Shown: in pieces, positions 1-52,990 of the stretch
Position numbering within the stretch: position 1 is the stretch's first letter
Layout: the number at the start of each line of letters is the position of its first letter
From: a virus
DNA: 52,990 bases
Direction: 5' to 3' (one strand)
Virus record (IMG/VR): IMGVR_UViG_3300045988_126024
Made by a program: the position numbers and the translations under genes
Notes under the pieces: generated by a model
The model's input: only the letters and a program-made list of their open reading frames with translations
Told to the model about the DNA's origin: nothing
Database searches by the model: none

Positions 1-99
1 ACTTTTTTTAGGTATTTTGACGCAACATAAAAATACTCGCTGCCGACTTTGATTTTTGCCCATTTGTAGCCGTCTGCCGTCTTGCTATATCCTTTGACG
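1..99. repeat. Terminal direct repeat copy 1 (identical to 52892..52990); circular-closure overlap
   Basis: Bases 1-99 read identically to 52892-52990. The M23 peptidase ORF is continuous across the junction. Confidence 0.9.
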
Positions 100-650
100 A
101 CATTTACAATCATGCCATTTACAAGCACGCCTACAGTGTTGTTTGACTTAATCGCTGGCGTTCTGCGGCATTTCAGCCCGTTTTTCGTTGCAACTTTGTA
201 TTTGATTAGTTCAACGGTCTTTTTCTTTTGTTTACTTTTATAGTTGTTGAAGTTGATATATAAAGACGGTCTAAGCAGTTTGGTGTTGTAATGCCAAATA
301 TTCGCTTTTTCAACTTCAATATGTAAATGCGCTCCGTAACTATTGCCCGTGTTGCCCATAGTGCCGACCTTATCCCCTGCGGTTACTTTTGCGCCAACCT
401 TTAGCGGGCTTCTTGACTTCATGTGAGCCATAAGCACAACATACTTTCTGTCGCTCGTCCTGATAACAACAAAGTTTCCGTAACTCTTGTCGTATTCATT
501 GCGCAGAACAGTACCGCTAACGGGTGATACAAGGGCAGCCGATTTGTCGCATACCCAGTCCTCGCCTGTGTGGTAGCCTGCCGCCCAACTGCCCTTTTTC
601 TTAAAGGGTGTAGTTTTTCTTGCCTTTTCTGTAAATGGTGAACGATACAT
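1..650 (-). CDS. M23/LytM-family peptidoglycan peptidase with C-terminal SH3b-like domain (partial here; last codon plus stop lie at 52888..52893 across the junction)
   Basis: ATG at 650-648 follows AGGAG. Translation MYRSPFTEK...GYHTGEDW...GNTGNSYGAHLHIEV carries the M23 HxxxD and HxH metal motifs, followed by an SH3-like tail KYKVATKNGLKCRRTP...GYKWAKIKV. Confidence 0.8.
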   Translation of the reverse strand, partial: MYRSPFTEKARKTTPFKKKGSWAAGYHTGEDWVCDKSAALVSPVSGTVLRNEYDKSYGNFVVIRTSDRKYVVLMAHMKSRSPLKVGAKVTAGDKVGTMGNTGNSYGAHLHIEVEKANIWHYNTKLLRPSLYINFNNYKSKQKKKTVELIKYKVATKNGLKCRRTPAIKSNNTVGVLVNGMIVNVVKGYSKTADGYKWAKIKVGSEYFYVASKYLKK

Positions 651-683
651 AATAATTACTCCTAATGTTGCATAAAAACACAA

Positions 684-705
684 AAACCGCCCTAATGGAC
701 GGCTT
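684..705 (-). terminator. Intrinsic-terminator-like hairpin in the leader upstream of the M23/TerS genes
   Basis: Minus-sense AAGCCGTCC-ATTA-GGGCGGTTT followed by a T-run. The stem needs G-U pairs, so it forms only in the minus-strand RNA. Confidence 0.45.
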
Positions 706-869
706 CTGCGTTAAAGAAAGGTAAAAATCAGCGTAAAATACATTTATGCGATTTAGGAATTATTCAGTTGAGTAGTTCAGAGACCGACACCCTCACCGCA
801 TAAAAGTATTTCACAATATTATTTTATATAAATGGTGACTTTTTTTCAATCGACATTTCTTACAATATT

Positions 870-1307
870 TTACGCCGTTTTCTCGTTCCGTTTGTTTAAT
901 TTGCACAAAACAGTACGGTGAATGCGGTATGTTTTGTTTTCATTCCACTTCTGCCCTGTGTAATCGTGCATTTTCTTTGTTACTGTTTTCCATGAAAGAC
1001 CGTAATAGTAGCGGTAACTCAATAACTGACGCTGCACCTTGCTTATATGTGCATTGTCGCAAGCACTTTCAACTTCGTTCCACTTTTCGCACAGTTCGTT
1101 GACTAAGTTTTTTCGTTTTTGTTCTAACTTGCCCTTTTTAGTTATGAGTTTGTCAATAATGCTTTCGCCATTACCTCCGCCACCTCTCGGCATACCTGAT
1201 AAGTCTTGACACTTCGGCGTGTATAGCATTGCCTTTATTTCTTCCATGCTTTCGTCAACTTCACGAATTCTACAGCGTAGTTCCAAGCATTCTTTTAGTT
1301 GTTTCAC
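870..1307 (-). CDS. Putative late-gene transcriptional regulator (ArpU/RinA-like, sigma-70 region-4-like HTH)
   Basis: GTG at 1307 follows AAGGGG. Contains LSGMPRGGGG...QRQLLSYRYYYGLSWKTVTKKM. It is the last gene before the packaging genes, the usual slot for such regulators. Confidence 0.45.
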   Translation of the reverse strand: MKQLKECLELRCRIREVDESMEEIKAMLYTPKCQDLSGMPRGGGGNGESIIDKLITKKGKLEQKRKNLVNELCEKWNEVESACDNAHISKVQRQLLSYRYYYGLSWKTVTKKMHDYTGQKWNENKTYRIHRTVLCKLNKRNEKTA

Positions 1308-1324
1308 AATGCAGCACCCCTTGA

Positions 1325-1429
1325 TTATCTGTTGTTTTGATATGATACATAAATGCAATAAACCAAAAAGATAACCGCTTCAACAAAAAGCGTAACGGCA
1401 ATGCCTGCCACAAAAGGATTGATATACAT
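1325..1429 (-). CDS. Small hydrophobic ORF (34 aa, one TM segment)
   Basis: ATG overlaps the upstream stop (TAATG). Translation MYINPFVAGIAVTLFVEAVIFLVYCIYVSYQNNR. Not in the ORF track because it is under 60 aa. Confidence 0.3.
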   Translation of the reverse strand: MYINPFVAGIAVTLFVEAVIFLVYCIYVSYQNNR

Positions 1430-1707
1430 TACTCTTTCCCCCTTTCATTCAGTTTCTTAGTCAGCGTTTCTATTTGCCGCTCGTAGTTCTCCGCTGCCGT
1501 GTTGTACTTTGCTTTCCAGTCGTCGTTCAGTTCGTTGTAGGCTTCTTTCCAGTCGTCATTTTGTTTGTCTGCTAAATCAATAAGATTTTTCCAGTCCCGC
1601 TCAAATGTTTTCAATCCGTCGTCCTTGCCGTTTTGATAACCAAGTCTGTAAAACAGCCAACAACAAATAAGTACAAGGCTCAAAAAGAAAATTGTGTAGC
1701 CTATCAT
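1429..1707 (-). CDS. Hypothetical membrane-anchored coiled-coil protein
   Basis: Has an N-terminal TM segment (IFFLSLVLICCWLFY) and a repeated DDWK motif. Its start overlaps the rusA stop. Confidence 0.5.
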   Translation of the reverse strand: MIGYTIFFLSLVLICCWLFYRLGYQNGKDDGLKTFERDWKNLIDLADKQNDDWKEAYNELNDDWKAKYNTAAENYERQIETLTKKLNERGKE

Positions 1708-2054
1708 TCTTGCACCTCCGTTAGTCTGACAACCACAAAATCTCTTGTGTCTTTTATGAATTTGTCAGTAAATCCCTTTATGTATTTCTGATTGTCGTTA
1801 ATGATAATTCCCTGTTTCTGCATAGCGTCCAAAATGTACTTTTTGGCACTCGCTATGTTATCGCAGTCACGCTTTGCAGTCCGTTCATGCCATACAAATT
1901 CAACCGTACACGGCTTGCAAGTGGGCTTTACCGTTCCTTTTGCCTTTGCTTCGATAATCGCCCAGCCTATTAGTTCGTCAATGTCAGACTTGAATTTAGC
2001 GCCTGCATACTTGTTGCCCCTGCATTTGCTTATGTACTCATTCAGGGACGGCAA
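1704..2054 (-). CDS. rusA: RusA-family Holliday-junction resolvase
   Basis: 116 aa with RDCDNIASAKKYILDAMQKQGIIINDNQ, matching the RusA D-x-DN...K...D...DD pattern. Sits in the recombination-module context. Confidence 0.65.
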   Translation of the reverse strand: MPSLNEYISKCRGNKYAGAKFKSDIDELIGWAIIEAKAKGTVKPTCKPCTVEFVWHERTAKRDCDNIASAKKYILDAMQKQGIIINDNQKYIKGFTDKFIKDTRDFVVVRLTEVQE

Positions 2055-2077
2055 CTTTGCATTGATAATAAATCCGT

Positions 2078-2290
2078 TTATGACACATCACCCCTATTTT
2101 TGTTTCGTTTTGACGCATACTTTTGATAACTAAGCGTCTTTTTGCGTTTGATAATGCCGCTCCACTTGACCTTTGGCAATTTTTCTTTTGCGGTCATTAC
2201 ATTAGGACAATTTCCCGCTTTGTGGCAATAATATTTACCCTCGCCGCAATACACCCGCCAAATGCACCGCTTTTTCTTGCAAATCAACAT
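2078..2290 (-). CDS. Hypothetical Cys-rich small protein
   Basis: Complete ORF co-oriented with its neighbours. Cys-rich (CKKKRC, CGEGKYYCHKAGNC). Confidence 0.4.
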   Translation of the reverse strand: MLICKKKRCIWRVYCGEGKYYCHKAGNCPNVMTAKEKLPKVKWSGIIKRKKTLSYQKYASKRNKNRGDVS

Positions 2291-2294
2291 ATTT

Positions 2295-2507
2295 TTACAT
2301 ATCCTTTGCTATTACTTGCGATAAGCCGACTATCATAATGCTGTTTGCTGCCATATCTTTTATTTCTGCCTGATAAAAGCACTTTTTCGTTTCCGTGTCC
2401 TTACGCAATGTGCAGCCAGTCAAATAATAGTCTTTCTGCTCGCTTTCCTTAGTAGGTTGATAGATAACAACTTTGTTTAAGTTCTTCTTTACCTCTGATA
2501 TATCCAT
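2295..2507 (-). CDS. Hypothetical protein
   Basis: Complete ORF whose start abuts the dut stop (ATG overlap at 2507). Confidence 0.45.
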   Translation of the reverse strand: MDISEVKKNLNKVVIYQPTKESEQKDYYLTGCTLRKDTETKKCFYQAEIKDMAANSIMIVGLSQVIAKDM

Positions 2508-2917
2508 TATCGCCCTGTGCTTCCAAAGCCGCCGTTGCCCCGCTCTGTTTCCTTGAATTCGTCAACAACATTGAGTTCAGGAATATCAATCTTCATAACT
2601 ACAAGTTGAGTGATTTTGTCGCCCCTCTTAATCTCATAGTCCATATTAGAGTGATTATACAGTTTACAAACGATACTGCCTGTGTATGCAACATCAATAA
2701 CGCCCTCGCTTGTAATGCCGTACTTAACATTCAGTCCGCTTTTGGACTTCAAAAAGCCTGCGGTGTTTGGTGGTAATTCAATGTGTACGCCTGTATCAAT
2801 GCTGATACTGCCCTTTGCAGGAACAACCGTATCAATCGGTGATAACAAGTCAAGTCCTGCGTCTGTTGCGTGTCCTCTTTTCGGCATTAAAGCCGTGCTG
2901 TCTAACATAATGTTCAT
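2507..2917 (-). CDS. dut: dUTP diphosphatase (trimeric dUTPase)
   Basis: Contains the dUTPase motifs GHATDAGLDL, GVIDVAYTG and RGNGGFGSTGR. Confidence 0.85.
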   Translation of the reverse strand: MNIMLDSTALMPKRGHATDAGLDLLSPIDTVVPAKGSISIDTGVHIELPPNTAGFLKSKSGLNVKYGITSEGVIDVAYTGSIVCKLYNHSNMDYEIKRGDKITQLVVMKIDIPELNVVDEFKETERGNGGFGSTGR

Positions 2918-2924
2918 ATTTTTT

Positions 2925-3434
2925 TTACTCCTTTTTGTTCATATCTTTGTGCCTTTTTTTATGGCACTTTTTGCATAAGGTTATTAAGTTTTGCTGTTCA
3001 TCACCGCCACCCTTTGAAACAGGCAAAATATGATGTACTTCGAGTTGTCCGTCGTCAATAGGTACAGGCATATCAAAATTGTTTATAAGTGCGTGAAATT
3101 CGCCACAATCTTGACAAGTGAAATTATCACGATAAAGAATACGCAAAGAGTATGCGTCACGCCCTCTGTTCCATACAGTAGCGTTGTTATATTCTTCTCT
3201 GCAAGTATCACAACAAAACCTACGGCGTTTATTATCTACTGCCTTGCCACACCACGGACATTGATTTTCTTTTTCATATTCAGGTTTGTCAAAATATACA
3301 TTTTCAGCACCGTACATTCTAACCGCTTCATATAAAGCAGGAAAAGGTCGGCGTGTTCCGTGCAATTCCCAATATTTCTTAAAATGGTGCATAGCCGTTG
3401 TTTCTTTTTCTCTCTTTACTTGATAATTCGTCAA
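2925..3434 (-). CDS. HNH endonuclease with zinc-ribbon N-domain
   Basis: Contains CPWCG...RFCCDTCREEY...LEVHHILPVSKGGGDEQQNLITLCKKCHKKRH. The start is uncertain: TTG at 3434 or ATG at 3392. Confidence 0.8.
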   Translation of the reverse strand: MTNYQVKREKETTAMHHFKKYWELHGTRRPFPALYEAVRMYGAENVYFDKPEYEKENQCPWCGKAVDNKRRRFCCDTCREEYNNATVWNRGRDAYSLRILYRDNFTCQDCGEFHALINNFDMPVPIDDGQLEVHHILPVSKGGGDEQQNLITLCKKCHKKRHKDMNKKE

Positions 3435-3531
3435 GCAATATTCTTGCTTTCCTAAAGAGCGGTTTATTATCTGTGAAAAATGTTATTTCGTAACCCTCTT
3501 TTGTCCGCTGTTCACTGATTTTAATCGTCAT
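3379..3531 (-). CDS. Possible small ORF (50 aa)
   Basis: ATG at 3531 lies inside the end of the upstream gene. Translation MTIKISEQRTKEGYEITFFTDNKPLF... It overlaps the annotated HNH N-terminus, so only one of the two start models can be right. Confidence 0.3.
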   Translation of the reverse strand: MTIKISEQRTKEGYEITFFTDNKPLFRKARILLDELSSKERKRNNGYAPF

Positions 3532-3856
3532 TGTTTGTCACCTCGTCCATTTTGCAGCCGCAATGTGGACAATATTCATATTCATTCTCTTTAGGACTTC
3601 CGCTAATAAGCACAAATTCTTCTTTGCAATTTGAGCACTGGAATATATTATTCTCTTCATCAAAATAAGAAGGTTGTTCCCAATGAGCGTGTCGCACTGT
3701 GTCTACTTTCGGTTGTTTAATAATCAAATTATAATAATAACTGTTACAGTCATTCCAACCCTTATGTCTTGCACTCTGGATTTCATCTTCCATTTGTGGA
3801 TTAAAATATTCTGGTCTATTATTTAATAATTCTTTTCTATCAATTAAATCAGCCAT
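3521..3856 (-). CDS. Hypothetical zinc-ribbon protein
   Basis: Complete ORF with CSNCKEEF...CPHCGC Cys pairs. Confidence 0.5.
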   Translation of the reverse strand: MADLIDRKELLNNRPEYFNPQMEDEIQSARHKGWNDCNSYYYNLIIKQPKVDTVRHAHWEQPSYFDEENNIFQCSNCKEEFVLISGSPKENEYEYCPHCGCKMDEVTNNDD

Positions 3857-3860
3857 TATA

Positions 3861-4151
3861 CTAACTCCAATCTAAAGCCTGTCCGCACGCATAACACCAA
3901 TCATATCTCTCGCCTAAAAACTTTTCGCAGCGAGGGCAACTATAAAACCTTTCAAATACTGTCCGAATGTCGTAGCCTGCTTTCTTTTCTACAAATTCTA
4001 CTTTGTAAGATGTCGGCTTTTTTGGTATCTGTTTTTCAATCGCCTTATGGATTACTTCTCTGCACTCAATAAGCACTTCTTTCGATATTGACTTTCCTTT
4101 ATAAACAAAAGAAAAATCGTCCACAAGTGCATTTGCTTCTTGATATGTCAT
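3861..4151 (-). CDS. Hypothetical zinc-ribbon protein
   Basis: Complete ORF with CPRCEKF...CYACGQ Cys pairs. Confidence 0.5.
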   Translation of the reverse strand: MTYQEANALVDDFSFVYKGKSISKEVLIECREVIHKAIEKQIPKKPTSYKVEFVEKKAGYDIRTVFERFYSCPRCEKFLGERYDWCYACGQALDWS

Positions 4152-4513
4152 TCTTTCACCTCAATTAAAATGTATTTGCCGTCTTTTGTTTTGTAAGGCT
4201 CATTTTCATCTCGAAATTTCGGATAATTACAGTAAAGCAAGCCTCTGTGATATTCGCAGTCTTTACACACAGTCGTTTTATTGGCACAATGTTCGCGAAT
4301 GGTCATAGCCCTGAACTTACGCTTTTTCTTGCTCGTGTTTTCGTGTTCATCATATCTTTTCTTTATAAATTCTTCGACTTCATCAAAGTTTTCTTGCATT
4401 AACTGATTTTCTAACCATTCACAACTATAACTTGGAATACCCATTCCATTAAATGAAAATTGCAAATTTTCCGCAATCAATTTCACAAAATATCTTGCTA
4501 ATTCTTTATTCAT
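4148..4513 (-). CDS. Hypothetical protein
   Basis: Complete ORF with a 4-nt overlap onto the next gene. Confidence 0.5.
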   Translation of the reverse strand: MNKELARYFVKLIAENLQFSFNGMGIPSYSCEWLENQLMQENFDEVEEFIKKRYDEHENTSKKKRKFRAMTIREHCANKTTVCKDCEYHRGLLYCNYPKFRDENEPYKTKDGKYILIEVKE

Positions 4514-4519
4514 TTCCGT

Positions 4520-4729
4520 TCAACTCCTATTTAATGCTTCAAGACAATTTGAAACGCAAAAATCATCTTTTATAAACTGTCCATTACTATTCGGTCTTTT
4601 GTACTGCCCTGACAATCGGCAATAATAAACAATTTTATTTTCCATGTTTCTATCTCTCATTAGGTATGGACAATTTGTACAATAAAAACCACTCGGAACA
4701 TTGATTTCTTTTCTATATAGAATTTTCAT
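4520..4729 (-). CDS. Hypothetical Cys-rich protein
   Basis: Complete ORF containing CTNCPY...YYCRL...C. Confidence 0.45.
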   Translation of the reverse strand: MKILYRKEINVPSGFYCTNCPYLMRDRNMENKIVYYCRLSGQYKRPNSNGQFIKDDFCVSNCLEALNRS

Positions 4730-5072
4730 TGTTTAACTCCTTTAACTTTTCTTCTGCTTTCTCTTTTGTAAAAAAGACTACTTTGCCCAACATTAAGTCA
4801 ATTCGACTTTTGTATTTGAGTTTTCCAATAGAGGAAGAAATATACTCAATTTCAATCCACTCTTGCGGATTTGTGAAATAATTATATTCAACTATTGTTA
4901 CTGTTGCTTCGCATATTTCATTTGAACTTCTATGTAAAAACCACACTTTTTCCCCAACATTGAGTGTCGGTTCAATAATGCGTGATTTGTTCTTGAAGTT
5001 CTTGCAAAAAGTTAAAGCATCGTCACATTCAAAACCACACACATCACTGTGATAGCAATTTTCATATCTCAT
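4713..5072 (-). CDS. Hypothetical protein
   Basis: ORF 4713..5108. The preferred start is ATG 5072 (MRYENCYH), which has GGAG 9 nt upstream. Start uncertain. Confidence 0.45.
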   Translation of the reverse strand: MRYENCYHSDVCGFECDDALTFCKNFKNKSRIIEPTLNVGEKVWFLHRSSNEICEATVTIVEYNYFTNPQEWIEIEYISSSIGKLKYKSRIDLMLGKVVFFTKEKAEEKLKELNNENSI

Positions 5073-5229
5073 CTGAATACACTCCATAATTATCTTGTAC
5101 CCAAGCAAAAAACGGACTTACTTTTCGCATAGTCTTATGAAGTTCCCTACGCATTATCCTTTGTTGCTCTTTTTTGCCTATTCTTTGTTCAGGCGGTATG
5201 TATTTTTTTCTGTGTGTTCCTGCTTTCAT
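5062..5229 (-). CDS. Small basic ORF (55 aa)
   Basis: Hand-translated as MKAGTHRKKYIPPEQRIGKKEQQRIMRRELHK... It fills a gap not covered by the ORF track. Confidence 0.35.
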   Translation of the reverse strand: MKAGTHRKKYIPPEQRIGKKEQQRIMRRELHKTMRKVSPFFAWVQDNYGVYSDEI

Positions 5230-5232
5230 TTT

Positions 5233-5391
5233 TCATTTCCCCTCAAATGTTCCTATTGGTGCAAGCATAGCAATTTTATTCATCTGCAACGCAAGTTTCA
5301 CAAAATCGTCTTGTTCAATATGATATTTTTCTTTCATATCTGAAATAAGATTTTGCATATCTTCAAGTGATTGTTTAAATTCATTTTTCAT
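5233..5391 (-). CDS. Small ORF (52 aa)
   Basis: Hand-translated as MKNEFKQSLEDMQNLISDMKEKYHIEQDDF... The start overlaps the upstream stop (TAATG). Confidence 0.35.
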   Translation of the reverse strand: MKNEFKQSLEDMQNLISDMKEKYHIEQDDFVKLALQMNKIAMLAPIGTFEGK

Positions 5392-5528
5392 TAAAATTCA
5401 CCTCTCAATCGTTCAGGCGGCAATAACAGCCCCGCATTGTATCTTTGCACCATATCTAAGCAGCTTTCCCATTCGTGCTTTTGCGTCAAGCAGTAATGCA
5501 GCAACGGGCAGTTTTCACAACTTCTCAT
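5391..5528 (-). CDS. Small Cys-containing ORF (45 aa)
   Basis: Hand-translated as MRSCENCPLLHYCLTQKHEWESCLDMVQRY... AGGAGAAAGGAAA lies upstream. Confidence 0.35.
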   Translation of the reverse strand: MRSCENCPLLHYCLTQKHEWESCLDMVQRYNAGLLLPPERLRGEF

Positions 5529-5544
5529 ATAGTTTTCCTTTCTC

Positions 5545-5949
5545 CTATCCGTTCAAATACTTCTGTGTGCCGCCGTTCATCATTTCCGTTAGCGTCGGCT
5601 CTAAGTTCGTGTTTATTTTCATTCGCTTAGTTATTTCATATATTCGTTGATATTTTGCAATTTCTTCATCTTGCAACAATGCAGCGGTTGTCTTATCGCT
5701 AATCATATCGTAGGCTTCCCAGTGCAAATTACTGATTTTCTTTTTAACCTCACTTATTGCAGGTGGGAATTGACTTGTACTAATCAACTTGTTTAATGCC
5801 ATTAAAACAATATCGGCGGGCATATCGGCAAATTGCATAGTCCATACTGCAATCATTCCGTTTGCTTCATCTTTAGTCATTCCTTTATAGCTATTCGGAT
5901 ATGCTGCTTTAAGTATCGCCAACATCTTAATTGTTTCGTCTCGTGTCAT
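5545..5949 (-). CDS. Putative replicative-helicase loader (G39P-like N-terminal domain)
   Basis: Lies directly downstream of the replisome organizer. Contains MLAILKAAYPNSYKGMTKDEANGMIAVWTMQFADMP, resembling the loader-of-G40P family. Confidence 0.4.
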   Translation of the reverse strand: MTRDETIKMLAILKAAYPNSYKGMTKDEANGMIAVWTMQFADMPADIVLMALNKLISTSQFPPAISEVKKKISNLHWEAYDMISDKTTAALLQDEEIAKYQRIYEITKRMKINTNLEPTLTEMMNGGTQKYLNG

Positions 5950-5959
5950 TGTGTATCAC

Positions 5960-6820
5960 CTATAAAAGTCCGTTTTCTTTTGCAATATCAAGAAATACAT
6001 TGCCGCTTTGCTGTTGTTTGCTATAACCTTGCTGTGCTTCACTATGTGTGTTGTCGCTGTAATTGCCCTCTAAGACCTTTGCAAAATTTGCGTCCTTGAT
6101 AAGCCAATCAAAATTAGCGCTCCAATTTCTATTGTTTGCGCCTTTTAAGAATGCGCTTTGTTCCGCCATTTCAAACATTTGCTTAAACTGTTCAATGGAA
6201 TATGTATGCAATCTTGCTTTGATAGCCTTTTTACGGCTGTCAGACAATACGGTTAATCGGGGGAACGATATGCAAATATCGTTATACAAATCTTTGATTT
6301 GTTCATAATCTATATTCTTCCTCTTATCTTTATCTATATCTTTCTCTTTATCTTCTTCTAATCTTTCTCTGTCGGCGTTACATTGCATTACATCATCATT
6401 ACTGTAATCATTACATTTTTCTTGTAATGCAAGTTTCTTTTGCTTTTCTCTGTGTCTTGCTACCCTTTGCCTGTTCTTTTCTTTTGCCTGTTCCAACTTG
6501 TCTAAGTTTTGGTGCTTTTCCCAATTTGGAATAGTTATAGCACCGTCAACAATCTCAATCATTCCGTATTGCTCAAATACTTGTAGTGCAAGCCTTACGG
6601 TGTTAATAGGTCGTCTAAAAATCGTTGCCAGCATTTCATCAGTATATGCAATTCTTTCATTCAGCATAAAAACGCCTGAATTGTTTTGCTTTCCTGCCAT
6701 ACAAAGCAACTTAAACCAAATAACTATAATGCCGTCTGCTTCGGGCATATTTTCAATGAGCAATATTTTTTCGTCGTTAAATATGTCTGTACATATTTTT
6801 ATCCACTTAACTTCCGACAT
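5960..6820 (-). CDS. Phage replisome organizer / DnaD-domain replication initiation protein
   Basis: N-terminus MSEVKWIKICTDIFNDEKILLIENMPEADGIIVIWFKLLCMAGKQNNSGVF matches the replisome-organizer signature. The linker is acidic/basic and the C-terminus is DnaD-like. Confidence 0.65.
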   Translation of the reverse strand: MSEVKWIKICTDIFNDEKILLIENMPEADGIIVIWFKLLCMAGKQNNSGVFMLNERIAYTDEMLATIFRRPINTVRLALQVFEQYGMIEIVDGAITIPNWEKHQNLDKLEQAKEKNRQRVARHREKQKKLALQEKCNDYSNDDVMQCNADRERLEEDKEKDIDKDKRKNIDYEQIKDLYNDICISFPRLTVLSDSRKKAIKARLHTYSIEQFKQMFEMAEQSAFLKGANNRNWSANFDWLIKDANFAKVLEGNYSDNTHSEAQQGYSKQQQSGNVFLDIAKENGLL

Positions 6821-6823
6821 TGT

Positions 6824-7642
6824 TTACACCTCACTAAACTGTATTTGTTCCGTGTTTATATTTGCGGTACACGCTATATTCAAAGACTTTTCGGGATTTT
6901 CTCGGTAGTATTTCTGAATATAGTATTTTTCTCTTTCGAGGATATTTTCAGTTCTCGGTACAATCTCTATAACTTCAAACTTGTAATCTGTTATGTCTTT
7001 AATCGGAAACCTATTTGTTTTTAAGTGCTGCCCCCACCGAAACACGGGCGCATACATAGTTTGACCGATATAAAATTCACCCGTTGATTTTTTTGAAATT
7101 TTGTATATGTAGCCCGCTATATCCTCTGTGAACATATCTCTTTGAATGTAAAATTCTTGTTCATCATCAGGCTTTAATTTACGGCGTTCCCTCTCCGCAT
7201 ACGCTTGTTTGCACTTGCCACAACAAAAGCGTTTTTCTCCATATTCCTCTATGCCGTAAAAGTCGTGTCGCACTTCATAATCGGCAAAATATATTGCCTT
7301 GCCGTAATATGTCTCTACTGTCGCACCGCAATAATCGCAAGTAAAGGTAACTTTATTGAAATATCGCTCTGTTTTGTAGCAATGTTCCCCAATGATAATG
7401 CAGTACAAGTCACCTGCTTTTAACTTCTTTGAGTAGCGAAAAGCAATTTTTTCTCCGTACTGACTTTTAATTATCTCTTTGAATTGCTCTCTACTGTCGC
7501 ATATCAAGCAATCCATAAGCAGTTCAATATTTTCCGCTTTGCTTGTTGAAGAATACAGCCCAAAATCTAAGTCCTTTTCACGATTTTTTGCGGCTGTTTC
7601 TTCGTCTGCAACTTCGTATATTCTATAAATTATTTCAAGCAT
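6824..7642 (-). CDS. Free-standing GIY-YIG homing endonuclease (Zn-finger N-domain, GIY-YIG C-domain)
   Basis: Contains GYIYKISKKSTGEFYIGQTMYAPVFRWGQHLK...EREKYYIQKYY. The N-half has CDYCG...RFCCGKCKQAY. Confidence 0.75.
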   Translation of the reverse strand: MLEIIYRIYEVADEETAAKNREKDLDFGLYSSTSKAENIELLMDCLICDSREQFKEIIKSQYGEKIAFRYSKKLKAGDLYCIIIGEHCYKTERYFNKVTFTCDYCGATVETYYGKAIYFADYEVRHDFYGIEEYGEKRFCCGKCKQAYAERERRKLKPDDEQEFYIQRDMFTEDIAGYIYKISKKSTGEFYIGQTMYAPVFRWGQHLKTNRFPIKDITDYKFEVIEIVPRTENILEREKYYIQKYYRENPEKSLNIACTANINTEQIQFSEV

Positions 7643-7796
7643 ATAGTCTTACTCCAAAACAAAAGCGTACCGTTTGAAGTGTGTCGGCACTTTCAAACAA
7701 TACGCCTGTGTTGATACAATATTCTATTTTGTGTTGAACAATACCGACATATCGTACCAACAAGAATATTATACCAAAATAGTGATTATCTGTCAA
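7643..7796 (-). promoter_or_regulatory. Consensus promoter plus about 125-nt structured leader of the GIY-YIG gene
   Basis: Minus-sense TTGACA (7796-7791), 17 nt, TATAAT (7773-7768). The leader has a GTTTGAAAGTG/CACTTCAAAC hairpin whose loop CCGACA is complementary to upstream TGTCGG. GGAG SD. Confidence 0.55.
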
Positions 7797-7831
7797 TACA
7801 AATCCGCCGACTTTGCTAACAAAGTGACGCA

Positions 7832-8374
7832 CTATGCGTAAATATCAAGTACGCTGTTGTCAATCAAGATTAAGTCGCTCGGATTGCAATGGTAAAAGTC
7901 TGCAAGTTTCATCAGTTGGTAGGGCGTGGGCAAACAAAATCCGTTTTCAAACTTTGACAGCATAGGCGTATCAAAAGCCTTGTCAAACTTTCGCATATAC
8001 TCAACAACTTCACTTTGATACCTGCCTTGCTCACATCTCACTACTTTAAGGTTATTAAAAATGCTTGTCTGCAATGCTTCCGTATCGTTACTTAAAATCC
8101 TGTTGATTTTGCCAAGCGGCGCAAAGTTGCTTTTTGCCTTTGCCATAATCTCTTTCTTAAAGCGCTTGATTTCGTTAATATCGTCTGTCTTGTAAAATCC
8201 TTTTCCGTGACCGCTGCGAATAATAACAAAATTGTCTCCGCTGTCCCACATACTCAACTGGTGCAATTTCTGCCGTACTTGTCTTTCGTTCATACCCCAT
8301 TGAGCACATAGTGCGGGATATGTAACGGCGTTTTCTCGCCCTACTGGGATTGAATTATAGTAGTATTCAAGCAT
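7832..8374 (-). CDS. Hypothetical DNA-binding protein (winged-helix N-domain, XRE-like HTH C-domain)
   Basis: The C-terminal segment QSEVVEYMRKFDKAFDTPMLSKFENGFCLPTPYQLMKLADFY resembles HTH_3. Confidence 0.45.
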   Translation of the reverse strand: MLEYYYNSIPVGRENAVTYPALCAQWGMNERQVRQKLHQLSMWDSGDNFVIIRSGHGKGFYKTDDINEIKRFKKEIMAKAKSNFAPLGKINRILSNDTEALQTSIFNNLKVVRCEQGRYQSEVVEYMRKFDKAFDTPMLSKFENGFCLPTPYQLMKLADFYHCNPSDLILIDNSVLDIYA

Positions 8375-8388
8375 TTTTTATCACTCCT

Positions 8389-8802
8389 TTAGAATGGTAA
8401 GTCGTCGTTCTCGTCTACGATTTCCTCAAAGTCGCTGTTATCATCAGGCGCAACATTCAAGTTAGCATTTGCGTTGCTTTGCTGTTTGCCACCGCAAAAT
8501 GAAACATTGTTTGCGACTACATCAACCGACTTTCTTTTGTTGCCGTCTTTGTCCGTAAAGTTGTTTGTTTGAATGCTGCCCTCAACGCCTATCATATCGC
8601 CTTTGTGAAAATATCGGCTAATAAAATCGGCGGTGCTCCGCCAAGCAACGCAATCAATAAAATCTGCTTGCCGCTCCTGTCCTTGCGCCTGATAATTTCT
8701 ATCGCAGGCAATCTGAAACCGAATAACAGAAACGCCACTCGGTGTTGTTTTGAGTTCAGGCTCATAGGTCAATCGTCCTGTTAGTGCTACTGTGTTAATC
8801 AT
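8389..8802 (-). CDS. ssb: Single-stranded DNA-binding protein
   Basis: Has the OB-fold N-terminus MINTVALTGRLTYEPELKTTPSGVSVIRF and the acidic tail DDLPF. Confidence 0.85.
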   Translation of the reverse strand: MINTVALTGRLTYEPELKTTPSGVSVIRFQIACDRNYQAQGQERQADFIDCVAWRSTADFISRYFHKGDMIGVEGSIQTNNFTDKDGNKRKSVDVVANNVSFCGGKQQSNANANLNVAPDDNSDFEEIVDENDDLPF

Positions 8803-8939
8803 CTTTTTTTCTCGCTTTCTTCCTTTTTGTCAGGAATATATGCAAAGTGTGCCAGTCTGCCGCACTCCGCACATCTTGTTGTGTCGTCGTCTGTTTCAAA
8901 TTCGTTGCTTCCGCAGGTGCATTGTTTTACTACCCACAT
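8799..8939 (-). CDS. Small zinc-ribbon ORF (46-48 aa)
   Basis: Hand-translated as MWVVKQCTCGSNEFETDDDTTRCAECGRLAHF... Has a GAGGTG SD and its stop overlaps the ssb ATG (ATGA). Confidence 0.3.
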   Translation of the reverse strand: MWVVKQCTCGSNEFETDDDTTRCAECGRLAHFAYIPDKKEESEKKR

Positions 8940-8949
8940 ATACATCACC

Positions 8950-9246
8950 TCACAAATAGTTTTTGCCAAAAATGCTTATGAAGTCGTCCTTGCTCCAGCC
9001 GTAATAGTCCATTGCTTTCTGCTGCACAAGCGCCTTTAATTTATTGCTAACCTTTGCGTCCTTATGAACGGCGTGCCGCCCGAAAATATGGCATTTGTTA
9101 TGGCATAGATATACTTTAAGTCCGTATTTTTCGGATTTGTCACGGTTAAACCCTGAATATACATGGTGACAATCCAACGGGTCACTACTACCATTGCAGC
9201 CGCAAATAAAGCAATGTTCCTTATCGTCTTGAATAATGCTGTTCAT
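8950..9246 (-). CDS. HNH-like zinc-binding small protein
   Basis: Contains CFICGC...CHHVYSG...LCHNKCH...HAVH (Cys/His cluster). Confidence 0.4.
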   Translation of the reverse strand: MNSIIQDDKEHCFICGCNGSSDPLDCHHVYSGFNRDKSEKYGLKVYLCHNKCHIFGRHAVHKDAKVSNKLKALVQQKAMDYYGWSKDDFISIFGKNYL

Positions 9247-9656
9247 CTTTCTGCCACCATTTTCATAACGCCAGCAAAAAAGTTTATATCTTCCTTGTTT
9301 CCAAAGAATTCAGCACGCATAAAAACAAATCTATTGACTTTTTGAAAGTCAGCTCTTGCTTTTACAATATCCTCATGTCTGTGGCTGCACATAAACTGTC
9401 TGCATATCGCAGGACGAATTTTGTAAATCAAGCATTTTCGGGCTGTTTCGTCTCTAAAATGGCAAGTCATATCAACGCCCTGTATCACATTGTGCCGCTG
9501 CTCTTTTATGTGGTGATTTTTTATGTATTCCTTTATTCTCCTTACTTCACATTCAGACAAAGGCAAAAGATTTGAGCAACAACTGCCGCAATTTGAGCAT
9601 TTACCGTCAACGGTAAAATTCGTCACAAAAACATCATCATAATTCACTTTCATCAC
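9243..9656 (-). CDS. YkgJ-family (CxxCxxCC) cysteine-cluster protein
   Basis: Contains CSNCGSCCSNLLPL...CHFRD...CLIYKIRPAICRQF, as in the UPF0153/YkgJ family. Confidence 0.55.
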   Translation of the reverse strand: MMKVNYDDVFVTNFTVDGKCSNCGSCCSNLLPLSECEVRRIKEYIKNHHIKEQRHNVIQGVDMTCHFRDETARKCLIYKIRPAICRQFMCSHRHEDIVKARADFQKVNRFVFMRAEFFGNKEDINFFAGVMKMVAER

Positions 9657-10186
9657 CCCACATTGCTTTTAATCTTTCAATTTCGTTAGGTGTCATTGTT
9701 TCAATGCCCTGTTCCTTGCATTCAAAAATAACGCTATCTAATAACGCACTCATTTGTTCAGTGTTGTAGGTAGACGAGCCATAATAACAACAAATATTTG
9801 TATAGCCCTCTATTTTGCTATCGCCTAAAGGCTCGCAAATCCAGCCAAGACCTTTTACGCTCCAATTTTCGCACCAACTATTTACAGCGTCGTTTCTTAT
9901 AGGTACAATCTCAAAATTATCCCCTATTTCTTTTACTAACTGCTTGTAAATGTCTGTTTTGTCTTGTTTTAAGTGCCAACTTGCCACACAAAACCCAAAA
10001 ATAAGCGTTAGCGTCAAGTGACCGCTTCTTTCTGTACTGCGTGATTTTTATTGATAATTCCTTATCTTTCAAATCATCATAGCCTTGCAGCAAGTTGTCT
10101 TTTTCATTGACGGCAAGCGTTAATTTCGGTTGACCTGATACAAAATCAATATTGCAATCTATCAATTTGCCTGTTAATTCAATCAT
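9637..10186 (-). pseudogene. ninB: NinB/Orf-family recombination mediator split by a 1-nt frameshift in an A4 run
   Basis: N-part ...KKRSLDANAYFWVLCGKLA (compare lambda RNRSLDQNRKLWACLGDVS). C-part in the +1 frame ends ...ERLKAMWGDESEL (compare lambda LEWKARWGDRAA). The junction is at the sense cttAAAAcaag, plus-strand T4 at 9967-9970. Confidence 0.7.
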
Positions 10187-10325
10187 TCTCACCGTCCTGT
10201 TCTATTTTTACATAGCCGTTTGCTTCACAAACACCATTGTCAATTCTTTTTAAGATTTTAATGATTGTGTTGTTTTGCTTTTTAATGTCCTTTAGCAAAC
10301 TAACAACCTCTTTATCAGCGTTCAT
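10179..10325 (-). CDS. Small ORF (48 aa)
   Basis: Hand-translated as MNADKEVVSLLKDIKKQNNTIIKILKRIDNG... GAGGTGA SD. Confidence 0.35.
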   Translation of the reverse strand: MNADKEVVSLLKDIKKQNNTIIKILKRIDNGVCEANGYVKIEQDGEND

Positions 10326-10329
10326 TTTA

Positions 10330-10509
10330 TCACCTCATTTCAAACCATTTTTTGAAATCATTTAAGCAATCAGGACACAAATCAATAAAACAGTTATAAC
10401 AATGGAGTTCCCACGCTATTCCGTATGTATCTATTTTTCCTATTTTTGTAAGTTTAGGTTCTTCATACTCATAAAGTTTTCCGCACCTATCACATTTTTT
10501 AGCATTCAT
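10330..10509 (-). CDS. Small zinc-ribbon ORF (59 aa)
   Basis: Hand-translated as MNAKKCDRCGKLYEYEE...HCYNCFIDLCPDCLNDFKKWFEMR. Confidence 0.4.
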   Translation of the reverse strand: MNAKKCDRCGKLYEYEEPKLTKIGKIDTYGIAWELHCYNCFIDLCPDCLNDFKKWFEMR

Positions 10510-10546
10510 TTAATCAATTCCTTTCTTTTGCTAACAAAACGACGCA

Positions 10547-11215
10547 TTATGTGTCTGCATACTCCCAGTCCTGCGGCTTTTTCTTGCTTTGGTGCTGGTG
10601 CAAAAATACATACTCGCTCTTTGCGCTCATATTCTGCATTAGCCATTCCGACGCTTGTGTATGTGACAAATGCCGTTCAGCAACATACAGTTCATAGCAA
10701 TATTGACCTGCGGCGGTTTTTTCGATTATTCGCTGCTCTAAATCGTCCTCGTCATAGTTCGCTTCAATCATATACAAGTCATAGTCTTTTGCTGTTATTC
10801 CTTGCAAGTGTCCTGTATCTGTTGCATATATAGCCTTTTCGCCGCTTGCAAACACTCTGTAACCGCAGTTTGGCACATTATGATATAACTTGATAGGTGA
10901 TACTTTGAACGCCTTGTAATCGTAAATCTTGCCTATCTCGTACACATCAATGCTTTGCTTCGGTATTCCTGCGTCTACAAGCGGCTTGACAAGCCATTGA
11001 CAGCAGCCAAACCGCAATGTAGGTCTTTCTTGCGCAAGCCTTTTTAATGTTTTCGGCTTGAAATGGTCTGTATGAATGTGAGTAAGTAAAACTATTTGCA
11101 AGTCCTTGTACACACCTTTTAGTGCCTTAAATGATACGCCAACATCAATTAAAATATTGTTGTTTACAACTACTGCGTTCCCTTGACTTCCTGTTGAAAT
11201 AACTTCATATTTCAT
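10547..11215 (-). CDS. MBL-fold metallo-hydrolase
   Basis: Contains GSQGNAVVV...ILIDVG...VLLTHIHTDHF (HxHxDH motif). Confidence 0.75.
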   Translation of the reverse strand: MKYEVISTGSQGNAVVVNNNILIDVGVSFKALKGVYKDLQIVLLTHIHTDHFKPKTLKRLAQERPTLRFGCCQWLVKPLVDAGIPKQSIDVYEIGKIYDYKAFKVSPIKLYHNVPNCGYRVFASGEKAIYATDTGHLQGITAKDYDLYMIEANYDEDDLEQRIIEKTAAGQYCYELYVAERHLSHTQASEWLMQNMSAKSEYVFLHQHQSKKKPQDWEYADT

Positions 11216-11217
11216 TT

Positions 11218-11763
11218 TTACATCACATCACTTTCAAATGCCCATTTATAACCACCTGCCGTTTTATATCCATATAAATTACGACAACAACCTGATATAG
11301 CAGATTGATTTATTCCTGTTATCCTTGCGGCTTGTGATGTGCTTTCGTAACTGCCTACGCAATTCATATCACTGTCAAATTGTGAAACTCTTTTACATAC
11401 TTTTTGCAAATGTGCTTTTTTTCTGTTTTCATTAAGACCATTTGCGTTTGCGTGTAGTTGATTTTCACTATTTGTAGCCCATTCAAGATTATCAGCACGG
11501 TTGTTTTGTTTATTTCCGTCTTTATGATTTACTTGCGGTTTATTATCGGAATTGTTTATAAAGGCTTCTGCTACCAATCTGTGTACGCTAACCAACTTAT
11601 TGAAGAAGTGACACTTTGCATATCCTTTTTTATTTGTGTGCAATTTCATAATTCTCGGTATATTTGGGTGTGCATTACATTTAATTAAACTTCTTACCCT
11701 ACCTAAATTACTAACTTGATATAAACCCTCATAACCTTTAACATCTTTCCAAATTTCTGTCAT
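11218..11763 (-). CDS. Free-standing HNH homing endonuclease (NUMOD4 + HNH_3 + C-terminal HTH)
   Basis: Contains EIWKDVKGYEGLYQVSNLGRVRSL...VNHKDGNKQNNRADNLEWATNSENQ... Confidence 0.8.
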   Translation of the reverse strand: MTEIWKDVKGYEGLYQVSNLGRVRSLIKCNAHPNIPRIMKLHTNKKGYAKCHFFNKLVSVHRLVAEAFINNSDNKPQVNHKDGNKQNNRADNLEWATNSENQLHANANGLNENRKKAHLQKVCKRVSQFDSDMNCVGSYESTSQAARITGINQSAISGCCRNLYGYKTAGGYKWAFESDVM

Positions 11764-11913
11764 TGTAAAACTCCAATAAAAAACCGCAAAGGTACTTGTG
11801 CGGTATCAGCACACTTTCCCAATGCGGAATTAAGCATAATATTAAGTTATTTGTTAAATGTCTGATACCCACTTAACACCTAATATTATATCAAAATAAT
11901 TCCGAATTGTCAA
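11764..11913 (-). promoter_or_regulatory. Consensus promoter plus structured leader of the HNH gene
   Basis: TTGACA (11913-11908), 17 nt, TATAAT (11890-11885). Leader stem GGTATCAG/CTGATACC (11869-11862 / 11809-11802). ACCGCA-N10-TGCGGT followed by T6 lies before the GGAG SD. Confidence 0.6.
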
Positions 11914-11922
11914 TATTTTACA

Positions 11923-12561
11923 TTAAATTTCGTTCATATTAACAACATTTTCAACAGGTGTAGCGTCAACCTCAACAGGCTCGTCCTGCTGTACGACCTC
12001 ATTTTCAAGCGTTTCGCAAATCTGTTTGTACTGTGCCTGTGTTGTCTTTTTGTTAATGCCGTTTTTCTTTGCATATTCTATTGAGTCAATTCCCTTTTCT
12101 TTGCAAATACGAATATATTCGGTGCGATAGTTCGTGATTTTCATACCGCCATTGTTTGAATTTGCGTCGTTATCATCATCTGTTGATATTCCCAAAAATG
12201 AGCCTAAAGCATAACGCTTTGTATAGGTTATAGCAGAACCCTCATCTTGTTTATTTCCGTTGTTCGGCAAATTCAAGGCGTAATAATCGCTTGTAATTGC
12301 TTCACCACTCTTGTGTATCAAAATAATCTGTATTGCTGGTTGTCCTGCTTCATTCGTTCCCATAGGCTCTAACAGAGCAAAATTATCATCATTTTTTATG
12401 TGAGCATAGATTTTGTCGAGTGTTGTATATTCAAACTCGGTTGTCTGCCCTGTTTTTTTACTTGTGTACTTTACTTGTTTGTTATACTTAATTCCTTTGC
12501 AACTATTGATAAGTGCAATCAAATCTTTTGCAAATTCGGGTGATACATTTGTTATCTTCAT
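11923..12561 (-). CDS. ERF-family single-strand annealing recombinase
   Basis: Contains EYTTLDKIYAHIK...GSAITYTKRYALGSFLGISTDDDND, matching the ERF pattern. Confidence 0.7.
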   Translation of the reverse strand: MKITNVSPEFAKDLIALINSCKGIKYNKQVKYTSKKTGQTTEFEYTTLDKIYAHIKNDDNFALLEPMGTNEAGQPAIQIILIHKSGEAITSDYYALNLPNNGNKQDEGSAITYTKRYALGSFLGISTDDDNDANSNNGGMKITNYRTEYIRICKEKGIDSIEYAKKNGINKKTTQAQYKQICETLENEVVQQDEPVEVDATPVENVVNMNEI

Positions 12562-12692
12562 ACGATTTCTATACCTTTCTGTATGATAAATTCCTTAATC
12601 GCAATACGGGATTGTAACAAAATATTTGTACTGATTTTCGCCGTCTGCTTCGTAAACAACAGTAAGTTCCTGCTTTGTTTCTTTCGTGTTAC

Positions 12693-12884
12693 TCAATTTT
12701 CGTTACCTCCAAATTTGTAGTCTTTGAATGAGCCAACTTGCGCCGTCACAAATCCAACAGCTACAAATCGCATAATCAATTTATCTCTATCAATGCCGTG
12801 TTTGTCCGCAAGTCTAATCACTTTTTCTATTGCGTCGGATTGAATTTCAGCAAGTTCGCTGCTAAGTTGTTCATTCATAGTCAT
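12693..12884 (-). CDS. Hypothetical protein
   Basis: Complete ORF that overlaps the upstream gene end. Confidence 0.45.
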   Translation of the reverse strand: MTMNEQLSSELAEIQSDAIEKVIRLADKHGIDRDKLIMRFVAVGFVTAQVGSFKDYKFGGNEN

Positions 12885-13716
12885 AGCCCCCGTTATTCAA
12901 GAATTCTTTAAGTGCTTTCAACTGCGGCATTGTGCCACGCACTGTAAATTTCAATGTGTAGGTTTTTTCTTCCTCAACAGGCGGTGCAATCGGCTCAACT
13001 GTCGGCGGTGCTACTGCTTCAACAACACTTTCAACCTTTGCGGTAGCTTCGGCTTCTGCTTGTTCTCTTGCTTTGCGTTCTTCCTCTTTTGCCTTTGCTC
13101 TTTCAAAAGCCTTGTATCTGTTTGCAACCGCTGTAATGGCGTTTGCTACATTCAAAGACTGCTTGTATTCGTACAAAATATCGTCTTTGTGTTCCTGCGT
13201 GTCAATCAACGCCAAATCATCAGCGATTTTGTCGATAAAGGCTTTCGCCTGTTCCTTTAGGCTTTTCATTGAAGCGGACAAAGTTACATTGATGTTTGCA
13301 TTTTCAAAAACAATCCATTTAATACCGTCTGCAATCTTGCTATTTCGGTATTCATCAAAGTAGCCTTTTACCTCTGCAGTTTTCTGCTCTTTCAGTTCGT
13401 TTTCGACGCTATCAATCTTGCGCTTCAACTCTGTATCAGCCTTTTTGTATGTATCAGATACACAATCCTTGTACACAACTTCAAACTGCTCATACGGTGT
13501 CAGAATTGCCTTTTTGACCGCTTTTCTGCTCGCTTCGTATTCTGCCAACTCCTTGTTGAGTTCAGACCTCACCTTTTTTACATCTTTCACTGTGTCCTCT
13601 GTGCAAACAAGGCGTAAAGCAAAATCAACTTTTGCAGCCACTTCCGCTTTGACCTGCTGCAACTGCTCAACGATAATCGGCAACTGCTTAACAGCAATCA
13701 TTTCCTTTTTGTCCAT
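12871..13716 (-). CDS. DUF1351-like protein of ERF recombination modules
   Basis: 281 aa, coiled-coil rich. The N-terminus IAVKQLPIIVEQLQQVKAEV is typical of this family, and the gene sits next to ERF. Confidence 0.45.
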   Translation of the reverse strand: MDKKEMIAVKQLPIIVEQLQQVKAEVAAKVDFALRLVCTEDTVKDVKKVRSELNKELAEYEASRKAVKKAILTPYEQFEVVYKDCVSDTYKKADTELKRKIDSVENELKEQKTAEVKGYFDEYRNSKIADGIKWIVFENANINVTLSASMKSLKEQAKAFIDKIADDLALIDTQEHKDDILYEYKQSLNVANAITAVANRYKAFERAKAKEEERKAREQAEAEATAKVESVVEAVAPPTVEPIAPPVEEEKTYTLKFTVRGTMPQLKALKEFLNNGGYDYE

Positions 13717-13717
13717 T

Positions 13718-13900
13718 TCAGTTTCCTTTCTTTAAGTCGAAAATTTCTTTCAAGTCGTCAATGTTTGAATAGTTTTCCTTTTTGGATAACGCCAATTCCA
13801 GCATTGATAACTTTTGCTCTGCCTGTACAAGTTGCTCGTAGCGTTTTAATGTAACCTCAACGGTTGTTACACTGTCAAGACCTGTCAAAACTTGCGCCAT
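13718..13900 (-). CDS. Hypothetical small protein
   Basis: Complete ORF with a GAAAGGGG SD. Confidence 0.45.
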   Translation of the reverse strand: MAQVLTGLDSVTTVEVTLKRYEQLVQAEQKLSMLELALSKKENYSNIDDLKEIFDLKKGN

Positions 13901-14009
13901 ACTCTACACCCCTTTCTTTTGCTTTATTTGCAATGTATTCTATTAACCTTGCATTATGTAATTGCTCGCTTTGAATGAGTTTTACAACTACCTTTCTTTT
14001 GCTTCGCAT
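13875..14009 (-). CDS. Small basic ORF (44 aa)
   Basis: AAGGAG lies 8 nt before ATG 14009. Translation MRSKRKVVVKLIQSEQLHNARLIEYIANKAKERG... Confidence 0.3.
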   Translation of the reverse strand: MRSKRKVVVKLIQSEQLHNARLIEYIANKAKERGVEYGASFDRS

Positions 14010-14014
14010 TGTTG

Positions 14015-14221
14015 TTACTCCTTATCCAGTTTTTGAAGTGAATACATATCCTCGTCGGGCACATTAAACACATCTTGAATTGCCTGCCAAAACTCGTGTG
14101 TTCCGCTTCTATGCCCTGTTTCAACAAAGCCGTATGTTGCACGGCTCACGCCAATTTTTGCGGCAAATTCTGCTTGCGTTAGTTTAGTGCCCACTCTGAA
14201 TTGCTTTAGTTTAGTTCTCAT
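14015..14221 (-). CDS. Cro-like XRE-family HTH regulator
   Basis: Contains LKQFRVGTKLTQAEFAAKIGVSRATYGFVETG (HTH_3). Lies in the early operon divergent from the repressor. Confidence 0.7.
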   Translation of the reverse strand: MRTKLKQFRVGTKLTQAEFAAKIGVSRATYGFVETGHRSGTHEFWQAIQDVFNVPDEDMYSLQKLDKE

Positions 14222-14225
14222 TCAC

Positions 14226-14393
14226 TCACCCCCTTTCACTACTTAACTGCTGTACTGTGTTGTTAAGTTCAAACATTTTTGTTTCGCCATGTTCAGCACA
14301 AAGTTGATTGTTAAGGTTAAACACTTCGTCACTCCAATAGCCGTGTGCTCTTATTGCCTTTATTAAGGCTTTTTCATACTCTTTTATAGTCAT
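14226..14393 (-). CDS. Small ORF (55 aa)
   Basis: Hand-translated as MTIKEYEKALIKAIRAHGYWSDEVFNLNNQLCAEHG... Confidence 0.4.
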   Translation of the reverse strand: MTIKEYEKALIKAIRAHGYWSDEVFNLNNQLCAEHGETKMFELNNTVQQLSSERG

Positions 14394-14442
14394 TCATCAT
14401 CAGCCTTTCAAATATGTTTCGTTACGGCGCATGAGAGGGGCG

Positions 14443-14835
14443 TTAAGCCCCTACCTCGCCAAGCATTTGAAAGAAAATAAATTCGGGATTATATGCTGTG
14501 TAACAAGCGATTTCGCAATGTGCTTTGTCGCAAATGTGCCAATTTTTGTTACCTCTCGTCGTGAGTACATCTTTATAAATGATACCTTCGTTGTCGGGGT
14601 CAAAATCGCCTGTTTTTACTGCAATATCAATCAAATATGTCGTGTCGTCGAAATAGTTTTCTGCTTCTTGCATTGCTTCAAGCAGTGTTTGCGCTGTTAA
14701 TGCTTTGTAATAAAGCTCAACGCCAAGAATTTTATAAAAACCGTTTGCTTTCGGTTTGCTTGTGCCACCCGCTTTGGGGTCAAGGCGTATAATGTATTCG
14801 GGTGCTTCTTTAATTGCTTTCTTTGTGATTTTCAT
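14443..14835 (-). CDS. Hypothetical protein, first long gene of the early operon
   Basis: Complete 130-aa ORF with an AGAGGT SD, preceded by an 8-codon uORF (14832..14858). Confidence 0.55.
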   Translation of the reverse strand: MKITKKAIKEAPEYIIRLDPKAGGTSKPKANGFYKILGVELYYKALTAQTLLEAMQEAENYFDDTTYLIDIAVKTGDFDPDNEGIIYKDVLTTRGNKNWHICDKAHCEIACYTAYNPEFIFFQMLGEVGA

Positions 14836-14875
14836 TGTTCTGTACCTCTTTCTTTCATAATCTTAATACCTTTCT

Positions 14876-14965
14876 GTATGGGGGCTTATAGTTCTTTGTG
14901 CCACCTCATTACATCTATTATTATAGCAAAATAACATTTTTTTACAATTCGCAAAATGCACAAAG
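14876..14965 (-). promoter_or_regulatory. Type-1 promoter / 5' stem-loop cassette, copy A (early promoter) with operator-like 23-mer
   Basis: Minus-sense TTGTAA (14947-14942), 16 nt, TATAAT (14925-14920), then a 37-nt stem-loop GTAATGAGGTGGC...GCCCCCATAC (14912-14876) and ACAGAAAGGTA. The 23-mer at 14943-14965 is identical to 19041-19063. Confidence 0.6.
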
Positions 14966-15040
14966 ATAGGCATATTGCTTTGGTAATGTTGCACAAAATG
15001 TACAAATGCTAACAAAATGACACAAAAAAGCAAAAAACAA

Positions 15041-15054
15041 AGGGCGGCTGCCCT
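15041..15054 (-). terminator. Terminator of the 15053..15247 gene
   Basis: Minus-sense AGGGC-AGCC-GCCCT followed by TTTGTTTTTTGCTTTTTT. Confidence 0.5.
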
Positions 15055-15247
15055 ATATCAATTCAATAATCTTGCTTATGTATTGCTCAAATTCTAAATA
15101 TGTAATAAGACCAAATTCTACTGCTATTTCTACTGCTCCGAGTGCTTGAAATGCTAACGCCTTTTTATGCTCTTTATTCCTTGCATTTTTCGCTAATTCA
15201 ATATCAAATTGCAATCTATCTTGAATGGTGCTTCCTGTAGTATTCAA
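15053..15247 (-). CDS. Hypothetical 64-aa protein, monocistronic, divergent from the repressor
   Basis: Complete ORF with its own terminator. It shares the 15248-15433 control region with the CI-like gene. Confidence 0.45.
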   Translation of the reverse strand: MNTTGSTIQDRLQFDIELAKNARNKEHKKALAFQALGAVEIAVEFGLITYLEFEQYISKIIELI

Positions 15248-15433
15248 ATGCTACACCTCGTTACATTATTCAGTTTATTGCCAACCTTGTTTATCATTAT
15301 ACTAATATATCTTTTCATAATCAATAGAAAAAAGCAACAAATGTTCGCACATTGCAACTATAATGTTGCACAAAGATACACATTGTTATCAATTTATGAT
15401 AAGATGTATAAAAATGGGGAGGTGATATATCCA

Positions 15434-15754
15434 ATGTGTTCGATAGGTGAAAAACTAAAAACATTAAGAAAGGGGCGAAAATTAACGCAGCAAGAGTTAT
15501 CCGAAAAATTAGGGCTAAGCCGTGCGACAATTTCAAATTATGAAGTCGGCAGAAGAAGTCCGCATTTAACAGACTTGCGCAAACTTGCTGAATTTTACGG
15601 CGTTGGTCTTGATTATTTCGGCGTGAATACAACAGATGAAAGTTTTGAGTTGTTGAGCCGTGCAAAAAGTGTTTTTCTGAATGACAATATCCCAAAAGAA
15701 GAAAAAGAAAGACTTTACAAAAGCATTATGAAAATTTATTTGCAAATGGACTAA
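15434..15754 (+). CDS. CI-like XRE-family repressor (HTH only, no S24 peptidase domain)
   Basis: GGGAGGTG SD before ATG 15434. Contains IGEKLKTLRKGRKLTQQELSEKLGLSRATISNYEVGRRSP. 106 aa. Confidence 0.75.
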   Translation: MCSIGEKLKTLRKGRKLTQQELSEKLGLSRATISNYEVGRRSPHLTDLRKLAEFYGVGLDYFGVNTTDESFELLSRAKSVFLNDNIPKEEKERLYKSIMKIYLQMD

Positions 15755-15769
15755 CAGGAGGGGTTTTGC

Positions 15770-17371
15770 TTGAAAGAGAAGAACAAACAGTATATACGGA
15801 AAGCCGTTGCTTATGCACGGTTTTCATCAAACAATCAGCGGGAGGAAAGCATAGACGCTCAATTAAGGGCTATCAGCGATTATTGCGAGCGTGAGCATAT
15901 CCAATTAGTAGATATTTTTTCTGATGAAGCACAATCCGCTAAAAGCGATAACAGGGACGATTTTAAGAATATGACAGACGCAATATTCAAAGGCAATTAT
16001 GATATTGACGCTGTGTTAGTCCATAAGTTTAACCGCTTTGCTCGTAACAAGTACGATAGCGCATTGTATAAGAAGCGTTTAAGGGATATAGGCATAAAGG
16101 TTGTGTCCGTTACTCAACCGATAGACGATAGCCCCGAGGGTCGTATTTTGGAAAGTATGATAGAAGCAATGGACGAATACTATTCAGAAAACCTTGCGCT
16201 TGAAGTTAAAAAGGGATTGAAAGAGAATGCACTAAAGGGGAAACATACAGGCGGAGGAAAGTTGTTAGGGCTATCCGTTGATAGCGAGGGCTATTATTAC
16301 CCTAATGAGCAAGCGCCTATAGTACGACGCATATTTTCCGAATTTGCAAACGGCGTACCAAAAACAAAGATAGTTGAGCGCTTAAACCGTGAGGGGCACA
16401 GAAACCAATACGGCAGAAAGTTCAACACCCGTACCATTTTAGACCTATTGCAGAATGAAAAATATATAGGCAATTTTGTATATCAACATTCCGTCACCGA
16501 AACAATACGGCTTGACGGTATAATCAAAAATCCGATAGTCGATTATGAATTGTGGGAGCAAGTGCAGTCAAAGCGTAAATCCCACCATAAGCCAAAGCAG
16601 CGAAAAAGAAACTATTTTATGACTGGCAAATTGCGTTGCGGTATCTGCGGATTTACTTATTGCGGGTCAGGCTCTAAAAGGACAAGCAAAAAAGGAAATA
16701 GCCTTGCCGCATATTACAAGTGCAGCGGCAAGACCAAACACAAAAACAGTTGCACCAACACATCACTAAATAAAGAATTTTATGAGCAACTTGTAATCAA
16801 CACTATAATTGAAAATGTCCTTACCGACAATGCAATAAATGATATTGCCGTAAAGACTTATAAGCAATTAGAAAAAGAACGAAAAGCACCGCTTATCCCT
16901 ACCAAAAAATTAAAAAGCCAACTTGAAGCAGTAAGGAAAAAACAGGAAAAACTAATGGAGTTATTCCTCGACGGCAGTATTGATAAAGATATTTTAGATA
17001 CAAGGAATAATAGCTTAAAAGACGAAAAACGACACATTGAAAGTCAAATAGATAAAAACGAGTATCTTGAAAATTCCAACTCACTAACCGTTGCAGATGT
17101 CAGCAAATTTATAAAAGTCTTTGTAAATGAATTAAAGGAAATGCCCGATATTGAGTTCTCACAAATTGTATATAACACTTTTGTTGATAAAATAACAATT
17201 TATCCCGATAGACTTGAAATAGCGTTGAAAGTGGACTTTTCAACGCTATATAGGGGTGATAAAGTGAATTTCAGGGGGGCAATCTGCTCATTAGCACCCG
17301 TTATAGTAGACATAACTGTTAAGCGCAAGTCCCACCAACAAAGTGCTAAACAAAGGGGATTGAAAAGATGA
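15770..17371 (+). CDS. int: Large serine recombinase (integrase)
   Basis: TTG start after GGAGGGG. Has the resolvase catalytic domain AVAYARFSSNNQREESIDAQ, a recombinase domain, a Zn-ribbon CGICGFTYCG...YYKCSGK...C and a coiled-coil. 533 aa. Confidence 0.9.
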   Translation: MKEKNKQYIRKAVAYARFSSNNQREESIDAQLRAISDYCEREHIQLVDIFSDEAQSAKSDNRDDFKNMTDAIFKGNYDIDAVLVHKFNRFARNKYDSALYKKRLRDIGIKVVSVTQPIDDSPEGRILESMIEAMDEYYSENLALEVKKGLKENALKGKHTGGGKLLGLSVDSEGYYYPNEQAPIVRRIFSEFANGVPKTKIVERLNREGHRNQYGRKFNTRTILDLLQNEKYIGNFVYQHSVTETIRLDGIIKNPIVDYELWEQVQSKRKSHHKPKQRKRNYFMTGKLRCGICGFTYCGSGSKRTSKKGNSLAAYYKCSGKTKHKNSCTNTSLNKEFYEQLVINTIIENVLTDNAINDIAVKTYKQLEKERKAPLIPTKKLKSQLEAVRKKQEKLMELFLDGSIDKDILDTRNNSLKDEKRHIESQIDKNEYLENSNSLTVADVSKFIKVFVNELKEMPDIEFSQIVYNTFVDKITIYPDRLEIALKVDFSTLYRGDKVNFRGAICSLAPVIVDITVKRKSHQQSAKQRGLKR

Positions 17372-17652
17372 ATTGTGTTTTATATATGCCTAATGATACA
17401 AAAATATCCATTTTTGAGCAACATAATATTTGCAATGAAAAAGCCAAACGGTACGGCTATTCCATTGCGCATAGAATTTTTGATATTCGGTGCGACCGTT
17501 TCCATGAAGCAATAAACAAAGTCATTGCAAGCAGCAACATTGAAGCCCTGATAATTTATGATAAATGGACGGTCTTTGATAATTACGACGATTTTTTGTT
17601 TTACTATGTCTATCTAAAAAAACTCGGCAAAAAACTGATTTTGGCAAAATGA
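17368..17652 (+). CDS. Resolvase-catalytic-domain-like protein lacking the Ser nucleophile, translationally coupled to int
   Basis: ATGA overlap with the int stop. CVLYMPNDTK..EQHNICNEKAKRYGYSI...IEALIIYDKWTVFDN...LKKLGKKLI aligns by eye with the int N-domain (AVAYARFSSNNQ..DAQLRAISDYCEREHIQL...IDAVLVHKFNRFARN...LRDIGIKVV). Confidence 0.5.
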   Translation: MNCVLYMPNDTKISIFEQHNICNEKAKRYGYSIAHRIFDIRCDRFHEAINKVIASSNIEALIIYDKWTVFDNYDDFLFYYVYLKKLGKKLILAK

Positions 17653-17657
17653 AAAAA

Positions 17658-17677
17658 GGCGGGGCGCATTCCCCGTC
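17658..17677. terminator. Bidirectional terminator between the int operon and the convergent HTH gene
   Basis: GGCGGGG-CGCATT-CCCCGTC, flanked by A6 upstream and T7 downstream. Confidence 0.7.
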
Positions 17678-17682
17678 TTTTT

Positions 17683-17907
17683 TTATCTAACCATTTTGTA
17701 CTGCGCTTTCAGTTTCTCGTCTGTGAGCAAGTCGGTAATTTTACAGTCAAGCGCTATTGCAAGGTCACACAACGCCTTTATGTGTGCGCCGTTTATATCT
17801 CTTGTTCCTTGCTCGTAGCATTGAATTGTTCTTTTGCTCACCCCTGACGCAACGGCAAGGTCATTTTGTGAATAACCTTTTTTTACTCGCTTTTCTTGTA
17901 ATGTCAA
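17683..17907 (-). CDS. XRE-family HTH protein (74 aa)
   Basis: TTG start 7 nt after GGAGGA. Contains KKGYSQNDLAVASGVSKRTIQCYEQGTRD. Confidence 0.7.
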   Translation of the reverse strand: MTLQEKRVKKGYSQNDLAVASGVSKRTIQCYEQGTRDINGAHIKALCDLAIALDCKITDLLTDEKLKAQYKMVR

Positions 17908-17956
17908 TTTCTTGTCCTCCGTCTGTCTTGTGCTTCCAATATGATTATGCCATAAT

Positions 17957-17999
17957 GCGGGGCTTTTTCGTACTGCATACGCTGTATTATAAGCCCCGC
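17957..17999. repeat. Inverted repeat GCGGGGCTT-N25-AAGCCCCGC (candidate operator / attP / atypical terminator)
   Basis: Perfect 9-bp arms read directly. No flanking T-run. The loop contains TATAAT in minus sense. Confidence 0.5.
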
Positions 18000-18005
18000 T
18001 TCTGT

Positions 18006-18422
18006 TCAGTCAAACAACGGTTTGAAATACCTGTTGAATGTTTCGTCAAGTTCTTTGCCCGTCATGTGTTCTTCATCAATGTATTCAATTAACTTGTCGT
18101 CAACATTGAATAAATTGAGTTTTCCTTTGACTGGGAACGGCTTTATTGTTCTAAAATCTGTTAGCCGCCACCCGTAAATGGGCTTTTCGGGCTGCTCGTC
18201 AATGCCAATTTGCTTTAGTTCTCTTTTGCTCAACGGCTCGACGGCTGCCAAACGGCAAACAATTAGGGCGTGACCGCTGATTGTGCCTTTCTCTTTCGGC
18301 GCTGCGCTGCTGCATATAAGCAAGTCACCTCTATGTTTTGTCTGCCATGTTCTGTATTCCGTTGTCTTGGTGCCGCACAAAATCTGATGTGCAAAATGCG
18401 GCTTAATGGAAATTGCTTTCAT
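18006..18422 (-). CDS. ASCH-domain protein
   Basis: Contains MKAISIKPHFAHQILCGTKTTEYRTWQTKHRGDLLICSS...GHALIVCRL, the ASCH beta-barrel pattern. Confidence 0.65.
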   Translation of the reverse strand: MKAISIKPHFAHQILCGTKTTEYRTWQTKHRGDLLICSSAAPKEKGTISGHALIVCRLAAVEPLSKRELKQIGIDEQPEKPIYGWRLTDFRTIKPFPVKGKLNLFNVDDKLIEYIDEEHMTGKELDETFNRYFKPLFD

Positions 18423-18440
18423 TCAATACCTCTTTCGCTG

Positions 18441-18632
18441 TTAAAATAATTGTGACAATGCCACAAACTCGGCATACTCTGCCGCCTGCTTCATGCGTCT
18501 TTCTGCTCGCTTCAACTGCTTTGCTTTGCGCTGTCTGATAGACTTCTCAATGAAACAGCACGCCGCATATAGCAAGGAAGTTGCTAAAATGCAGCCAAAA
18601 AGCAAAAGACCGCAAAACTGGTATTCTGTCAT
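18441..18632 (-). CDS. Small membrane protein (one TM segment plus a basic tail)
   Basis: Contains CGLLLFGCILATSLLYAACCFI followed by RQRKAKQLKRAERRMK. Confidence 0.45.
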   Translation of the reverse strand: MTEYQFCGLLLFGCILATSLLYAACCFIEKSIRQRKAKQLKRAERRMKQAAEYAEFVALSQLF

Positions 18633-18697
18633 GTATATGCCCCCTTTCTATTCTTTGCGGCTGTCGGGTTTGCGACCGTCTGCCTGACCGCATTACC

Positions 18698-18719
18698 TAC
18701 CACCCTTGCAAGGGCGGTA
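18698..18719. repeat. GC-rich 22-bp near-perfect palindrome TACCACCCTTGCAAGGGCGGTA (candidate attP core or operator)
   Basis: 20 of 22 positions are self-complementary. It lies in a 98-bp GC-rich non-coding gap inside the moron operon. Confidence 0.45.
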
Positions 18720-18730
18720 GTCGCTCTGCG

Positions 18731-18958
18731 TTACCATACTTCTGCCATTACTTCATCTTTAAGAATAGTTGCGGCTCTGCCTATAAGTTGCTTGCTTTCT
18801 TCACCTGTTGTGAACATTTCAATGTTGCTTTTCGCCCACTCTGCTAACTCTCTCGTCGTATAGGTACGCTTGATATATCGCAACCAAGAATAGTCAAATG
18901 GTCTGTTTTCTTCAATTACCATTTCTGCAAGTTCTCTTGCTGTCATTTTTTTACTCAT
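18731..18958 (-). CDS. Hypothetical 75-aa protein
   Basis: ATG 18958 (MSKKMTARELAEMV...) follows ACAGAAAGGTA. The longer ORF-track start would run through the promoter. Confidence 0.5.
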   Translation of the reverse strand: MSKKMTARELAEMVIEENRPFDYSWLRYIKRTYTTRELAEWAKSNIEMFTTGEESKQLIGRAATILKDEVMAEVW

Positions 18959-18972
18959 AATTTTACCTTTCT

Positions 18973-19063
18973 GTAATAGGGGGCTTATTGTTTCTTGCCC
19001 CCTCATTACATATACTATTGTACTACAAATGAAGTACAAATACAATTCGCAAAATGCACAAAG
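18973..19063 (-). promoter_or_regulatory. Type-1 promoter / 5' stem-loop cassette, copy B
   Basis: TTGTAT (19045-19040), 17 nt, TACAAT (19022-19017). Stem-loop GTAAT-GA-GGGGGC-N12-GCCCCC-T-ATTAC (19009-18973). 23-mer at 19041-19063. Confidence 0.6.
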
Positions 19064-19104
19064 TTATGTGCGATTTTTTGTACAATTTTGCCAGTATTGC
19101 ATAA

Positions 19105-20025
19105 TTAGTAAATGTCGGCTAATTCTTGCAACTCCTCTTGCACTCTCTTTAGGGCGTATTTGGCATTTTGCGTCAACTGTCTTTGCCATGCGCTATTTGA
19201 CGGCGACCACCTAAAGCCGTTACCTTTCATAATCTGTCTTGCTTCTGCGTTCGGTTTACCGTCAAAAATCACTTGCAAGCGCATTATTTCGGCATTTTCC
19301 ACCACCTTGTATAAATCTGCCGTTTCGTCGGCTTCGGGCTGTTCTGCCGTGTCTGCCGCTTCTTTTTTCAACCGCTCAATCTGCGCCATTCTCGCCTTTG
19401 TGTTTCTGATTTTTGCATTGTTGTTTTGCAGCGCATACGGTGGGAACGGTACGCCGTACATACTATCTTTGATAGCCGTGTCAAGTTCTGCCGCTTTCTC
19501 GTCGGTATAATCTTTGTAGCCTTTCAGCGTCTTGTGCTTGCGGTAGTAGGCATTTACCGCTTTCATCTCGGCTTGCAGTGCTTCGGCTTTTTCAAGTTTC
19601 CTCTGCAACTGCTCTAAAGCGTCTGCGTCGCCTGATTTGATGATATTTGCCCCCCGCAAAAGCCCCGCTATCTTTTCTGGTATCTGCTGAATTTCTTTGT
19701 ACAACTGATAGTGCCTATCCTGTGCTGCGTTCTGTTTCTCTTTCTTTCTCACTGGGAAGTTGCTGCCGCCGCAAATCATAACGGACGGGCACATCATTTC
19801 AATTCTGAATTGCTTGTTGTACCACTCTGCAAGGCGGCGGGCGTATCTGTCTGCCATTGCCGCCCCTCTCTCTTTCAGTTCTTCGGGTAGGCGGTCAACC
19901 TCTGCATAGCACCTGTCAACCGCTGCCCTGTATTCTGCTGTTTTGCTGCCGTGCTCATATTCGCTAAAAGACCACATTCCACGGGCTTGCCGTGCCACTT
20001 CTTCGTTGATTTCGTAGTATTTCAT
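19105..20025 (-). CDS. DUF3560-like protein
   Basis: The C-terminus VENAEIMRLQVIFDGKPNAEARQIMKGNGFRWSPSNSAWQRQL and the central PYALQNNNAKIRNTKARM match my recollection of DUF3560. Confidence 0.55.
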   Translation of the reverse strand: MKYYEINEEVARQARGMWSFSEYEHGSKTAEYRAAVDRCYAEVDRLPEELKERGAAMADRYARRLAEWYNKQFRIEMMCPSVMICGGSNFPVRKKEKQNAAQDRHYQLYKEIQQIPEKIAGLLRGANIIKSGDADALEQLQRKLEKAEALQAEMKAVNAYYRKHKTLKGYKDYTDEKAAELDTAIKDSMYGVPFPPYALQNNNAKIRNTKARMAQIERLKKEAADTAEQPEADETADLYKVVENAEIMRLQVIFDGKPNAEARQIMKGNGFRWSPSNSAWQRQLTQNAKYALKRVQEELQELADIY

Positions 20026-20040
20026 TTTTATTACCTCTCT

Positions 20041-20277
20041 TTATAAAAAATCTACTGGAACATTTATCGGCTCTATCATTGCTATATAGCTTTCGGCGTG
20101 TTCAATGTCTTTTGCCTGAATAACTGGACTGTATATACCGCCTGTCACATTAAGAACGCTGTACCACCCGTCACGCTCTTTGACTAAGATATAATCAAGC
20201 CCGTTTGCGTGTCTTCGTAACACCTCTCTGCCGTCGCTTCTCGCCTGCTCTACATACTCTTTATATCTGTCAGTCAT
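20041..20277 (-). CDS. Hypothetical protein
   Basis: Complete 78-aa ORF with a GAAAGGTGA SD. Confidence 0.5.
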   Translation of the reverse strand: MTDRYKEYVEQARSDGREVLRRHANGLDYILVKERDGWYSVLNVTGGIYSPVIQAKDIEHAESYIAMIEPINVPVDFL

Positions 20278-20311
20278 ATCTTTATCACCTTTCTTGTAAA
20301 TGTTTCATTTT

Positions 20312-20344
20312 GGCGCAAAGCGTGGGGCATAAAGCCCCTGCGCC
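20312..20344 (-). other. Intercistronic nested stem-loop
   Basis: Minus-sense GGCGCA-GGGGC-TTTAT-GCCCC-ACGCTT-TGCGCC, immediately after the stop of the 20345 gene. No T-run. Confidence 0.4.
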
Positions 20345-20695
20345 TTAGTTGCTCATCATGTCGTAGACTTCTTCTGTCTCGTATCTGATAACATGAACAA
20401 AGTCACAACTTGCCTTTTCTTTTTCGCTGCACTGACATTCTGATTTTAGTTGACCGTCTACAATGTATCTCTTGCCGTCGTACATAGGTGGCATATAGCC
20501 GTCAACTAATGGCTGATTATCAAGTTCAGCCCTATGGCATAAAATGCCTTTTGCTCTCTGCTCGCTTAAATCTTTACTGTAACCTTTAATAAGATTTCTG
20601 ATTTCAAGTGCGGCAAATTGCCACATCTTGCCGTTAAATTCACCGCCGACAAATTCATAGCGGTATTTGTTTGTGTCAAGTGTTTTCATAGTCAT
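20345..20695 (-). CDS. Hypothetical protein
   Basis: Complete 116-aa ORF, the first gene after type-1 cassette D. Confidence 0.5.
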   Translation of the reverse strand: MTMKTLDTNKYRYEFVGGEFNGKMWQFAALEIRNLIKGYSKDLSEQRAKGILCHRAELDNQPLVDGYMPPMYDGKRYIVDGQLKSECQCSEKEKASCDFVHVIRYETEEVYDMMSN

Positions 20696-20708
20696 TACCT
20701 TTCTTTCT

Positions 20709-20797
20709 GTAATATATAGTAGGCTGTGTGCCCCTCGCTTATTACACTATTATAATAACACAAACGCAGTATAATAGCAATTAGCAAGTTGCACAAA
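20709..20797 (-). promoter_or_regulatory. Type-1 promoter / 5' stem-loop cassette, copy D (divergent centre)
   Basis: TATAAT (20754-20749). A 37-nt element GTAATA...TATTAC (20745-20709), then ACAGAAAGAAAGGTA. TTGCACAAA at 20789-20797. Confidence 0.5.
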
Positions 20798-20909
20798 TAT
20801 TTATTGATTTTGCGGCACTTTTTTGTTTATTTATACCGCAAAGGTGGTATAATAATAATGTAGAGATAAGATTTAATAAATATGATATTATAAAAAAGGG
20901 TGATAAAAA

Positions 20910-21158
20910 ATGTTAGAACAAAAGCAAATCCTTGAATATGCTGTTAAAGGTATCAACAAAGATATTGAAGAATTAGACAAGGCGGCAAGAAAAGGCGGGC
21001 AAATGATTGACGCTTATTACAAAGGCGAAACGCTCAAAACAAAACTTCCAATTTATGAAATTGAAAACATTTACAGAGAGAAAAAGGCAGAGATTGAAAA
21101 ACTCGAACAAATGAAAAATGAATTGAAATGGCAACTATCCGAATTAGAAGAACAATAA
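20910..21158 (+). CDS. Hypothetical coiled-coil protein (moron)
   Basis: Complete ORF on the opposite strand with an extended -10 TGgTATAAT upstream and a terminator downstream. Confidence 0.5.
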   Translation: MLEQKQILEYAVKGINKDIEELDKAARKGGQMIDAYYKGETLKTKLPIYEIENIYREKKAEIEKLEQMKNELKWQLSELEEQ

Positions 21159-21165
21159 AAAAAGC

Positions 21166-21189
21166 GGGGCTATCAATTAAGATAGCCCC
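21166..21189. terminator. Bidirectional terminator
   Basis: GGGGCTATC-AATTAA-GATAGCCCC flanked by A7 and a T-rich tract. Confidence 0.75.
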
Positions 21190-21200
21190 TTTGTTGTGGG

Positions 21201-22010
21201 TTAAACTCTCTTTGTGAATGAAAGTTTAATATACCCGATACCCGATTTTAATTTACCCCAGCCGTCCTTTTCTGCAACGATTGTGTAAACTTCATTTCTG
21301 CGTACGGTCGCTTTGACCTTGTAGCCAATTCCTGCACCTGCTCTTACATTAAGGGCAGTAGCATTGATTTTGACTTTATAAGGAAATTTTGACTTCGTTT
21401 CTGTCTTTTTTGCAGTTTCCTTTTTCTGCTCTTTTAAGCCCCTAACACTTGCGATTGCCTTTGCGATTGCTTCACCGCATTTCTTTTGTCCTGCGGCAGT
21501 TTTGACTTTTGCAAGGTCGCTGTCCGTGTCAATAAATACCGTTTCGACAAGAACGGCGCAAGGCTTTGTGCTGCGGATAATCCCAAAGTAGTCATTACCG
21601 CTTGAACCAAGTTTTGTTTTTGCCCCTCTGTTCTTCACACCAAATGCGTTTGCAATGTTCTTTGTGATTGCTTCGGCGTACTTTTTGCCCCTCTCGCTTT
21701 CGTGGTGGTGGTAACATTCCGTGCCAGTTCCGCCGCCTGCGTTAAGGTGGATTTCAGCGATAAAATCGTATGTATCGTCTTTAAGTTTGTTGATACGCTC
21801 CTGCAAGGACAATCCGCCGTCATAATTCATCAGGTCGCAATGCTCGGAATAATGCTCATTGTAATACTGCTGTGCGTATTTACCAATTTCCTTTGCAATT
21901 CTGAATTCGTGATACTTTTTGTCCTTAGATACTGCGCCGCTGTCGTAACTCTTGCCGTCGTCTGCTGTGCCGTGTCCGATTGTAATAATAATCTTTTTAG
22001 CCATTCGCAT
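21201..22010 (-). CDS. Endolysin: N-acetylmuramoyl-L-alanine amidase (Amidase_3) + SH3 domain
   Basis: Contains IITIGHGTADDG...AEIHLNAGGGTGTECYHH...VLVETVFIDTDSD. The C-terminus YKVKINATALNVRAGAG...GWGKLKSGIGYI is SH3-like. Confidence 0.85.
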   Translation of the reverse strand: MRMAKKIIITIGHGTADDGKSYDSGAVSKDKKYHEFRIAKEIGKYAQQYYNEHYSEHCDLMNYDGGLSLQERINKLKDDTYDFIAEIHLNAGGGTGTECYHHHESERGKKYAEAITKNIANAFGVKNRGAKTKLGSSGNDYFGIIRSTKPCAVLVETVFIDTDSDLAKVKTAAGQKKCGEAIAKAIASVRGLKEQKKETAKKTETKSKFPYKVKINATALNVRAGAGIGYKVKATVRRNEVYTIVAEKDGWGKLKSGIGYIKLSFTKRV

Positions 22011-22287
22011 TATCCTCCGTATCGTCAGTTACTTTCGGTGCGTCATAGGTCAAGGCGTTTGTGCTGTCGCTAACGCCCGCAGTCGTCGGGTCAACAACAA
22101 CACCAAGCACGACAAGAATATTGATTAACAGACCGATAGTGTTTACAATCTCGTCCTGTGCTACCTTTGGCACAACGCCAAACAACCCCAAAATCTGATA
22201 AACAAAAGTAACGCAAAGAGCAATTAGCGTTACAAGAGTTGTTTTGTTTTGCAGTCTCAACTTCCAGTTAATTTTCATCTTAAACAC
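21997..22287 (-). CDS. Holin (LL-H/phi-LC3-like)
   Basis: Contains KINWKLRLQNKTTLVTLIALCVTFVYQILGLFG...LLINILVVLGVVVDP, giving two TM segments. Overlaps the endolysin start. Confidence 0.65.
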   Translation of the reverse strand: MFKMKINWKLRLQNKTTLVTLIALCVTFVYQILGLFGVVPKVAQDEIVNTIGLLINILVVLGVVVDPTTAGVSDSTNALTYDAPKVTDDTEDNANG

Positions 22288-22290
22288 TCC

Positions 22291-22596
22291 TTATAATACA
22301 TTCGCAAGGATAGCGCCCAATACAGTACCAATTACAGTTGTAATAATGCAGCCGATAATAAGCCGCTTGTAGTGCTTGTATTCGTCTGTAGGCTCGTGTT
22401 CCAGCCGTTCCAGTCGCTCACCTTGCTTTTGCTGTTCTTTCGCCATATATTCCATATTGACGGCAAGTGTCCTAACAGAAGCCGTTAATTCGGACAATGT
22501 TTTGTCCTTTTCTTCTCGCTCGTCCATACGGTGTTTCAGGCTTTTAATTTCTTGTTCGTGATTTTCTAATCTCACTGCGATTGCTTCGTCTGTCAC
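22291..22596 (-). CDS. xhlA: XhlA-like lysis-associated membrane protein
   Basis: GTG 22596 lies 8 nt after AAGGAGG. Coiled coil (LENHEQEIKSLKHRMDEREEK) plus a C-terminal TM segment (LIIGCIITTVIGTVLGAILANVL). Confidence 0.55.
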   Translation of the reverse strand: MTDEAIAVRLENHEQEIKSLKHRMDEREEKDKTLSELTASVRTLAVNMEYMAKEQQKQGERLERLEHEPTDEYKHYKRLIIGCIITTVIGTVLGAILANVL

Positions 22597-22609
22597 ATTG
22601 CTGCCCTCC

Positions 22610-24961
22610 TTACCACTCAAAGACAGCACGCAAAACAACATCGTTTCGCTCGTCTTTATCGTTGTTGAAACTTCCCTTGATACAATTATCGTGAATATAA
22701 ATACTCTTGATAATACGGCGTTCCGTGTCAACATCATTAACATTACTGCCCATATATCTCGGAATATCACAATAGAACGCTTTGCCGCCCCAATTTCCGC
22801 CTGTTGGGTTTTTCTTTGGTATCATTGTAGTAACAAAGTCGCTGTCGTTTGCTTTCTTTGTGTCTTTGTCGTAATCACTCCAAAGCAAAAGCCAACCATT
22901 GCGGCACTCGGACAACTTCTTTGACGGTGTGACCGTCTGCGGTGTGCTGTTAGGGCTTGACATATACGCTGCTCCAGTCCAAAGCGGTGCAGGTGACGCT
23001 TCAAATATAGCTTTCCAATCTCGCCAAGTACCATTATCAACATAGCCTGTGTAAACACTACCTCTACCGCCAAACGCCATTACCCAACCGTACTTTGCTG
23101 AACCTGTCTTATGTACCATAAAACGGAACGACTCAATACTGTTCGGGTTATTTGTTGTGCCGATTGAAGCATAAGCAGTTGTCATTCCTGAACCAAGAGC
23201 CTTAATTTTTGCAACAACATCTTGATTAGTCCAACTAACCTCTACATCACCGTCGTCCGCTGTCATTTGCAACGATTTAGCAATATAAGCGGAATTATGA
23301 TTGTGACTTGTGCTTGCCTTACCTGCAAGGGCTGTATTGATAACCTTATTTTGAACGGGATTAGTGCTTGAAGCGCTCAACGCTGTATCAACGGTTGTTT
23401 TGTTCGCACCTGTGGCAATGCCGTTCAACTTCGTTTTATCCTCTTTGCTCATAAAGCCGTTTGCAGTAGTTGAAGCGGCACCGTGAGTATGTCCCGTGTT
23501 TGCTTTGCCACTTAATGCTGTTGCAAGCCCTGTCACATCACTTTGAGCGTGTGTATGTGCTGTCGGTGTCATAGTCGTAGGCTTATTCGACAAATCGTTA
23601 TAACTGCCCGTTGTGGCTACATCTGCAAGCCCAGTAATCATACTTGCGGGGTGTGAAGTCGGGTGAGTGTATTTATTTGCACCCGCCGCAATTCCTGCAA
23701 GTTTAGTCTTTTCATCAGTTGTATAATCGTTTGTCGAAAGCCCTTTGCCTGTGACCTTATCCACCTTGTTACCCAAAGCAGAGTTTACAGCTTTGTTTTG
23801 AACGGGATTTGTACTTGTACTTGACATTGCCGTGTCAACTACTGTTTTGTTTGCCCCTGCCGCAATTCCACTTAACTTTGTTCTTTCATCAGCCGTCATA
23901 ATCTTTTTGGCGGTCGTTTCAGAAACATCATCAAGAGAATGTGTGTGACTTGCAGCAGCCTTTCCACTCAAAGCCGTGTCAAGACCTGTAATATCGCCCG
24001 TTTCGTGAGTGTGAGAAGCATTAGCCTTATTGCCTAACGCCGTTGCCAGTCCTGTAATATCGCTCTGTGCGTGGGAGTGAGTGCTGTTTGCTTTGCCTGC
24101 TACTTCCGTTTCAAGTGCTTCAACATCATCATTTGTTGCGTACTGTGAGTGCGTATGTGCTGCGTCGGCTTTACCTGCAAGCTGTGTAGCGGTCGCAAAG
24201 TATGTAGTGTCGTGACCGTCAAGCATATCTGCGTCAAGTCCGCTATTTTGTCCGTCAACGGTTTTAAGTTTTGTAAGCACTTCGGCAGCGGTGATATTTG
24301 CGCCGCTTGCGCCTGTGTCGCCCTTATCGCCTTTAAGACTTGCAAGCCATTCCGCCTGTGTGCCAACAAAGCCATTATCAAGGGCAATTTGGTATGCGCT
24401 TTTACCGTCCTGACCGTTAGCGCCTGTAGCGCCCGTGTCACCTTTCACGCCCTGAATGCCCTGCTGTCCTTGTTCGCCTTGCTCGCCTTTATCGCCCTTA
24501 TCACCTTTTACGCCCTGTTCGCCAGTTTCGCCCTTGTCTCCCTTGTCGCCTTTTTCACCTTTCAAGGCTGCAAGTTGAGCGGCTGTAAAATCGTCATAAG
24601 TGAATGGGTCGCCTTTGTCGCCCTTTGCGCCCGCTGCGCCTGCTTCACCTTTGATATTGACGCTTGCGGGGTTTGCAAGTCCCTTGTCGTTGTTCCAAGA
24701 CAAAGTACCGTCACTTGATACACTCGGCGTAAATGTTGCGCCGTCCTCGCCGTCTGCTCCTGCCGTTCCGTTATCCCAAGTCGCTACTTTTTCTGCTGTG
24801 ATACCGTCAAGCACGGCTTTATTGCTGTGGGTGTGCAAATCGCTTGCATTTGCCTTTTCAGCAATAGTGCTGTCCATACTGTCCAACTTTGTTGTTAGCG
24901 GCTCGCCTGTACCTTTATAATCAACCTCGTCAGATGTACAACTGAAACTCCAATCAGGCAT
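22610..24961 (-). CDS. Tail fibre with collagen-like Gly-X-Y tract and repeated HxH segments
   Basis: ATG 24961 lies 7 nt after AAGGGGG. Contains [52 protein letters not shown] and several (A/S)xHTH/SHSH...DITGL repeats. Confidence 0.8.
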
Positions 24962-25025
24962 TTCTATTCCCCCTTTCGTTAGGTGGATTTTGTTTTTCAT
25001 TGTAAGACTGTTTTACTTTTTTCAT
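24954..25025 (-). CDS. 23-codon upstream ORF overlapping the fibre start
   Basis: GGAGG lies 8 nt before ATG 25025. Translation [23 protein letters not shown]. The stop overlaps the fibre ATG region. Confidence 0.25.
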
Positions 25026-25057
25026 AGTAAAAACCTCCAAAAAATATATACAAAAAA

Positions 25058-25075
25058 CACGCCGCAAAGGGCGTG
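25058..25075 (-). terminator. Intrinsic terminator between the two fibre genes
   Basis: Minus-sense CACGCC-CTTTGC-GGCGTG followed by T6. Confidence 0.65.
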
Positions 25076-25091
25076 CTTAATGTTCTATATG

Positions 25092-26720
25092 TCAGCGGTA
25101 CAAAATCTGAATGTGCGTGCTGTCAATCCGTTTCATCACTCTGTAACCTGTATCAGACTTTGTTGCTTTGCCACCGTCAGCAGCCTTGCAATATCCGTTG
25201 ACTTCGCAAGTGCCGTCGTCAACAACAACTAACTTGCCCATAAGACCAACGCAAGCCCATTCTTTTCTGAATTCTCGGCTTGTGTATTCCTCGTCAGGGT
25301 CATAGTCAGGGTTTACAACATATCTTGTAATGGTGTGAGCTGAAACAACCTCGCCTGTTTCTTCGTCCGTGCTTTCAGGCACTTCTACGGTTTCTGTGAG
25401 CGGTTGACCGAACACATCTTTTTTATACATTCCGTGCCAGTTCTCGGACTGAACATCACCAACAACAGACGGATTTGCAGAAATCACGCCGACTATATAA
25501 TCATCAGCAGCGGTAGCAAGTCTAATCTTATCACCGTCTAAAGTAACAAACAGTCCTCGTCTGTCCTCGGCTTTTTTGTTTCCGTCACGCCACTCAAAAA
25601 ATTCGGCGTAATCCGCCCCGCTTGAACCGAACGATTGAGCGCCCATACATTTTCCTGCGGCTGTAACTCTAAATGCGTTTGCTTGTGTAGTAGCTGTTCC
25701 ACAACCGATAATAAAAATTGAATTGTCTGCTGACTGGTCATTCTCATTAGTGCAGCCAGATTTTGCTATGTTGTATTTTCCTGTAACAAACTGATAATCG
25801 TTTGCTGTTGTGCTTACTCCGCTTGCGTGTGAATTCGCACCGATTGCGTTCGTAAAAATCCCCTCTGCGTGGGAATTATTTCCGCTTGCTTCCGTACTCT
25901 CTCCCTCTGCGTGGGAATTATTTCCGCTTGCTTTCGTACTATTCCCCTCTGCGTGTGAACTCTCACCGCTTGCAGTCGCATTCTGTCCCTCTGCGTGGGC
26001 AGCGAAACTGCTTGCAGTCGTAGTCACCCCCTCTGCGTGAGCAGCCGCACCAGTTGCGTTCGCAATCAATCCCTCTGCGTGTGAACTCTCACCGCTTGCA
26101 GTTGTGCCATTTCCCTCTGCGTGGGAATTATTTCCGCTTGCTTTCGTACTTCTTCCCTCTGCGTGAGAATAGTTACCGCTTGCTGTTGTATAAGACCCCT
26201 CGGTGTGGGACGCATAACCTTTTGCTTCTGTTCCTTCTCCCTCTGCGTGGGAAGCATAGCCAACTGCTGTTGTTTTTGTTCCCTCTGCGTGGGAAAATTC
26301 ACCGCTTGCAACATTACCCTGATTAACAGTTCCGTCTGTCGCAAATGTTCTTTCTTTATAATCGTTGAAAATTTCTGCTCCTGGACCTGCTTGAACGCTT
26401 TTTCCGCTTTCAGGATAGACTGTTTGCATGTGTAACGATTTGCCTGTTTTCTTTTCGTACTCTGCGTGTAAATGAGATATAGAAGCCTTTCCACTCAAAG
26501 CGGCTTCAAGACCTGTAATGTTATTCATTCCGTGAGTATGGTAAGTATCAGCCTTTCCTTTTTGCAGTTCGTCAATGCAGATACCGTATTTATTGAACAT
26601 ATAGTTGAAAACGGGTGCGGGCGGCTTATAGCCTGCTTGAAATCCGTTTGTTTTAAGCGTTTCACTCGGCGCAACGCCAACATTGCTCCATGACGGCGGC
26701 GCTGTAAATGTTGTTGCCAT
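25092..26720 (-). CDS. Tail fibre/spike with 14-aa SHAEG repeats and a C-terminal peptidase-G2-like autoproteolytic (intramolecular chaperone) domain
   Basis: About 11 repeats of (G/N)xSHAEGxxTxASG. C-terminal SGADYAEFFEWRDGNKKAEDRRGLFVTLDGDKI. Confidence 0.65.
   Translation of the reverse strand: MATTFTAPPSWSNVGVAPSETLKTNGFQAGYKPPAPVFNYMFNKYGICIDELQKGKADTYHTHGMNNITGLEAALSGKASISHLHAEYEKKTGKSLHMQTVYPESGKSVQAGPGAEIFNDYKERTFATDGTVNQGNVASGEFSHAEGTKTTAVGYASHAEGEGTEAKGYASHTEGSYTTASGNYSHAEGRSTKASGNNSHAEGNGTTASGESSHAEGLIANATGAAAHAEGVTTTASSFAAHAEGQNATASGESSHAEGNSTKASGNNSHAEGESTEASGNNSHAEGIFTNAIGANSHASGVSTTANDYQFVTGKYNIAKSGCTNENDQSADNSIFIIGCGTATTQANAFRVTAAGKCMGAQSFGSSGADYAEFFEWRDGNKKAEDRRGLFVTLDGDKIRLATAADDYIVGVISANPSVVGDVQSENWHGMYKKDVFGQPLTETVEVPESTDEETGEVVSAHTITRYVVNPDYDPDEEYTSREFRKEWACVGLMGKLVVVDDGTCEVNGYCKAADGGKATKSDTGYRVMKRIDSTHIQILYR
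25861..26322. repeat. 11 tandem 42-bp in-frame repeats (plus a degenerate unit at 25819)
   Basis: CCCTCTGCGTG recurs at 25861, 25903, 25945, 25987, 26029, 26071, 26113, 26155, 26197 (variant), 26239 and 26281, an exact 42-nt period. Confidence 0.9.
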
Positions 26721-26734
26721 ATTATTTTAACCTC

Positions 26735-27361
26735 CTAAATCGGTAAAACTGTTTCGTTTTCTTCGCTGCTCAAAGCACCAAAATATCCGCCTATTGTGCC
26801 ACCCTCAACATCACAAAATCCCGCTGTTTCGTTCTGTTCGTTCTCTGCTGCCGAAAATTCAAAAGTGCCCTCATAAATTGTGTTAGCGGAAAGAACAACG
26901 CCTACTGGAAGAATGGATTTTACAAGTTGATTGAATTGCTTTACAGTAAGTTCTGCTTCAATGATTGAACCCAGCGGAACGGTAATTAACACCTCGCACG
27001 GATTGTCTGTGTCCGTGATATGTACTTGCGATTGCTTGCAATTAAGGATTGCGCATAAAGCGTCCACAACGCCCTTATTTGAGCCATTTGCAAGGTTACG
27101 CATAATTCTTGTCTTAATCAGTAAAATATACTGCTCGTCAGTTGCAAGTCCTCTGCTTTGCCCTACAAGTTTGCCGTAAAGGTCAAGCGTCGCACCTCTC
27201 GCATTATTCAAGTTCAAAGAGTTTTCAATACTAATCAAACATTCCCTAAATGCGTCAACATTCTTTTTTGACAATTCAAGCAGCTTATAGTTGTTGCTTC
27301 CTTTATCCTTTTTATAGCAGTCGGGTAAATTGTCAATTAGGGTTTCTTGAAACAACTTCAT
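26735..27361 (-). CDS. Baseplate wedge/tail protein (XkdU / P2 gpI-like position)
   Basis: Synteny after the baseplate J-like gene. N-terminus LIDNLPDCYKKDKGSNNYKLLEL. Confidence 0.45.
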   Translation of the reverse strand: MKLFQETLIDNLPDCYKKDKGSNNYKLLELSKKNVDAFRECLISIENSLNLNNARGATLDLYGKLVGQSRGLATDEQYILLIKTRIMRNLANGSNKGVVDALCAILNCKQSQVHITDTDNPCEVLITVPLGSIIEAELTVKQFNQLVKSILPVGVVLSANTIYEGTFEFSAAENEQNETAGFCDVEGGTIGGYFGALSSEENETVLPI

Positions 27362-27362
27362 A

Positions 27363-28511
27363 TCAATTCACCTCAACATTGACCGCCGCACATACAGCAC
27401 ATTGATACTGTCCTACTGTAATATCACTTGTGCCAAAATTCGTACCGTCAGTTGATAATTGCAGCAGCGTTACTTTTTGAACGCCTGCGACGGAATAAAT
27501 GTAACTGTAAAGTGCTGAATAAATAACGCTGTTACCAACGCCCAAACCGTTGATATATCCAGCAATATTTTCTTTGATTTTTTCAACGCCAGTGCTTTCA
27601 AATTCTGCCGTTGTGTCAATTTTGATTTTTACGGTTACATTTATATTTTCTGTTCTTGCAAATTTGATTGTGTGCGTATATCCGCCCTCGTCCGTTATTT
27701 CCTGCGAAATTGAACCGTAGGTTTTAATGCCAATCGGCTTTTTGTCAAAAATCGTTTCGGCAATTTGCTGTTCATATCCTACACCGCCAGTTACATAGGC
27801 GGTAAAACTGTGTGGAGGTCTGCCGCCGCTGTCCGTTGTGTCGCCGTCATTAACAATCAACTTTGCGCTTGTTACAGTCGGCACACGAATTAACGCACTT
27901 TCAATAGCCGTTTGATTACAACTTCCAAGTCCTTGACCTGCTTGTACAAACCGCTGTCTTAACTCGTAGTCGCTTTCTTCATCTTCGCCAACGGTAACAA
28001 CGCTCTTTCCTACAATACTATCAATATCCGCTTCGGGGTTTACAATCTCTGTAATGTCGCTGTAATTCACATTGCCTATTGTGCCGTTCTCTGTGCACTC
28101 AACGGTGATAACGCAAGTTCCGTCCTCGCCAATTACAGTATCAAGCGTGTTGTAAAACTCAACCTCTGCGTCAGTAGCAACCAAAAAGCCATAAGGTACG
28201 GTATATCCAGCCGTGCCCGTTACTGTGACTTCATACTGTGACGGCGTTGCTGGGTTTCTTGCGATACCTACAAACGGGCAAAGCCTGTCAAGACTTGTGC
28301 CGCTCGCCGTATTCGGAAATCGTGCGTAATATATTGCTTCCGCTTCTTCCTCCGCTTGTGCTCGGTCGTATGCGATAATTCTTAAAAACTTACCAAGCGG
28401 CGTTTGCTCGTTCGTTTCAATATCCTCACCGAACAACTCCTGCGCTTTAAGAATAAGATTGTCAAGAATATCATCATAAGTAGGGCGCTCGTACCCCTGT
28501 GTTGTCAGCAT
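27363..28511 (-). CDS. Baseplate J-like protein
   Basis: 382 aa. Position and N-terminus (TTQGYERPTYDDILDNLILKAQELFGEDIE) are typical of the gpJ/XkdT family. Confidence 0.6.
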   Translation of the reverse strand: MLTTQGYERPTYDDILDNLILKAQELFGEDIETNEQTPLGKFLRIIAYDRAQAEEEAEAIYYARFPNTASGTSLDRLCPFVGIARNPATPSQYEVTVTGTAGYTVPYGFLVATDAEVEFYNTLDTVIGEDGTCVITVECTENGTIGNVNYSDITEIVNPEADIDSIVGKSVVTVGEDEESDYELRQRFVQAGQGLGSCNQTAIESALIRVPTVTSAKLIVNDGDTTDSGGRPPHSFTAYVTGGVGYEQQIAETIFDKKPIGIKTYGSISQEITDEGGYTHTIKFARTENINVTVKIKIDTTAEFESTGVEKIKENIAGYINGLGVGNSVIYSALYSYIYSVAGVQKVTLLQLSTDGTNFGTSDITVGQYQCAVCAAVNVEVN

Positions 28512-28523
28512 TCAATCACTCCT

Positions 28524-28892
28524 TTAATCCCATTCCGCTTCGACTTCTATTTCTGTGTCGCTATCCTCGCTCATACAAGAAAAGCTAACGGTCAGCATTC
28601 TGCCGTCAATGCTCATATCAAAGTCGGTAATATTCAAGGTCTCGTCTACTTGTCGCAGCCCGTCCTCAATTTCTGCAATTATCATTTCTTCGGTTACACC
28701 TTTACCGAGAATGTTTGAAAAGTCTATGCCCTCGTCCCAGTCGGTGAACCATTCGCCTTTGTTCGTTTCAATGATTGACTGTGCCGTTTGTCTTAACAAT
28801 TTCTCGCCGTCAACCATTTGTATTTCATTATTTTCAATCAACACATCACCGTCTTTTAACGCAAATCCTTTGATAAAATCGCCCCCTATAAT
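28524..28892 (-). CDS. Baseplate protein (XkdS/DUF2634-like); start codon unclear
   Basis: Contains FALKDGDVLIENNEIQMVDGEKLLRQTAQSIIETNKGEWFTDWDEG. No ATG/GTG/TTG lies near the expected N-terminus; only ATT 28892 or ATA 28889 are available. Confidence 0.45.
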   Translation of the reverse strand: MIGGDFIKGFALKDGDVLIENNEIQMVDGEKLLRQTAQSIIETNKGEWFTDWDEGIDFSNILGKGVTEEMIIAEIEDGLRQVDETLNITDFDMSIDGRMLTVSFSCMSEDSDTEIEVEAEWD

Positions 28893-29215
28893 GTGCCTAT
28901 AATAATGCTGTCGCTCATATTGTGGTGACCTGTAGGCGGCAACACATTCCGCCCCTTTTTTGCTTCCGTAATATTTCTCTCGCAACAAATAACAACGGCA
29001 ATATCGCCCTTTTTCATGTCCTTTACCTGTTTGGTGAACGGTACGGCTGTCAATACAGATTGTTTCATTGCCTTTTCGCCTGTTTCTTTCGTCAAGCAAA
29101 GCGGCTGTATTTTCGCCGTGCTGCCGCTAACTGACAATACCTTTGCCAAATATGCGGTATGCAAGGATAGTAGTTTGTTATCTATCAAATCATCAAAATA
29201 CTTTGCATATCCCAT
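28886..29215 (-). CDS. Baseplate spike/plug-like protein (XkdR-like)
   Basis: ATG 29215 follows GGAGGTGG. Translation MGYAKYFDDLIDNKLLSLHTAYLAKVLSV...HHNMSDSIIIGTL. Confidence 0.45.
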   Translation of the reverse strand: MGYAKYFDDLIDNKLLSLHTAYLAKVLSVSGSTAKIQPLCLTKETGEKAMKQSVLTAVPFTKQVKDMKKGDIAVVICCERNITEAKKGRNVLPPTGHHNMSDSIIIGTL

Positions 29216-29234
29216 TGTGCCACCTCCAACAAAA

Positions 29235-29256
29235 AACACACCGTTTAAGGTGTGTT
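29235..29256 (-). terminator. Terminator hairpin overlapping the stop codon of the HNH-like gene
   Basis: Minus-sense AACACACC-TTAAAC-GGTGTGTT followed by T6. Confidence 0.6.
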
Positions 29257-29877
29257 TAATGCTTTTTCTATATTCCAATGTGATTGATTTATTCTTTCAC
29301 AAAGTCGTTTGTACGGTATGTTGTATTCCTTTGCCCATTGTGCAAGTGTTTGAGTTTTTCCCTTGTAAGTTATAAAGTGATTGCGCCTTGTATTATTGTT
29401 TTGCTCTGTTCGTGTCACCCAACGACAATTAGACGGCTCGTAATTTCCATTGCTATCTATTCTGTCAATAGTCAAATCATCTTTATAGCCGTTAGCCATT
29501 GCCCAATCATAAAATGCTTGAAAGTCGTGCAACCATTCATCACATACGGTTATTCCTCTACCGCCATAATTATGATAATTTATTGTTTTTGGATTTGTGC
29601 ACCGTTGCACCATTCCGCTCCACACACCATATATCTTGGTATTAGTTTTGTGATGTTTTATATTTGCTTTTGCTCTTTGCTCTTTACCGAAACAGCCACA
29701 ACTTACAGTTGCCCCTCTTTGCAAATTTGCACTTCTTACCTCGCAAGTATTACCACAATCGCACTTGCATAACCACATAACTATGTGTCTGCCGTTCGGT
29801 TGTACATAGTCTTTTGCTCGTTCGATAACTGTCAATCTTCCAAACCTTTGACCTGTCAAGTCTATAAAAGCGCCCAT
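29245..29877 (-). CDS. Free-standing HNH_3/AP2-like homing endonuclease
   Basis: ATG 29877 lies 6 nt after GGAG. Contains GQRFGRLTVIERA...CKCDCGN...YGGRGITVCDEW...IDRIDSNGNYEPSNCRWVTRTEQNNN. Confidence 0.65.
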   Translation of the reverse strand: MGAFIDLTGQRFGRLTVIERAKDYVQPNGRHIVMWLCKCDCGNTCEVRSANLQRGATVSCGCFGKEQRAKANIKHHKTNTKIYGVWSGMVQRCTNPKTINYHNYGGRGITVCDEWLHDFQAFYDWAMANGYKDDLTIDRIDSNGNYEPSNCRWVTRTEQNNNTRRNHFITYKGKTQTLAQWAKEYNIPYKRLCERINQSHWNIEKALNTP

Positions 29878-30018
29878 AATTAACTCCAAATAAAAACCGC
29901 AAGGTACTTGTATGGTACGAGCATACTTTCCCTCACGGTATTTGACATAATATGAAATTGCTGAAAGTCTCGTACTCTTTCACTTACATATTATACCAAA
30001 ATAGTATTTTTTTGTCAA
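29878..30018 (-). promoter_or_regulatory. Consensus promoter plus structured leader of the HNH-like gene
   Basis: TTGACA (30018-30013), 17 nt, TATAAT (29995-29990). Leader stem GTACGAG/CTCGTAC (29975-29969 / 29921-29915) covaries with the 11.8-kb copy. Confidence 0.6.
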
Positions 30019-30020
30019 TA

Positions 30021-30929
30021 TCAAAACACCTTTATTTCTGTAATTGCTTCGCTTTCGTTAAATCTGTGTTCGCCACTTCTTATACGATATTTTCCGTCTT
30101 TGGCGTTCTTACTTTTCAACTTTACAATTCCACCCGCTGCAAGCCTATGCTGTAATAGGCATTGTATAGTGTAGCCTTTGACCGTTTCTTTGAAGTCCTC
30201 GGCTGTAATTTCTTCTTCATACTCTGTCGGCGTGTTTATCATTCCTGTGCTTTCTTGCACGGTAAAATTCAGATTGTCGCCTACTTTCAAATATCTGGCG
30301 TAAATCTTGCCTTTGCTTACATATACGGAAATGCCGCAAACATCAGCATAGGTTTTAATATTCTCAAACAAATCACCGTCAACCTTTTGTTCGTCCTTAT
30401 ATGTATGGTCACGCCGTATCTTAAACACCGCTATCGGTGTACCTGTTTTTTTCAGCAAGTCTTTTAATATCTTGCTTGCTTTCGTTCCCTTTTTGTAGGT
30501 TATTTCTTTTAAGTTTCTTTTCTTTACTCTATCCAAGCATTTGAGCGTTGTTTTTCTGTCAACGCCCTCGTAAGATGTCGTCCTTTTTGATACATAGCCC
30601 TTGAATATAACGCCTGTATCGCCTTTGAAACCTGCTTCAATGGTGATTGTTGCGTTTTTCTTAAATCGGCTTATCGTTGTGTTAGATAGGTTGTAAATGA
30701 TAACTTCCGCTTCGTTTGCTTCCATATCATCATCAAAAGGCACGGTAAATTCCAAGTCCAACTCACTTGACTTAACAACTGCACCATTGCACCTAATGAC
30801 CGCAACGCTGCCAAATACGCCGTCAGGCATATCAGTATAAAAAGTATCGTTCCAGCCTTTCATAGCCTTAGCCATTTTCGATACATTTTTGTTGCTTTTT
30901 GCATTTACAATTTGCGACTTGGTACTCAT
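30021..30929 (-). CDS. Tail hub / late-control-D-like protein (XkdQ position)
   Basis: ATG 30929 follows GGAAAAGGTGG. 302 aa. Sits between the LysM-tail protein and the baseplate genes. Confidence 0.5.
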   Translation of the reverse strand: MSTKSQIVNAKSNKNVSKMAKAMKGWNDTFYTDMPDGVFGSVAVIRCNGAVVKSSELDLEFTVPFDDDMEANEAEVIIYNLSNTTISRFKKNATITIEAGFKGDTGVIFKGYVSKRTTSYEGVDRKTTLKCLDRVKKRNLKEITYKKGTKASKILKDLLKKTGTPIAVFKIRRDHTYKDEQKVDGDLFENIKTYADVCGISVYVSKGKIYARYLKVGDNLNFTVQESTGMINTPTEYEEEITAEDFKETVKGYTIQCLLQHRLAAGGIVKLKSKNAKDGKYRIRSGEHRFNESEAITEIKVF

Positions 30930-30952
30930 TACAACACCACCTTTTCCAAGCA

Positions 30953-31034
30953 AAGCAAAAAGCACCCTTTTTCAAGAGTGCTTTTCGCCGCTTGCGTTGT
31001 TCGTTATACGGGCGGCGTACTATACGCCCCCTCA
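30953..31034 (-). ncRNA. Candidate short transcript (about 80 nt) or attenuator leader from promoter E
   Basis: The region is bounded by a perfect promoter and a terminator. It contains no ORF and starts with the type-1 stem-loop. Confidence 0.3.
30961..30982 (-). terminator. Strand-specific terminator-like hairpin between promoter E and the hub gene
   Basis: Minus-sense AGCACTC-TTGAAAAA-GGGTGCT followed by TTTTTGCTTTG. One pair is G-U, which becomes a mismatch on the plus strand. Confidence 0.55.
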
Positions 31035-31069
31035 TACATTATTATAGCAGAATAGCTTTAACCTGTCAA
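31005..31069 (-). promoter_or_regulatory. Type-1 promoter / 5' stem-loop cassette, copy E (inside the tail operon)
   Basis: TTGACA (31069-31064), 17 nt, TATAAT (31046-31041). Stem-loop GTATGAGGGGGCG-TATAGTA-CGCCGCCCGTATA (31037-31005). Confidence 0.6.
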
Positions 31070-31081
31070 CATTTGGAAAAA

Positions 31082-31561
31082 CTAATCTACCAACACTTCG
31101 CTATCGTCAATCAGTTTTTCAATTTCTTCTATCTCGTCCTCGTGCATACAGTCGTCAGGATTATCCGTGCTACCGCTGCCGTCAATTTCAAGTCGAGACT
31201 GTTTCACTTCAACCTTAATATCCTCGTCTGTATTATCAATACACAAAAATACGGTTTCATTAAGATTGTCAAAAGTTACTGCGTTGTTCTCGCCGCTTTC
31301 GTCATAAGGCACAATGTCCACTGCGGGATATTTACCATTAACAAAAACATCTGAAAACAAAGCCTTGCCGTATATAATCGGCTCGCCTTTGCAAATCGTT
31401 TCATACTCGCCGCTTTCTTCGTCAAGTTTGGATAAATCCAATGTGAACAACTCTGCGGTTTCGTTAAAGTTCACGCCTATTTTGAATGTTTCATCAGCAA
31501 GAACAATATCGAATTCATACGGTATCAAATCTTTGTCGATTTCGATAATATCCCTTTTCAT
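31082..31561 (-). CDS. Hypothetical tail-module protein with acidic C-terminus
   Basis: Complete 159-aa ORF. Contains IPYEFDIVLADETFKIGVNFNETAELFTLDL. Confidence 0.45.
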   Translation of the reverse strand: MKRDIIEIDKDLIPYEFDIVLADETFKIGVNFNETAELFTLDLSKLDEESGEYETICKGEPIIYGKALFSDVFVNGKYPAVDIVPYDESGENNAVTFDNLNETVFLCIDNTDEDIKVEVKQSRLEIDGSGSTDNPDDCMHEDEIEEIEKLIDDSEVLVD

Positions 31562-31571
31562 TTTTTACCTC

Positions 31572-31832
31572 TCAAATCGTTTCTTTCGGATTTTCAACGC
31601 TGTAAATCTGCTCGGGGTCAATCGTTGTTTCGTCCACAACAATAAAGTTTTTATCAAAATCGAATGTGTGCGAAAAAACGCCATAACGATAATAGCAAAT
31701 TTCATCAGCAGGTGTGCCAGCAGGATAAGAATTGAGTAGATAATATACCCAGCCACTATCCATAGTAACCTCTACACCGTCACCAAAAATCCAATTAACG
31801 GTTGCGTGTTCGATTTTTGGCAATGTTGCCAT
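31572..31832 (-). CDS. Hypothetical tail-module protein
   Basis: Complete 86-aa ORF with a GGAGG SD. Confidence 0.45.
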   Translation of the reverse strand: MATLPKIEHATVNWIFGDGVEVTMDSGWVYYLLNSYPAGTPADEICYYRYGVFSHTFDFDKNFIVVDETTIDPEQIYSVENPKETI

Positions 31833-31849
31833 AACACAAACCTCCTTAA

Positions 31850-32512
31850 TTATTGATAATTCCAGTTTTTGTCTTTCAACTTTTGCAAATATTCATCACT
31901 GATTTTTGCAAGATTTGTTGTTCCAACGCTGAATACAGGCGCTTCTTGTCCCGTCATATCTGCAAGATTATCAATAAGATTATGCAATGTTTCTTGCGAA
32001 TACTTTAGAGAGTCTTGAAGATATAGACTTGCACTTGTACCTTTTCCGATTTCAAGGAATTCAATATGCGATTTCGTACCTTTTGCCGTTATGCAAAAAG
32101 ATGTACGTTCCGTACTTGTCAATTTTCCAACTTTGAGTTTACTTAACTTTCTGCAATTTTGGAAAACATAAACACCCATTGTTGTAGCACTCGGTGTATT
32201 GACTTCTTCCAACTTAGAAGCGTTAGAAAATAGTTTATCGCCAAGTGCAGACAATTTAGGTAAATCAACATACATCAGTTCATCAGTTGCATAGTCGGAC
32301 AAGTCGCTTGCAATCAAATCCGTAACATTCTTACCTGACAACTTGCTCATAAGCGGTAATACCCCAAAATACCACGCTTCGTTAGGTACAGTTATGCTGT
32401 CGGGAATTGTAAAGTCAATAGGCTCAAAATTCCACAACTTTTGCCAGTATTTTTTGTACATAGCCTGCTCAATCAACTTTTGGACTTTGACCTTTAAGGT
32501 CGCTAAACTCAT
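31850..32512 (-). CDS. Leucine-rich-repeat (BspA/LRR_5-type) protein
   Basis: Contains LPKLSALGDKLFSNASKLEEVNTPSATTMGVYVFQNCRKLSKLKVG, matching the F-x-x-C-x-x-L LRR_5 pattern. Confidence 0.5.
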   Translation of the reverse strand: MSLATLKVKVQKLIEQAMYKKYWQKLWNFEPIDFTIPDSITVPNEAWYFGVLPLMSKLSGKNVTDLIASDLSDYATDELMYVDLPKLSALGDKLFSNASKLEEVNTPSATTMGVYVFQNCRKLSKLKVGKLTSTERTSFCITAKGTKSHIEFLEIGKGTSASLYLQDSLKYSQETLHNLIDNLADMTGQEAPVFSVGTTNLAKISDEYLQKLKDKNWNYQ

Positions 32513-32526
32513 TTATTATCAACCCC

Positions 32527-33411
32527 CTAACTCTTATATCCCATAAGCAATTTAACGCCTACTTTTAGTGTTTTCGGGTCGCCTTTTTTGCTAAATGCTT
32601 TCGGATTGTTTTTTACAACCCAACTCACCGACTTACCCAGCGACTTATAGTTTTTGTTGACAAGGTTATAAACGGTGTCGCCTTTTTTCGTTTTGTGATA
32701 AACGGCTTTGCTACTTCCGTTTTTAGTCTGTTGAGTGCCGCCGTTCGATTTTGATTTTGTAGTGCTCTTAACGGGCAATCCCTCAATGTTTGACTTGTCA
32801 ACCCAACCATAAACCTTTTTTCCGTCCGTGCTTATTAGGTGGTACTTATGTTTAGCCCAACTTTTGTTGTTTATGATTGTAATTTTGCAGGTGGAACGCC
32901 CACGCTTCGCAGCCGCTTTTTTTGCGTCCGACGAAACATAGACTTTTCCACCCTTGAAAACTACCTTTGCGCCAACTTTCAAATTAGGCTTTGACTTCTT
33001 TGCCTTTGCCTGTTTGTTCGTTGTGCTTTTGTTTGTCTTTTTCTTCTTGGCTTTATAGGAAGATTTCGCAATGCGTACTTCCTTTAACTCCATAGAATAG
33101 TCAATGCCGCCCCAATTATCCTTTGTATAGTCACAATCAAAAGACTGGATTTGTAAGTTTTTCAGGGTGTTTCGTCCTTTATAAGTTATCAATGAGCCGT
33201 TGTTCTGCAACTTGACAATCTTTGATTTTATTTCAGACGCTTTGTATTTACCGTTGTTTACAATCTTTCCGCTAATGCTTAGCGTTATAGCCTGCTTTTG
33301 AATGTTACTTGTAATCGGTAAGCCAGTTTCGGTAGGGTGGTCTGTGCTTTCAATCGAACGCTTTACGCTTTCGCTTTCAACAAAAATCGCTATTCCGTTT
33401 ATCGTAGCCAT
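32527..33411 (-). CDS. Tail protein with SH3-like and C-terminal LysM domains (XkdP position)
   Basis: Lies directly after the tape measure. LysM segment: YHKTKKGDTVYNLVNKNYKSLGKSVSWVVKNN...LKVGVKLL. Confidence 0.55.
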   Translation of the reverse strand: MATINGIAIFVESESVKRSIESTDHPTETGLPITSNIQKQAITLSISGKIVNNGKYKASEIKSKIVKLQNNGSLITYKGRNTLKNLQIQSFDCDYTKDNWGGIDYSMELKEVRIAKSSYKAKKKKTNKSTTNKQAKAKKSKPNLKVGAKVVFKGGKVYVSSDAKKAAAKRGRSTCKITIINNKSWAKHKYHLISTDGKKVYGWVDKSNIEGLPVKSTTKSKSNGGTQQTKNGSSKAVYHKTKKGDTVYNLVNKNYKSLGKSVSWVVKNNPKAFSKKGDPKTLKVGVKLLMGYKS

Positions 33412-33414
33412 TTA

Positions 33415-36400
33415 TCAGACCTCCCTAACCTTTGGATTTTTGGTAGCCATGCCCTCAAATACTTCGTCCATTGCTTCCTTAACCCATTTCTTGACTTTTC
33501 TTGCTGTCGCCCTATCGTCGCTTGTACCGCTCACGGTCAAGTTGAATACAGGCGCATAAGTGTTGTTTTCCGTTCTGCTTGTGCTTTGCGGTGCAACATT
33601 GCTTTCAGGACTATAAACAGGTGTGCGAACACCGAGCATATCGCCCGTTTGCTGCCATAGGTTTACCCCTCTTTTTCTCTTGTTTTGAGATAGCGGGATA
33701 ACCATTTCAGGCTTGTTTTGTTCGCCAATCCAGCCAGCCTTTGTAACAAGACCGCCGTTAGAATATCCGTGACCTTGATATGCTCTACCTAATGAGCCGT
33801 ACCGTGATACAGCATATCTAATTGAAGCAAGAATATTGCTCAACGGGTCATAGATATTTTTGTTAAATCCTGCTCTTGCATAAGCCCTGAATGTTGGGTC
33901 AATCACTTGCATTAAGCCTTTGGACGGCGTTCCCTTTTTGGCGTTGCTGTCCCAGTTGTTTATTGCTCTCGGATTGCCACCGCTCTCGGTTTGCATTTGA
34001 TAAAGTGTTCTCTTGACATTTGCAGCACTATATTGTCCCTCCATTTTCAAGGCACGAATAACCGTTGTGCGCCACTGCGCAACACCTTTTGAAGCGTCAT
34101 AGTTTGCAAGGCTCAAAGCGCCCATTTCATCAAATTTTTTCTTAAACCAAGAAGCCATTTTTCCAGTAATGGTATTTACAACACCATTTCTAACACTTGC
34201 GTTAAAATCGCTGCCGCTTGAAGTTGCGGACTTTCTGATATACTCCGTCAGTCCTTTAGGATTATCAATGTAATTCCATACATCAAAATCCCCCGTGCCG
34301 TCAGCGTATCTATAAGTAGGCGACTTTCTGCCCATAAGTTGCGCCGTACCGTTAGCGGGCAACACTTTCATGCCTTTAGGTGCATTCGGAATAAGTACAT
34401 TTCTGCCCTTTGGAATAAATGATTGTCCGTTAGGCATTTGCACTAATTCAGCACCGTTGCCGTCGTTTACAAGGGCGTTGCCGCCTTTGTGTCCGTTCGT
34501 GCCGTTGGCATATCCCTTTACAGACGCTAATTTACTCTTTGAGCCGATTTGACTAAGTACAAAATTAGCGCTGCTTACAACCTTGTTTGCACCAGCAGAT
34601 GAAGCGGACGCAGCCCTATTCCATATTGCAGTAATAGCATTTGCTAAACTGTTCCCTGTGCTCCTGATAGCGTCGCCCATTTTGTTAGGCAGTTGTTTAG
34701 CCTTGCTTACCATACTGTCAATGTTTTTCGTCACTATTTGCAGTGAGTTTGTTGTAATAGTGCTCGGCTGTTTAAGCGACTGCCACAATCCGTTCAAATT
34801 GCCAAGATTGATTTTGTTGACCTGCGCAATAAAGCCTTGAATATTCTCGCCAAAAGTTTTTAAGTCCGAACCAATAGACGCAAGGTCATTAGTGCCTGAA
34901 AACTTTTGCTTTAGACCGCCTTTTTTCGGCAAGTCTTTGATGTCCTTTAAGGCTTTGAACAGAGCGGGAATTTTGCTCATATCATCAATTTTAGAAATTG
35001 ATGTGTAGAAAGAAGCAACCGCCTTGCCAAAAGACGGTAACTGTTTAGCAATACCCGATATGTTTGTTTCGCCAGTAAACCACTGCTTAATTCCGCCTGT
35101 TTTCGGCAGACCGCCAATGCCTGAAAGCGATTTGAACAAAGATTTAGCGTTTGCAAATCCTGCCTGCGGTATTTTGGCTACATTAGTAAAGAAGCCGATA
35201 ACGCCCTTACCCGACAATTTAGACAATCCGCTTGCCAATGAAGAAAAGTCTGTTTCACCGCCAAACCATTGTACAAGACCGCCAGTTTTAGGCACATTGC
35301 TTATACCTGAAAGACAAGAAAACAGCAGTTTTGCATTTGTAAATCCTGCCGCTGGCAATTTAGCAACCATTACAAAGAAGCCTGACGCTTTTGCTGCAAA
35401 GGTCGTTAATTGTTTGCCAATGCTTCCTAAATCCGTTTTGCCGCCAATCTTGCTTAAAAGGTTGTTCCCTGTCATTTTTAGCATAAAGTTTGCAAAACTG
35501 TTCAAGAAACTACCAACGCCCGACATATCAACGCCTTGCAGCATTGTAAACATAGGCTTTATTGATTTGGCAAAGGTGGCAATATTCTTGCCTATCGCTG
35601 GCAATGAATTTGAAATGCCCTCACCAAGTCCGCCAACCAACGAACCGCCAATTTGTCCGATTACTCTAAACAAATTAGCAAGGGTTTTGCCGCCGCTTGT
35701 CATAAACTCGTCAAAGCCCTCTATCTTAGACAATGCGCCAAAGGCTGCAATAAGAGCGGTCATACCGCCAATCACCAATGCTATGTTAGCCAATCCAGCC
35801 AGTACAACGGGAATAGGTATTACACCAATAATTCCAGCAAATACAGCCATTACAGAGCCAACACCGCCCAATGCGCCCATTATAGCGGTAATTTTCAGTA
35901 TTTGTGCCGTGTCAAAATTGATAAGAGATACTGCGCCTATCAACAAGTAAAGGGCGGACAATCCACCAATGACTAAGCCAATGTTAGCCAAGCCTTTTAG
36001 CACAATCGGAATAGGTATCAATCCTACTAAACCTGCAAATCCAGCTAAAACAGCACCGAGCGTGCCCAAAGCGCCAATAATAGCGGCTACTTTCAGAACC
36101 TGCGCAAGATTGAAATTGACGAGCGATACAGCACCAATAAGCAAATATAATGCCGACATACCAGCAATGACTAATGCAATGTTTGCAAGTCCTTTAAGGA
36201 CTGTTTTAATCGGTATCTTGCCGACTGAACCAGTCCATTTGGCAAGTTCAGAGCCGACTAAGCCTAACGCACCAATTACTGCAATCAGCTTTACTATTGC
36301 ACCCGTGCTTGAAAGTTTCGCAATCTGCGGCGCAACTAACATCAACAATGCTGCCATTCCAGTAAATCCAGCAATGATAATGCCGAGATTTGCCATACCT

Positions 36401-38070
36401 TTTAGTATGGTGGAGGTCTTTGTCTTTGCAAGTTGCTTGAATGTATCTGTCAGTCCACTAAGCAACGACTTATTGCCGCCTTTTGAGCCGCCAAAAATCC
36501 CCTTAAATGAAGAAAGAGTTTTCAATACCTTAACCACGGCTACCAATCCAAGCAAATATGGAATGCTTTTTTTGATTTTCTCGCCGTTTTTGGTAAAGAA
36601 GTCTGCTAACTTATCAAATACAGGAAGTTTGAAACCGAACGCTTCCGTTATCGCAGCACCTAACTGTTTGGCAATGTTCGGCAATTCCTTAACAATAACC
36701 TTAATTATGTTAGGCAACGCCACAATAAGACCCTTGACTAATGAAGTTGCCGCTTTCAGCAAAGGCGGTAACAATTCATCTACAAGTTTAGGGAATTCCT
36801 TTTCAATGATAGGTGATACTTTTTCAATCAGTTTACCGATACCCGACAATGCTTTTATGATTGCAGGCTTGATATTTTTTGCAAATATAGCCGCACTATC
36901 CACAAGGTTATCAACACATTGATTGAAACTGTCACCGCCTTGTATCAAAGCGGGCATAAGGTTACCACAAGCCGCTTTCAAAGAGTTGAGCGAACCTGAA
37001 ATAGTATGTTCCGCTTCTTTTTGCGTTGTACCATAAATGCCCGTTTCTTTTTGTACGGCGTGAATTGCCTTTACGATATTGCCGTAGGACAAACTGTTTG
37101 CTTTAACGCTCTTATCAAGTTTTGCAGCGTCTTTTACAAGGCGTTGCATTTCGGACTTTGTACCGCCATAGCCCAACTTTAAGTTGTCCAGCATGGTGTA
37201 GTTCTGCTTTGCAAAACCTTGATACGCCCACTGAATACTGCCCATATCAGTACCCATTTTGTTAGCGTTATCGGACATATCGGAAACGGCTGTATTAGCG
37301 AGTTTTGCCGCTTTCATAGTGTCGTTGCCAGTGCTTTGAAGCAAACTTGCAGAGAAACTTGTTACGGTTTCCATATAATCGTTGGCTGACAATCCCGCCG
37401 TTTTATATGCGTCGTTCGCATTTTTAACAACAAGATTTTGGCTTTCAGTCAACTTCTTGTATTCGCCTTTTACTTTGCCAACGGATTTCCCTGTTAGTTT
37501 TGCGTATTCCTTTACGCTTTTTGCACCTTTTGCACCTAACAGTGTTTCAACGCCGCCTATTTGCTGCTCATAATTTGCATAAGCAGAAACAGACTTAGCA
37601 ACAAGTCCGCCTATTGCCGTTGCTGCTGCACCCATACCGCCTACAATGGCTTTGAATGATATTCCAGCAACCTTTTTAAGTCCTCTGTATGCAGCGCCGC
37701 TTGCTTTTTTCGCTATCGCTGATAAATTGTTTTTGACTTTATTCAATCCGCTGTTAAGTTTTGATGTATCTGTGTTTTTGAAACGGTCAAGAAACTTTTT
37801 TGTCTTTTTTGTGCTGTCGCCTAATTCGTCCATATCGTCGGCGGTTTTGTTGACTTCTTTTTTCAACTTATCTACGCCGTCGGACTTTCCAAGACCTGAT
37901 ACAGACTTCTTTGCGTCGTCTGCACTCTTTTTCAGTTTACCTAAGCCGTCGTCAACATCATTGCTAACGGATTTTTTCAACTTATCCATTCCGTCATTGA
38001 TTTTATTGAGCGTGCCTAAGTCGGACTTAAAGCCAATTTCAATAATATCTTGACGGATAACATTTGCCAT
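33415..38070 (-). CDS. Tape measure protein with lytic-transglycosylase (SLT) domain
   Basis: 1551 aa. ATG 38070 follows AAGGAGG. Has a long TM/Gly-rich repeat core and the SLT motifs YQMQTESGGNPRAIN...GLMQVIDPTF. Confidence 0.9.
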   Translation of the reverse strand: MANVIRQDIIEIGFKSDLGTLNKINDGMDKLKKSVSNDVDDGLGKLKKSADDAKKSVSGLGKSDGVDKLKKEVNKTADDMDELGDSTKKTKKFLDRFKNTDTSKLNSGLNKVKNNLSAIAKKASGAAYRGLKKVAGISFKAIVGGMGAAATAIGGLVAKSVSAYANYEQQIGGVETLLGAKGAKSVKEYAKLTGKSVGKVKGEYKKLTESQNLVVKNANDAYKTAGLSANDYMETVTSFSASLLQSTGNDTMKAAKLANTAVSDMSDNANKMGTDMGSIQWAYQGFAKQNYTMLDNLKLGYGGTKSEMQRLVKDAAKLDKSVKANSLSYGNIVKAIHAVQKETGIYGTTQKEAEHTISGSLNSLKAACGNLMPALIQGGDSFNQCVDNLVDSAAIFAKNIKPAIIKALSGIGKLIEKVSPIIEKEFPKLVDELLPPLLKAATSLVKGLIVALPNIIKVIVKELPNIAKQLGAAITEAFGFKLPVFDKLADFFTKNGEKIKKSIPYLLGLVAVVKVLKTLSSFKGIFGGSKGGNKSLLSGLTDTFKQLAKTKTSTILKGMANLGIIIAGFTGMAALLMLVAPQIAKLSSTGAIVKLIAVIGALGLVGSELAKWTGSVGKIPIKTVLKGLANIALVIAGMSALYLLIGAVSLVNFNLAQVLKVAAIIGALGTLGAVLAGFAGLVGLIPIPIVLKGLANIGLVIGGLSALYLLIGAVSLINFDTAQILKITAIMGALGGVGSVMAVFAGIIGVIPIPVVLAGLANIALVIGGMTALIAAFGALSKIEGFDEFMTSGGKTLANLFRVIGQIGGSLVGGLGEGISNSLPAIGKNIATFAKSIKPMFTMLQGVDMSGVGSFLNSFANFMLKMTGNNLLSKIGGKTDLGSIGKQLTTFAAKASGFFVMVAKLPAAGFTNAKLLFSCLSGISNVPKTGGLVQWFGGETDFSSLASGLSKLSGKGVIGFFTNVAKIPQAGFANAKSLFKSLSGIGGLPKTGGIKQWFTGETNISGIAKQLPSFGKAVASFYTSISKIDDMSKIPALFKALKDIKDLPKKGGLKQKFSGTNDLASIGSDLKTFGENIQGFIAQVNKINLGNLNGLWQSLKQPSTITTNSLQIVTKNIDSMVSKAKQLPNKMGDAIRSTGNSLANAITAIWNRAASASSAGANKVVSSANFVLSQIGSKSKLASVKGYANGTNGHKGGNALVNDGNGAELVQMPNGQSFIPKGRNVLIPNAPKGMKVLPANGTAQLMGRKSPTYRYADGTGDFDVWNYIDNPKGLTEYIRKSATSSGSDFNASVRNGVVNTITGKMASWFKKKFDEMGALSLANYDASKGVAQWRTTVIRALKMEGQYSAANVKRTLYQMQTESGGNPRAINNWDSNAKKGTPSKGLMQVIDPTFRAYARAGFNKNIYDPLSNILASIRYAVSRYGSLGRAYQGHGYSNGGLVTKAGWIGEQNKPEMVIPLSQNKRKRGVNLWQQTGDMLGVRTPVYSPESNVAPQSTSRTENNTYAPVFNLTVSGTSDDRATARKVKKWVKEAMDEVFEGMATKNPKVREV

Positions 38071-38101
38071 ATATGTACCTCCTTTCTTGCAGGAAGTAAA
38101 A

Positions 38102-38121
38102 AGCACCCTAAAAAGGGTGCT
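38102..38121. terminator. Terminator-like hairpin upstream of the tape measure gene
   Basis: AGCACCC-TAAAAA-GGGTGCT with T-runs on both sides. Similar to the hairpin at 30961. Confidence 0.5.
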
Positions 38122-38565
38122 TTATTTTTTGGTATTAGATTTTTTTATTTGTTCGTTCACTATATCAAGGGCTATATTAGCCTTTAACACTTGCTGCGGT
38201 GTCATTTGATTAAAAACGGTGTTGTAATCAAAGTTAGCAATATCGCAAAATATCAATCGCCAATAGTCCCACTCTTTAAGGACTTCGCTTTTTAGTTTTG
38301 CCTTTGATTTGCTTTCAAAATTGCCAAATAGTACGCTTTTGCCAAACTCCAAGACTTCATAAAAAGTCTGCAAGTCGTCAAAATCATCTGCCGTTACTTT
38401 TGGATTTATGATAATCTCGTCAAAAATAACGGCTGACAATTTAGAATTAGAATAGCGTTTTTTGTCCTCTGACAAGCACTCTCTCAATACACGCTCCGTA
38501 TAGTTTTTCCCTTTCCATACGGCAGTGTATTCAACACCGTTTATGACCTTTTTTATAGTTTCCAT
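38122..38565 (-). CDS. Tail assembly chaperone paralog 2
   Basis: METIKKVINGVEYTAVWKGK... parallels the upstream gene KKINGKNYKAQFSG. Sits before the TMP. Confidence 0.5.
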   Translation of the reverse strand: METIKKVINGVEYTAVWKGKNYTERVLRECLSEDKKRYSNSKLSAVIFDEIIINPKVTADDFDDLQTFYEVLEFGKSVLFGNFESKSKAKLKSEVLKEWDYWRLIFCDIANFDYNTVFNQMTPQQVLKANIALDIVNEQIKKSNTKK

Positions 38566-38575
38566 ATCAAATAAA

Positions 38576-38594
38576 AAGGCTATGAATTAGCCTT
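38576..38594 (-). terminator. Hairpin plus T-run between the two chaperone paralogs
   Basis: Minus-sense AAGGCT-AATTCAT-AGCCTT followed by TTTATTT. Confidence 0.4.
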
Positions 38595-38889
38595 ACTTGA
38601 CCTTTTCGCCGCTCCCTGCGGGCTTCAATTCGCCCTGCATTACCTCACGGGCAAAACTGACAACCGCATTAAATTCGTCCATATTGTCGAAAGAGTCAAC
38701 GGTAAGTCCTTTAGGCTCAACGACAACATTATCAAAAAGATACTGTGCCATTTTTTCAAGGCTCGTATTGTTTGAACCGTCAATATAGCTTTCATCAACT
38801 GCTTTCAGAGCAACAGACAAACCGCTAAACTGCGCCTTGTAATTCTTCCCGTTGATTTTCTTTTCTACCGTATAAAACTTAATAGCCAT
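38593..38889 (-). CDS. Tail assembly chaperone (XkdN-like) paralog 1
   Basis: ATG 38889 follows GGAGGG. Translation MAIKFYTVEKKINGKNYKAQFSGLSVALKAVD... Confidence 0.55.
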   Translation of the reverse strand: MAIKFYTVEKKINGKNYKAQFSGLSVALKAVDESYIDGSNNTSLEKMAQYLFDNVVVEPKGLTVDSFDNMDEFNAVVSFAREVMQGELKPAGSGEKVK

Positions 38890-38928
38890 TTTATAGCCCT
38901 CCAAATAATAGTAATGATAATGTAAAAA

Positions 38929-38950
38929 AGGCGACAATTTTATGCCGCCT
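38929..38950 (-). terminator. Strand-specific terminator after the tube gene
   Basis: Minus-sense AGGCGGC-ATAAAATT-GTCGCCT followed by T6. Contains one G-U pair. Confidence 0.5.
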
Positions 38951-38971
38951 TTTCGTCCTTAGTCTTTCGCT

Positions 38972-39367
38972 TTAGTCCGCCGCTTCGCAAACAAAGTCAA
39001 ATACGCCGAATTCAAACTCCATGTCCTCGGCTTCTGCACCTCTGCTGATTTCGGGTGACTTTTTAAGCAGTGCCTTAGTGCCGCCCATACGCTCACCAAG
39101 CACCTTATTTACAACCCAAAGGGGGAACGGGTCTCTTTTCTGTGCAAGTCCAAGCAAATACCCTTTCTGCGGGCTTGTGGGCTGCACAACAACAGTAACA
39201 GTACCCAGCGGGTCATTCTTAATGCTGATACACACATCACCCTGTGCGCCGACGGAAGTTTCGTAGTTATCCTCGTCCTTTTCGCCAGTCACCATATCTT
39301 CGCCAAGACCAGTGATATAAACGCCGTCTACCATAACCGTACAATCTTTTGCGTCATAAGTAGTCAT
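38972..39367 (-). CDS. Tail tube-like protein (DUF3277-like)
   Basis: 131 aa, directly after the sheath-like gene. Translation MTTYDAKDCTVMVDGVYITGLGEDMV... Confidence 0.5.
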   Translation of the reverse strand: MTTYDAKDCTVMVDGVYITGLGEDMVTGEKDEDNYETSVGAQGDVCISIKNDPLGTVTVVVQPTSPQKGYLLGLAQKRDPFPLWVVNKVLGERMGGTKALLKKSPEISRGAEAEDMEFEFGVFDFVCEAAD

Positions 39368-39380
39368 TTTTTAGTCCTCC

Positions 39381-40403
39381 TTATACATACTTAACAGTGC
39401 CGTTAATCTTCGCATAATGAATAGCACCCGCAAGCACAAATTCAAATTTGCCGTCAACATACTTTCTTGCCTGAACATCTTCTGCGTCTGCGTTCTCACG
39501 CAAGCCAAAGTTTACGCCGTAAGCAGGCGTGCCGTCCTCATTGTCTGCGATAACGCCGTTGTTGTATGCGTCTTTCAGAACATTCACGGTAACACTTTCC
39601 AGCATTGCAATACCGTTGTTGGTGTACGGCACTTTGCGCTGATTGTTGAGCAGCTTTTGTGACTGATATTCGATTTGCTGAATTACATAATCCATGCTGT
39701 CAACAACATCAATAAACTCACCGATAAAGGTTTTACCGTCCGATACAACGGTATCACCAGCCTTTTCAAGAATGGCAAGAATGTTAGGCGTGGTCTTAAT
39801 CACCGTGTTGTAAGTGTCATTGCTCATTACAACGCCGCCGTTTACAATGATATTCTTGTAGGTGTAGCTGCCGACTGCAAGCCCGCATACTGCGCCAAGA
39901 ATGGCAGCAATATTCGTTACTGCGCCGTCCTTGTCGTCTGCGTTGCTGCCGCACACAACAACCAGTCTGTCATTTGCGCTGTCATTATAACTTTCAGGCA
40001 AAAGAGAGATAGGCAGAAACAGCATTTTGTCAGCAGTAGTCTTGATATAGTCAATAGCGTCCTGCGACTTCGTGTTGTCCTCAATCACATCAAGCAGAAC
40101 AAGCTGCCGCCAGCCGTTTTCCTCGGTCGCTTTGATTGCAGTTACAAGGTTTGCGGTAGTCGTACTCGCAGCCACACCCAAGCAAGCGACTTTTTCAGGC
40201 GGATTGTCGCCGCCCTGCAATGCTGAAACAAACTTGTTAAGCGCAGTTTCCGCAGCAAGCGTAGTAGCCACTTTGTCCAGTTCGATTTCAGCGTACTTTT
40301 GATTTGCAGTTGCCGCAGTAGAAAAAACGATAAGGGGATAGCCCAAACCCGCTTTGCCGATTACTTTCTGCAAATCAATAGTTACATTTACATCTTTAAT
40401 CAT
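39381..40403 (-). CDS. Major tail / sheath-like protein (DUF3383-like)
   Basis: 340 aa, positioned between the neck genes and the tube gene. Call rests on size and synteny. Confidence 0.5.
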   Translation of the reverse strand: MIKDVNVTIDLQKVIGKAGLGYPLIVFSTAATANQKYAEIELDKVATTLAAETALNKFVSALQGGDNPPEKVACLGVAASTTTANLVTAIKATEENGWRQLVLLDVIEDNTKSQDAIDYIKTTADKMLFLPISLLPESYNDSANDRLVVVCGSNADDKDGAVTNIAAILGAVCGLAVGSYTYKNIIVNGGVVMSNDTYNTVIKTTPNILAILEKAGDTVVSDGKTFIGEFIDVVDSMDYVIQQIEYQSQKLLNNQRKVPYTNNGIAMLESVTVNVLKDAYNNGVIADNEDGTPAYGVNFGLRENADAEDVQARKYVDGKFEFVLAGAIHYAKINGTVKYV

Positions 40404-40426
40404 TTTTTTACTCCTTTGTTGTTATT

Positions 40427-40912
40427 TCAAGTATTGCCGTTGTAATTTAAGTTCAAATCATCAACAACACCTGATTTGTTAATGTTGTTTTCTGTTTCAT
40501 CAAACAGATAAAAGACAACATCAAAACCGTTCTTGTACTCATACTCAACGGTTAAAACATTGTCCCTGTTAGTTATGTCTGTGACGGATTGAACAACAAC
40601 GCCGTTGCTTCTTAGATACACCCTACCCGAATAGTCCAGCCATTCCCTCGCTTTAAGTGCAAGGTTTACGCTTTCGCTATCCTTGTCAGACTGCGCTGTA
40701 ATGCTCCAAGTCTGCTTTAATAGCTTTCGTGTAGTTCCGTCCTCGTGTTCTTCATAAGTGCCGTTATTCGCACTTGCAAGCGTTGTAATCGTGTAAGAAA
40801 CATACGGATAGGCAGGCGGCTCTTTGTTTTGATTGCTTCTTATTACTTTGCAACCCAAAAAATCGCTTAAACCCTTTGGAATTACATTTTTCATATTTTC
40901 AATGTCAATCAT
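40427..40912 (-). CDS. Neck/tail-terminator protein
   Basis: Call rests on synteny. Has a 4-nt overlap with the upstream gene. Confidence 0.4.
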   Translation of the reverse strand: MIDIENMKNVIPKGLSDFLGCKVIRSNQNKEPPAYPYVSYTITTLASANNGTYEEHEDGTTRKLLKQTWSITAQSDKDSESVNLALKAREWLDYSGRVYLRSNGVVVQSVTDITNRDNVLTVEYEYKNGFDVVFYLFDETENNINKSGVVDDLNLNYNGNT

Positions 40913-41310
40913 AGTGCCACCTCGTTTCCGTCAATGATTTCAGTTCCGCTTGCGGCATTATCGAACGCACTAACCCATTTGAGCGTGTAAGCATAAACGC
41001 CTGTAAACACTGCATTCTCTTTAACTTCCTCAATACGATATACCTGTTCTTCATCAACTACCGTTGCGCCTATTAGCCGTGTGTCTAACGCTTTAAGCAT
41101 AAATAAACGCTTATCACGGGTCGTCAATGTTCCCTCTGCTCTGTATATCTTGCTTTCAGTAAAATTGAGAATTGCACCCGTGAGTTTGACGGATATAGGG
41201 TTTACATCTACATATTCGCCCCTATCGTCATAATAGCCCTCATTTCTGTATGTGGCGGTAAACTCACGGCTGTATTTGTTTATCAGGCGTTCAAAATGAA
41301 AATACGGCAT
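40909..41310 (-). CDS. Head-closure / neck protein
   Basis: Call rests on synteny. Confidence 0.4.
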   Translation of the reverse strand: MPYFHFERLINKYSREFTATYRNEGYYDDRGEYVDVNPISVKLTGAILNFTESKIYRAEGTLTTRDKRLFMLKALDTRLIGATVVDEEQVYRIEEVKENAVFTGVYAYTLKWVSAFDNAASGTEIIDGNEVAL

Positions 41311-41811
41311 TTACTTTGTCCTCCATGTGATACCCTCAATCATTCCGCCTGTATTAACAAGCGGGTTACTGCTGCCTTTTTGTTCAACGGTATAAGGGTG
41401 ATTTGGCGGATTAGATAAATCACGGGCGTATGTTTTTATGTTCGTTGCCAACACTTGACCTATCATATCAAGTAATTGTTGGTCGCTCATATATCCGCCC
41501 GCCACCTGCTCAACGGCTCTGTCTGCTTGCTTCATTACCTTATCAATATTCTTGTCGTGTCCTGTTCTCAAAAATGACCTTTCAGGAATTTTGATTGTGG
41601 TAGTGTTTGGTGACAAATGCAAGCCGTGATAATGCAAATAGGCTCTCATTTTTTGGGTCACGGTAATATTACAGCCGTATTCGTGGATTGCGGCTAACCA
41701 TTGATGTTCACCCTCAATAACGCCGACTTCAACTTTTCTTCCGTCTAATGTCTTAATGCTTTTTGTCATGTCAGGCATTTTATTGACGGTTGTTTTCCAC
41801 TTTATGCCCAT
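41311..41811 (-). CDS. HK97 gp10-like head-tail joining protein
   Basis: Contains AAIHEYGCNI...IPERSFLRTGHD, resembling the gp10 family pattern. Confidence 0.5.
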   Translation of the reverse strand: MGIKWKTTVNKMPDMTKSIKTLDGRKVEVGVIEGEHQWLAAIHEYGCNITVTQKMRAYLHYHGLHLSPNTTTIKIPERSFLRTGHDKNIDKVMKQADRAVEQVAGGYMSDQQLLDMIGQVLATNIKTYARDLSNPPNHPYTVEQKGSSNPLVNTGGMIEGITWRTK

Positions 41812-41829
41812 AGCACCGAACCCCCTTTT

Positions 41830-42183
41830 TTACTTCCACCTGCTAACGGCAGAAACAAAAGAAACAGGCGACACAAGGCAGTCACCAAGTAAACTGCTTG
41901 CTAAATCCCACAAAAGACTGTTTTTATCACTTGTATTGAATGACTGTGACAATCCCTCTATGCTTTCGCTTGATACGCTTACATCTGTTGCCATTGCTTC
42001 TTTGAATTTAACGACAAAAAGCCTTACACTTGCGGGCAAGGCTTTTAAGTCGTCGTCTTTGTTCACATCAAATTGCAATGTTGTATTGTTAAGCACCCAT
42101 TGTAAAGCACTTTCAATCATTAGCAAGTCAGTATCTTTAATCTCAAATCCAAGATTTAACAATGCTGCTTGTTCTTTTGTCAT
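41830..42183 (-). CDS. Head-tail connector (gp6-like)
   Basis: Lies directly downstream of the capsid gene. 117 aa. Confidence 0.45.
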   Translation of the reverse strand: MTKEQAALLNLGFEIKDTDLLMIESALQWVLNNTTLQFDVNKDDDLKALPASVRLFVVKFKEAMATDVSVSSESIEGLSQSFNTSDKNSLLWDLASSLLGDCLVSPVSFVSAVSRWK

Positions 42184-42195
42184 TTAATCACCTGC

Positions 42196-43263
42196 TTAGG
42201 CTACTTCGATAGCGTAGCACTCGTTCGCACGCTCAAAGGACGGCAGCACGATTTCGGAAGCCGTTGTCTTAGTGTTCACGGGGTCGTCAGTAATAGTAAC
42301 TGCAACCGCAACGCCAGTGTTCACGATAGATACACTTGCGTCCGCTCTCGTTGCAAGCGTTCTTTCTTCGGGGGTAGTGCCGTACCAAGTGTTGCCCAAA
42401 GTACCCGACGGCAACATCATTACAATGTTGTCAGGATAAAACTTTTGAGCCGTGCCGCTTTCGTTCTTAAACTGCTTATTGTAAACCACAATAGATACAT
42501 TCAGTTCTTCCTCAATGTACGCTCTCACTCTTGCGGTGGTGTAGTTCACATTTGCGGTGGTGTTCTGTGCCAGCACGCCGCTCTGTACTTTCTTGCTGTT
42601 CTTGATATAGTTGAAAGTCGCCTTAGACATCAGCAGAACGGCGGGGCGGTTGCCCGTTGCTTCCTCCTGTGCGTCCAATGCGTCCTCAATATCCTTTACG
42701 GGGTCGCAAGTATCAGCAGCAGACCACTTATTAGCGGCAGTAGTGATTTTCTTGTAATGTTCTTTCTTCCAACTGCCGTCAGGGTCGTAGTTATAGGTAT
42801 AATTTACGCCGTTTGCAGAAATAGCAATGCCCATAGAACCGCTAAGGGGTGCCAGCAACTGCATAATCATTCTTTCAGGCACAACATTTGCGCCGTCAAT
42901 AAGGGTCTGCGTATCGTTGAAAATGTTGTTCAGCACCTGCGTTGCGTAGGGGTCGTTTGCGTCCTGCACCCGCATAATTTCCTGCTCGTCTGCTTCCTTT
43001 ACAAGCATACTCTCACGGAAAAACGCCATTTCGGTTTCGTTAATGCTCACGCCTACACGGTCACGGAATTTAGACTTTGCGTCAAAGGCGGACGGTGCAA
43101 GAGAAACGGGCAAACCGTTGTGCCCCTTAATCCATTTCAGGTCAAGACCTGCCTTTTTCTGTGCGGGGAAAAGACCCGCACCAAAATACGGAATAGCATT
43201 ACTTGCCGCATTCGTATAGTTAAGGGCAATAGCGTCCGCATTGAAAACTTCTGATAATCTCAT
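42196..43263 (-). CDS. Major capsid protein (phage capsid E-like)
   Basis: 355 aa. Contains GAGLFPAQKKAGLDLKWIKGHNGLPVSLAPSAFDAKSKFRDR. Sits after the scaffold and decoration genes. Confidence 0.75.
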   Translation of the reverse strand: MRLSEVFNADAIALNYTNAASNAIPYFGAGLFPAQKKAGLDLKWIKGHNGLPVSLAPSAFDAKSKFRDRVGVSINETEMAFFRESMLVKEADEQEIMRVQDANDPYATQVLNNIFNDTQTLIDGANVVPERMIMQLLAPLSGSMGIAISANGVNYTYNYDPDGSWKKEHYKKITTAANKWSAADTCDPVKDIEDALDAQEEATGNRPAVLLMSKATFNYIKNSKKVQSGVLAQNTTANVNYTTARVRAYIEEELNVSIVVYNKQFKNESGTAQKFYPDNIVMMLPSGTLGNTWYGTTPEERTLATRADASVSIVNTGVAVAVTITDDPVNTKTTASEIVLPSFERANECYAIEVA

Positions 43264-43277
43264 GTGTTAAATCCTCC

Positions 43278-43601
43278 TTACATAAAAGTAATTTGTTTAA
43301 GAACAGTCTTAGCGCCAATTTTAGTACCGCTATCACTTGTGGTGTCCGCAGTGGGTGCAGCGGGCAGCTTAGCGGCAACGATAAAGCCGTGAATTACAAT
43401 AGCGCCGTTCGGGTTCTCGGCGGGGTACACATCATTCAGCAACACACCGATTGCCTTATCGTCATTAGACGGAATAATAGTGCCTGCCTTAATAACACCG
43501 TTAGTTGCGGTGATTTCAGAGCAATTATACGGAATTGCTACAAAATGGTCGTTAGCAAGGATATTTACACCCTGCGTAACATCTTTGGTAGTAAATTTCA
43601 T
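43278..43601 (-). CDS. Head decoration-like protein
   Basis: 107 aa, between the scaffold and capsid genes. Confidence 0.4.
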   Translation of the reverse strand: MKFTTKDVTQGVNILANDHFVAIPYNCSEITATNGVIKAGTIIPSNDDKAIGVLLNDVYPAENPNGAIVIHGFIVAAKLPAAPTADTTSDSGTKIGAKTVLKQITFM

Positions 43602-44335
43602 TACTTCTTACCTCCTAAGTAATAATCCAAGATTTCATTTGATTTCTTTTGCGCTTCTGCTTTCGCTTTGCCAAGTTCAGCAGCAACGCTTGTGTTTTTA
43701 TCGTCCGTTGAGCTGCCCTTGCCGCTCCCGTTAGGTGTTCTGCCGTTAGCCTTAAAGGTAGCGTCAACTTTGGCAGTAACAAATCTGTCAACAAGGCTTT
43801 TGAATGACTTTACTTTTGCGTTAATAGCGTTTTCGTCCTCGCCCATTACAAAGTCAATAAGTTCAAGGGATAAATCGCTGCCGTCGTCAAGTTCTGCTTC
43901 TTTAATTGCCTTAATAGCATACAGTCTGTTTTCTCTTTCAAGTAAGGCTTGTTCCTTTTCTGTCAATGCTTTTTCTTTGTCGGCAATTTCAAGATTTTTA
44001 ATCTCTGCGTCGGTCAACTTTTCCTTTTTCAATCTGTCAAGTTCTTTTTGCAAATCTGCTTTCTGTTTGCCAAGTTCAGCCGTGATTTTGTCTACTCTTG
44101 ACTGAATGAGTTTGTCGAGCGCTTCCGTTGATAACTGGGACTGATTTTGCGTGTTATTGTCGTCGCCTTTACCAGCGCCGCCGTCACCGTCACCAGTTCC
44201 GTTATCGCCATTGTCGCCGCCGCTTGCGCCGTCTCCGCTGCCACCGTCTGCAAACATCTGAATGTTGAGCGGCAAAAGTGAAGTTTTAACAGCGTCAAGC
44301 GTGTTTTCTGCTGCCGTGATTTGTTCTGTCGTCAT
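43601..44335 (-). CDS. Scaffolding protein
   Basis: ATG 44335 follows GGAGG. Has LPLNIQMFADGG near the N-terminus, a Gly/Asp-rich tract and a long coiled coil. Confidence 0.65.
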   Translation of the reverse strand: MTTEQITAAENTLDAVKTSLLPLNIQMFADGGSGDGASGGDNGDNGTGDGDGGAGKGDDNNTQNQSQLSTEALDKLIQSRVDKITAELGKQKADLQKELDRLKKEKLTDAEIKNLEIADKEKALTEKEQALLERENRLYAIKAIKEAELDDGSDLSLELIDFVMGEDENAINAKVKSFKSLVDRFVTAKVDATFKANGRTPNGSGKGSSTDDKNTSVAAELGKAKAEAQKKSNEILDYYLGGKK

Positions 44336-44403
44336 TGTTTTGTTCCTCCATACCATATAGATATTTTTTTGCTTCCGTATAGAAAGCGTTTTTGAATACA
44401 AAA

Positions 44404-44430
44404 AAGAACGCACCATATAGATACGCTCTT
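44404..44430 (-). terminator. Terminator-like hairpin 2 upstream of the scaffold gene
   Basis: Minus-sense AAGAGCG-N11-TGCGTTCTT followed by T6. The loop carries TATCTATATGGT, which is repeated 60 bp downstream (44352-44363). Confidence 0.45.
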
Positions 44431-44448
44431 TCTTTGTACTTATAAAAA

Positions 44449-44498
44449 ACCGTTCATTTCGACACACCGCTTATCGTGCGGGGTTTACTATGAACGGT
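44449..44498 (-). terminator. Long terminator hairpin 1 upstream of the scaffold gene
   Basis: Minus-sense ACCGTTCAT ... ATGAACGGT (9 bp) enclosing CCGC-ACGATAA-GCGG, followed by T6. Confidence 0.55.
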
Positions 44499-44517
44499 AT
44501 AGTTAATATGAAAATCT

Positions 44518-44727
44518 TTAGTTCCAATATTCAAGCATTCCAGCAAGCGACACTGCACATTGCCACGGTGACTGCCCTTTATAGTCCCTTTGACTTTCAA
44601 TGTACTCAATATTCTTTTTTGCACGCTCAATTTCTTCTAAAGCGTCCTCGTCGTCTTTATAGTCTTGTTCAAGGCGTTCAATAATCTGTGTTGCGGACAT
44701 ATCGCCCATTTCATTTTGCGTCAACAT
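44518..44727 (-). CDS. Hypothetical acidic protein
   Basis: Complete 69-aa ORF with a GAGGTGAAAG SD. Confidence 0.45.
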   Translation of the reverse strand: MLTQNEMGDMSATQIIERLEQDYKDDEDALEEIERAKKNIEYIESQRDYKGQSPWQCAVSLAGMLEYWN

Positions 44728-44844
44728 ATACTTTCACCTCTACAATATTATAATATATAAAACTTTTTTAGTATATTGACACATTACACAAAATTGTATG
44801 TAAATATTTGTATTTGTTTGTGCAATATGCGAGTTACATTTATA

Positions 44845-44927
44845 TTGACTTTCTACCGCTTTTGCGGTACAATATATACATAAGATAAAGAAACAAAGCC
44901 GACGGGCTTTAAGCGTAGAAAGGTAAA
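44845..44927 (+). promoter_or_regulatory. Type-2 moron promoter/leader cassette, copy 1
   Basis: TTGACT (44845-50), 17 nt, TACAAT (44868-73). The 32-nt leader AAGCCGACGGGCTTTAAGCGTAGAAAGGTAAA (44896-44927) is identical to 50218-50249. Confidence 0.65.
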
Positions 44928-44931
44928 TGTT

Positions 44932-45285
44932 ATGAAATTCTATCAAGTAGTTGTATCAAAAGGCTGTGATGAATTTGTTGAGTATTCAGGCGTTGATATT
45001 GAATGCGCAAAGGCGGCGCAGTCTAACGCACTTGCAGACTATGACCGCTTAACACGGTTTGACAAAGAAAGAACATCAGTTGAGTGCCGTGTTTATGATA
45101 TTGATGATACGGTCAATGTGAATGATAGCGACGAATTAGTAAATGCGCTCTGTGACTGTATCGGCTATGACCCACTGAATGCAGAAACTGACATTTACAA
45201 AGAAGCGTCATGCGACTTGTACGGCTATTGCAATGGCGGTAATTGTCGATACTTTGGCGAGTGCCTTCGTGACTGCCTTTGCTGA
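44932..45285 (+). CDS. Hypothetical protein with Cys-rich C-terminus (moron)
   Basis: Complete 117-aa ORF on the opposite strand, with its own promoter and terminator. Confidence 0.55.
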   Translation: MKFYQVVVSKGCDEFVEYSGVDIECAKAAQSNALADYDRLTRFDKERTSVECRVYDIDDTVNVNDSDELVNALCDCIGYDPLNAETDIYKEASCDLYGYCNGGNCRYFGECLRDCLC

Positions 45286-45291
45286 CAAAAA

Positions 45292-45309
45292 GGGGGCTTG
45301 AAAGCCCCT
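45292..45309. terminator. Bidirectional terminator
   Basis: GGGGGCTT-GA-AAGCCCC flanked by A4 and T7. Confidence 0.7.
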
Positions 45310-45313
45310 TTTT

Positions 45314-46930
45314 TTATTTGCCCTCTTGCGCTTTTAACAGCTTGTCACGGTAACTCAATGCTGCGTCGTAATCTTCAATCGTTTTCAGTTTGTCTAATTC
45401 CTCTTGCGTAGATACCTTGTAAGCCTTTTTGGCGTTCTTTTCAATAACTGTTTGCAAGTCGTCTGTGTTCTTCATCATAACATACACATCAGGGCGAGTT
45501 TTCAGCAAATACGGGTCGTCCACATAATCAGCATTAAACGGTATTCTTGCAACAGGAACATAGCCGCACTTTTCATAAGAATTTGCAAGAAACGAACCGT
45601 AACAATCCATTTTTTCACCGCCGTTTGCCCTTGCTGTTATAATGAGGTCATTTACGCCACCTTTTACCTTATATTCTGCGTTTTTGAATACTGCCGTTAT
45701 ATCCCCGTCGGGCTTAACCGCCACGCCTGCCATTTGATTTTCAGAAAGAAACAGTTTGAAGTCTTTAAGTTCTTCGAGCGGGTGAGTATCAACGCAAGCC
45801 GCCGCCCCACCTTGCTTTTTCATTTCCCTTATTGCCTTATCAAATGCCGCTGTGTCCGTAGTTCGTTGCAGTTCGAGATTTGCAATGCCGTTATTATTCA
45901 TCTGCTGCTTAATGCTGCCGTGAACACTTGCAGTATTTACGGGCTTTCCCGTTGCCTTTTCAAATTCGGCAAAGGTCATTAGGTTATATTCAAGAAAGCA
46001 ACGGCAATTACAGTCATGTCCAGCCACGCCACTATGTGACGGGGCTTTTGTTTTAACGCCGTCGTCAAACTTGAAGTAGTCGCCCGCTTTAACAGTCCGC
46101 CCCTCCATTGTCACATGATTAGGCTTGCCAAAATAAGAACGCCGTCCTGCTGTATATTTCTTTCGTGCTTTTACGCCTGCTTTTCTCTTGTATGCCGCAA
46201 CCTGCGGGCGCACCCGTTCATCTTTCATTGTGCGCCAAGTAGCCGCATAAATGTAATTGCTGCCGTCAAAGCATTGTTGCAAGTCAACGGCACAATCCAT
46301 AAAGCCGCCCTCTTGTACTCTGTGCGTTTCTGTTCGGGCTATTGTAATTGCCTTGCGATAATCAATATCAAGTCTGTTTGACAGTTTCTTTGCGACTGTT
46401 TCGTATCTATCCCCCGTTACTAAAGCCATATTCAATTCTTGCTTTATGCCGTAAATGACCTCTGCCCTATGCTTTTCCAACACATCAGGCAAAGTTAAGC
46501 CGCTGACTGGGTTGTCAACGGCATTTTTCATAACTTCGGGTCTTACAGACAGTCCTTGCAATTTGGCGGCAAGTTCAGCGTCGCTATTTGATTTTTGCAC
46601 CGCTTCGACCATACCGTCATAGCAACTTTTGTATGTTTCCTCTACGGTATCAAGAATAAGTTTTGCATATTTCGGGCTTAAACCGTCAACCTGCTTTTCG
46701 ACTTCTTCAAGAAAACGGGCATAGCGGCTTTGTGACTGCAACAAAGCAATGCTTAAATTGCCGTCACTATCCGCATACTGTGCATACTCATTGCCAAGAA
46801 AGCCTATTAACTCTTTCATCAATGCTTTGTATAAGCGTCTGATTTTCTTTTCCGCTCCCGCTGTTCTGTGTTCTTCAATTCGCCGTAACTCGGCAAAATA
46901 GCGGTCAAGCGTCTTTTTTGAAATCGGCAT
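45314..46930 (-). CDS. MuF / SPP1 gp7-like minor head protein with about 200-aa extra C-terminal domain
   Basis: Contains ARTETHRVQEGG...HVTMEGRTV...GHDCNCRCFLEY (MuF core), then GVAVKPDGDITAVFKN...ARANGGEKMDCYGSFLANSYEKCGYVPVARIPFNADY. Confidence 0.75.
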   Translation of the reverse strand: MPISKKTLDRYFAELRRIEEHRTAGAEKKIRRLYKALMKELIGFLGNEYAQYADSDGNLSIALLQSQSRYARFLEEVEKQVDGLSPKYAKLILDTVEETYKSCYDGMVEAVQKSNSDAELAAKLQGLSVRPEVMKNAVDNPVSGLTLPDVLEKHRAEVIYGIKQELNMALVTGDRYETVAKKLSNRLDIDYRKAITIARTETHRVQEGGFMDCAVDLQQCFDGSNYIYAATWRTMKDERVRPQVAAYKRKAGVKARKKYTAGRRSYFGKPNHVTMEGRTVKAGDYFKFDDGVKTKAPSHSGVAGHDCNCRCFLEYNLMTFAEFEKATGKPVNTASVHGSIKQQMNNNGIANLELQRTTDTAAFDKAIREMKKQGGAAACVDTHPLEELKDFKLFLSENQMAGVAVKPDGDITAVFKNAEYKVKGGVNDLIITARANGGEKMDCYGSFLANSYEKCGYVPVARIPFNADYVDDPYLLKTRPDVYVMMKNTDDLQTVIEKNAKKAYKVSTQEELDKLKTIEDYDAALSYRDKLLKAQEGK

Positions 46931-48378
46931 TACTCATTATCCTTTTTTGCCTTTTTTTCGTCGTCTGTTTCTTCATCTTCGGGAATGTCTTTTGATAATG
47001 GTGTAATATCGTTCATTTCCTTTTCTTTAAGGGATAGAACATAATCAACATCATCAATAAACGACAACTGGCTATATACAATCTCGTCAGGCAAGCCGAT
47101 AGCCTTTAATGCCTGCGCCGTCGTTGCTTCGTTAGCAAGGTCAAGCGGGAAGTTACGCACAAAGTCCATATCTGCCTGCAACGGGTCAAATGCAATTTGC
47201 TTTTTCGCCCATGCGCTCGCAAGAACACGCCACATATACTGTCCTGCGTCCATCATCTTTGCTTCAAACATACCGCACTTTGTTTCAAGCCCGTGCAGTT
47301 TGAATTTTAGTGATACACCGCTTGCCGCTCCAAAGGTTTCATCATTCAAATTTGGCGTTTTACTGAAACGATAGATATTATCCTGCACACGCTGTAAATG
47401 GTGCTCGGTAAAACTGTCGTTGATATTCTTTGTTAAGAAATACGCCTTGCCCTGCTGCGTACCCGTGGGCGGGAACACAAAAGAACCGCTTTTCTGCCCC
47501 TCTTTGATTGTTTTGTCGCTGATTTTCAGATTTTCAAAAATCAAATAGGCGTGTACAAACGCTTCTACCTCGTTTGAATTATCCGACAATACTTTGTCGT
47601 AATCATCAATCAAAGAAAGCACCTTTTCAGCGTCGCCCAACATTTCTTTGTTGTTTGCGATACCTTGCAACGGGCACAAATCGAACATGTGCGGCTTAGG
47701 CTCGCCGTCCTGCTCCAATTTGGACAGGTAGCCCCTGAATGTGTAAATGTATGTATTGTCGTAGAATTCAACCACCCACGACTTTACATTGTTAATATCC
47801 CATACAGGATAATAGCGGATTGCATACTTCGGCTCTGAAATATCGGTCTTTGACAAAATGATAGTTTCAAATCCATGTACGGGCATTACTCTTTCGTTGC
47901 CGTCGGTATCAACATAAAAAAGCCTGCCAGCATAACCGTAAATGCTTGCAAACTTCGTTGTTTCCATATCCACACCGTACATATTGTTACGGGTGATAAA
48001 GTCGGTCTGCGCTTTTGTTGCCTTTTCAACCGCTTCTTTACCGCCCGTTGCTTCTTCTGCTTCGTCATTTTGTCCGTAACTGTATGTAATAGGCTTGCCA
48101 GCAAAATAGCCCGTCTTAAAATCTACAATTTCACTGAAAAAGTCATTGTTGATTTTGTTGTTTATCGGGTCTTGTTCTTCAAATCTCGGCTCACGCTTGA
48201 AAATAGGCACGCCACCGTCCATAGTCATATAGCGGTCATACAGTTTTTTGTTGTAAAGCGCATTTCCTCTGTGTTTATTGATAATCTTGCTTAGCAATTC
48301 GGGTGTAATGCCGTTGCTGTCAATTTCATCAATAAAAGCCGTAAAATCGGGGTACAACTCATTTATTTTTCTTGCCAT
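46930..48378 (-). CDS. Portal protein (SPP1 gp6-like)
   Basis: 482 aa, between TerL and MuF. Contains NNKINNDFFSEIVDFKTGYFAGKPITY and an acidic C-terminus. Confidence 0.8.
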   Translation of the reverse strand: MARKINELYPDFTAFIDEIDSNGITPELLSKIINKHRGNALYNKKLYDRYMTMDGGVPIFKREPRFEEQDPINNKINNDFFSEIVDFKTGYFAGKPITYSYGQNDEAEEATGGKEAVEKATKAQTDFITRNNMYGVDMETTKFASIYGYAGRLFYVDTDGNERVMPVHGFETIILSKTDISEPKYAIRYYPVWDINNVKSWVVEFYDNTYIYTFRGYLSKLEQDGEPKPHMFDLCPLQGIANNKEMLGDAEKVLSLIDDYDKVLSDNSNEVEAFVHAYLIFENLKISDKTIKEGQKSGSFVFPPTGTQQGKAYFLTKNINDSFTEHHLQRVQDNIYRFSKTPNLNDETFGAASGVSLKFKLHGLETKCGMFEAKMMDAGQYMWRVLASAWAKKQIAFDPLQADMDFVRNFPLDLANEATTAQALKAIGLPDEIVYSQLSFIDDVDYVLSLKEKEMNDITPLSKDIPEDEETDDEKKAKKDNE

Positions 48379-48518
48379 TTTTTTCCTCGCTTCTTCTTTT
48401 TAGATTTATAGTTCGCTATCTTTCTGTCAAATAGCACTTTATTGTCATAAGTAACGGTCATACCGCACCTTTGACATACTCTTACATCATTGACGGTTAC
48501 AAACTCATGATTGCACAT
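48363..48518 (-). CDS. Small zinc-ribbon ORF (51 aa) between TerL and portal
   Basis: TAATG overlap with the TerL stop. Translation MCNHEFVTVNDVRVCQRCGMTVTYDNKVLF...KKKKRGKK. Confidence 0.3.
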   Translation of the reverse strand: MCNHEFVTVNDVRVCQRCGMTVTYDNKVLFDRKIANYKSKKKKRGKKWQEK

Positions 48519-49753
48519 TACAGTCTTGTCCCTGCCTTTACCTCTGCTTCTAACATTTCTTGCTCAAGCGCATATCTCAAAGCGTCTAAAAGGTGATTGT
48601 TTGCGTCAACGGGCTTTGCCATTGCGTTACCGTACTTATCCTCTTGCCAATGGTACTGCTCTATCTCGTTTTTGAAATTTTGGCAGCGCACATCAACGAT
48701 TATTTCGTATGTTTGTAACCACCGTATGCCACGATTGATACTATCCGCACCCTTTACGGCAGGCGTTGCATTTACGCCGTGATTTGCTAAATAGTCAATC
48801 GTTTTAGGCTCTGCACTATCGCAAGTAATGTAATCATCACCGACAAAACTATGTGCTACTCTCACAAGTTCATCATCATTCATTCCCGCTTGGTAGAATT
48901 CATCAAGTATGTAAATCTTTTTGCGGGTTTTATCAATATGCACCTTTATTAAGGCGTTAGGGTCTGACGAATAGCCAAAGTCGCAGCCATAATATAAATG
49001 GTCGAAAGCCTTTGACTGCTCGCTCAAATCCTCTGTATGCCAGTTCTTAAAGATAATGTTGCCGAGTATGCCCCAGTTGCCAAGCGAATACACATTGTAA
49101 AAATATGGGTCGCTCTCATTCTCTAATTGCGCTCTATCTTCGGGGGTCAAAAACAAATTATCCTTGTAGGTGGTCTTTAAGATTAGTAAATTATCATCTT
49201 CATAATAATTTTTGTCGTCTTGCCAACCGCCGAAAAATGTTTGATATATCCAATGTGATTTTAAGATAGGGTTAAATGCTAAAATAATGCCTTTGCGGTG
49301 TTCACTGTAACCACGCAAGCGCTTTGTCAACTGCTTGTAGGCGGCGTACTTTATCTCTGTTGCTTCTTCTACAAATATCCTTTCAAGCACGCCCTCAATC
49401 GGTGTAATTGATTTGACCTTTTCAACATCATCAAGCCCCGCAAACAGTATTTGCTTATTGTTCAGGGTGTTAGTAATAACCATATCCGAGCGGTTTATTC
49501 TGTAATACTCGCTCAAATTCATTTTGATTATTGCCTTTGTTACCTCGTTGAATATACTGTTACGCATTGTTTTAGCAACATTACGACAACAAAGCCAATT
49601 AACGCCGTGCATATTATCAAGTACAATCTTTTGTCCGTTGAAATAAGATTTACCACTTGATGAACCACCGTAAAATATCTGTACAAACTGCGGTTTATTA
49701 AGATATGGAAAATACACGGGGTTTATCTTTACATCAATATCTATTTGTACCAC
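48518..49753 (-). CDS. terL: Terminase large subunit (PBSX-like)
   Basis: Walker A FYGGSSSGKSYF. 411 aa with a nuclease C-half. The GTG start has a poor SD. Confidence 0.85.
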   Translation of the reverse strand: MVQIDIDVKINPVYFPYLNKPQFVQIFYGGSSSGKSYFNGQKIVLDNMHGVNWLCCRNVAKTMRNSIFNEVTKAIIKMNLSEYYRINRSDMVITNTLNNKQILFAGLDDVEKVKSITPIEGVLERIFVEEATEIKYAAYKQLTKRLRGYSEHRKGIILAFNPILKSHWIYQTFFGGWQDDKNYYEDDNLLILKTTYKDNLFLTPEDRAQLENESDPYFYNVYSLGNWGILGNIIFKNWHTEDLSEQSKAFDHLYYGCDFGYSSDPNALIKVHIDKTRKKIYILDEFYQAGMNDDELVRVAHSFVGDDYITCDSAEPKTIDYLANHGVNATPAVKGADSINRGIRWLQTYEIIVDVRCQNFKNEIEQYHWQEDKYGNAMAKPVDANNHLLDALRYALEQEMLEAEVKAGTRL

Positions 49754-49788
49754 CGCCCTTTACATCACATCAAAAAACAACACAAAAA

Positions 49789-49811
49789 AGCGGCTGATTT
49801 GCTCAACCGCT
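49789..49811 (-). terminator. Strand-specific terminator immediately upstream of terL
   Basis: Minus-sense AGCGGTTGA-GCAAA-TCAGCCGCT (9 bp, one G-U pair) followed by T6. Confidence 0.6.
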
Positions 49812-49828
49812 TTTGTCTATTGCTTTTC

Positions 49829-50020
49829 TCATTTCGCCGTTATAATCGGCTTGCCCTTTCTTATATCTTCGCTTATGCTTTGTTGCTCTTGAACGCCGTA
49901 AACAGTGGCGTCGGGTTTATGCGCCCTGAAAAACTGCTCTGCGTGTTCTTTGCTTTCTGCCTTGACTATAATTGCCTGATATACGCCGTTATGCTTGTAA
50001 CTGATATTGTATGCTTTCAT
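49829..50020 (-). CDS. Hypothetical 63-aa protein
   Basis: Complete ORF, the first gene after type-1 cassette C. Confidence 0.5.
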   Translation of the reverse strand: MKAYNISYKHNGVYQAIIVKAESKEHAEQFFRAHKPDATVYGVQEQQSISEDIRKGKPIITAK

Positions 50021-50036
50021 TGCTTTTTACCTCTCT

Positions 50037-50126
50037 GTATGGGGGCTATTTATTATTGCTTGCCCCTCATTACACATATATAATAACACATTTGCAGTAT
50101 AATATCTATTGACATTTTGCACAAAG
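50037..50126 (-). promoter_or_regulatory. Type-1 promoter / 5' stem-loop cassette, copy C
   Basis: Stem-loop GTAATGAGGGGC-N15-GCCCCCATAC (50073-50037), then ACAGAGAGGTA. TATTAT at 50085-50080. TTGCACAAAG at 50117-50126. Confidence 0.5.
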
Positions 50127-50166
50127 TTTTGCCTTGATTTTTGTACATTTTTTAGCACTTTTTGTA

Positions 50167-50249
50167 TTGACTTTATACTGCTTTTGTAGTATTATATTAT
50201 TGTAAGTTAAAGGCAATAAGCCGACGGGCTTTAAGCGTAGAAAGGTAAA
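50167..50249 (+). promoter_or_regulatory. Type-2 moron promoter/leader cassette, copy 2
   Basis: TTGACT (50167-72), 17 nt, TATTAT (50190-95). The 32-nt leader at 50218-50249 is identical to 44896-44927. Confidence 0.65.
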
Positions 50250-50252
50250 ATC

Positions 50253-50507
50253 ATGACAGATAAAGAAAGACTTGCAGCAATTCGCAAAGAATTGAAAGAA
50301 CACGGCTACAATAACCGCCGTGTCGGTGTATCTTATGACGGCTATGCAATTCGGCTAAATATTAAAGAATTAGCCATTGACAAAAAAGAGATTGAAAACA
50401 TAGCAATGAAATACGAAAATTACAGCCGTGATGAACGCACAGGCGAGATTTTAAGCGGTGGCAATACATTTGTATTTGTTGACTATGATTACCGCTTGAC
50501 AGCATAA
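50253..50507 (+). CDS. Small moron protein resembling polyvalent-protein-associated (LPD-type) domains
   Basis: Contains RLAAIRKELKEHGY...VGVSYDGYAIRLNI...NTFVFVDYDY, a pattern recalled from ICE/phage polyvalent proteins. Confidence 0.4.
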   Translation: MTDKERLAAIRKELKEHGYNNRRVGVSYDGYAIRLNIKELAIDKKEIENIAMKYENYSRDERTGEILSGGNTFVFVDYDYRLTA

Positions 50508-50519
50508 AGGGGCTTAAAA

Positions 50520-50714
50520 ATGAAAACAACAACACTTGCAAATGATATTTATATTCAGGGCTATGGTACATTACCCAAAGGCTTAAAATTGAATGTGAGC
50601 CGTTTTAACAGCCGCTATATATACGCTGATTTGAACGGTTGCACATTGCAGTTGACCTATAAAGATACAACATCAAAAAGACCAAAAAAGGCAACATCAA
50701 GGGCGGTACAATAA
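50520..50714 (+). CDS. Hypothetical 64-aa protein (moron)
   Basis: Complete ORF, co-transcribed with the 50253 gene. Confidence 0.45.
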   Translation: MKTTTLANDIYIQGYGTLPKGLKLNVSRFNSRYIYADLNGCTLQLTYKDTTSKRPKKATSRAVQ

Positions 50715-50720
50715 CCGCCC
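50701..50720. terminator. Terminator at the convergence of the plus-strand morons and the ParB-like gene
   Basis: GGGCGGT-ACAATA-ACCGCCC followed by T5. Confidence 0.65.
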
Positions 50721-50723
50721 TTT

Positions 50724-51386
50724 TTATTTTGCTATGCGCATGATTTTGTCAACGGTCAAATATTCTTCACATACTGGCGTGCTGATTTTCTTGTAGAATT
50801 CTGCACGCTGCTTTTCGTCCTCAAATACAAGAATAGAATAAAAGTTGATATTATTCTTATCTTGCATTCTCTCTTTGCCCGCTTCTCTTGCCGCTTTGAC
50901 TTCTTCAAGTCCCTGCTTCACTTCTTGCGCTTCGGGGGTCTCAAATAGCTGCGTGAACTTTTCGTCACCGTCATACATGAAATCCACATCAGTTTTAGAA
51001 AAGCCCATATCGTCAAAGTCAATACCAAATTCTTCCGTCATATCCGCTAATGCGTCTAAATCCCAGTCGCCCTGCATTGACGGGTTGTTCAACTGAACAT
51101 TTAGTATTGCTTCTTCCTGTTCGTCAACATCAATTACACAAACATCAAGCGTATAATCTTTGCTGCGCTCTAATGCGTCTAACTGTTCAAGTCTTTGGTG
51201 CCCACCTACAAGGTTGCCCGTTCGTCTATTCCAAGTCAGAGTAGATACAAGCCCGTGCTTTCTCAAACCGTCTTTAAGTCGCTTTTTCGCTTCTTTATCC
51301 ATAATGCGTGGGTTGTAGTCGGCGTTCTTAATATCTGCCCTGTTGATTGTTTCAACTGTGAATTTTTGATATTTACTTTGTGCCAT
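50724..51386 (-). CDS. ParB/Srx-fold N-terminal domain protein (no methylase domain)
   Basis: Contains IKNADYNPRIMDKEAKKRLKDGLRKHGLVSTLTWNRRTGNLVGGHQRLEQL...ILNVQLNN. Confidence 0.75.
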   Translation of the reverse strand: MAQSKYQKFTVETINRADIKNADYNPRIMDKEAKKRLKDGLRKHGLVSTLTWNRRTGNLVGGHQRLEQLDALERSKDYTLDVCVIDVDEQEEAILNVQLNNPSMQGDWDLDALADMTEEFGIDFDDMGFSKTDVDFMYDGDEKFTQLFETPEAQEVKQGLEEVKAAREAGKERMQDKNNINFYSILVFEDEKQRAEFYKKISTPVCEEYLTVDKIMRIAK

Positions 51387-51391
51387 TTGGC

Positions 51392-51610
51392 TTAACCTCC
51401 ACTGCTGCCGCTACCCCTGCTTCTGCTTGCCTTTAGCATTGTTCCTTTGTTCACTTTCATTCTGTTAGGAACTCTTACCATAGGCTTATCTCGCAGCATA
51501 CTTACATGATTTCGTGCGTTTCTTGCTCTTTCCTCTTTCGATTGTGAAGAATAATAGGTAGCGGGTGTTGTTCTGACAATTTTTTGTGTTCTCTTAAATG
51601 TTCTTGCCAC
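51392..51610 (-). CDS. Arg-rich 72-aa protein ending in Gly-Gly
   Basis: Complete ORF MARTFKRTQKIVR...SRSRGSGSSGG*, packed between the PP-loop and ParB-like genes. Confidence 0.5.
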   Translation of the reverse strand: MARTFKRTQKIVRTTPATYYSSQSKEERARNARNHVSMLRDKPMVRVPNRMKVNKGTMLKASRSRGSGSSGG

Positions 51611-51623
51611 TCAATCACCTACT

Positions 51624-52286
51624 TTACTTGCCGTACTTTTCAAATCTTTCAACTGCCGCACCTGCAAACGGATAAACCTTTAATATCTTTTCATAATCTG
51701 CGGGGTACATATTTTTGATTGTTGCCAACTCACACCCTGCTAAACTGCGAAAAGAAAAGCCGATTTTCTTTTGTTCGGGGCTTAAATACAGTTTTTTGTA
51801 TTTGATGTACTGTAATACTTCTTGTTTGTTCCAATATGCAATAGGGTAAAAGCGTCCTCGCTTATAGTCTATGCTGCCGCTCTGCTTAATCATTGCATTA
51901 CGCACAATACTATCAGCACAACGCTCACCCGCTGCAATCCAATGTATGCCCGTTCTTTGCCTTAAATATTCGTAAGTGTCTGTAATACCTACAATATCCA
52001 CATTCGGGTCAAACATTGTAAAACTGCCGTACTTTAAGAAGTTTGAACACTCAAAGTGCGGCAGCCTGATGATTTCTATGCCGTATTTATTCTCATACCT
52101 CTTTAGCATTCTTTCTTGGAATTCCAAGTCGGGTACAAGATACATAAAGAACGGCACAACCCTTTTGAAGTACCTAACGCACAAATCAAGCGTTACAATG
52201 CTATCCTTGCCGCCACTAAAGCCGACAATGACGCTATCTGTAACGCTTGCCTGTGTTTTAATGGGGTCAAATAACAAATTGCTCAT
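51624..52286 (-). CDS. PAPS-reductase-like PP-loop ATP pyrophosphatase
   Basis: PP-loop motif VGFSGGKDSIVTLD. 220 aa. Confidence 0.8.
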   Translation of the reverse strand: MSNLLFDPIKTQASVTDSVIVGFSGGKDSIVTLDLCVRYFKRVVPFFMYLVPDLEFQERMLKRYENKYGIEIIRLPHFECSNFLKYGSFTMFDPNVDIVGITDTYEYLRQRTGIHWIAAGERCADSIVRNAMIKQSGSIDYKRGRFYPIAYWNKQEVLQYIKYKKLYLSPEQKKIGFSFRSLAGCELATIKNMYPADYEKILKVYPFAGAAVERFEKYGK

Positions 52287-52288
52287 TA

Positions 52289-52447
52289 TTAACCCCCCAT
52301 TCCGCCGTTAGACTTTCTTCGGAAGCCGTTGTATGCGTCCCGTCGGGTACGACCGAACACACCAGCCATACCTCTTGACTGACCTGTAGCCTTTGCAATT
52401 CGGGACTGCATAGGGGTCTGTCTGCTGCCGTATTTATTCTGTGCCAT
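52289..52447 (-). CDS. Basic 52-aa protein ending in Gly-Gly
   Basis: GGGAGGTGAGAGC precedes ATG 52447. Hand-translated as MAQNKYGSRQTPMQSRIAKATGQSRGMAGVFGRTRRDAYNGFRRKSNGGMGG*. This replaces the ORF-track frame 52267..52455. Confidence 0.5.
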   Translation of the reverse strand: MAQNKYGSRQTPMQSRIAKATGQSRGMAGVFGRTRRDAYNGFRRKSNGGMGG

Positions 52448-52467
52448 GCTCTCACCTCCCTTTATTG

Positions 52468-52869
52468 TTATTCCATATCCTCAACATCTTTGTCAGTTGC
52501 AGGCTGAACGCTGATATTGATTGTGGGTGCTGCACTTTCGGCGGTTTTTGCTTCCGTGTCGCCAACTATTTCGAGTATCTTCGCTATTGCGCTTGCGTCG
52601 CCTGTTGCTGCTGCTTTCATATACATACGAGCCATTAAAAGCATAATGTTTTGTTGTTCTTCGTCCTCAATGCCGAGATTTGATAAAAATTTCTTGTTAT
52701 TTTCGCCTGTAACATCAAGTGAAAGTATCATATTTAGGCATTCTTTTGCTTTCTTTCGCTTCCTTTGTACTTCCTGTGACTTCTTACCGCCTTTTCGTCC
52801 CGCTTCTCTCGCTTGCTCCACGGTTTTGAAGGGCTTCAAATTGTCAATATTTCCTTTTTTCTTTGCCAA
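52468..52869 (-). CDS. terS: Putative terminase small subunit
   Basis: TTG start 8 nt after AGGAGG. The basic N-terminus NLKPFKTVEQAREAGRKGGKKSQEVQRKRKK is typical of small Firmicutes-phage TerS proteins. It is not adjacent to terL. Confidence 0.5.
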   Translation of the reverse strand: MAKKKGNIDNLKPFKTVEQAREAGRKGGKKSQEVQRKRKKAKECLNMILSLDVTGENNKKFLSNLGIEDEEQQNIMLLMARMYMKAAATGDASAIAKILEIVGDTEAKTAESAAPTINISVQPATDKDVEDME

Positions 52870-52887
52870 ATTGCAGCCCTCCTTTTT

Positions 52888-52990
52888 TTACACTTTTTTT
52901 AGGTATTTTGACGCAACATAAAAATACTCGCTGCCGACTTTGATTTTTGCCCATTTGTAGCCGTCTGCCGTCTTGCTATATCCTTTGACG
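52888..52990 (-). CDS. 3' end of the M23 peptidase gene (duplicate of 1..99 plus the last codon and stop)
   Basis: Reading ...KYLKKV-TAA, with the stop at 52890-52888. This overlaps the TerS SD. Confidence 0.8.
   Translation of the reverse strand, partial: VKGYSKTADGYKWAKIKVGSEYFYVASKYLKKV
52892..52990. repeat. Terminal direct repeat copy 2
   Basis: Identical to 1..99. Confidence 0.9.

Follow-up and report, generated by a model that had tools for sequence, protein, structure and literature searches.

Along the 52,990 nucleotides of the viral record IMGVR_UViG_3300045988_126024 (the whole stretch analysed, hereafter the window), four near-identical cassettes of about 100 bases each stand in front of early genes or small accessory genes in a temperate phage of gut Clostridia. 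The cassettes, denoted units A (14876-14965), B (18973-19063), C (50037-50126) and D (20709-20797), all lie on the minus strand and share a single architecture. A CTTTGTGCA box is followed after 9 nt by a -35-like hexamer (TTGTAA, TTGTAT, TAGATA and TTGCTA in A to D, respectively), after a further 16-17 nt by a -10 hexamer (TATAAT, TACAAT, TATTAT and TATTAT) and 6-7 nt later by a 37-nt element of the form GTA...TAC, behind which stand the Shine-Dalgarno (SD) block ACAGARAGGTA (ACAGAAAGAAAGGTA in unit D) and, after another 3-9 nt, an ATG. The components of the four units are as follows.

14867-14965, minus: unit A, whole cassette including SD block
14957-14965, minus: unit A box CTTTGTGCA
14942-14947, minus: unit A -35, TTGTAA
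14920-14925, minus: unit A TGc-extended -10, TATAAT
14876-14912, minus: unit A 37-nt hairpin element
14867-14877, minus: unit A SD block ACAGAAAGGTA
18964-19063, minus: unit B, whole cassette including SD block
19055-19063, minus: unit B box
19040-19045, minus: unit B -35, TTGTAT
19017-19022, minus: unit B -10, TACAAT
18973-19009, minus: unit B hairpin
18964-18974, minus: unit B SD block
50028-50126, minus: unit C, whole cassette including SD block
50118-50126, minus: unit C box
50103-50108, minus: unit C -35-like hexamer, TAGATA
50080-50085, minus: unit C TGt-extended -10, TATTAT
50037-50073, minus: unit C hairpin
50028-50038, minus: unit C SD block ACAGAGAGGTA
20696-20798, minus: unit D, whole cassette including SD
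20790-20798, minus: unit D box ATTTGTGCA
20775-20780, minus: unit D -35, TTGCTA
20752-20757, minus: unit D -10, TATTAT
20709-20745, minus: unit D 37-nt element with divergent centre
20696-20706, minus: unit D SD AAAGAAAGGTA

The genes headed by the cassettes and the features at their boundaries lie at the following positions.

15054-15041, minus: terminator-like hairpin about 76 nt upstream of unit A
14832-14858, minus: 8-codon mini-ORF behind unit A, its stop overlapping the ATG of the 130-aa ORF
14443-14835, minus: 130-aa ORF behind unit A
18731-18958, minus: 75-aa ORFan behind unit B (ATG 18956-18958)
18664-18730, minus: Twister-P5 ribozyme match (42.9 bits vs a gathering score of 37.6)
20687-20689, minus: ATG of the 114-aa ORFan behind unit D
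49829-50020, minus: 63-aa ORF behind unit C (ATG 50018-50020)
49786-49814, minus: terminator-like hairpin (12 pairs and a T-run) between the ORF of unit C and terL
48518-49753, minus: terL

Unit A heads the early lytic operon, as an earlier sequence-only reading of this DNA had stated, and the operon downstream of it holds HNH cassettes with leaders that end in terminator-like hairpins. Units B and D adjoin the integrase/att end of the genome, and unit C is placed just before terL. The Twister-P5 match begins directly past the stop codon of the ORF of unit B and forms the downstream edge of a swappable slot; no terminator was found between B or D and their ORFs. The corresponding edge of the slot headed by C is the terminator-like hairpin at 49814-49786, which is conserved at the nucleotide level where terL identity is only 68-74% and is followed by no obvious promoter before terL. 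It is doubtful that C heads the terL block, as had been proposed, because both the 63-aa ORF and this strong, conserved hairpin intervene. Searches of the ORFs behind B, C and D with PHROGs, Pfam and PADLOC returned mostly ORFans, and the first genes gave no defence-system match; the operon of D includes a 306-aa protein matching a PHROG 'primase' family.

The mean column identity among the four units is 76% (126 columns). Leave-one-out nhmmer searches, in which an HMM built from three units was run against the fourth, yielded E values of 8e-15, 4e-15, 8e-13 and 1e-11; the A-D repeat family is real and far beyond chance. With at most one mismatch, ACAGAAAGGTA occurs 8 times vs 1.2 expected, and the SD block reported behind the hairpins of A-D was confirmed, D carrying its variant form. 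A fifth copy that had been counted at 31005-31069, unit E, went undetected at E<=10 by both the A-D HMM and the hairpin covariance model. It has neither the CTTTGTGCA box nor ACAGAAAGGTA, its promoter groups with repeat family D8, and it has only GTA(A)TGAGGGGGC in common with unit B. We excluded it as a member of a different promoter/leader family; its features are given below.

31005-31069, minus: unit E, excluded from the family
31064-31069, minus: unit E TTGACA, followed by N17
31041-31046, minus: unit E TATAAT, in a promoter similar to repeat family D8
31005-31037, minus: unit E hairpin
about 30961-30982, minus: terminator-like hairpin and T-run behind the unit E hairpin, preceding the baseplate-hub gene
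30021-30965, minus: baseplate-hub gene downstream of unit E

On the plus strand, the D9-type cassette at 44839-44927 was assigned to the same promoter superfamily as A-D on a weak nhmmer hit.

44839-44927, plus: D9-type cassette (TTGACT-N17-TACAAT, hairpin AAGCCGACGGGCTT, AGAAAGGTAAA)
44932-45285, plus: 117-aa ORF behind this cassette
50161-50249, plus: second D9-type cassette, back to back with unit C and divergent from it
50253-50507 and 50520-50714, plus: ORFs headed by the second D9-type cassette

The CTTTGTGCA box upstream of the -35 forms part of a promoter class, TTTGTGCATTTTGCcTATTGaca-N17-TATAAT, common to many gut and rumen Clostridia genomes and to the phages of these bacteria; the sequence-only reading had overlooked the box as an element of this class. 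The pattern TTTGTRNATTTTGCNNATTG-N18-24-TANAAT matched 117 genome loci and >113 viral loci, with a spacer of exactly 20 nt in 176 of 228 matches. An HMM built from outside instances alone (n=158) recovered unit B at E 1e-9 and unit A at 1e-6. The class is also found upstream of apparently chromosomal genes, namely those for MsmX-like ABC ATPases, CarD-like proteins and a pilin, and upstream of tRNA genes. Because it is so widespread among Clostridia and their phages, the promoter call is well supported and the promoter looks host-type; the same occurrence in many Clostridia genomes rules out the box as a phage-specific operator. The -35/-10 pairs proposed earlier were upheld for A-D, although the hexamers TAGATA, TTGCTA and TATTAT of C and D fall outside the set then given. 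A literature search for the promoter motif found no match, and the 14-base pattern TGTAATGAGGNGGCA returned mostly chance matches in viral contigs. The class, with its 20-nt conserved element abutting the -35, may itself prove the more generally useful by-product of this analysis.

The match to outside instances anchors the -10 and puts the predicted start on the G of GTAAT or no more than about 2 nt away. With the start site read from the position of the -10 in this way, a transcript-initial hairpin, as had been claimed, is plausible. We collected 13 distinct sequence variants of the hairpin, with fold energies of -5.5 to -16.6 kcal/mol; a single G:C core helix of 5-7 bp is present in 13/13. 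In every variant the hairpin starts 6-7 nt past the -10 regardless of promoter subtype, and both its length (35-37 nt) and its distance from the -10 are fixed across at least four promoter subtypes. The loops, of 12-16 nt, are restricted to three conserved A-rich types, which narrows the loop differences noted before. Kept across promoter subtypes and unrelated phages are UGAGGGG on the 5' side and CCCC(A/U)UACAGAAAGGUA on the 3' side, and the 3' arm and the SD block behind it are only about 3 nt apart. The first paired base is nt 1 from the predicted 5' end in B and nt 4-8 in other variants, and in several variants the minimum-free-energy (MFE) fold leaves 3-7 nt unpaired at that end, which would weaken 5'-end protection. 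Two other identities were rejected: the helix is too short for an RNase III site, and the hairpin has no T-run and lies downstream of its own promoter, unlike an intrinsic terminator.

The formula GTAAT-GA-GGGGGC-loop-GCCCCC-T-ATTAC, offered before for the stem-loop, is exact in unit B alone, the only unit in which the outer GTAAT:ATTAC stem is complete; the elements of A and C end ...CCCCCATAC, and A carries GGTGGC. Folding of ~59-nt windows gave -8.9 (z -1.1) for A, -18.9 (z -4.3) for B, -13.4 (z -2.3) for C and -10.5 kcal/mol (z -1.3) for D, so that A and D fold no better than shuffles. The weak element of D combines an outer GTAATA:TATTAC with an inner GGGC/GCCU. Whereas the covariance model scored A, B and C at 59-69 bits, it was marginal for D (11.7 bits, E 0.26). 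Unit D therefore has the promoter and flanks of the family, and a 37-nt element with a divergent centre as described, but not the hairpin proper. The units matched no Rfam family at gathering score over the whole window and none at E<=1 over 14700-21300, so that the Rfam comparison suggested by the sequence-only reading did not furnish a family for the element.

The stem changes bear on whether the structure acts as RNA. RNAalifold counted 12 one-sided changes, every one G.U or U.G, against 4 broken or gapped cells, and detected no double-sided compensatory change in the alignment of variants; the MAFFT input loses the stem register between the A/C and B types, whose hairpins are shifted relative to each other. 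Such G.U pairs fit sense-strand RNA only. By eye, and outside the count of the tool, the loop-closing C-G is replaced by U-A in contig L440, and one G and one C are lost together in L391. Across the promoter class, 45-nt TSS-proximal windows reached an MFE <= -10 in 42% of viral instances vs 10% at +200 (Fisher p = 2e-6). Hairpins unrelated to this one, of the AAGGA/TCCTT, GGTAGG/CCTAC, GAGGGC/GCCCTT and GCC-GAAA-GGC types, take its place in further cassettes belonging to the superfamily.

The hairpin-plus-SD block is confined to the two closest genomes and to isolated cassettes within otherwise unrelated 70-105 kb phage contigs. In L391, L440/L462, L432/L445/L473 and L451, nothing within 2.5-14 kb resembles the window except the cassette. 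Among 84 loci (1.07 Mb) from terL- or integrase-related phages, the covariance model found the hairpin only in the two closest genomes, recovering no more than its training members and a truncated copy in L125; a strict hairpin-plus-SD regular expression had matched one locus only in the terL relatives, and nhmmer was used instead. The model found no element in relatives with terL identity <=74%, and distant relatives without it still have the conserved terminator in front of terL. Among INPHARED phages, megablast of 14000-22000 returned no relative. At unit C, the hairpin is absent in sister genome L124 and truncated in L125 by loss of the 3' arm, while the C promoter, the terminator behind it and terL (99% identical) are retained in both; the hairpin is thus dispensable at this locus in the two genomes. 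In L413 and L233, the 130-aa early gene found behind unit A is preceded by promoters of this class that carry no hairpin. The concern that the element might be missing from related phages is accordingly borne out for the distant relatives and not for the closest ones.

Breakpoints were mapped by blastn between 96-99% identical genomes. Those of the B slot lie at 18945 (~12 nt into the ORF) and 18733 (the ribozyme edge), and those of the D slot at 20684, next to the ATG at 20687-20689, and 20317. For the C slot, identity breaks at 50078 (L124) or 50046 (L125) and resumes at 49837 or 49827; the plus-strand D9 cassette has breakpoints at 44893 and 45317, its hairpin and ORF both being missing from L124 and L125. 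The ORF of C is replaced in L124, L125 and L126 and that of B in 114923. Three of the four cassettes mark gene-swap points between close relatives.

The best reading of these data is that of portable cassettes for accessory and early genes, comparable to the promoter-early stem-loops (PeSLs) of T4, and a new variant of a known phage regulatory module with no new mechanism. We put at about an even chance that A-D are copies of a portable expression cassette equipped with a 5' stabiliser/insulator hairpin. The promoter, with its upstream TTTGTGCA-N2-TTGC, TTGnnA -35 and TRTG-extended -10, would be read by host RNA polymerase as sigma-A-type, its class being common among gut Clostridia; unit A would drive the early lytic operon, and units B, C and D small slots of accessory ORFans. 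The short G:C hairpin would start at or a few nt from the predicted transcription start, with the strong purine-rich SD sequence 3-9 nt ahead of the ATG. Folding in the nascent mRNA, it would sequester the 5' end from RNase J/RNase Y-type 5'-end-dependent decay, and it would stop the constant 5' UTR from pairing with whichever coding sequence follows, leaving the RBS open. We infer that protection of the mRNA 5' end or insulation of the RBS is its most likely role. A 5' stabiliser had been suggested before, and as a predicted role it fits Firmicutes RNA-decay biology (PMC3997798). Because the ~100-nt cassettes are near-identical, they would in addition act as homology patches for ORF exchange, both within the lineage and with unrelated phages.

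The family is young, comprising two close genomes and transferred copies, so its conservation could reflect recent descent and not selection. It is conceivable, if on the whole unlikely, that the hairpin itself is without function as RNA and hitch-hikes in a duplicated, horizontally spread promoter/RBS cassette, for example as the remnant of an older terminator or other element, its likeness among copies being due to recent descent and gene conversion. The narrow distribution of the hairpin, its loss or truncation at an otherwise unchanged C locus, the hairpin-less promoters before the same gene elsewhere, the lack of double-sided covariation and the weak folds of A and D are all consistent with such a passenger. 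They have to be set against stem substitutions that are nearly all pairing-compatible, the paired indel and the C-G to U-A change seen by eye, and a length and -10 distance that stay fixed between promoter subtypes. The enrichment of structure at the start site throughout the promoter class, and the different hairpins at the same position in sister cassettes, likewise argue for a function.

Conservation of primary sequence beyond pairing, with only three loop types and a 3' arm so close to the SD block, would also be expected of an operator at which a sequence-specific regulator, be it an RNA-binding protein of phage or host or a repressor/activator of translation acting beside the SD, co-regulates all cassette-headed genes. 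We consider this improbable: three loop families and the register shift between A/C and B argue against one precise protein-RNA interface, and a dedicated phage-encoded partner would usually be absent from phages that share nothing but the cassette. No candidate RNA-binding protein was identified in searches of the phage ORFs.

The sequence-only reading had also raised a nut/put-like signal, by which a transcript-initial hairpin, alone or with a factor, modifies RNA polymerase for read-through of terminators, the candidates being the hairpin before terL and the HNH-cassette leaders of the early operon. That the hairpin follows a promoter directly, like the put sites of HK022, is compatible with this, as are the strong terminator-like hairpin between C and a terL that lacks an obvious promoter and the terminator-like leaders behind A; the invariant TGTAAT at the start moreover resembles a -10 hexamer of the type that may cause sigma-dependent promoter-proximal pausing. 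However, the state of L124 and L125 is hard to reconcile with a hairpin needed for terL expression, and more distant relatives have the conserved pre-terL terminator but not the element. One short helix with a large variable loop is neither a two-stem put site nor boxA plus boxB, a boxA-like sequence is not present and would not fit in the 10-20 nt before the ATG, the ORFs of B and D follow without an intervening terminator, and Rfam gave no match at E<=1. We regard this reading as poorly supported and very unlikely. The narrower proposal that the hairpin, perhaps with the -10-like TGTAAT at +1, constitutes a minimal antitermination signal that acts in cis and spreads with the cassette is also highly improbable; if it were true, polymerase from cassette promoters would pass the pre-terL terminator and the early-operon leader terminators, accessory-gene promoters would be coupled to essential phage genes, and this property would explain the spread between unrelated gut phages.

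Least probable of all is that the inverted repeat acts as DNA, as a recombinase or nuclease site that actively moves cassettes in targeted module exchange: breakpoints at or inside the hairpin (50078, 50046 and 44893), lone cassettes in unrelated genomes, the Erf-like annealing protein and several HNH endonucleases encoded by the phage, and the speculation of the PeSL authors that the GGGG...CCCC stem-loop is a target of recombination proteins (PMC2839356) can be cited for it, but the G.U/U.G substitutions are mismatches in DNA and on the opposite strand, the breakpoints at 18945 and 20684 lie at the start codon and fit homologous recombination over ~100 nt of identity, and no dedicated recombinase is associated with the cassettes.

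If the portable-cassette reading is correct, temperate phages of gut Clostridia use a plug-and-play cassette, made up of a strong host-type promoter, a 5' hairpin and an RBS, as T4-like phages use PeSLs, one that both expresses accessory genes and serves as a homology patch for ORF swaps. It would provide a handle for finding accessory-gene slots in uncultured gut phages and on their mosaicism, as well as a source of expression parts for hard-to-engineer Clostridia. No principle is changed by it, 5' hairpin stabilisers, morons and promoter-cassette shuffling all being known already.

Several known systems can be compared with the cassettes. The put site of HK022 is a two-stem structure of ~65-70 nt, and the nut site of lambda consists of boxA and a boxB hairpin with a small conserved loop. 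The present element resembles them in standing just downstream of a phage promoter, with a terminator downstream in the case of C. It differs from put in being a single 35-37-nt hairpin followed at once by SD and ATG, where put has two adjacent stem-loops, and from nut in the lack of a boxA-like sequence and in its 12-16 nt loops of three types.

Morons, a concept of Hendrix and colleagues, are autonomous promoter-gene-terminator units in prophages. Like them, the small ORFans found here have their own promoters, stand between conserved modules, before terL and beside the integrase/att end, and occupy slots that vary between near-identical genomes. Unit C has a promoter, a terminator and a replaced ORF, and unit B a promoter, a replaced ORF and a self-cleaving twister ribozyme as its edge. 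The description of B and D as heads of moron operons fits B; D has a variable ORF and no terminator of its own. In contrast to morons, the promoter cassette is repeated, conserved in sequence and common to several slots and to the early operon behind A, which is not a moron.

A hairpin or an RBS located at the 5' end or close to it stabilises messenger RNAs of Firmicutes (Bacillus), as in the B. subtilis aprE leader (5' stem-loop and RBS), the polypurine sequence of phage SP82 and ermC, with the ompA and papA hairpins as E. coli counterparts (review PMC3997798). The cassettes share with these a strong purine-rich RBS, a leader of ~55 nt and a Firmicutes-type host, where protecting the 5' end works particularly well, and on the predicted start site their hairpin would likewise lie at the 5' end or close to it. 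They show no sequence similarity to the aprE, SP82, ermC, ompA or papA elements, and differ by the 3-7 unpaired 5' nt predicted in several variants. To our knowledge, a large A-rich loop of 12-16 nt is not a feature of those stabilisers.

The PeSLs of T4-like phages (Arbiol et al. 2010, PMC2839356; Comeau et al. 2014, PMC4122927) have a stem that is 'generally GGGG...CCCC' and flank non-essential ORFans differing between close phages (PMC2839356; PMC4122927). Their stem-loop closely precedes the promoter and terminates transcription of the gene before it (PMC4122927), whereas the hairpin described here comes after the -10, within the 5' UTR, and lacks a T-run. In PeSLs, the crossovers were located in the interval from the -10 to the ATG (PMC2839356); here, the breakpoints fall at or inside the hairpin in C and the plus-strand cassette, and in B and D a few nt past the start of the ORF. 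The hosts of the two systems also differ, virulent T4-like myoviruses of Gram-negatives vs a temperate, integrase-bearing phage of gut Clostridia. In both, however, short composite cassettes are repeated within one genome and comprise an upstream region, a sigma-70-type -35/-10, a G-rich/C-rich stem-loop, an SD and a start codon, and in both the flanked ORFans vary between close phages.

The minus strand was read directly at five dispersed units, which the sequence-only reading had taken for copies of one promoter, hairpin and SD cassette:

14867-14965, minus strand: unit A
18964-19063, minus strand: unit B
50028-50126, minus strand: unit C
20696-20798, minus strand: unit D
31005-31069, minus strand: unit E

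Units A-D share a single colinear architecture of ~100 nt: (C/A)TTTGTGCA, 9 nt, a TTGnnA-like -35, 16-17 nt, the -10 (TG-extended in A, C and D), 6-7 nt, a 37-nt GTA-to-TAC element, ACAGARAGGTA (with a 4-nt insertion at this step in D), 3-9 nt and the ATG. Their mean column identity is 76%, and leave-one-out HMMs built from any three recovered the fourth with E values of 1e-11 to 8e-15. A covariance model of hairpin plus SD scored A, B and C at 59-69 bits and D at 11.7 bits (E 0.26). Unit E matched neither this model nor any of the three-unit HMMs. The family therefore has four members by promoter and flanks and three by the hairpin proper, with E separate. The original observation is thus real for four units, wrong for E and inexact in detail: the proposed stem, GTAAT-GA-GGGGGC-loop-GCCCCC-T-ATTAC, is exact only in B; A and C end CCCCCATAC without the ATTAC outer arm. 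Fold energies in ~59-nt windows were weakest for A (-8.9 kcal/mol, z -1.1) and strongest for B (-18.9 kcal/mol, z -4.3).

The promoter of unit E (TTGACA-N17-TATAAT) groups with another repeat family of the window, D8, and its hairpin differs from the A-D type and is stronger. The minus-strand segment 30957-31069 comprises this consensus promoter, the 5' hairpin, a GCGGCG segment complementary to the hairpin 3' arm CGCCGC and a terminator-like hairpin, with the baseplate-hub gene next. A possible reading is a leader of attenuator or small-RNA-like type within the tail module.

The most informative feature of the units is the CTTTGTGCA box, hitherto left uninterpreted. Searches by nhmmer with whole units yielded related promoters in terL- and integrase-related phage contigs; in these matches the upstream half (TTTGTGnA..TTGCGAATTG...TGTGnTAnAAT, then ATAgATGTAAT) was more conserved than the hairpin. 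A pattern derived from this half, TTTGTRNATTTTGCNNATTG-N18-24-TANAAT, matched 117 loci in species-representative bacterial genomes, nearly all of gut or rumen Clostridia (Oscillospiraceae, Acutalibacteraceae, Ruminococcus, Lachnospiraceae), and >113 viral contigs. Of the 228 pattern matches, 176 have a spacer of exactly 20 nt, and the class consensus reads TTTGTGcATTTTGCctATTGa-N17-(TRTG)TATAAT. Genes behind the motif in bacterial contigs include those for MsmX-like ABC ATPases, CarD-like proteins, type IV pilin, transporters and tRNAs, and many phage-like ORFans. An HMM made from outside instances only matched B (E 1e-9) and A (1e-6) in the window, which supports the earlier promoter reading well; C and D are diverged versions of the class. 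We conclude from these comparisons that the units probably bear genuine host-polymerase promoters of a Clostridia-wide class, with predicted activity, and that the box is probably a promoter element, either UP-like or linked in some other way to polymerase or a host factor. A phage-specific operator was rejected for the box, the same motif being found in Clostridia genomes at large. The match to the promoter class fixes the position of the -10, and, at the customary distance from it, transcription is predicted to start at, or at most ~2 nt from, the G of GTAAT, the first base of the hairpin element.

Many MAGs of gut and rumen Clostridia, and many phages, have sigma-A-type promoters whose -35 directly adjoins a conserved 20-nt element, TTTGTGCATTTTGCcTATTG(ACA), which is sometimes flanked on either side by a copy of a variable palindromic operator (e.g. 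TATACTTCCGTAAGTATA). A literature search for the promoter motif found no paper containing it, and the element may be an undescribed promoter determinant. In viral contigs of ~20-180 kb (several >100 kb), promoters of this class have GC-rich hairpins (GGCCGGCC...GGCCGG) together with a T-rich tract directly 3' of their -10, an arrangement that often recurs in tandem with further promoters. Such loci may represent small RNAs or arrays like the promoter-early stem-loops (PeSLs) of T4-like phages.

L204-L431 (loci in genome and viral contigs): 20-nt element
Window 14919-14970 and 19014-19068: 20-nt element
L337, L344, L345, L351, L353, L356, L359, L360, L363, L364: promoter plus GC-rich hairpin
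L377, L379, L383, L386, L388, L395, L402, L409, L415: promoter plus GC-rich hairpin

When viral and metagenome contigs were scanned with flank-anchored patterns, the number of distinct hairpins of the A-C kind (type 1) rose to 13. All 13 keep a G:C core helix of 5-7 bp (-5.5 to -16.6 kcal/mol, z -1.4 to -5.9) and a 12-16-nt A-rich loop of only three types, ACAAAGAACTAYAA, A(A)GAAACAATAA and ARGCAATAATAAATA. RNAalifold predicted nine pairs across the 13 variants, with 12 one-sided changes that all give G.U or U.G, four broken or gapped cells and no double-sided change. Three further changes were seen by eye and lie outside the tool's count because MAFFT does not hold the stem register: a loop-closing C-G replaced by U-A (locus L440), one G and one C lost together (L391), and a bulged A turned into an A-U pair (L004-1811). 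G.U pairs fit only a sense-strand RNA and so speak against a role as DNA or antisense; the evidence for selection on pairing is suggestive, not strong.

Over 84 loci (1.07 Mb) from phages with related terL (54-99% identity) or integrase, a covariance model detected the type-1 hairpin in the two closest genomes (IMGVR 3300045988_114923 and _143416) but elsewhere only as a truncated copy in L125, which with L124 is a sister genome sharing 99% identical terL. The hairpin family is young. Other cassettes of the promoter superfamily carry unrelated hairpins at the same position (AAGGA/TCCTT, GGTAGG/CCTAC, GAGGGC-AACA-GCCCTT, GCC-GAAA-GGC), as do the window's two plus-strand cassettes (AAGCCGACGGGCTT), and some carry none. 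For the promoter class as a whole, an MFE <= -10 kcal/mol in the 45 nt past the predicted start occurred in 42% of viral cases vs 10% at +200 (Fisher p = 2e-6), and in 29% vs 17% for bacterial contigs (p = 0.07). Together these patterns suggest that a 5'-UTR hairpin is a frequent but facultative companion of the promoter class, chiefly in phages.

The window is a phage genome, circularly permuted and apparently complete: an exact 99-nt terminal repeat (1-99 = 52892-52990) leaves 52,891 bp, a circular assembly or a terminally redundant genome, with 41% GC and nearly all genes on the minus strand. The phage is temperate, and megablast of 14000-22000 found no close relative in the INPHARED phage collection. 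A host among the Clostridia is suggested by two things only, the taxonomy of the promoter class and an Acutalibacteraceae MAG that carries a unit-A gene homologue.

15770-17371, plus strand: serine integrase
within 15209-15754, plus strand: XRE-type repressor
downward from ~14,900, minus strand: early operon encoding Erf-like, SSB, DnaD-like and dUTPase proteins
48518-49753, minus strand: terL, followed by portal and MuF, then head, tail and lysis genes

Two ORFs contain repeats, a 42-nt unit tenfold in tandem (25760-26347, 60-72% identity; 542-aa ORF 25092-26720) and short repeats of 9-nt period (24310-24634; 796-aa ORF), which suggest repetitive, collagen-like or fibre-like tail proteins.

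Unit A lies ~76 nt 3' of a terminator-like hairpin (15054-15041) and heads the early operon. Behind its SD is an 8-codon mini-ORF (MKERGTEQ*, 14832-14858, minus strand), kept in the sister genome (L003/L164); the stop codon of the mini-ORF shares bases with the start of the 130-aa early ORF (ATGA), which points to a leader peptide with translational coupling. Two similar 45-nt minus-strand segments (15330-15375 and 14953-14998), both starting TTTGTGCAACATTA and one containing the perfect palindrome TGCAACATTATAGTTGCA, lie in the repressor-early switch region, upstream of unit A and of the promoter for a 64-aa ORF, and are candidate repressor operators. That unit C heads the terL-portal-MuF block, as had been stated, is doubtful: a variable 63-aa ORF and a conserved terminator-like element intervene. 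The latter, AAAGCAATAGACAAAAGCGGTTGAGCAAATCAGCCGCTTTTTTGTGTTGTTTTT, a 12-bp hairpin with T-run, stands directly before terL (49754-49837, minus strand; also in L124-L127, L133 and L141) and is conserved at the nucleotide level even at terL identities of 68-74%. Such conservation is too high for a plain terminator, and the element could be a pac/terminase site, a late-promoter or regulator site (870-1358 encodes a phrog_36 regulator), or an antitermination target.

A perfect TATTGACA-N17-TGnTATAATAT promoter occurs three times, each with a ~100-110-nt leader that ends in a terminator-like hairpin just ahead of the SD (…ACCGCACAAGTACCTTTGCGGTTTTTT ATTGGAG…). These leaders had no match in Rfam, and two of the three lie inside the early operon. 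The three units resemble mobile endonuclease cassettes whose leader is of the attenuator type.

7640-7798, 11764-11915 and 29878-30020, minus strand: promoter-leader copies
6824-7642, 11218-11763 and 29245-29877: HNH/homing endonuclease genes behind the three leaders

Comparison with 96-99% identical genomes revealed ORF replacements bounded by the cassettes. At B, homology ends at 18945, ~12 nt inside the ORF (ATG 18956-18958), and returns at 18733, with another ORF in between behind identical promoter, hairpin and SD; at D, it ends at 20684 (ATG 20687-20689) and returns at 20317. At C, L124 keeps the promoter and diverges from 50078, just ahead of the hairpin, with a different 5' UTR and ORF, and L125 diverges at 50046, within the hairpin, and loses the 3' arm; in both, homology is back at ~49830, at the terminator-like hairpin 49814-49786. 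One plus-strand cassette (44839-44927; the other is 50161-50249) breaks at its own hairpin (44893). Downstream genes such as MKTLDTNK..., MSAYIV... and MFSVDK... recur in other contigs behind different promoter/hairpin subtypes, and in viral contigs of 70-105 kb and several metagenome contigs the cassette is the sole similarity to the window within 2.5-14 kb. Locus L413 also has the 130-aa gene that follows unit A, but its promoter there, though of the same class, has no hairpin. The accessory region from the lysis genes to the integrase/att end holds B and D. Most of their ORFs are ORFans without any assignment in PHROG, Pfam or PADLOC; a 306-aa ORF in the D operon, which matches the PHROG 'primase' family, is the exception. 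The cassettes mark the junctions of module exchange, move between unrelated gut phages and bear a promoter element that is spread across the Clostridia.

A match to the Twister-P5 self-cleaving ribozyme (RF02684; 18664-18730, minus strand; 42.9 bits, gathering score 37.6) begins directly 3' of the stop codon of the 75-aa ORF of unit B. Sister homology resumes exactly at its edge (18733), so that the match bounds the swappable slot; if active, the ribozyme would cleave the transcript between accessory and downstream ORFs.

A role of the hairpin as 5' stabiliser, one of two proposed in the sequence-only reading, is plausible; according to a review, Bacillus mRNAs are stabilised by hairpins or a ribosome-binding site at or close to the 5' end, and references on the aprE leader and SP82 are listed there (PMC3997798). 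That the hairpin is a functionless hitch-hiker is a serious alternative, because the family is young and dispensable. It is possible that the hairpin is a regulator-binding operator, as its conserved primary sequence would allow, although the existence of three loop types, the shifts in register and the passage of cassettes into unrelated phages speak against this. The other earlier proposal, nut/put-like antitermination, has possible substrates in the terminator that precedes terL, behind which no promoter is visible, and in the terminator-bearing HNH-cassette leaders inside the early operon. It is nevertheless unlikely: the element resembles neither put nor nut, L124 and L125 keep terminator and terL with the hairpin absent or broken at unit C, and every more distant relative retaining the terL-proximal terminator lacks the hairpin. 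The G.U changes speak against a recombination site acting at the DNA level.

Of the models, that of a portable expression cassette has the best support. Transcription from a strong promoter of host type would start at the foot of the hairpin, which would occupy the 5' end together with the leader's constant part, with a strong purine-rich SD a few nucleotides beyond; such a self-contained fold may also insulate the ribosome-binding site from the cargo, whatever ORF recombination supplies. Ordinary homologous recombination across ~100 nt of near-identity would account for the breakpoints, and the phage encodes an Erf-like annealing protein. The units closely parallel the PeSLs, which are repeated promoter/stem-loop/SD cassettes with GGGG...CCCC stems that flank variable ORFans and have crossovers mapped between -10 and ATG (PMC2839356; PMC4122927). 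In PeSLs, however, the stem-loop precedes the promoter and serves as terminator of the gene before it, whereas in the units it lies in the 5' UTR and lacks a T-run. For genome plasticity the cassette is therefore taken to act as PeSLs do, without being classed as one of them.

Follow-up and report, generated by a model that had tools for sequence, protein, structure and literature searches.

A phage cassette of PP-loop enzyme, ParB-type protein and glycine-tailed peptides as a probable route to DNA camouflage

A four-gene cassette beside the terminase genes of a gut prophage, encoding a PP-loop ATP pyrophosphatase, a ParB/Srx-type protein and two small Arg-rich peptides with glycine-rich C-termini, is probably an uncharacterised route by which a phage chemically disguises its DNA. 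The routine label for a phage ‘PAPS reductase’ gene is that of an auxiliary gene of sulfur metabolism. For this widespread PP-loop family the label is wrong: its members have no catalytic cysteine, are locked to a ParB-type NTPase and to the peptides, and lie at a position that related phages use for DNA-camouflage genes. The peptides are a newly recognised and previously unannotated family, and a literature search found no paper and no functional study on the PP-loop/ParB/peptide module.

Layout and genomic setting of the cassette

The window, i.e. the whole 52,990-nt stretch of viral DNA analysed here (IMG/VR record IMGVR_UViG_3300045988_126024), contains the cassette as the original prediction had drawn it, with four co-directional ORFs on the minus strand separated by intergenic gaps of 2 to 13 nt. 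Along this strand these are peptide 1 (52289–52447), the PP-loop gene (51624–52286), peptide 2 (51392–51610) and the ParB-type gene (50724–51386). The gene directly upstream (52468–52869, minus strand, 133 aa), originally called TerS, is retained as a putative small terminase subunit (DUF5681-like); it matches phrog_2412 (3.8e-14), a PHROG of unassigned function, and BLASTP shows it to be weakly similar (E 5e-5) to a DUF5681 protein that Bacteroides phage BS-TP2 carries at its TerS position. The cassette is followed by a two-gene cassette on the opposite strand and then by the gene for TerL, the large terminase subunit (48518–49753, minus strand; Pfam Terminase_3 6.5e-46, Terminase_3C 4.6e-25), and the portal gene. 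A moron without assigned function lies in the interval that separates TerL from the ParB-like gene.

The order peptide, PP-loop, ParB beside TerS/TerL is kept in phages of Bacillota, Actinomycetota, Bacteroidota and Pasteurellaceae, and the parts (PP-loop gene, ParB-type gene and one to three peptides) travel as a unit. The region gave one blastn match, of 170 nt, to deposited phages, and a profile search of contigs with a narrower alignment, whose patterns were too generic, returned true relatives at 4 of 44 loci. Cultivable phages with the cassette are Lactobacillus phages LR1 and JNU_P7, Riemerella phage RAP44, Bacteroides phage BS-TP2 and Pasteurella phage Pm86, which makes the question of its function directly testable.

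The slot upstream of the terminase genes

With TerL as the anchor, the slot was compared across 31 TerL-related loci (54–99% TerL identity) that had enough upstream DNA. The PP-loop gene, ParB and the peptides fill it in nine, and in seven others it holds ParB (phrog_620) together with a TGT/DpdA-like gene (phrog_887, up to 5e-54) and a Vut_1 transporter (2.4e-53) of the preQ0 type. A ParB_N–N6_N4_Mtase fusion occupies the slot at three loci (L194 and L215 among them), a set of ParB, radical SAM and PLP enzyme at one, a Dam-like gene with a GNAT at one, and the slot is empty at the remaining ten. Even relatives with 67–74% identical TerL either lack the whole cassette or have a DNA-modification cassette in its place. 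Packaging proceeds in close relatives that do not have the cassette, which is therefore accessory rather than essential for this step, and the idea of an essential packaging factor was rejected.

The cassette shares the traits of ParB-linked DNA-modification cassettes, i.e. slot position, ParB type and variable presence among relatives, and because the slot of relatives holds known ParB-linked DNA-modification genes, we read it as one of the ParB-assisted type. The proposal of a candidate DNA-modification system is partly supported, through these slot swaps, by how the cassette behaves, whereas the sulfur chemistry and the ParB targeting that came with it are unsupported or weakened, as set out below. 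Replacement at one position is nevertheless an argument by association; accessory genes of any kind could occupy such a slot, and the window has its moron near by.

The PP-loop enzyme

The 220-aa PP-loop protein matches Pfam PAPS_reduct (PF01507, 8.6e-11) and phrog_424 (2.3e-22), and its assignment to the PAPS-reductase/CysD fold also draws on alignment, AF2 and Foldseek. FSGGKDS occupies residues 23–29, the SGGKDS loop being residues 24–29, and an alignment of 17 sequences has the invariant positions S24, G26, K27, D28, E65, H77, G120, D125, P148, P195, D197 and P206, with no conserved cysteine column. The intact SGGKDS and the conservation of E65, H77 and D125 suggest an active adenylating enzyme. 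The protein is net basic (KR32/DE25).

The AF2 models of this protein and of the ParB-type protein were built on shallow alignments (74–98% identity). In the PP-loop model (pLDDT 82) a strand at 18–22 is followed by a helix at 27–39, and Foldseek matched it to TtuA/NcsA, APS/PAPS reductases, CysD, FAD synthase and LarE. The best E-values (3.5e-7 to 2e-6) belong to TtuA/NcsA, including the TtuA–TtuB complex 5gha, with a superposition of TMt 0.36–0.39 for 220 aa here versus about 300 aa; TM-scores of about 0.5 reflect only the common PP-loop core. PAPS/APS reductase, CysD and FMNAT give the best overall superposition (rmsd 4–6 Å, TMt 0.5–0.6; the PAPS-reductase-type matches 2goy, 4bwv, 1sur and 6vpu have rmsd 5–6 Å). 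The best profile match among PDB sequences was CysD (6.8e-5); single-sequence searches of PDB sequences returned nothing useful.

TtuA and DndC carry Fe–S site cysteines, and MnmA, ThiI and CysH a catalytic Cys. As it has no conserved cysteine, the enzyme is not a CysH, a DndC or a TtuA; a true PAPS reductase and membership of DndC, TtuA or BrxP were all rejected. The fold is that of a true PAPS/APS reductase, but the ECGLH-type C-terminal Cys is absent and the NCBIfam CysH models score far below their cut-offs (PRK02090, 20 versus 154; TIGR00434, 15 versus 165; TIGR02057, 14 versus 254 bits). For DndC, the Fe–S cysteines and Cys dyad are absent, TIGR03183 reaches 12 of the 290 bits needed and the PADLOC model has an E of 0.016; TtcA reaches 12 of 272. 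The Fe–S cysteines and Zn fingers of TtuA are missing, and its superposition is the low one given above. The PADLOC match to BrxP of BREX type 4, a system marked by BrxP with DUF4007 and by further genes such as PglZ and BrxC, is limited to residues 16–46, with 24 bits. Among the annotated window genes there are no Dnd partners (DndA/D/E), BREX genes, desulfurase, rhodanese or E1-like activator. The sulfur chemistry first suggested thereby loses its footing, the peptides being Cys-free as well.

The glycine-tailed peptides

Peptide 1 (52 aa, Arg-rich, KR11/DE1) has the head ..MQSRIAKATG.. and the tail FRRKSNGGMGG-COOH, its C-terminus being NGGMGG, and the Shine–Dalgarno sequence GGGAGGTG lies 6 nt ahead of its ATG. 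Peptide 2 (72 aa, Arg-rich, KR18/DE3) has a GTG start and ends SRSRGSGSSGG-COOH, with GSGSSGG as its C-terminus. Neither small ORF has a Pfam, PHROG, NCBIfam or PADLOC match. A Gly-Gly end occurs in 2 of 541 six-frame window ORFs of at least 30 aa, these two peptides only, so that the pattern is not a matter of chance.

Alignment defines a family with an IQRRINRxTG head and a RRKSxGGxGG-COOH tail, the tail being the best-conserved part of the peptide. Peptide 1 is the conserved member, and almost every related locus has it immediately ahead of the PP-loop gene. Peptide 2, a second and accessory peptide with such a tail, occurs in L003, L006 and L007, where the tail varies and still ends GG; L004/L005 and the more distant loci lack it. 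Cassettes have one to three peptide paralogues with variable bodies. In comparisons between relatives, 14/14 codon changes (peptide 1 against its L004 counterpart) and 21/23 are synonymous in the peptide frame only, and both of the two changes separating peptide 2 from that of L003 are synonymous. The pattern indicates that the small ORFs are real genes under purifying selection in the peptide frame.

Linkage to the PP-loop gene is strict. The check on co-occurrence proposed with the original prediction gave peptides at 9/9 TerL-related loci with the PP-loop gene and at 0/22 without it (exact test, about 5e-8, our own calculation). Within the family of the window a peptide occurs at 30 of 32 loci, whereas the background rate is 9 in 2434 small ORFs. 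A homologue search with peptide 1 yielded 6 clusters, and an exhaustive profile search 14 matches, all free-standing small proteins of 43–93 aa with no fusions; the match reaches the final residue in 13, the exception being the read-through variant P0256.

The earlier worry that the GG termini are coincidental fails for the window lineage, where 27 of 32 loci have a GG-ending peptide. In other lineages the tail ends differently (GGK or NG in Bacteroides phages, SSGS in Pasteurellaceae phages, NGAI in RAP44), and the Gly-Gly end is specific to the window lineage rather than universal. The peptides are cysteine-free, 32–72 aa long and of low complexity, and a beta-grasp fold is unlikely.

It is hardly credible that the Gly-Gly ends arise because the Shine–Dalgarno sequence of the following gene, GGAGG, reads as Gly-Gly, or that the small ORFs are there by chance. 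At loci of low GC content the final pair of Gly codons does often serve also as the GGAGGT Shine–Dalgarno of the gene that follows, and many such loci have final codons GGA GGT or GGG GGT 6–9 nt before the next start codon. High-GC loci, however, use GGC GGC for the tail glycines, and the upstream RRKS and first GG are kept through synonymous codon changes, on which grounds a tail wholly explained as a Shine–Dalgarno by-product was rejected. The frame-specific synonymous changes, the rarity of GG ends in the window and the conserved N-terminal family motif also speak against it.

The ParB/Srx-type protein

The 220-aa ParB/Srx-type protein has no Pfam match and is assigned from phrog_9353 (4e-64), the ParB-like phrog_620 (6e-24) and the N-terminal part of the methyltransferase phrog_498 (5.5e-23), together with alignment, AF2 and Foldseek; PADLOC MTase_II also matches (6e-14), and the protein has no methylase domain. 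It bears the motifs DYNPR...GGHQR, and R16, N25, P26, R27, G62, H63, Q64 and N100 are invariant in its alignment, with the motif G62-H63-Q64(-R65). An N-domain (about 1–100) is followed by an acidic linker (about 139–185), which is probably disordered, and a small C-terminal domain. The AF2 model has pLDDT 64 overall, 73–87 in the N-domain and below 50 in the linker, and is poor beyond residue 100. Its Foldseek matches are 6sdk (ParB–CDP, 6.8e-6), pNOB8 ParB-N (5k5d), Noc, KorB, PadC and Srx, and profile matches to Spo0J/ParB/Noc lie at 0.003–0.008; the protein accordingly has a ParB CTPase-like fold with a GxxR-type nucleotide-binding motif.

A canonical partition ParB was rejected, as Pfam and PHROG detect no HTH domain, there is no parA among the annotated window genes, and an acidic linker and small C-terminal domain are found instead. 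The protein is also net acidic (KR32/DE45). The notion that the ParB-like subunit targets DNA is weakened by the presence of the N-domain alone, and a DpdB-like NTPase role fits the protein better than sequence-specific targeting. The partner of the PP-loop enzyme in Pm86-type phages apparently has no ParB N-domain; profile comparison of the ORF52-type proteins of Pm86 with the ParB C-terminal domain returned a probability of 33% and an E of 4.5e-4.

A proposed mechanism and its alternatives

We favour, with confidence about evenly balanced, an optional cassette whose products modify the DNA of the phage itself and which is expressed with the packaging genes, the peptide acting as co-substrate, carrier or adaptor. 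The ParB-type NTPase would make duplex DNA accessible, as DpdB does for the transglycosylase DpdA. The PP-loop enzyme would use ATP to adenylate an oxygen, either on DNA (a base carbonyl or phosphate) or on the C-terminal carboxylate of the peptide; CysD/FMNAT-type and other PP-loop enzymes adenylate base carbonyl or phosphate oxygens. The peptide would be a co-substrate, a carrier or a DNA-binding adaptor whose small-residue tail enters the active site. On this proposal progeny DNA would be marked, and the mark would blunt host restriction.

Precedents exist for several of these steps. Insertion of preQ0 into DNA by DpdA requires the ATPase activity of the ParB-like DpdB, for which a DGQQR motif is essential (PMC10164549). 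The GGHQR of the window protein lies at the homologous place. DndC/DndB and BREX type 4 BrxP are other cases of PAPS-reductase-like and ParB-like proteins in DNA-modification contexts, and Cap9 and QatC are PP-loop enzymes that act on flexible Gly-motif protein termini. Sulfur transfer, giving a thio-base or phosphorothioate, is less likely, as no part of the cassette can hold a persulfide or an Fe–S cluster. Against DNA modification, no DNA-binding domain is recognisable in the net acidic ParB-type protein, the Pm86-type partner seems to do without the N-domain, and no PP-loop enzyme is known to us to modify DNA without sulfur-relay partners. Because the residues at the tail end differ between lineages, it is not certain that one chemistry on a Gly-Gly carboxylate would serve them all. 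We consider only tentatively that the ribosomally made peptide is a stoichiometric co-substrate; in one version the PP-loop enzyme and ParB-type NTPase would join its Gly-rich C-terminus to DNA as a peptidyl-DNA adduct or end-cap, and in the other the tail would be the carrier or donor of a group that ends on DNA.

The chemistry may instead be directed at the peptide or a protein, DNA not being the substrate, which we think rather unlikely. The PP-loop enzyme would then adenylate the tail carboxylate, and the ParB/Srx-type enzyme might phosphorylate it; the peptide would be amidated, turned into a peptidyl-nucleotide or ligated to a protein of the phage or host as a small disordered tag like Pup or ubiquitin. 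PP-loop enzymes do adenylate carboxylates, and Srx and SerK have protein or amino-acid substrates. Such a reading would suit the strong conservation of a tail that is free-standing in every match and nearly always matched to its last residue, the paralogues with variable bodies expected of substrates, the Gly-motif termini used by the QueC-family Cap9 and QatC, and a ParB-type protein without HTH whose fold includes sulfiredoxin, a protein-modifying enzyme. It sits badly with a slot that otherwise holds DNA-modification cassettes with the same ParB type, with tails ending in K, S or I in other lineages, and with the lack in the cassette of a ligase, E2-like or protease partner and of an evident target. 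It is doubtful, more so than the foregoing, that a Gly-Gly thiocarboxylate carrier serves PP-loop thiolation of DNA (thio-base or phosphorothioate) in a minimal TtuA/TtuB-like or DndC-like system. The top Foldseek E-values, the prevalence of GG ends in the window lineage and the presence of DndC and BrxP in the same fold family favour it, but the cysteines of TtuA/DndC and MnmA/ThiI/CysH are missing, the peptides are short, Cys-free and unlikely to be beta-grasp, no E1-like activator, rhodanese or desulfurase is annotated in the window, the DndC and TtcA models score 12 bits, the TM-scores reflect only the common core, PAPS/APS reductase, CysD and FMNAT superpose better, and other lineages have non-GG tails.

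Equally doubtful is a non-covalent packaging helper, in which the peptides would either condense or neutralise DNA or attach to TerS or the portal, and the ParB-like protein would mark or nick the pac region for the terminase. ParB-like nuclease annotations are common near terminases, the cassette always adjoins TerS/TerL across four bacterial phyla, and strongly basic peptides are paired with an acidic linker. The relatives with 67–74% identical TerL and no cassette, or a DNA-modification cassette, argue against this, and it offers no role for a conserved, intact ATP pyrophosphatase and no explanation for the strict peptide/PP-loop linkage. That the gene is an auxiliary metabolic one, a true PAPS reductase boosting host sulfate assimilation with the small ORFs irrelevant, is very improbable. 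Its Pfam and phrog_424 labels, the PHROG category ‘moron, auxiliary metabolic gene’ and papers repeating the sulfur-metabolism reading for phage PAPS reductases point that way; the missing C-terminal catalytic Cys of CysH, an SGGKDS of canonical ATP type, CysH scores of 14–20 bits against cut-offs of 154–254 and the obligate link to the ParB-type gene and peptides at a DNA-modification slot point away.

Significance

If the DNA is modified as we favour, this would be a new chemistry among phage anti-restriction modifications, with a bearing on host range in phage therapy, on sequencing artefacts and on new DNA-labelling enzymes. Bacterial PAPS-reductase/ParB pairs (YbdN/YbdM, IbrA/IbrB) would gain a function, and the peptide would be the first small ribosomal peptide to serve as obligatory partner of a nucleic-acid-modifying PP-loop enzyme. 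Were it a co-substrate, this would be a new class of DNA modification, dependent on a peptide and working without genes for sulfur relay or cofactor biosynthesis.

Comparison with known systems

The DpdA/DpdB 7-deazaguanine modules likewise pair a ParB-type NTPase gene with the gene of a DNA-modifying enzyme, and the DGQQR of DpdB corresponds to the GGHQR seen here. The phage module of DpdA with a YhhQ/Vut-type transporter (ParB, phrog_887 TGT and Vut_1) uses the same pre-terminase slot in TerL-related phages; the effector here is a PP-loop ATP pyrophosphatase rather than a transglycosylase, and peptides stand in place of a precursor transporter. Phage ParB_N–methyltransferase fusions of the phrog_498 type share a homologous ParB N-domain and, in L194 and L215, the slot, whereas the ParB here is separate, with no methylase, an acidic linker and a small C-terminal domain.

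DndC/DndB and BREX type 4 BrxP, the latter bearing out a PAPS-reductase gene mentioned in the original prediction, pair a PAPS-reductase-fold PP-loop ATPase with a ParB-superfamily DNA-acting protein or set it in the context of one. They differ from the cassette in their Fe–S cysteines, Cys dyad and DndA/D/E or BREX partners, and the DndC and BrxP models match the PP-loop motif alone, with 12 and 24 bits. The IbrA/IbrB-type pair, also named there and found as ybdN/ybdM in E. coli K-12, has PP-loop then ParB-like in overlapping genes and a function likewise unassigned. YbdN is a 406-aa protein with a DUF3440 extension, which the 220-aa window protein lacks; the BLASTP match between the enzymes covers the PP-loop motif alone (E 8e-4), that between the ParB proteins falls short of significance, and the window pair does not qualify as one of the IbrA/IbrB type. 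The E. coli pair is chromosomal, not beside a terminase, and no Gly-tailed small ORF occurs at ybdNM.

TtuA/TtuB and Ncs6/Urm1 resemble the cassette in joining a PP-loop enzyme to a small Gly-Gly-ended partner, and have the best Foldseek E-values; TtuA has indeed been crystallised with its carrier TtuB, in keeping with the sulfur carriers invoked at the outset. Their substrates (TtuA, Ncs6) are tRNAs, and here Zn fingers, Fe–S cysteines and an E1-like activator are absent and the partner is a basic low-complexity peptide. CysH, CysD and FMNAT superpose best, CysD also giving the best PDB profile match, and CysD and FMNAT transfer AMP to an oxyanion; the cassette differs in having no catalytic Cys, no CysN partner and no FMN-binding context. 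Finally, the QueC-family Cap9 (type IV CBASS) and QatC (QatABCD) offer a PP-loop enzyme repurposed to work on the flexible Gly-motif terminus of a dedicated partner in phage–host conflict, though they belong to the QueC clade, act on the N-terminus of a folded protein, conjugate 7-deazaguanine and serve host defence rather than being phage genes.

Genomic setting of the cassette

The window looks like the complete genome, of about 53 kb, of a temperate siphovirus and appears to represent a whole, circularly permuted prophage. Its annotated genes include a serine integrase (15770-17371, plus strand), Erf, SSB, a DnaD-like loader, a primase, a dUTPase and HNH genes; the replication module holds two HNH endonuclease genes and one homing-endonuclease-like gene (2925-3434, 6824-7642 and 11218-11763, minus strand). 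Gut metagenomes and Clostridia/Acutalibacteraceae MAGs frequently contain relatives.

ORF calls and family searches recovered all four genes of the original prediction, on the minus strand and in the order described. Peptide 1, a basic ORF of 52 aa ending ...FRRKSNGGMGG (52447..52289), has GGGAGGTG preceding its start and is followed by the 220-aa PP-loop protein (52286..51624; FSGGKDS; Pfam PAPS_reduct, 8.6e-11; phrog_424), by peptide 2, an Arg-rich ORF of 72 aa ending ...SRSRGSGSSGG (51610..51392), and by the 220-aa ParB/Srx-type protein (51386..50724; DYNPR...GGHQR). The latter matches phrog_9353 (4e-64), phrog_620 (ParB-like, 6e-24) and, restricted to the N-terminal part of that family, the methyltransferase phrog_498 (5.5e-23); a Pfam search gave no match for it, and neither small ORF found one in Pfam, PHROGs, NCBIfam or PADLOC. 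The upstream gene had been labelled TerS; this identity of the 133-aa product (52869..52468, minus strand; phrog_2412, function not assigned), which is weakly similar to a DUF5681 protein at the TerS position of phage BS-TP2, is only putative.

After the ParB-like gene comes an opposite-strand two-gene cassette, then TerL and the portal gene. This pair, which lies between the ParB-like gene and TerL and runs against the late genes, encodes 84 aa and 64 aa (50253-50714, plus strand) with no family match, has a promoter-like site (50167-50195) and a strong terminator-like hairpin (50699-50722), and from its sequence looks like a moron. A 63-aa ORF (49829-50020, minus strand; phrog_2920) is followed, just upstream of TerL, by a terminator-like hairpin (49786-49814, minus strand), so TerS and the cassette may be transcribed apart from TerL and the portal gene. 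None of the annotated genes of the window encodes a methyltransferase, a cysteine desulfurase, an E1-like enzyme or part of a cofactor pathway, and on this basis the cassette is self-contained.

A family of small tailed peptides

Relatives of the PP-loop gene were collected from IMG/VR (loci L003-L030), from deposited phages (Lactobacillus LR1 and JNU_P7, Pasteurella Pm86, Riemerella RAP44, Bacteroides BS-TP2, Cutibacterium CA1NRNZ and Bifidobacterium BigBern1) and from genomes (a Clostridia MAG, Enterococcus florum and an Eggerthellaceae MAG), and all three sources have in common a synteny beside TerS/TerL. Nearly all loci with at least 52% identity carry a small Arg-rich ORF directly upstream of the PP-loop gene, with the consensus tail [RK][RK]KSxGGxGG (for example RRKSLGGKGG, RRKSTGGSGG, RRKSAGGSGG, RRISNGGNGG and RSRGFGGSGG). 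An exhaustive profile search retrieved 14 representatives, all of them small (43-93 aa) and none fused to another domain. Their common motifs are (I/V)Q(R/K)RI(N)RxTG at the head and FRRKSxGGxGG at the tail; the profile match reaches the last residue in 13 of them. The exception, the metagenomic homologue P0256, reads ...RRKSSGGHGRLIWPPICLTR in place of the GG end and is probably a frameshift or read-through variant.

Changes in the peptide frame are mostly silent: 14 synonymous and 0 non-synonymous between the window and locus L004, 21 and 2 between L022 and L024, and 12 and 5 between L008 and L012, the same nucleotide differences being non-synonymous in the other two frames. The tail codons also vary synonymously, e.g. 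CGA AGA AAG TCT against CGG CGC AAG TCG. In many loci GGA GGT encodes the two final glycines and at the same time serves as the Shine-Dalgarno sequence for the gene that follows; loci of high GC have GGC GGC instead, and the overlap can therefore explain the Gly-Gly end in part at most. In the Bacillota/Actinomycetota-type family, the PP-loop gene is accompanied by a small, basic, G/S-tailed ORF in 30 of 32 loci, 27 of the 30 with GG ends, against a background of 9 qualifying ORFs among the 2434 other small ORFs of these loci. The original caveat that the Gly-Gly termini might be coincidental does not hold for this lineage, given that among the 541 six-frame ORFs of the window (at least 30 aa) only these two end in this way and that the RRKSxGGxGG tail is kept through synonymous changes. 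By conservation, purifying selection and linkage to the PP-loop gene, which strengthen the case for their relevance, the small ORFs are, on sequence evidence, real genes forming one family.

Peptide 2, the 72-aa ORF, represents a second, accessory copy: the closest relatives carry it with a varying tail, and L004/L005 and loci further removed lack it. In other cassettes between one and three proteins, 32-141 aa long, bear such tails, and their positions vary. The ParB-like gene of Lactobacillus phage JNU_P7 (L002) is split into two ORFs (6459-6770 and 6828-7157), either by a frameshift or as a pseudogene, and is surrounded by three proteins of 99-140 aa with Gly-Gly tails.

Tails differ in other lineages. 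The homologous upstream ORF of BS-TP2-like Bacteroides phages ends ...AFSGAGGK or ...RGANGSNG in 79 of 80 loci, and that of RAP44 ends ...RRLKANGAI. Pasteurella phage Pm86 (L031, MH238467) has two unannotated small basic ORFs ending ...SSGS between ORF52 and ORF53 (4613-4750 and 4763-4861), kept in 20/21 related IMG/VR loci of Pasteurellaceae as one or two unannotated ORFs ending ...SRSSGS between the PP-loop partner and TerS. As the sequences read, the Gly-Gly end is specific to the lineage of the window, and what the lineages share is a short Arg-rich peptide with a flexible small-residue tail, not a strict Gly-Gly carboxylate.

The PP-loop and ParB-type proteins

Across 17 PP-loop sequences (24-84% identity) the invariant residues are S24, G26, K27 and D28 of the PP-loop, E65, H77, G120, D125, P148, P195, D197 and P206, and no cysteine is conserved. 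For an AF2 model (pLDDT 82) the best superpositions are with APS/PAPS reductases, CysD and the FAD synthase PAPS domain, and a common core accounts for its matches to TtuA/NcsA, LarE, NAD and GMP synthetases and Cap9; the best PDB-sequence match of the family profile is CysD (6.8e-5), and the curated CysH, DndC and TtcA models score far under their cut-offs. On these grounds the protein (KR32/DE25) is predicted to be an adenylating enzyme of the PAPS-reductase fold, which, to judge from its sequence, cannot work as CysH, DndC or TtuA do. In some relatives (L008, 4620-5120; L011, 4905-5456; L012, 4620-5629) the PP-loop and ParB-like genes are separated by additional genes, ORFs of 166 aa, 183 aa and 161 aa that may be HNH-like; the cassette tolerates such insertions.

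In the ParB-type protein, NPR and G-H-Q(-R) are invariant within an N-domain whose fold, by model, profile and Foldseek, resembles the CTP-binding domain of ParB, Noc, KorB and PadC, and also sulfiredoxin; a low-confidence acidic linker and a small C-terminal domain follow, and no HTH was found. Charge runs from this strongly acidic protein (KR32/DE45) to the strongly basic peptides (KR11/DE1 for peptide 1, KR18/DE3 for peptide 2). The acidity, the NTPase-type N-domain and the missing HTH speak against the earlier view that this subunit targets DNA. ORF52 of Pm86, the PP-loop partner there, may have only the ParB-like C-terminal domain (hhalign probability 33%).

The terminase slot as a swap site

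With TerL as anchor, 37 related loci were fetched, 31 of them with enough upstream DNA to judge. PP-loop, ParB and Gly-tailed peptide(s) occupy nine slots, each with one or more peptides adjoining the PP-loop gene. Seven hold a ParB-like gene (phrog_620), a TGT/DpdA-like gene (phrog_887, up to 5e-54) and a Vut_1/YhhQ-type transporter (2.4e-53), with a glycosyltransferase in one, and three a ParB_N-N6_N4 methylase fusion. One has a Dam-like/GNAT-like fusion upstream of the terminase (L210, 2199-3623; PF22555, 2.9e-81; PF22559, 3.8e-51), and ten have no such cassette. The remaining slot, L213 (IMGVR_UViG_3300014761_000013, 29-2474), combines a ParB-like protein, the closest to that of the window at 36% identity, with a radical-SAM (phrog_13321) and a PLP-dependent enzyme (phrog_3650); it is a further candidate DNA-modification system, with no earlier characterisation apparent.

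Peptide and PP-loop gene occur together here, with peptides in 9/9 loci that have the gene and 0/22 that do not (exact probability ~5e-8, own calculation). Because close relatives lack it, the cassette is dispensable for packaging. Known ParB-linked DNA-modification modules take its place in other relatives and are interchangeable with it, a shared slot that adds weight to the predicted role in DNA modification.

Proposed function and alternatives

The original interpretation is upheld in part. The composition, linkage, selection and position of the cassette are shown; chemistry and substrate we infer, and we hold it an even chance that this is an accessory self-DNA-modification cassette. The ParB-type NTPase would render DNA accessible, the PP-loop enzyme would carry out ATP-dependent adenylation, and the peptide would stand where precursor supply does in a deazaguanine cassette, as co-substrate, carrier or DNA-binding adaptor. 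In vitro, the ATPase activity of DpdB (ParB-like, DGQQR motif) is required for preQ0 insertion into DNA by DpdA (PMC10164549; PMC12839542), and YhhQ is the preQ0 transporter of some DpdA phages (PMC6884629). We consider it doubtful, at perhaps one chance in four, that this is a categorically new chemistry in which the modification of DNA depends on a peptide.

Chemistry directed at a peptide or protein, for which the QueC-family Cap9/QatC, acting on Gly-motif termini, offer precedent, is unlikely, at about one chance in five. The thiocarboxylate or thiolation scheme originally suggested is improbable: the sulfur chemistry would call for the cysteine that is missing and for an E1 and a desulfurase, neither found among the annotated genes of the window, and non-GG tails exist. 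A non-covalent packaging helper would suit the position beside the terminase genes and is just as improbable in view of the presence/absence polymorphism of the cassette. A true PAPS reductase, serving as an auxiliary metabolic gene, is very hard to reconcile with the absent catalytic Cys, and the notion that small ORFs and Gly-Gly ends are Shine-Dalgarno or chance artefacts is scarcely credible under purifying selection in the peptide frame.

Comparison with known systems

Considering the known relatives, the domain pairing of the cassette is like that of DndC/DndB and YbdN/YbdM, and its proposed mode of action is like that of ParB-assisted phage DNA-modification modules. The PP-loop protein is not CysH (no catalytic Cys), nor DndC or TtuA (Fe-S cysteines and partners missing); it fails the defining features of BrxP, and for IbrA/YbdN the DUF3440 is absent and similarity is not significant beyond the PP-loop. 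A canonical ParB is likewise excluded, the protein being without an HTH and none of the annotated genes of the window encoding a ParA partner. No Gly-tailed peptide was found at E. coli ybdNM, and a literature search returned no publication on the peptide family or testing the module. A PP-loop enzyme, a ParB-type NTPase and a tailed peptide here form a trio without precedent: the cassette is a variety of the known ParB-linked phage DNA-modification type, and the trio is its new part.
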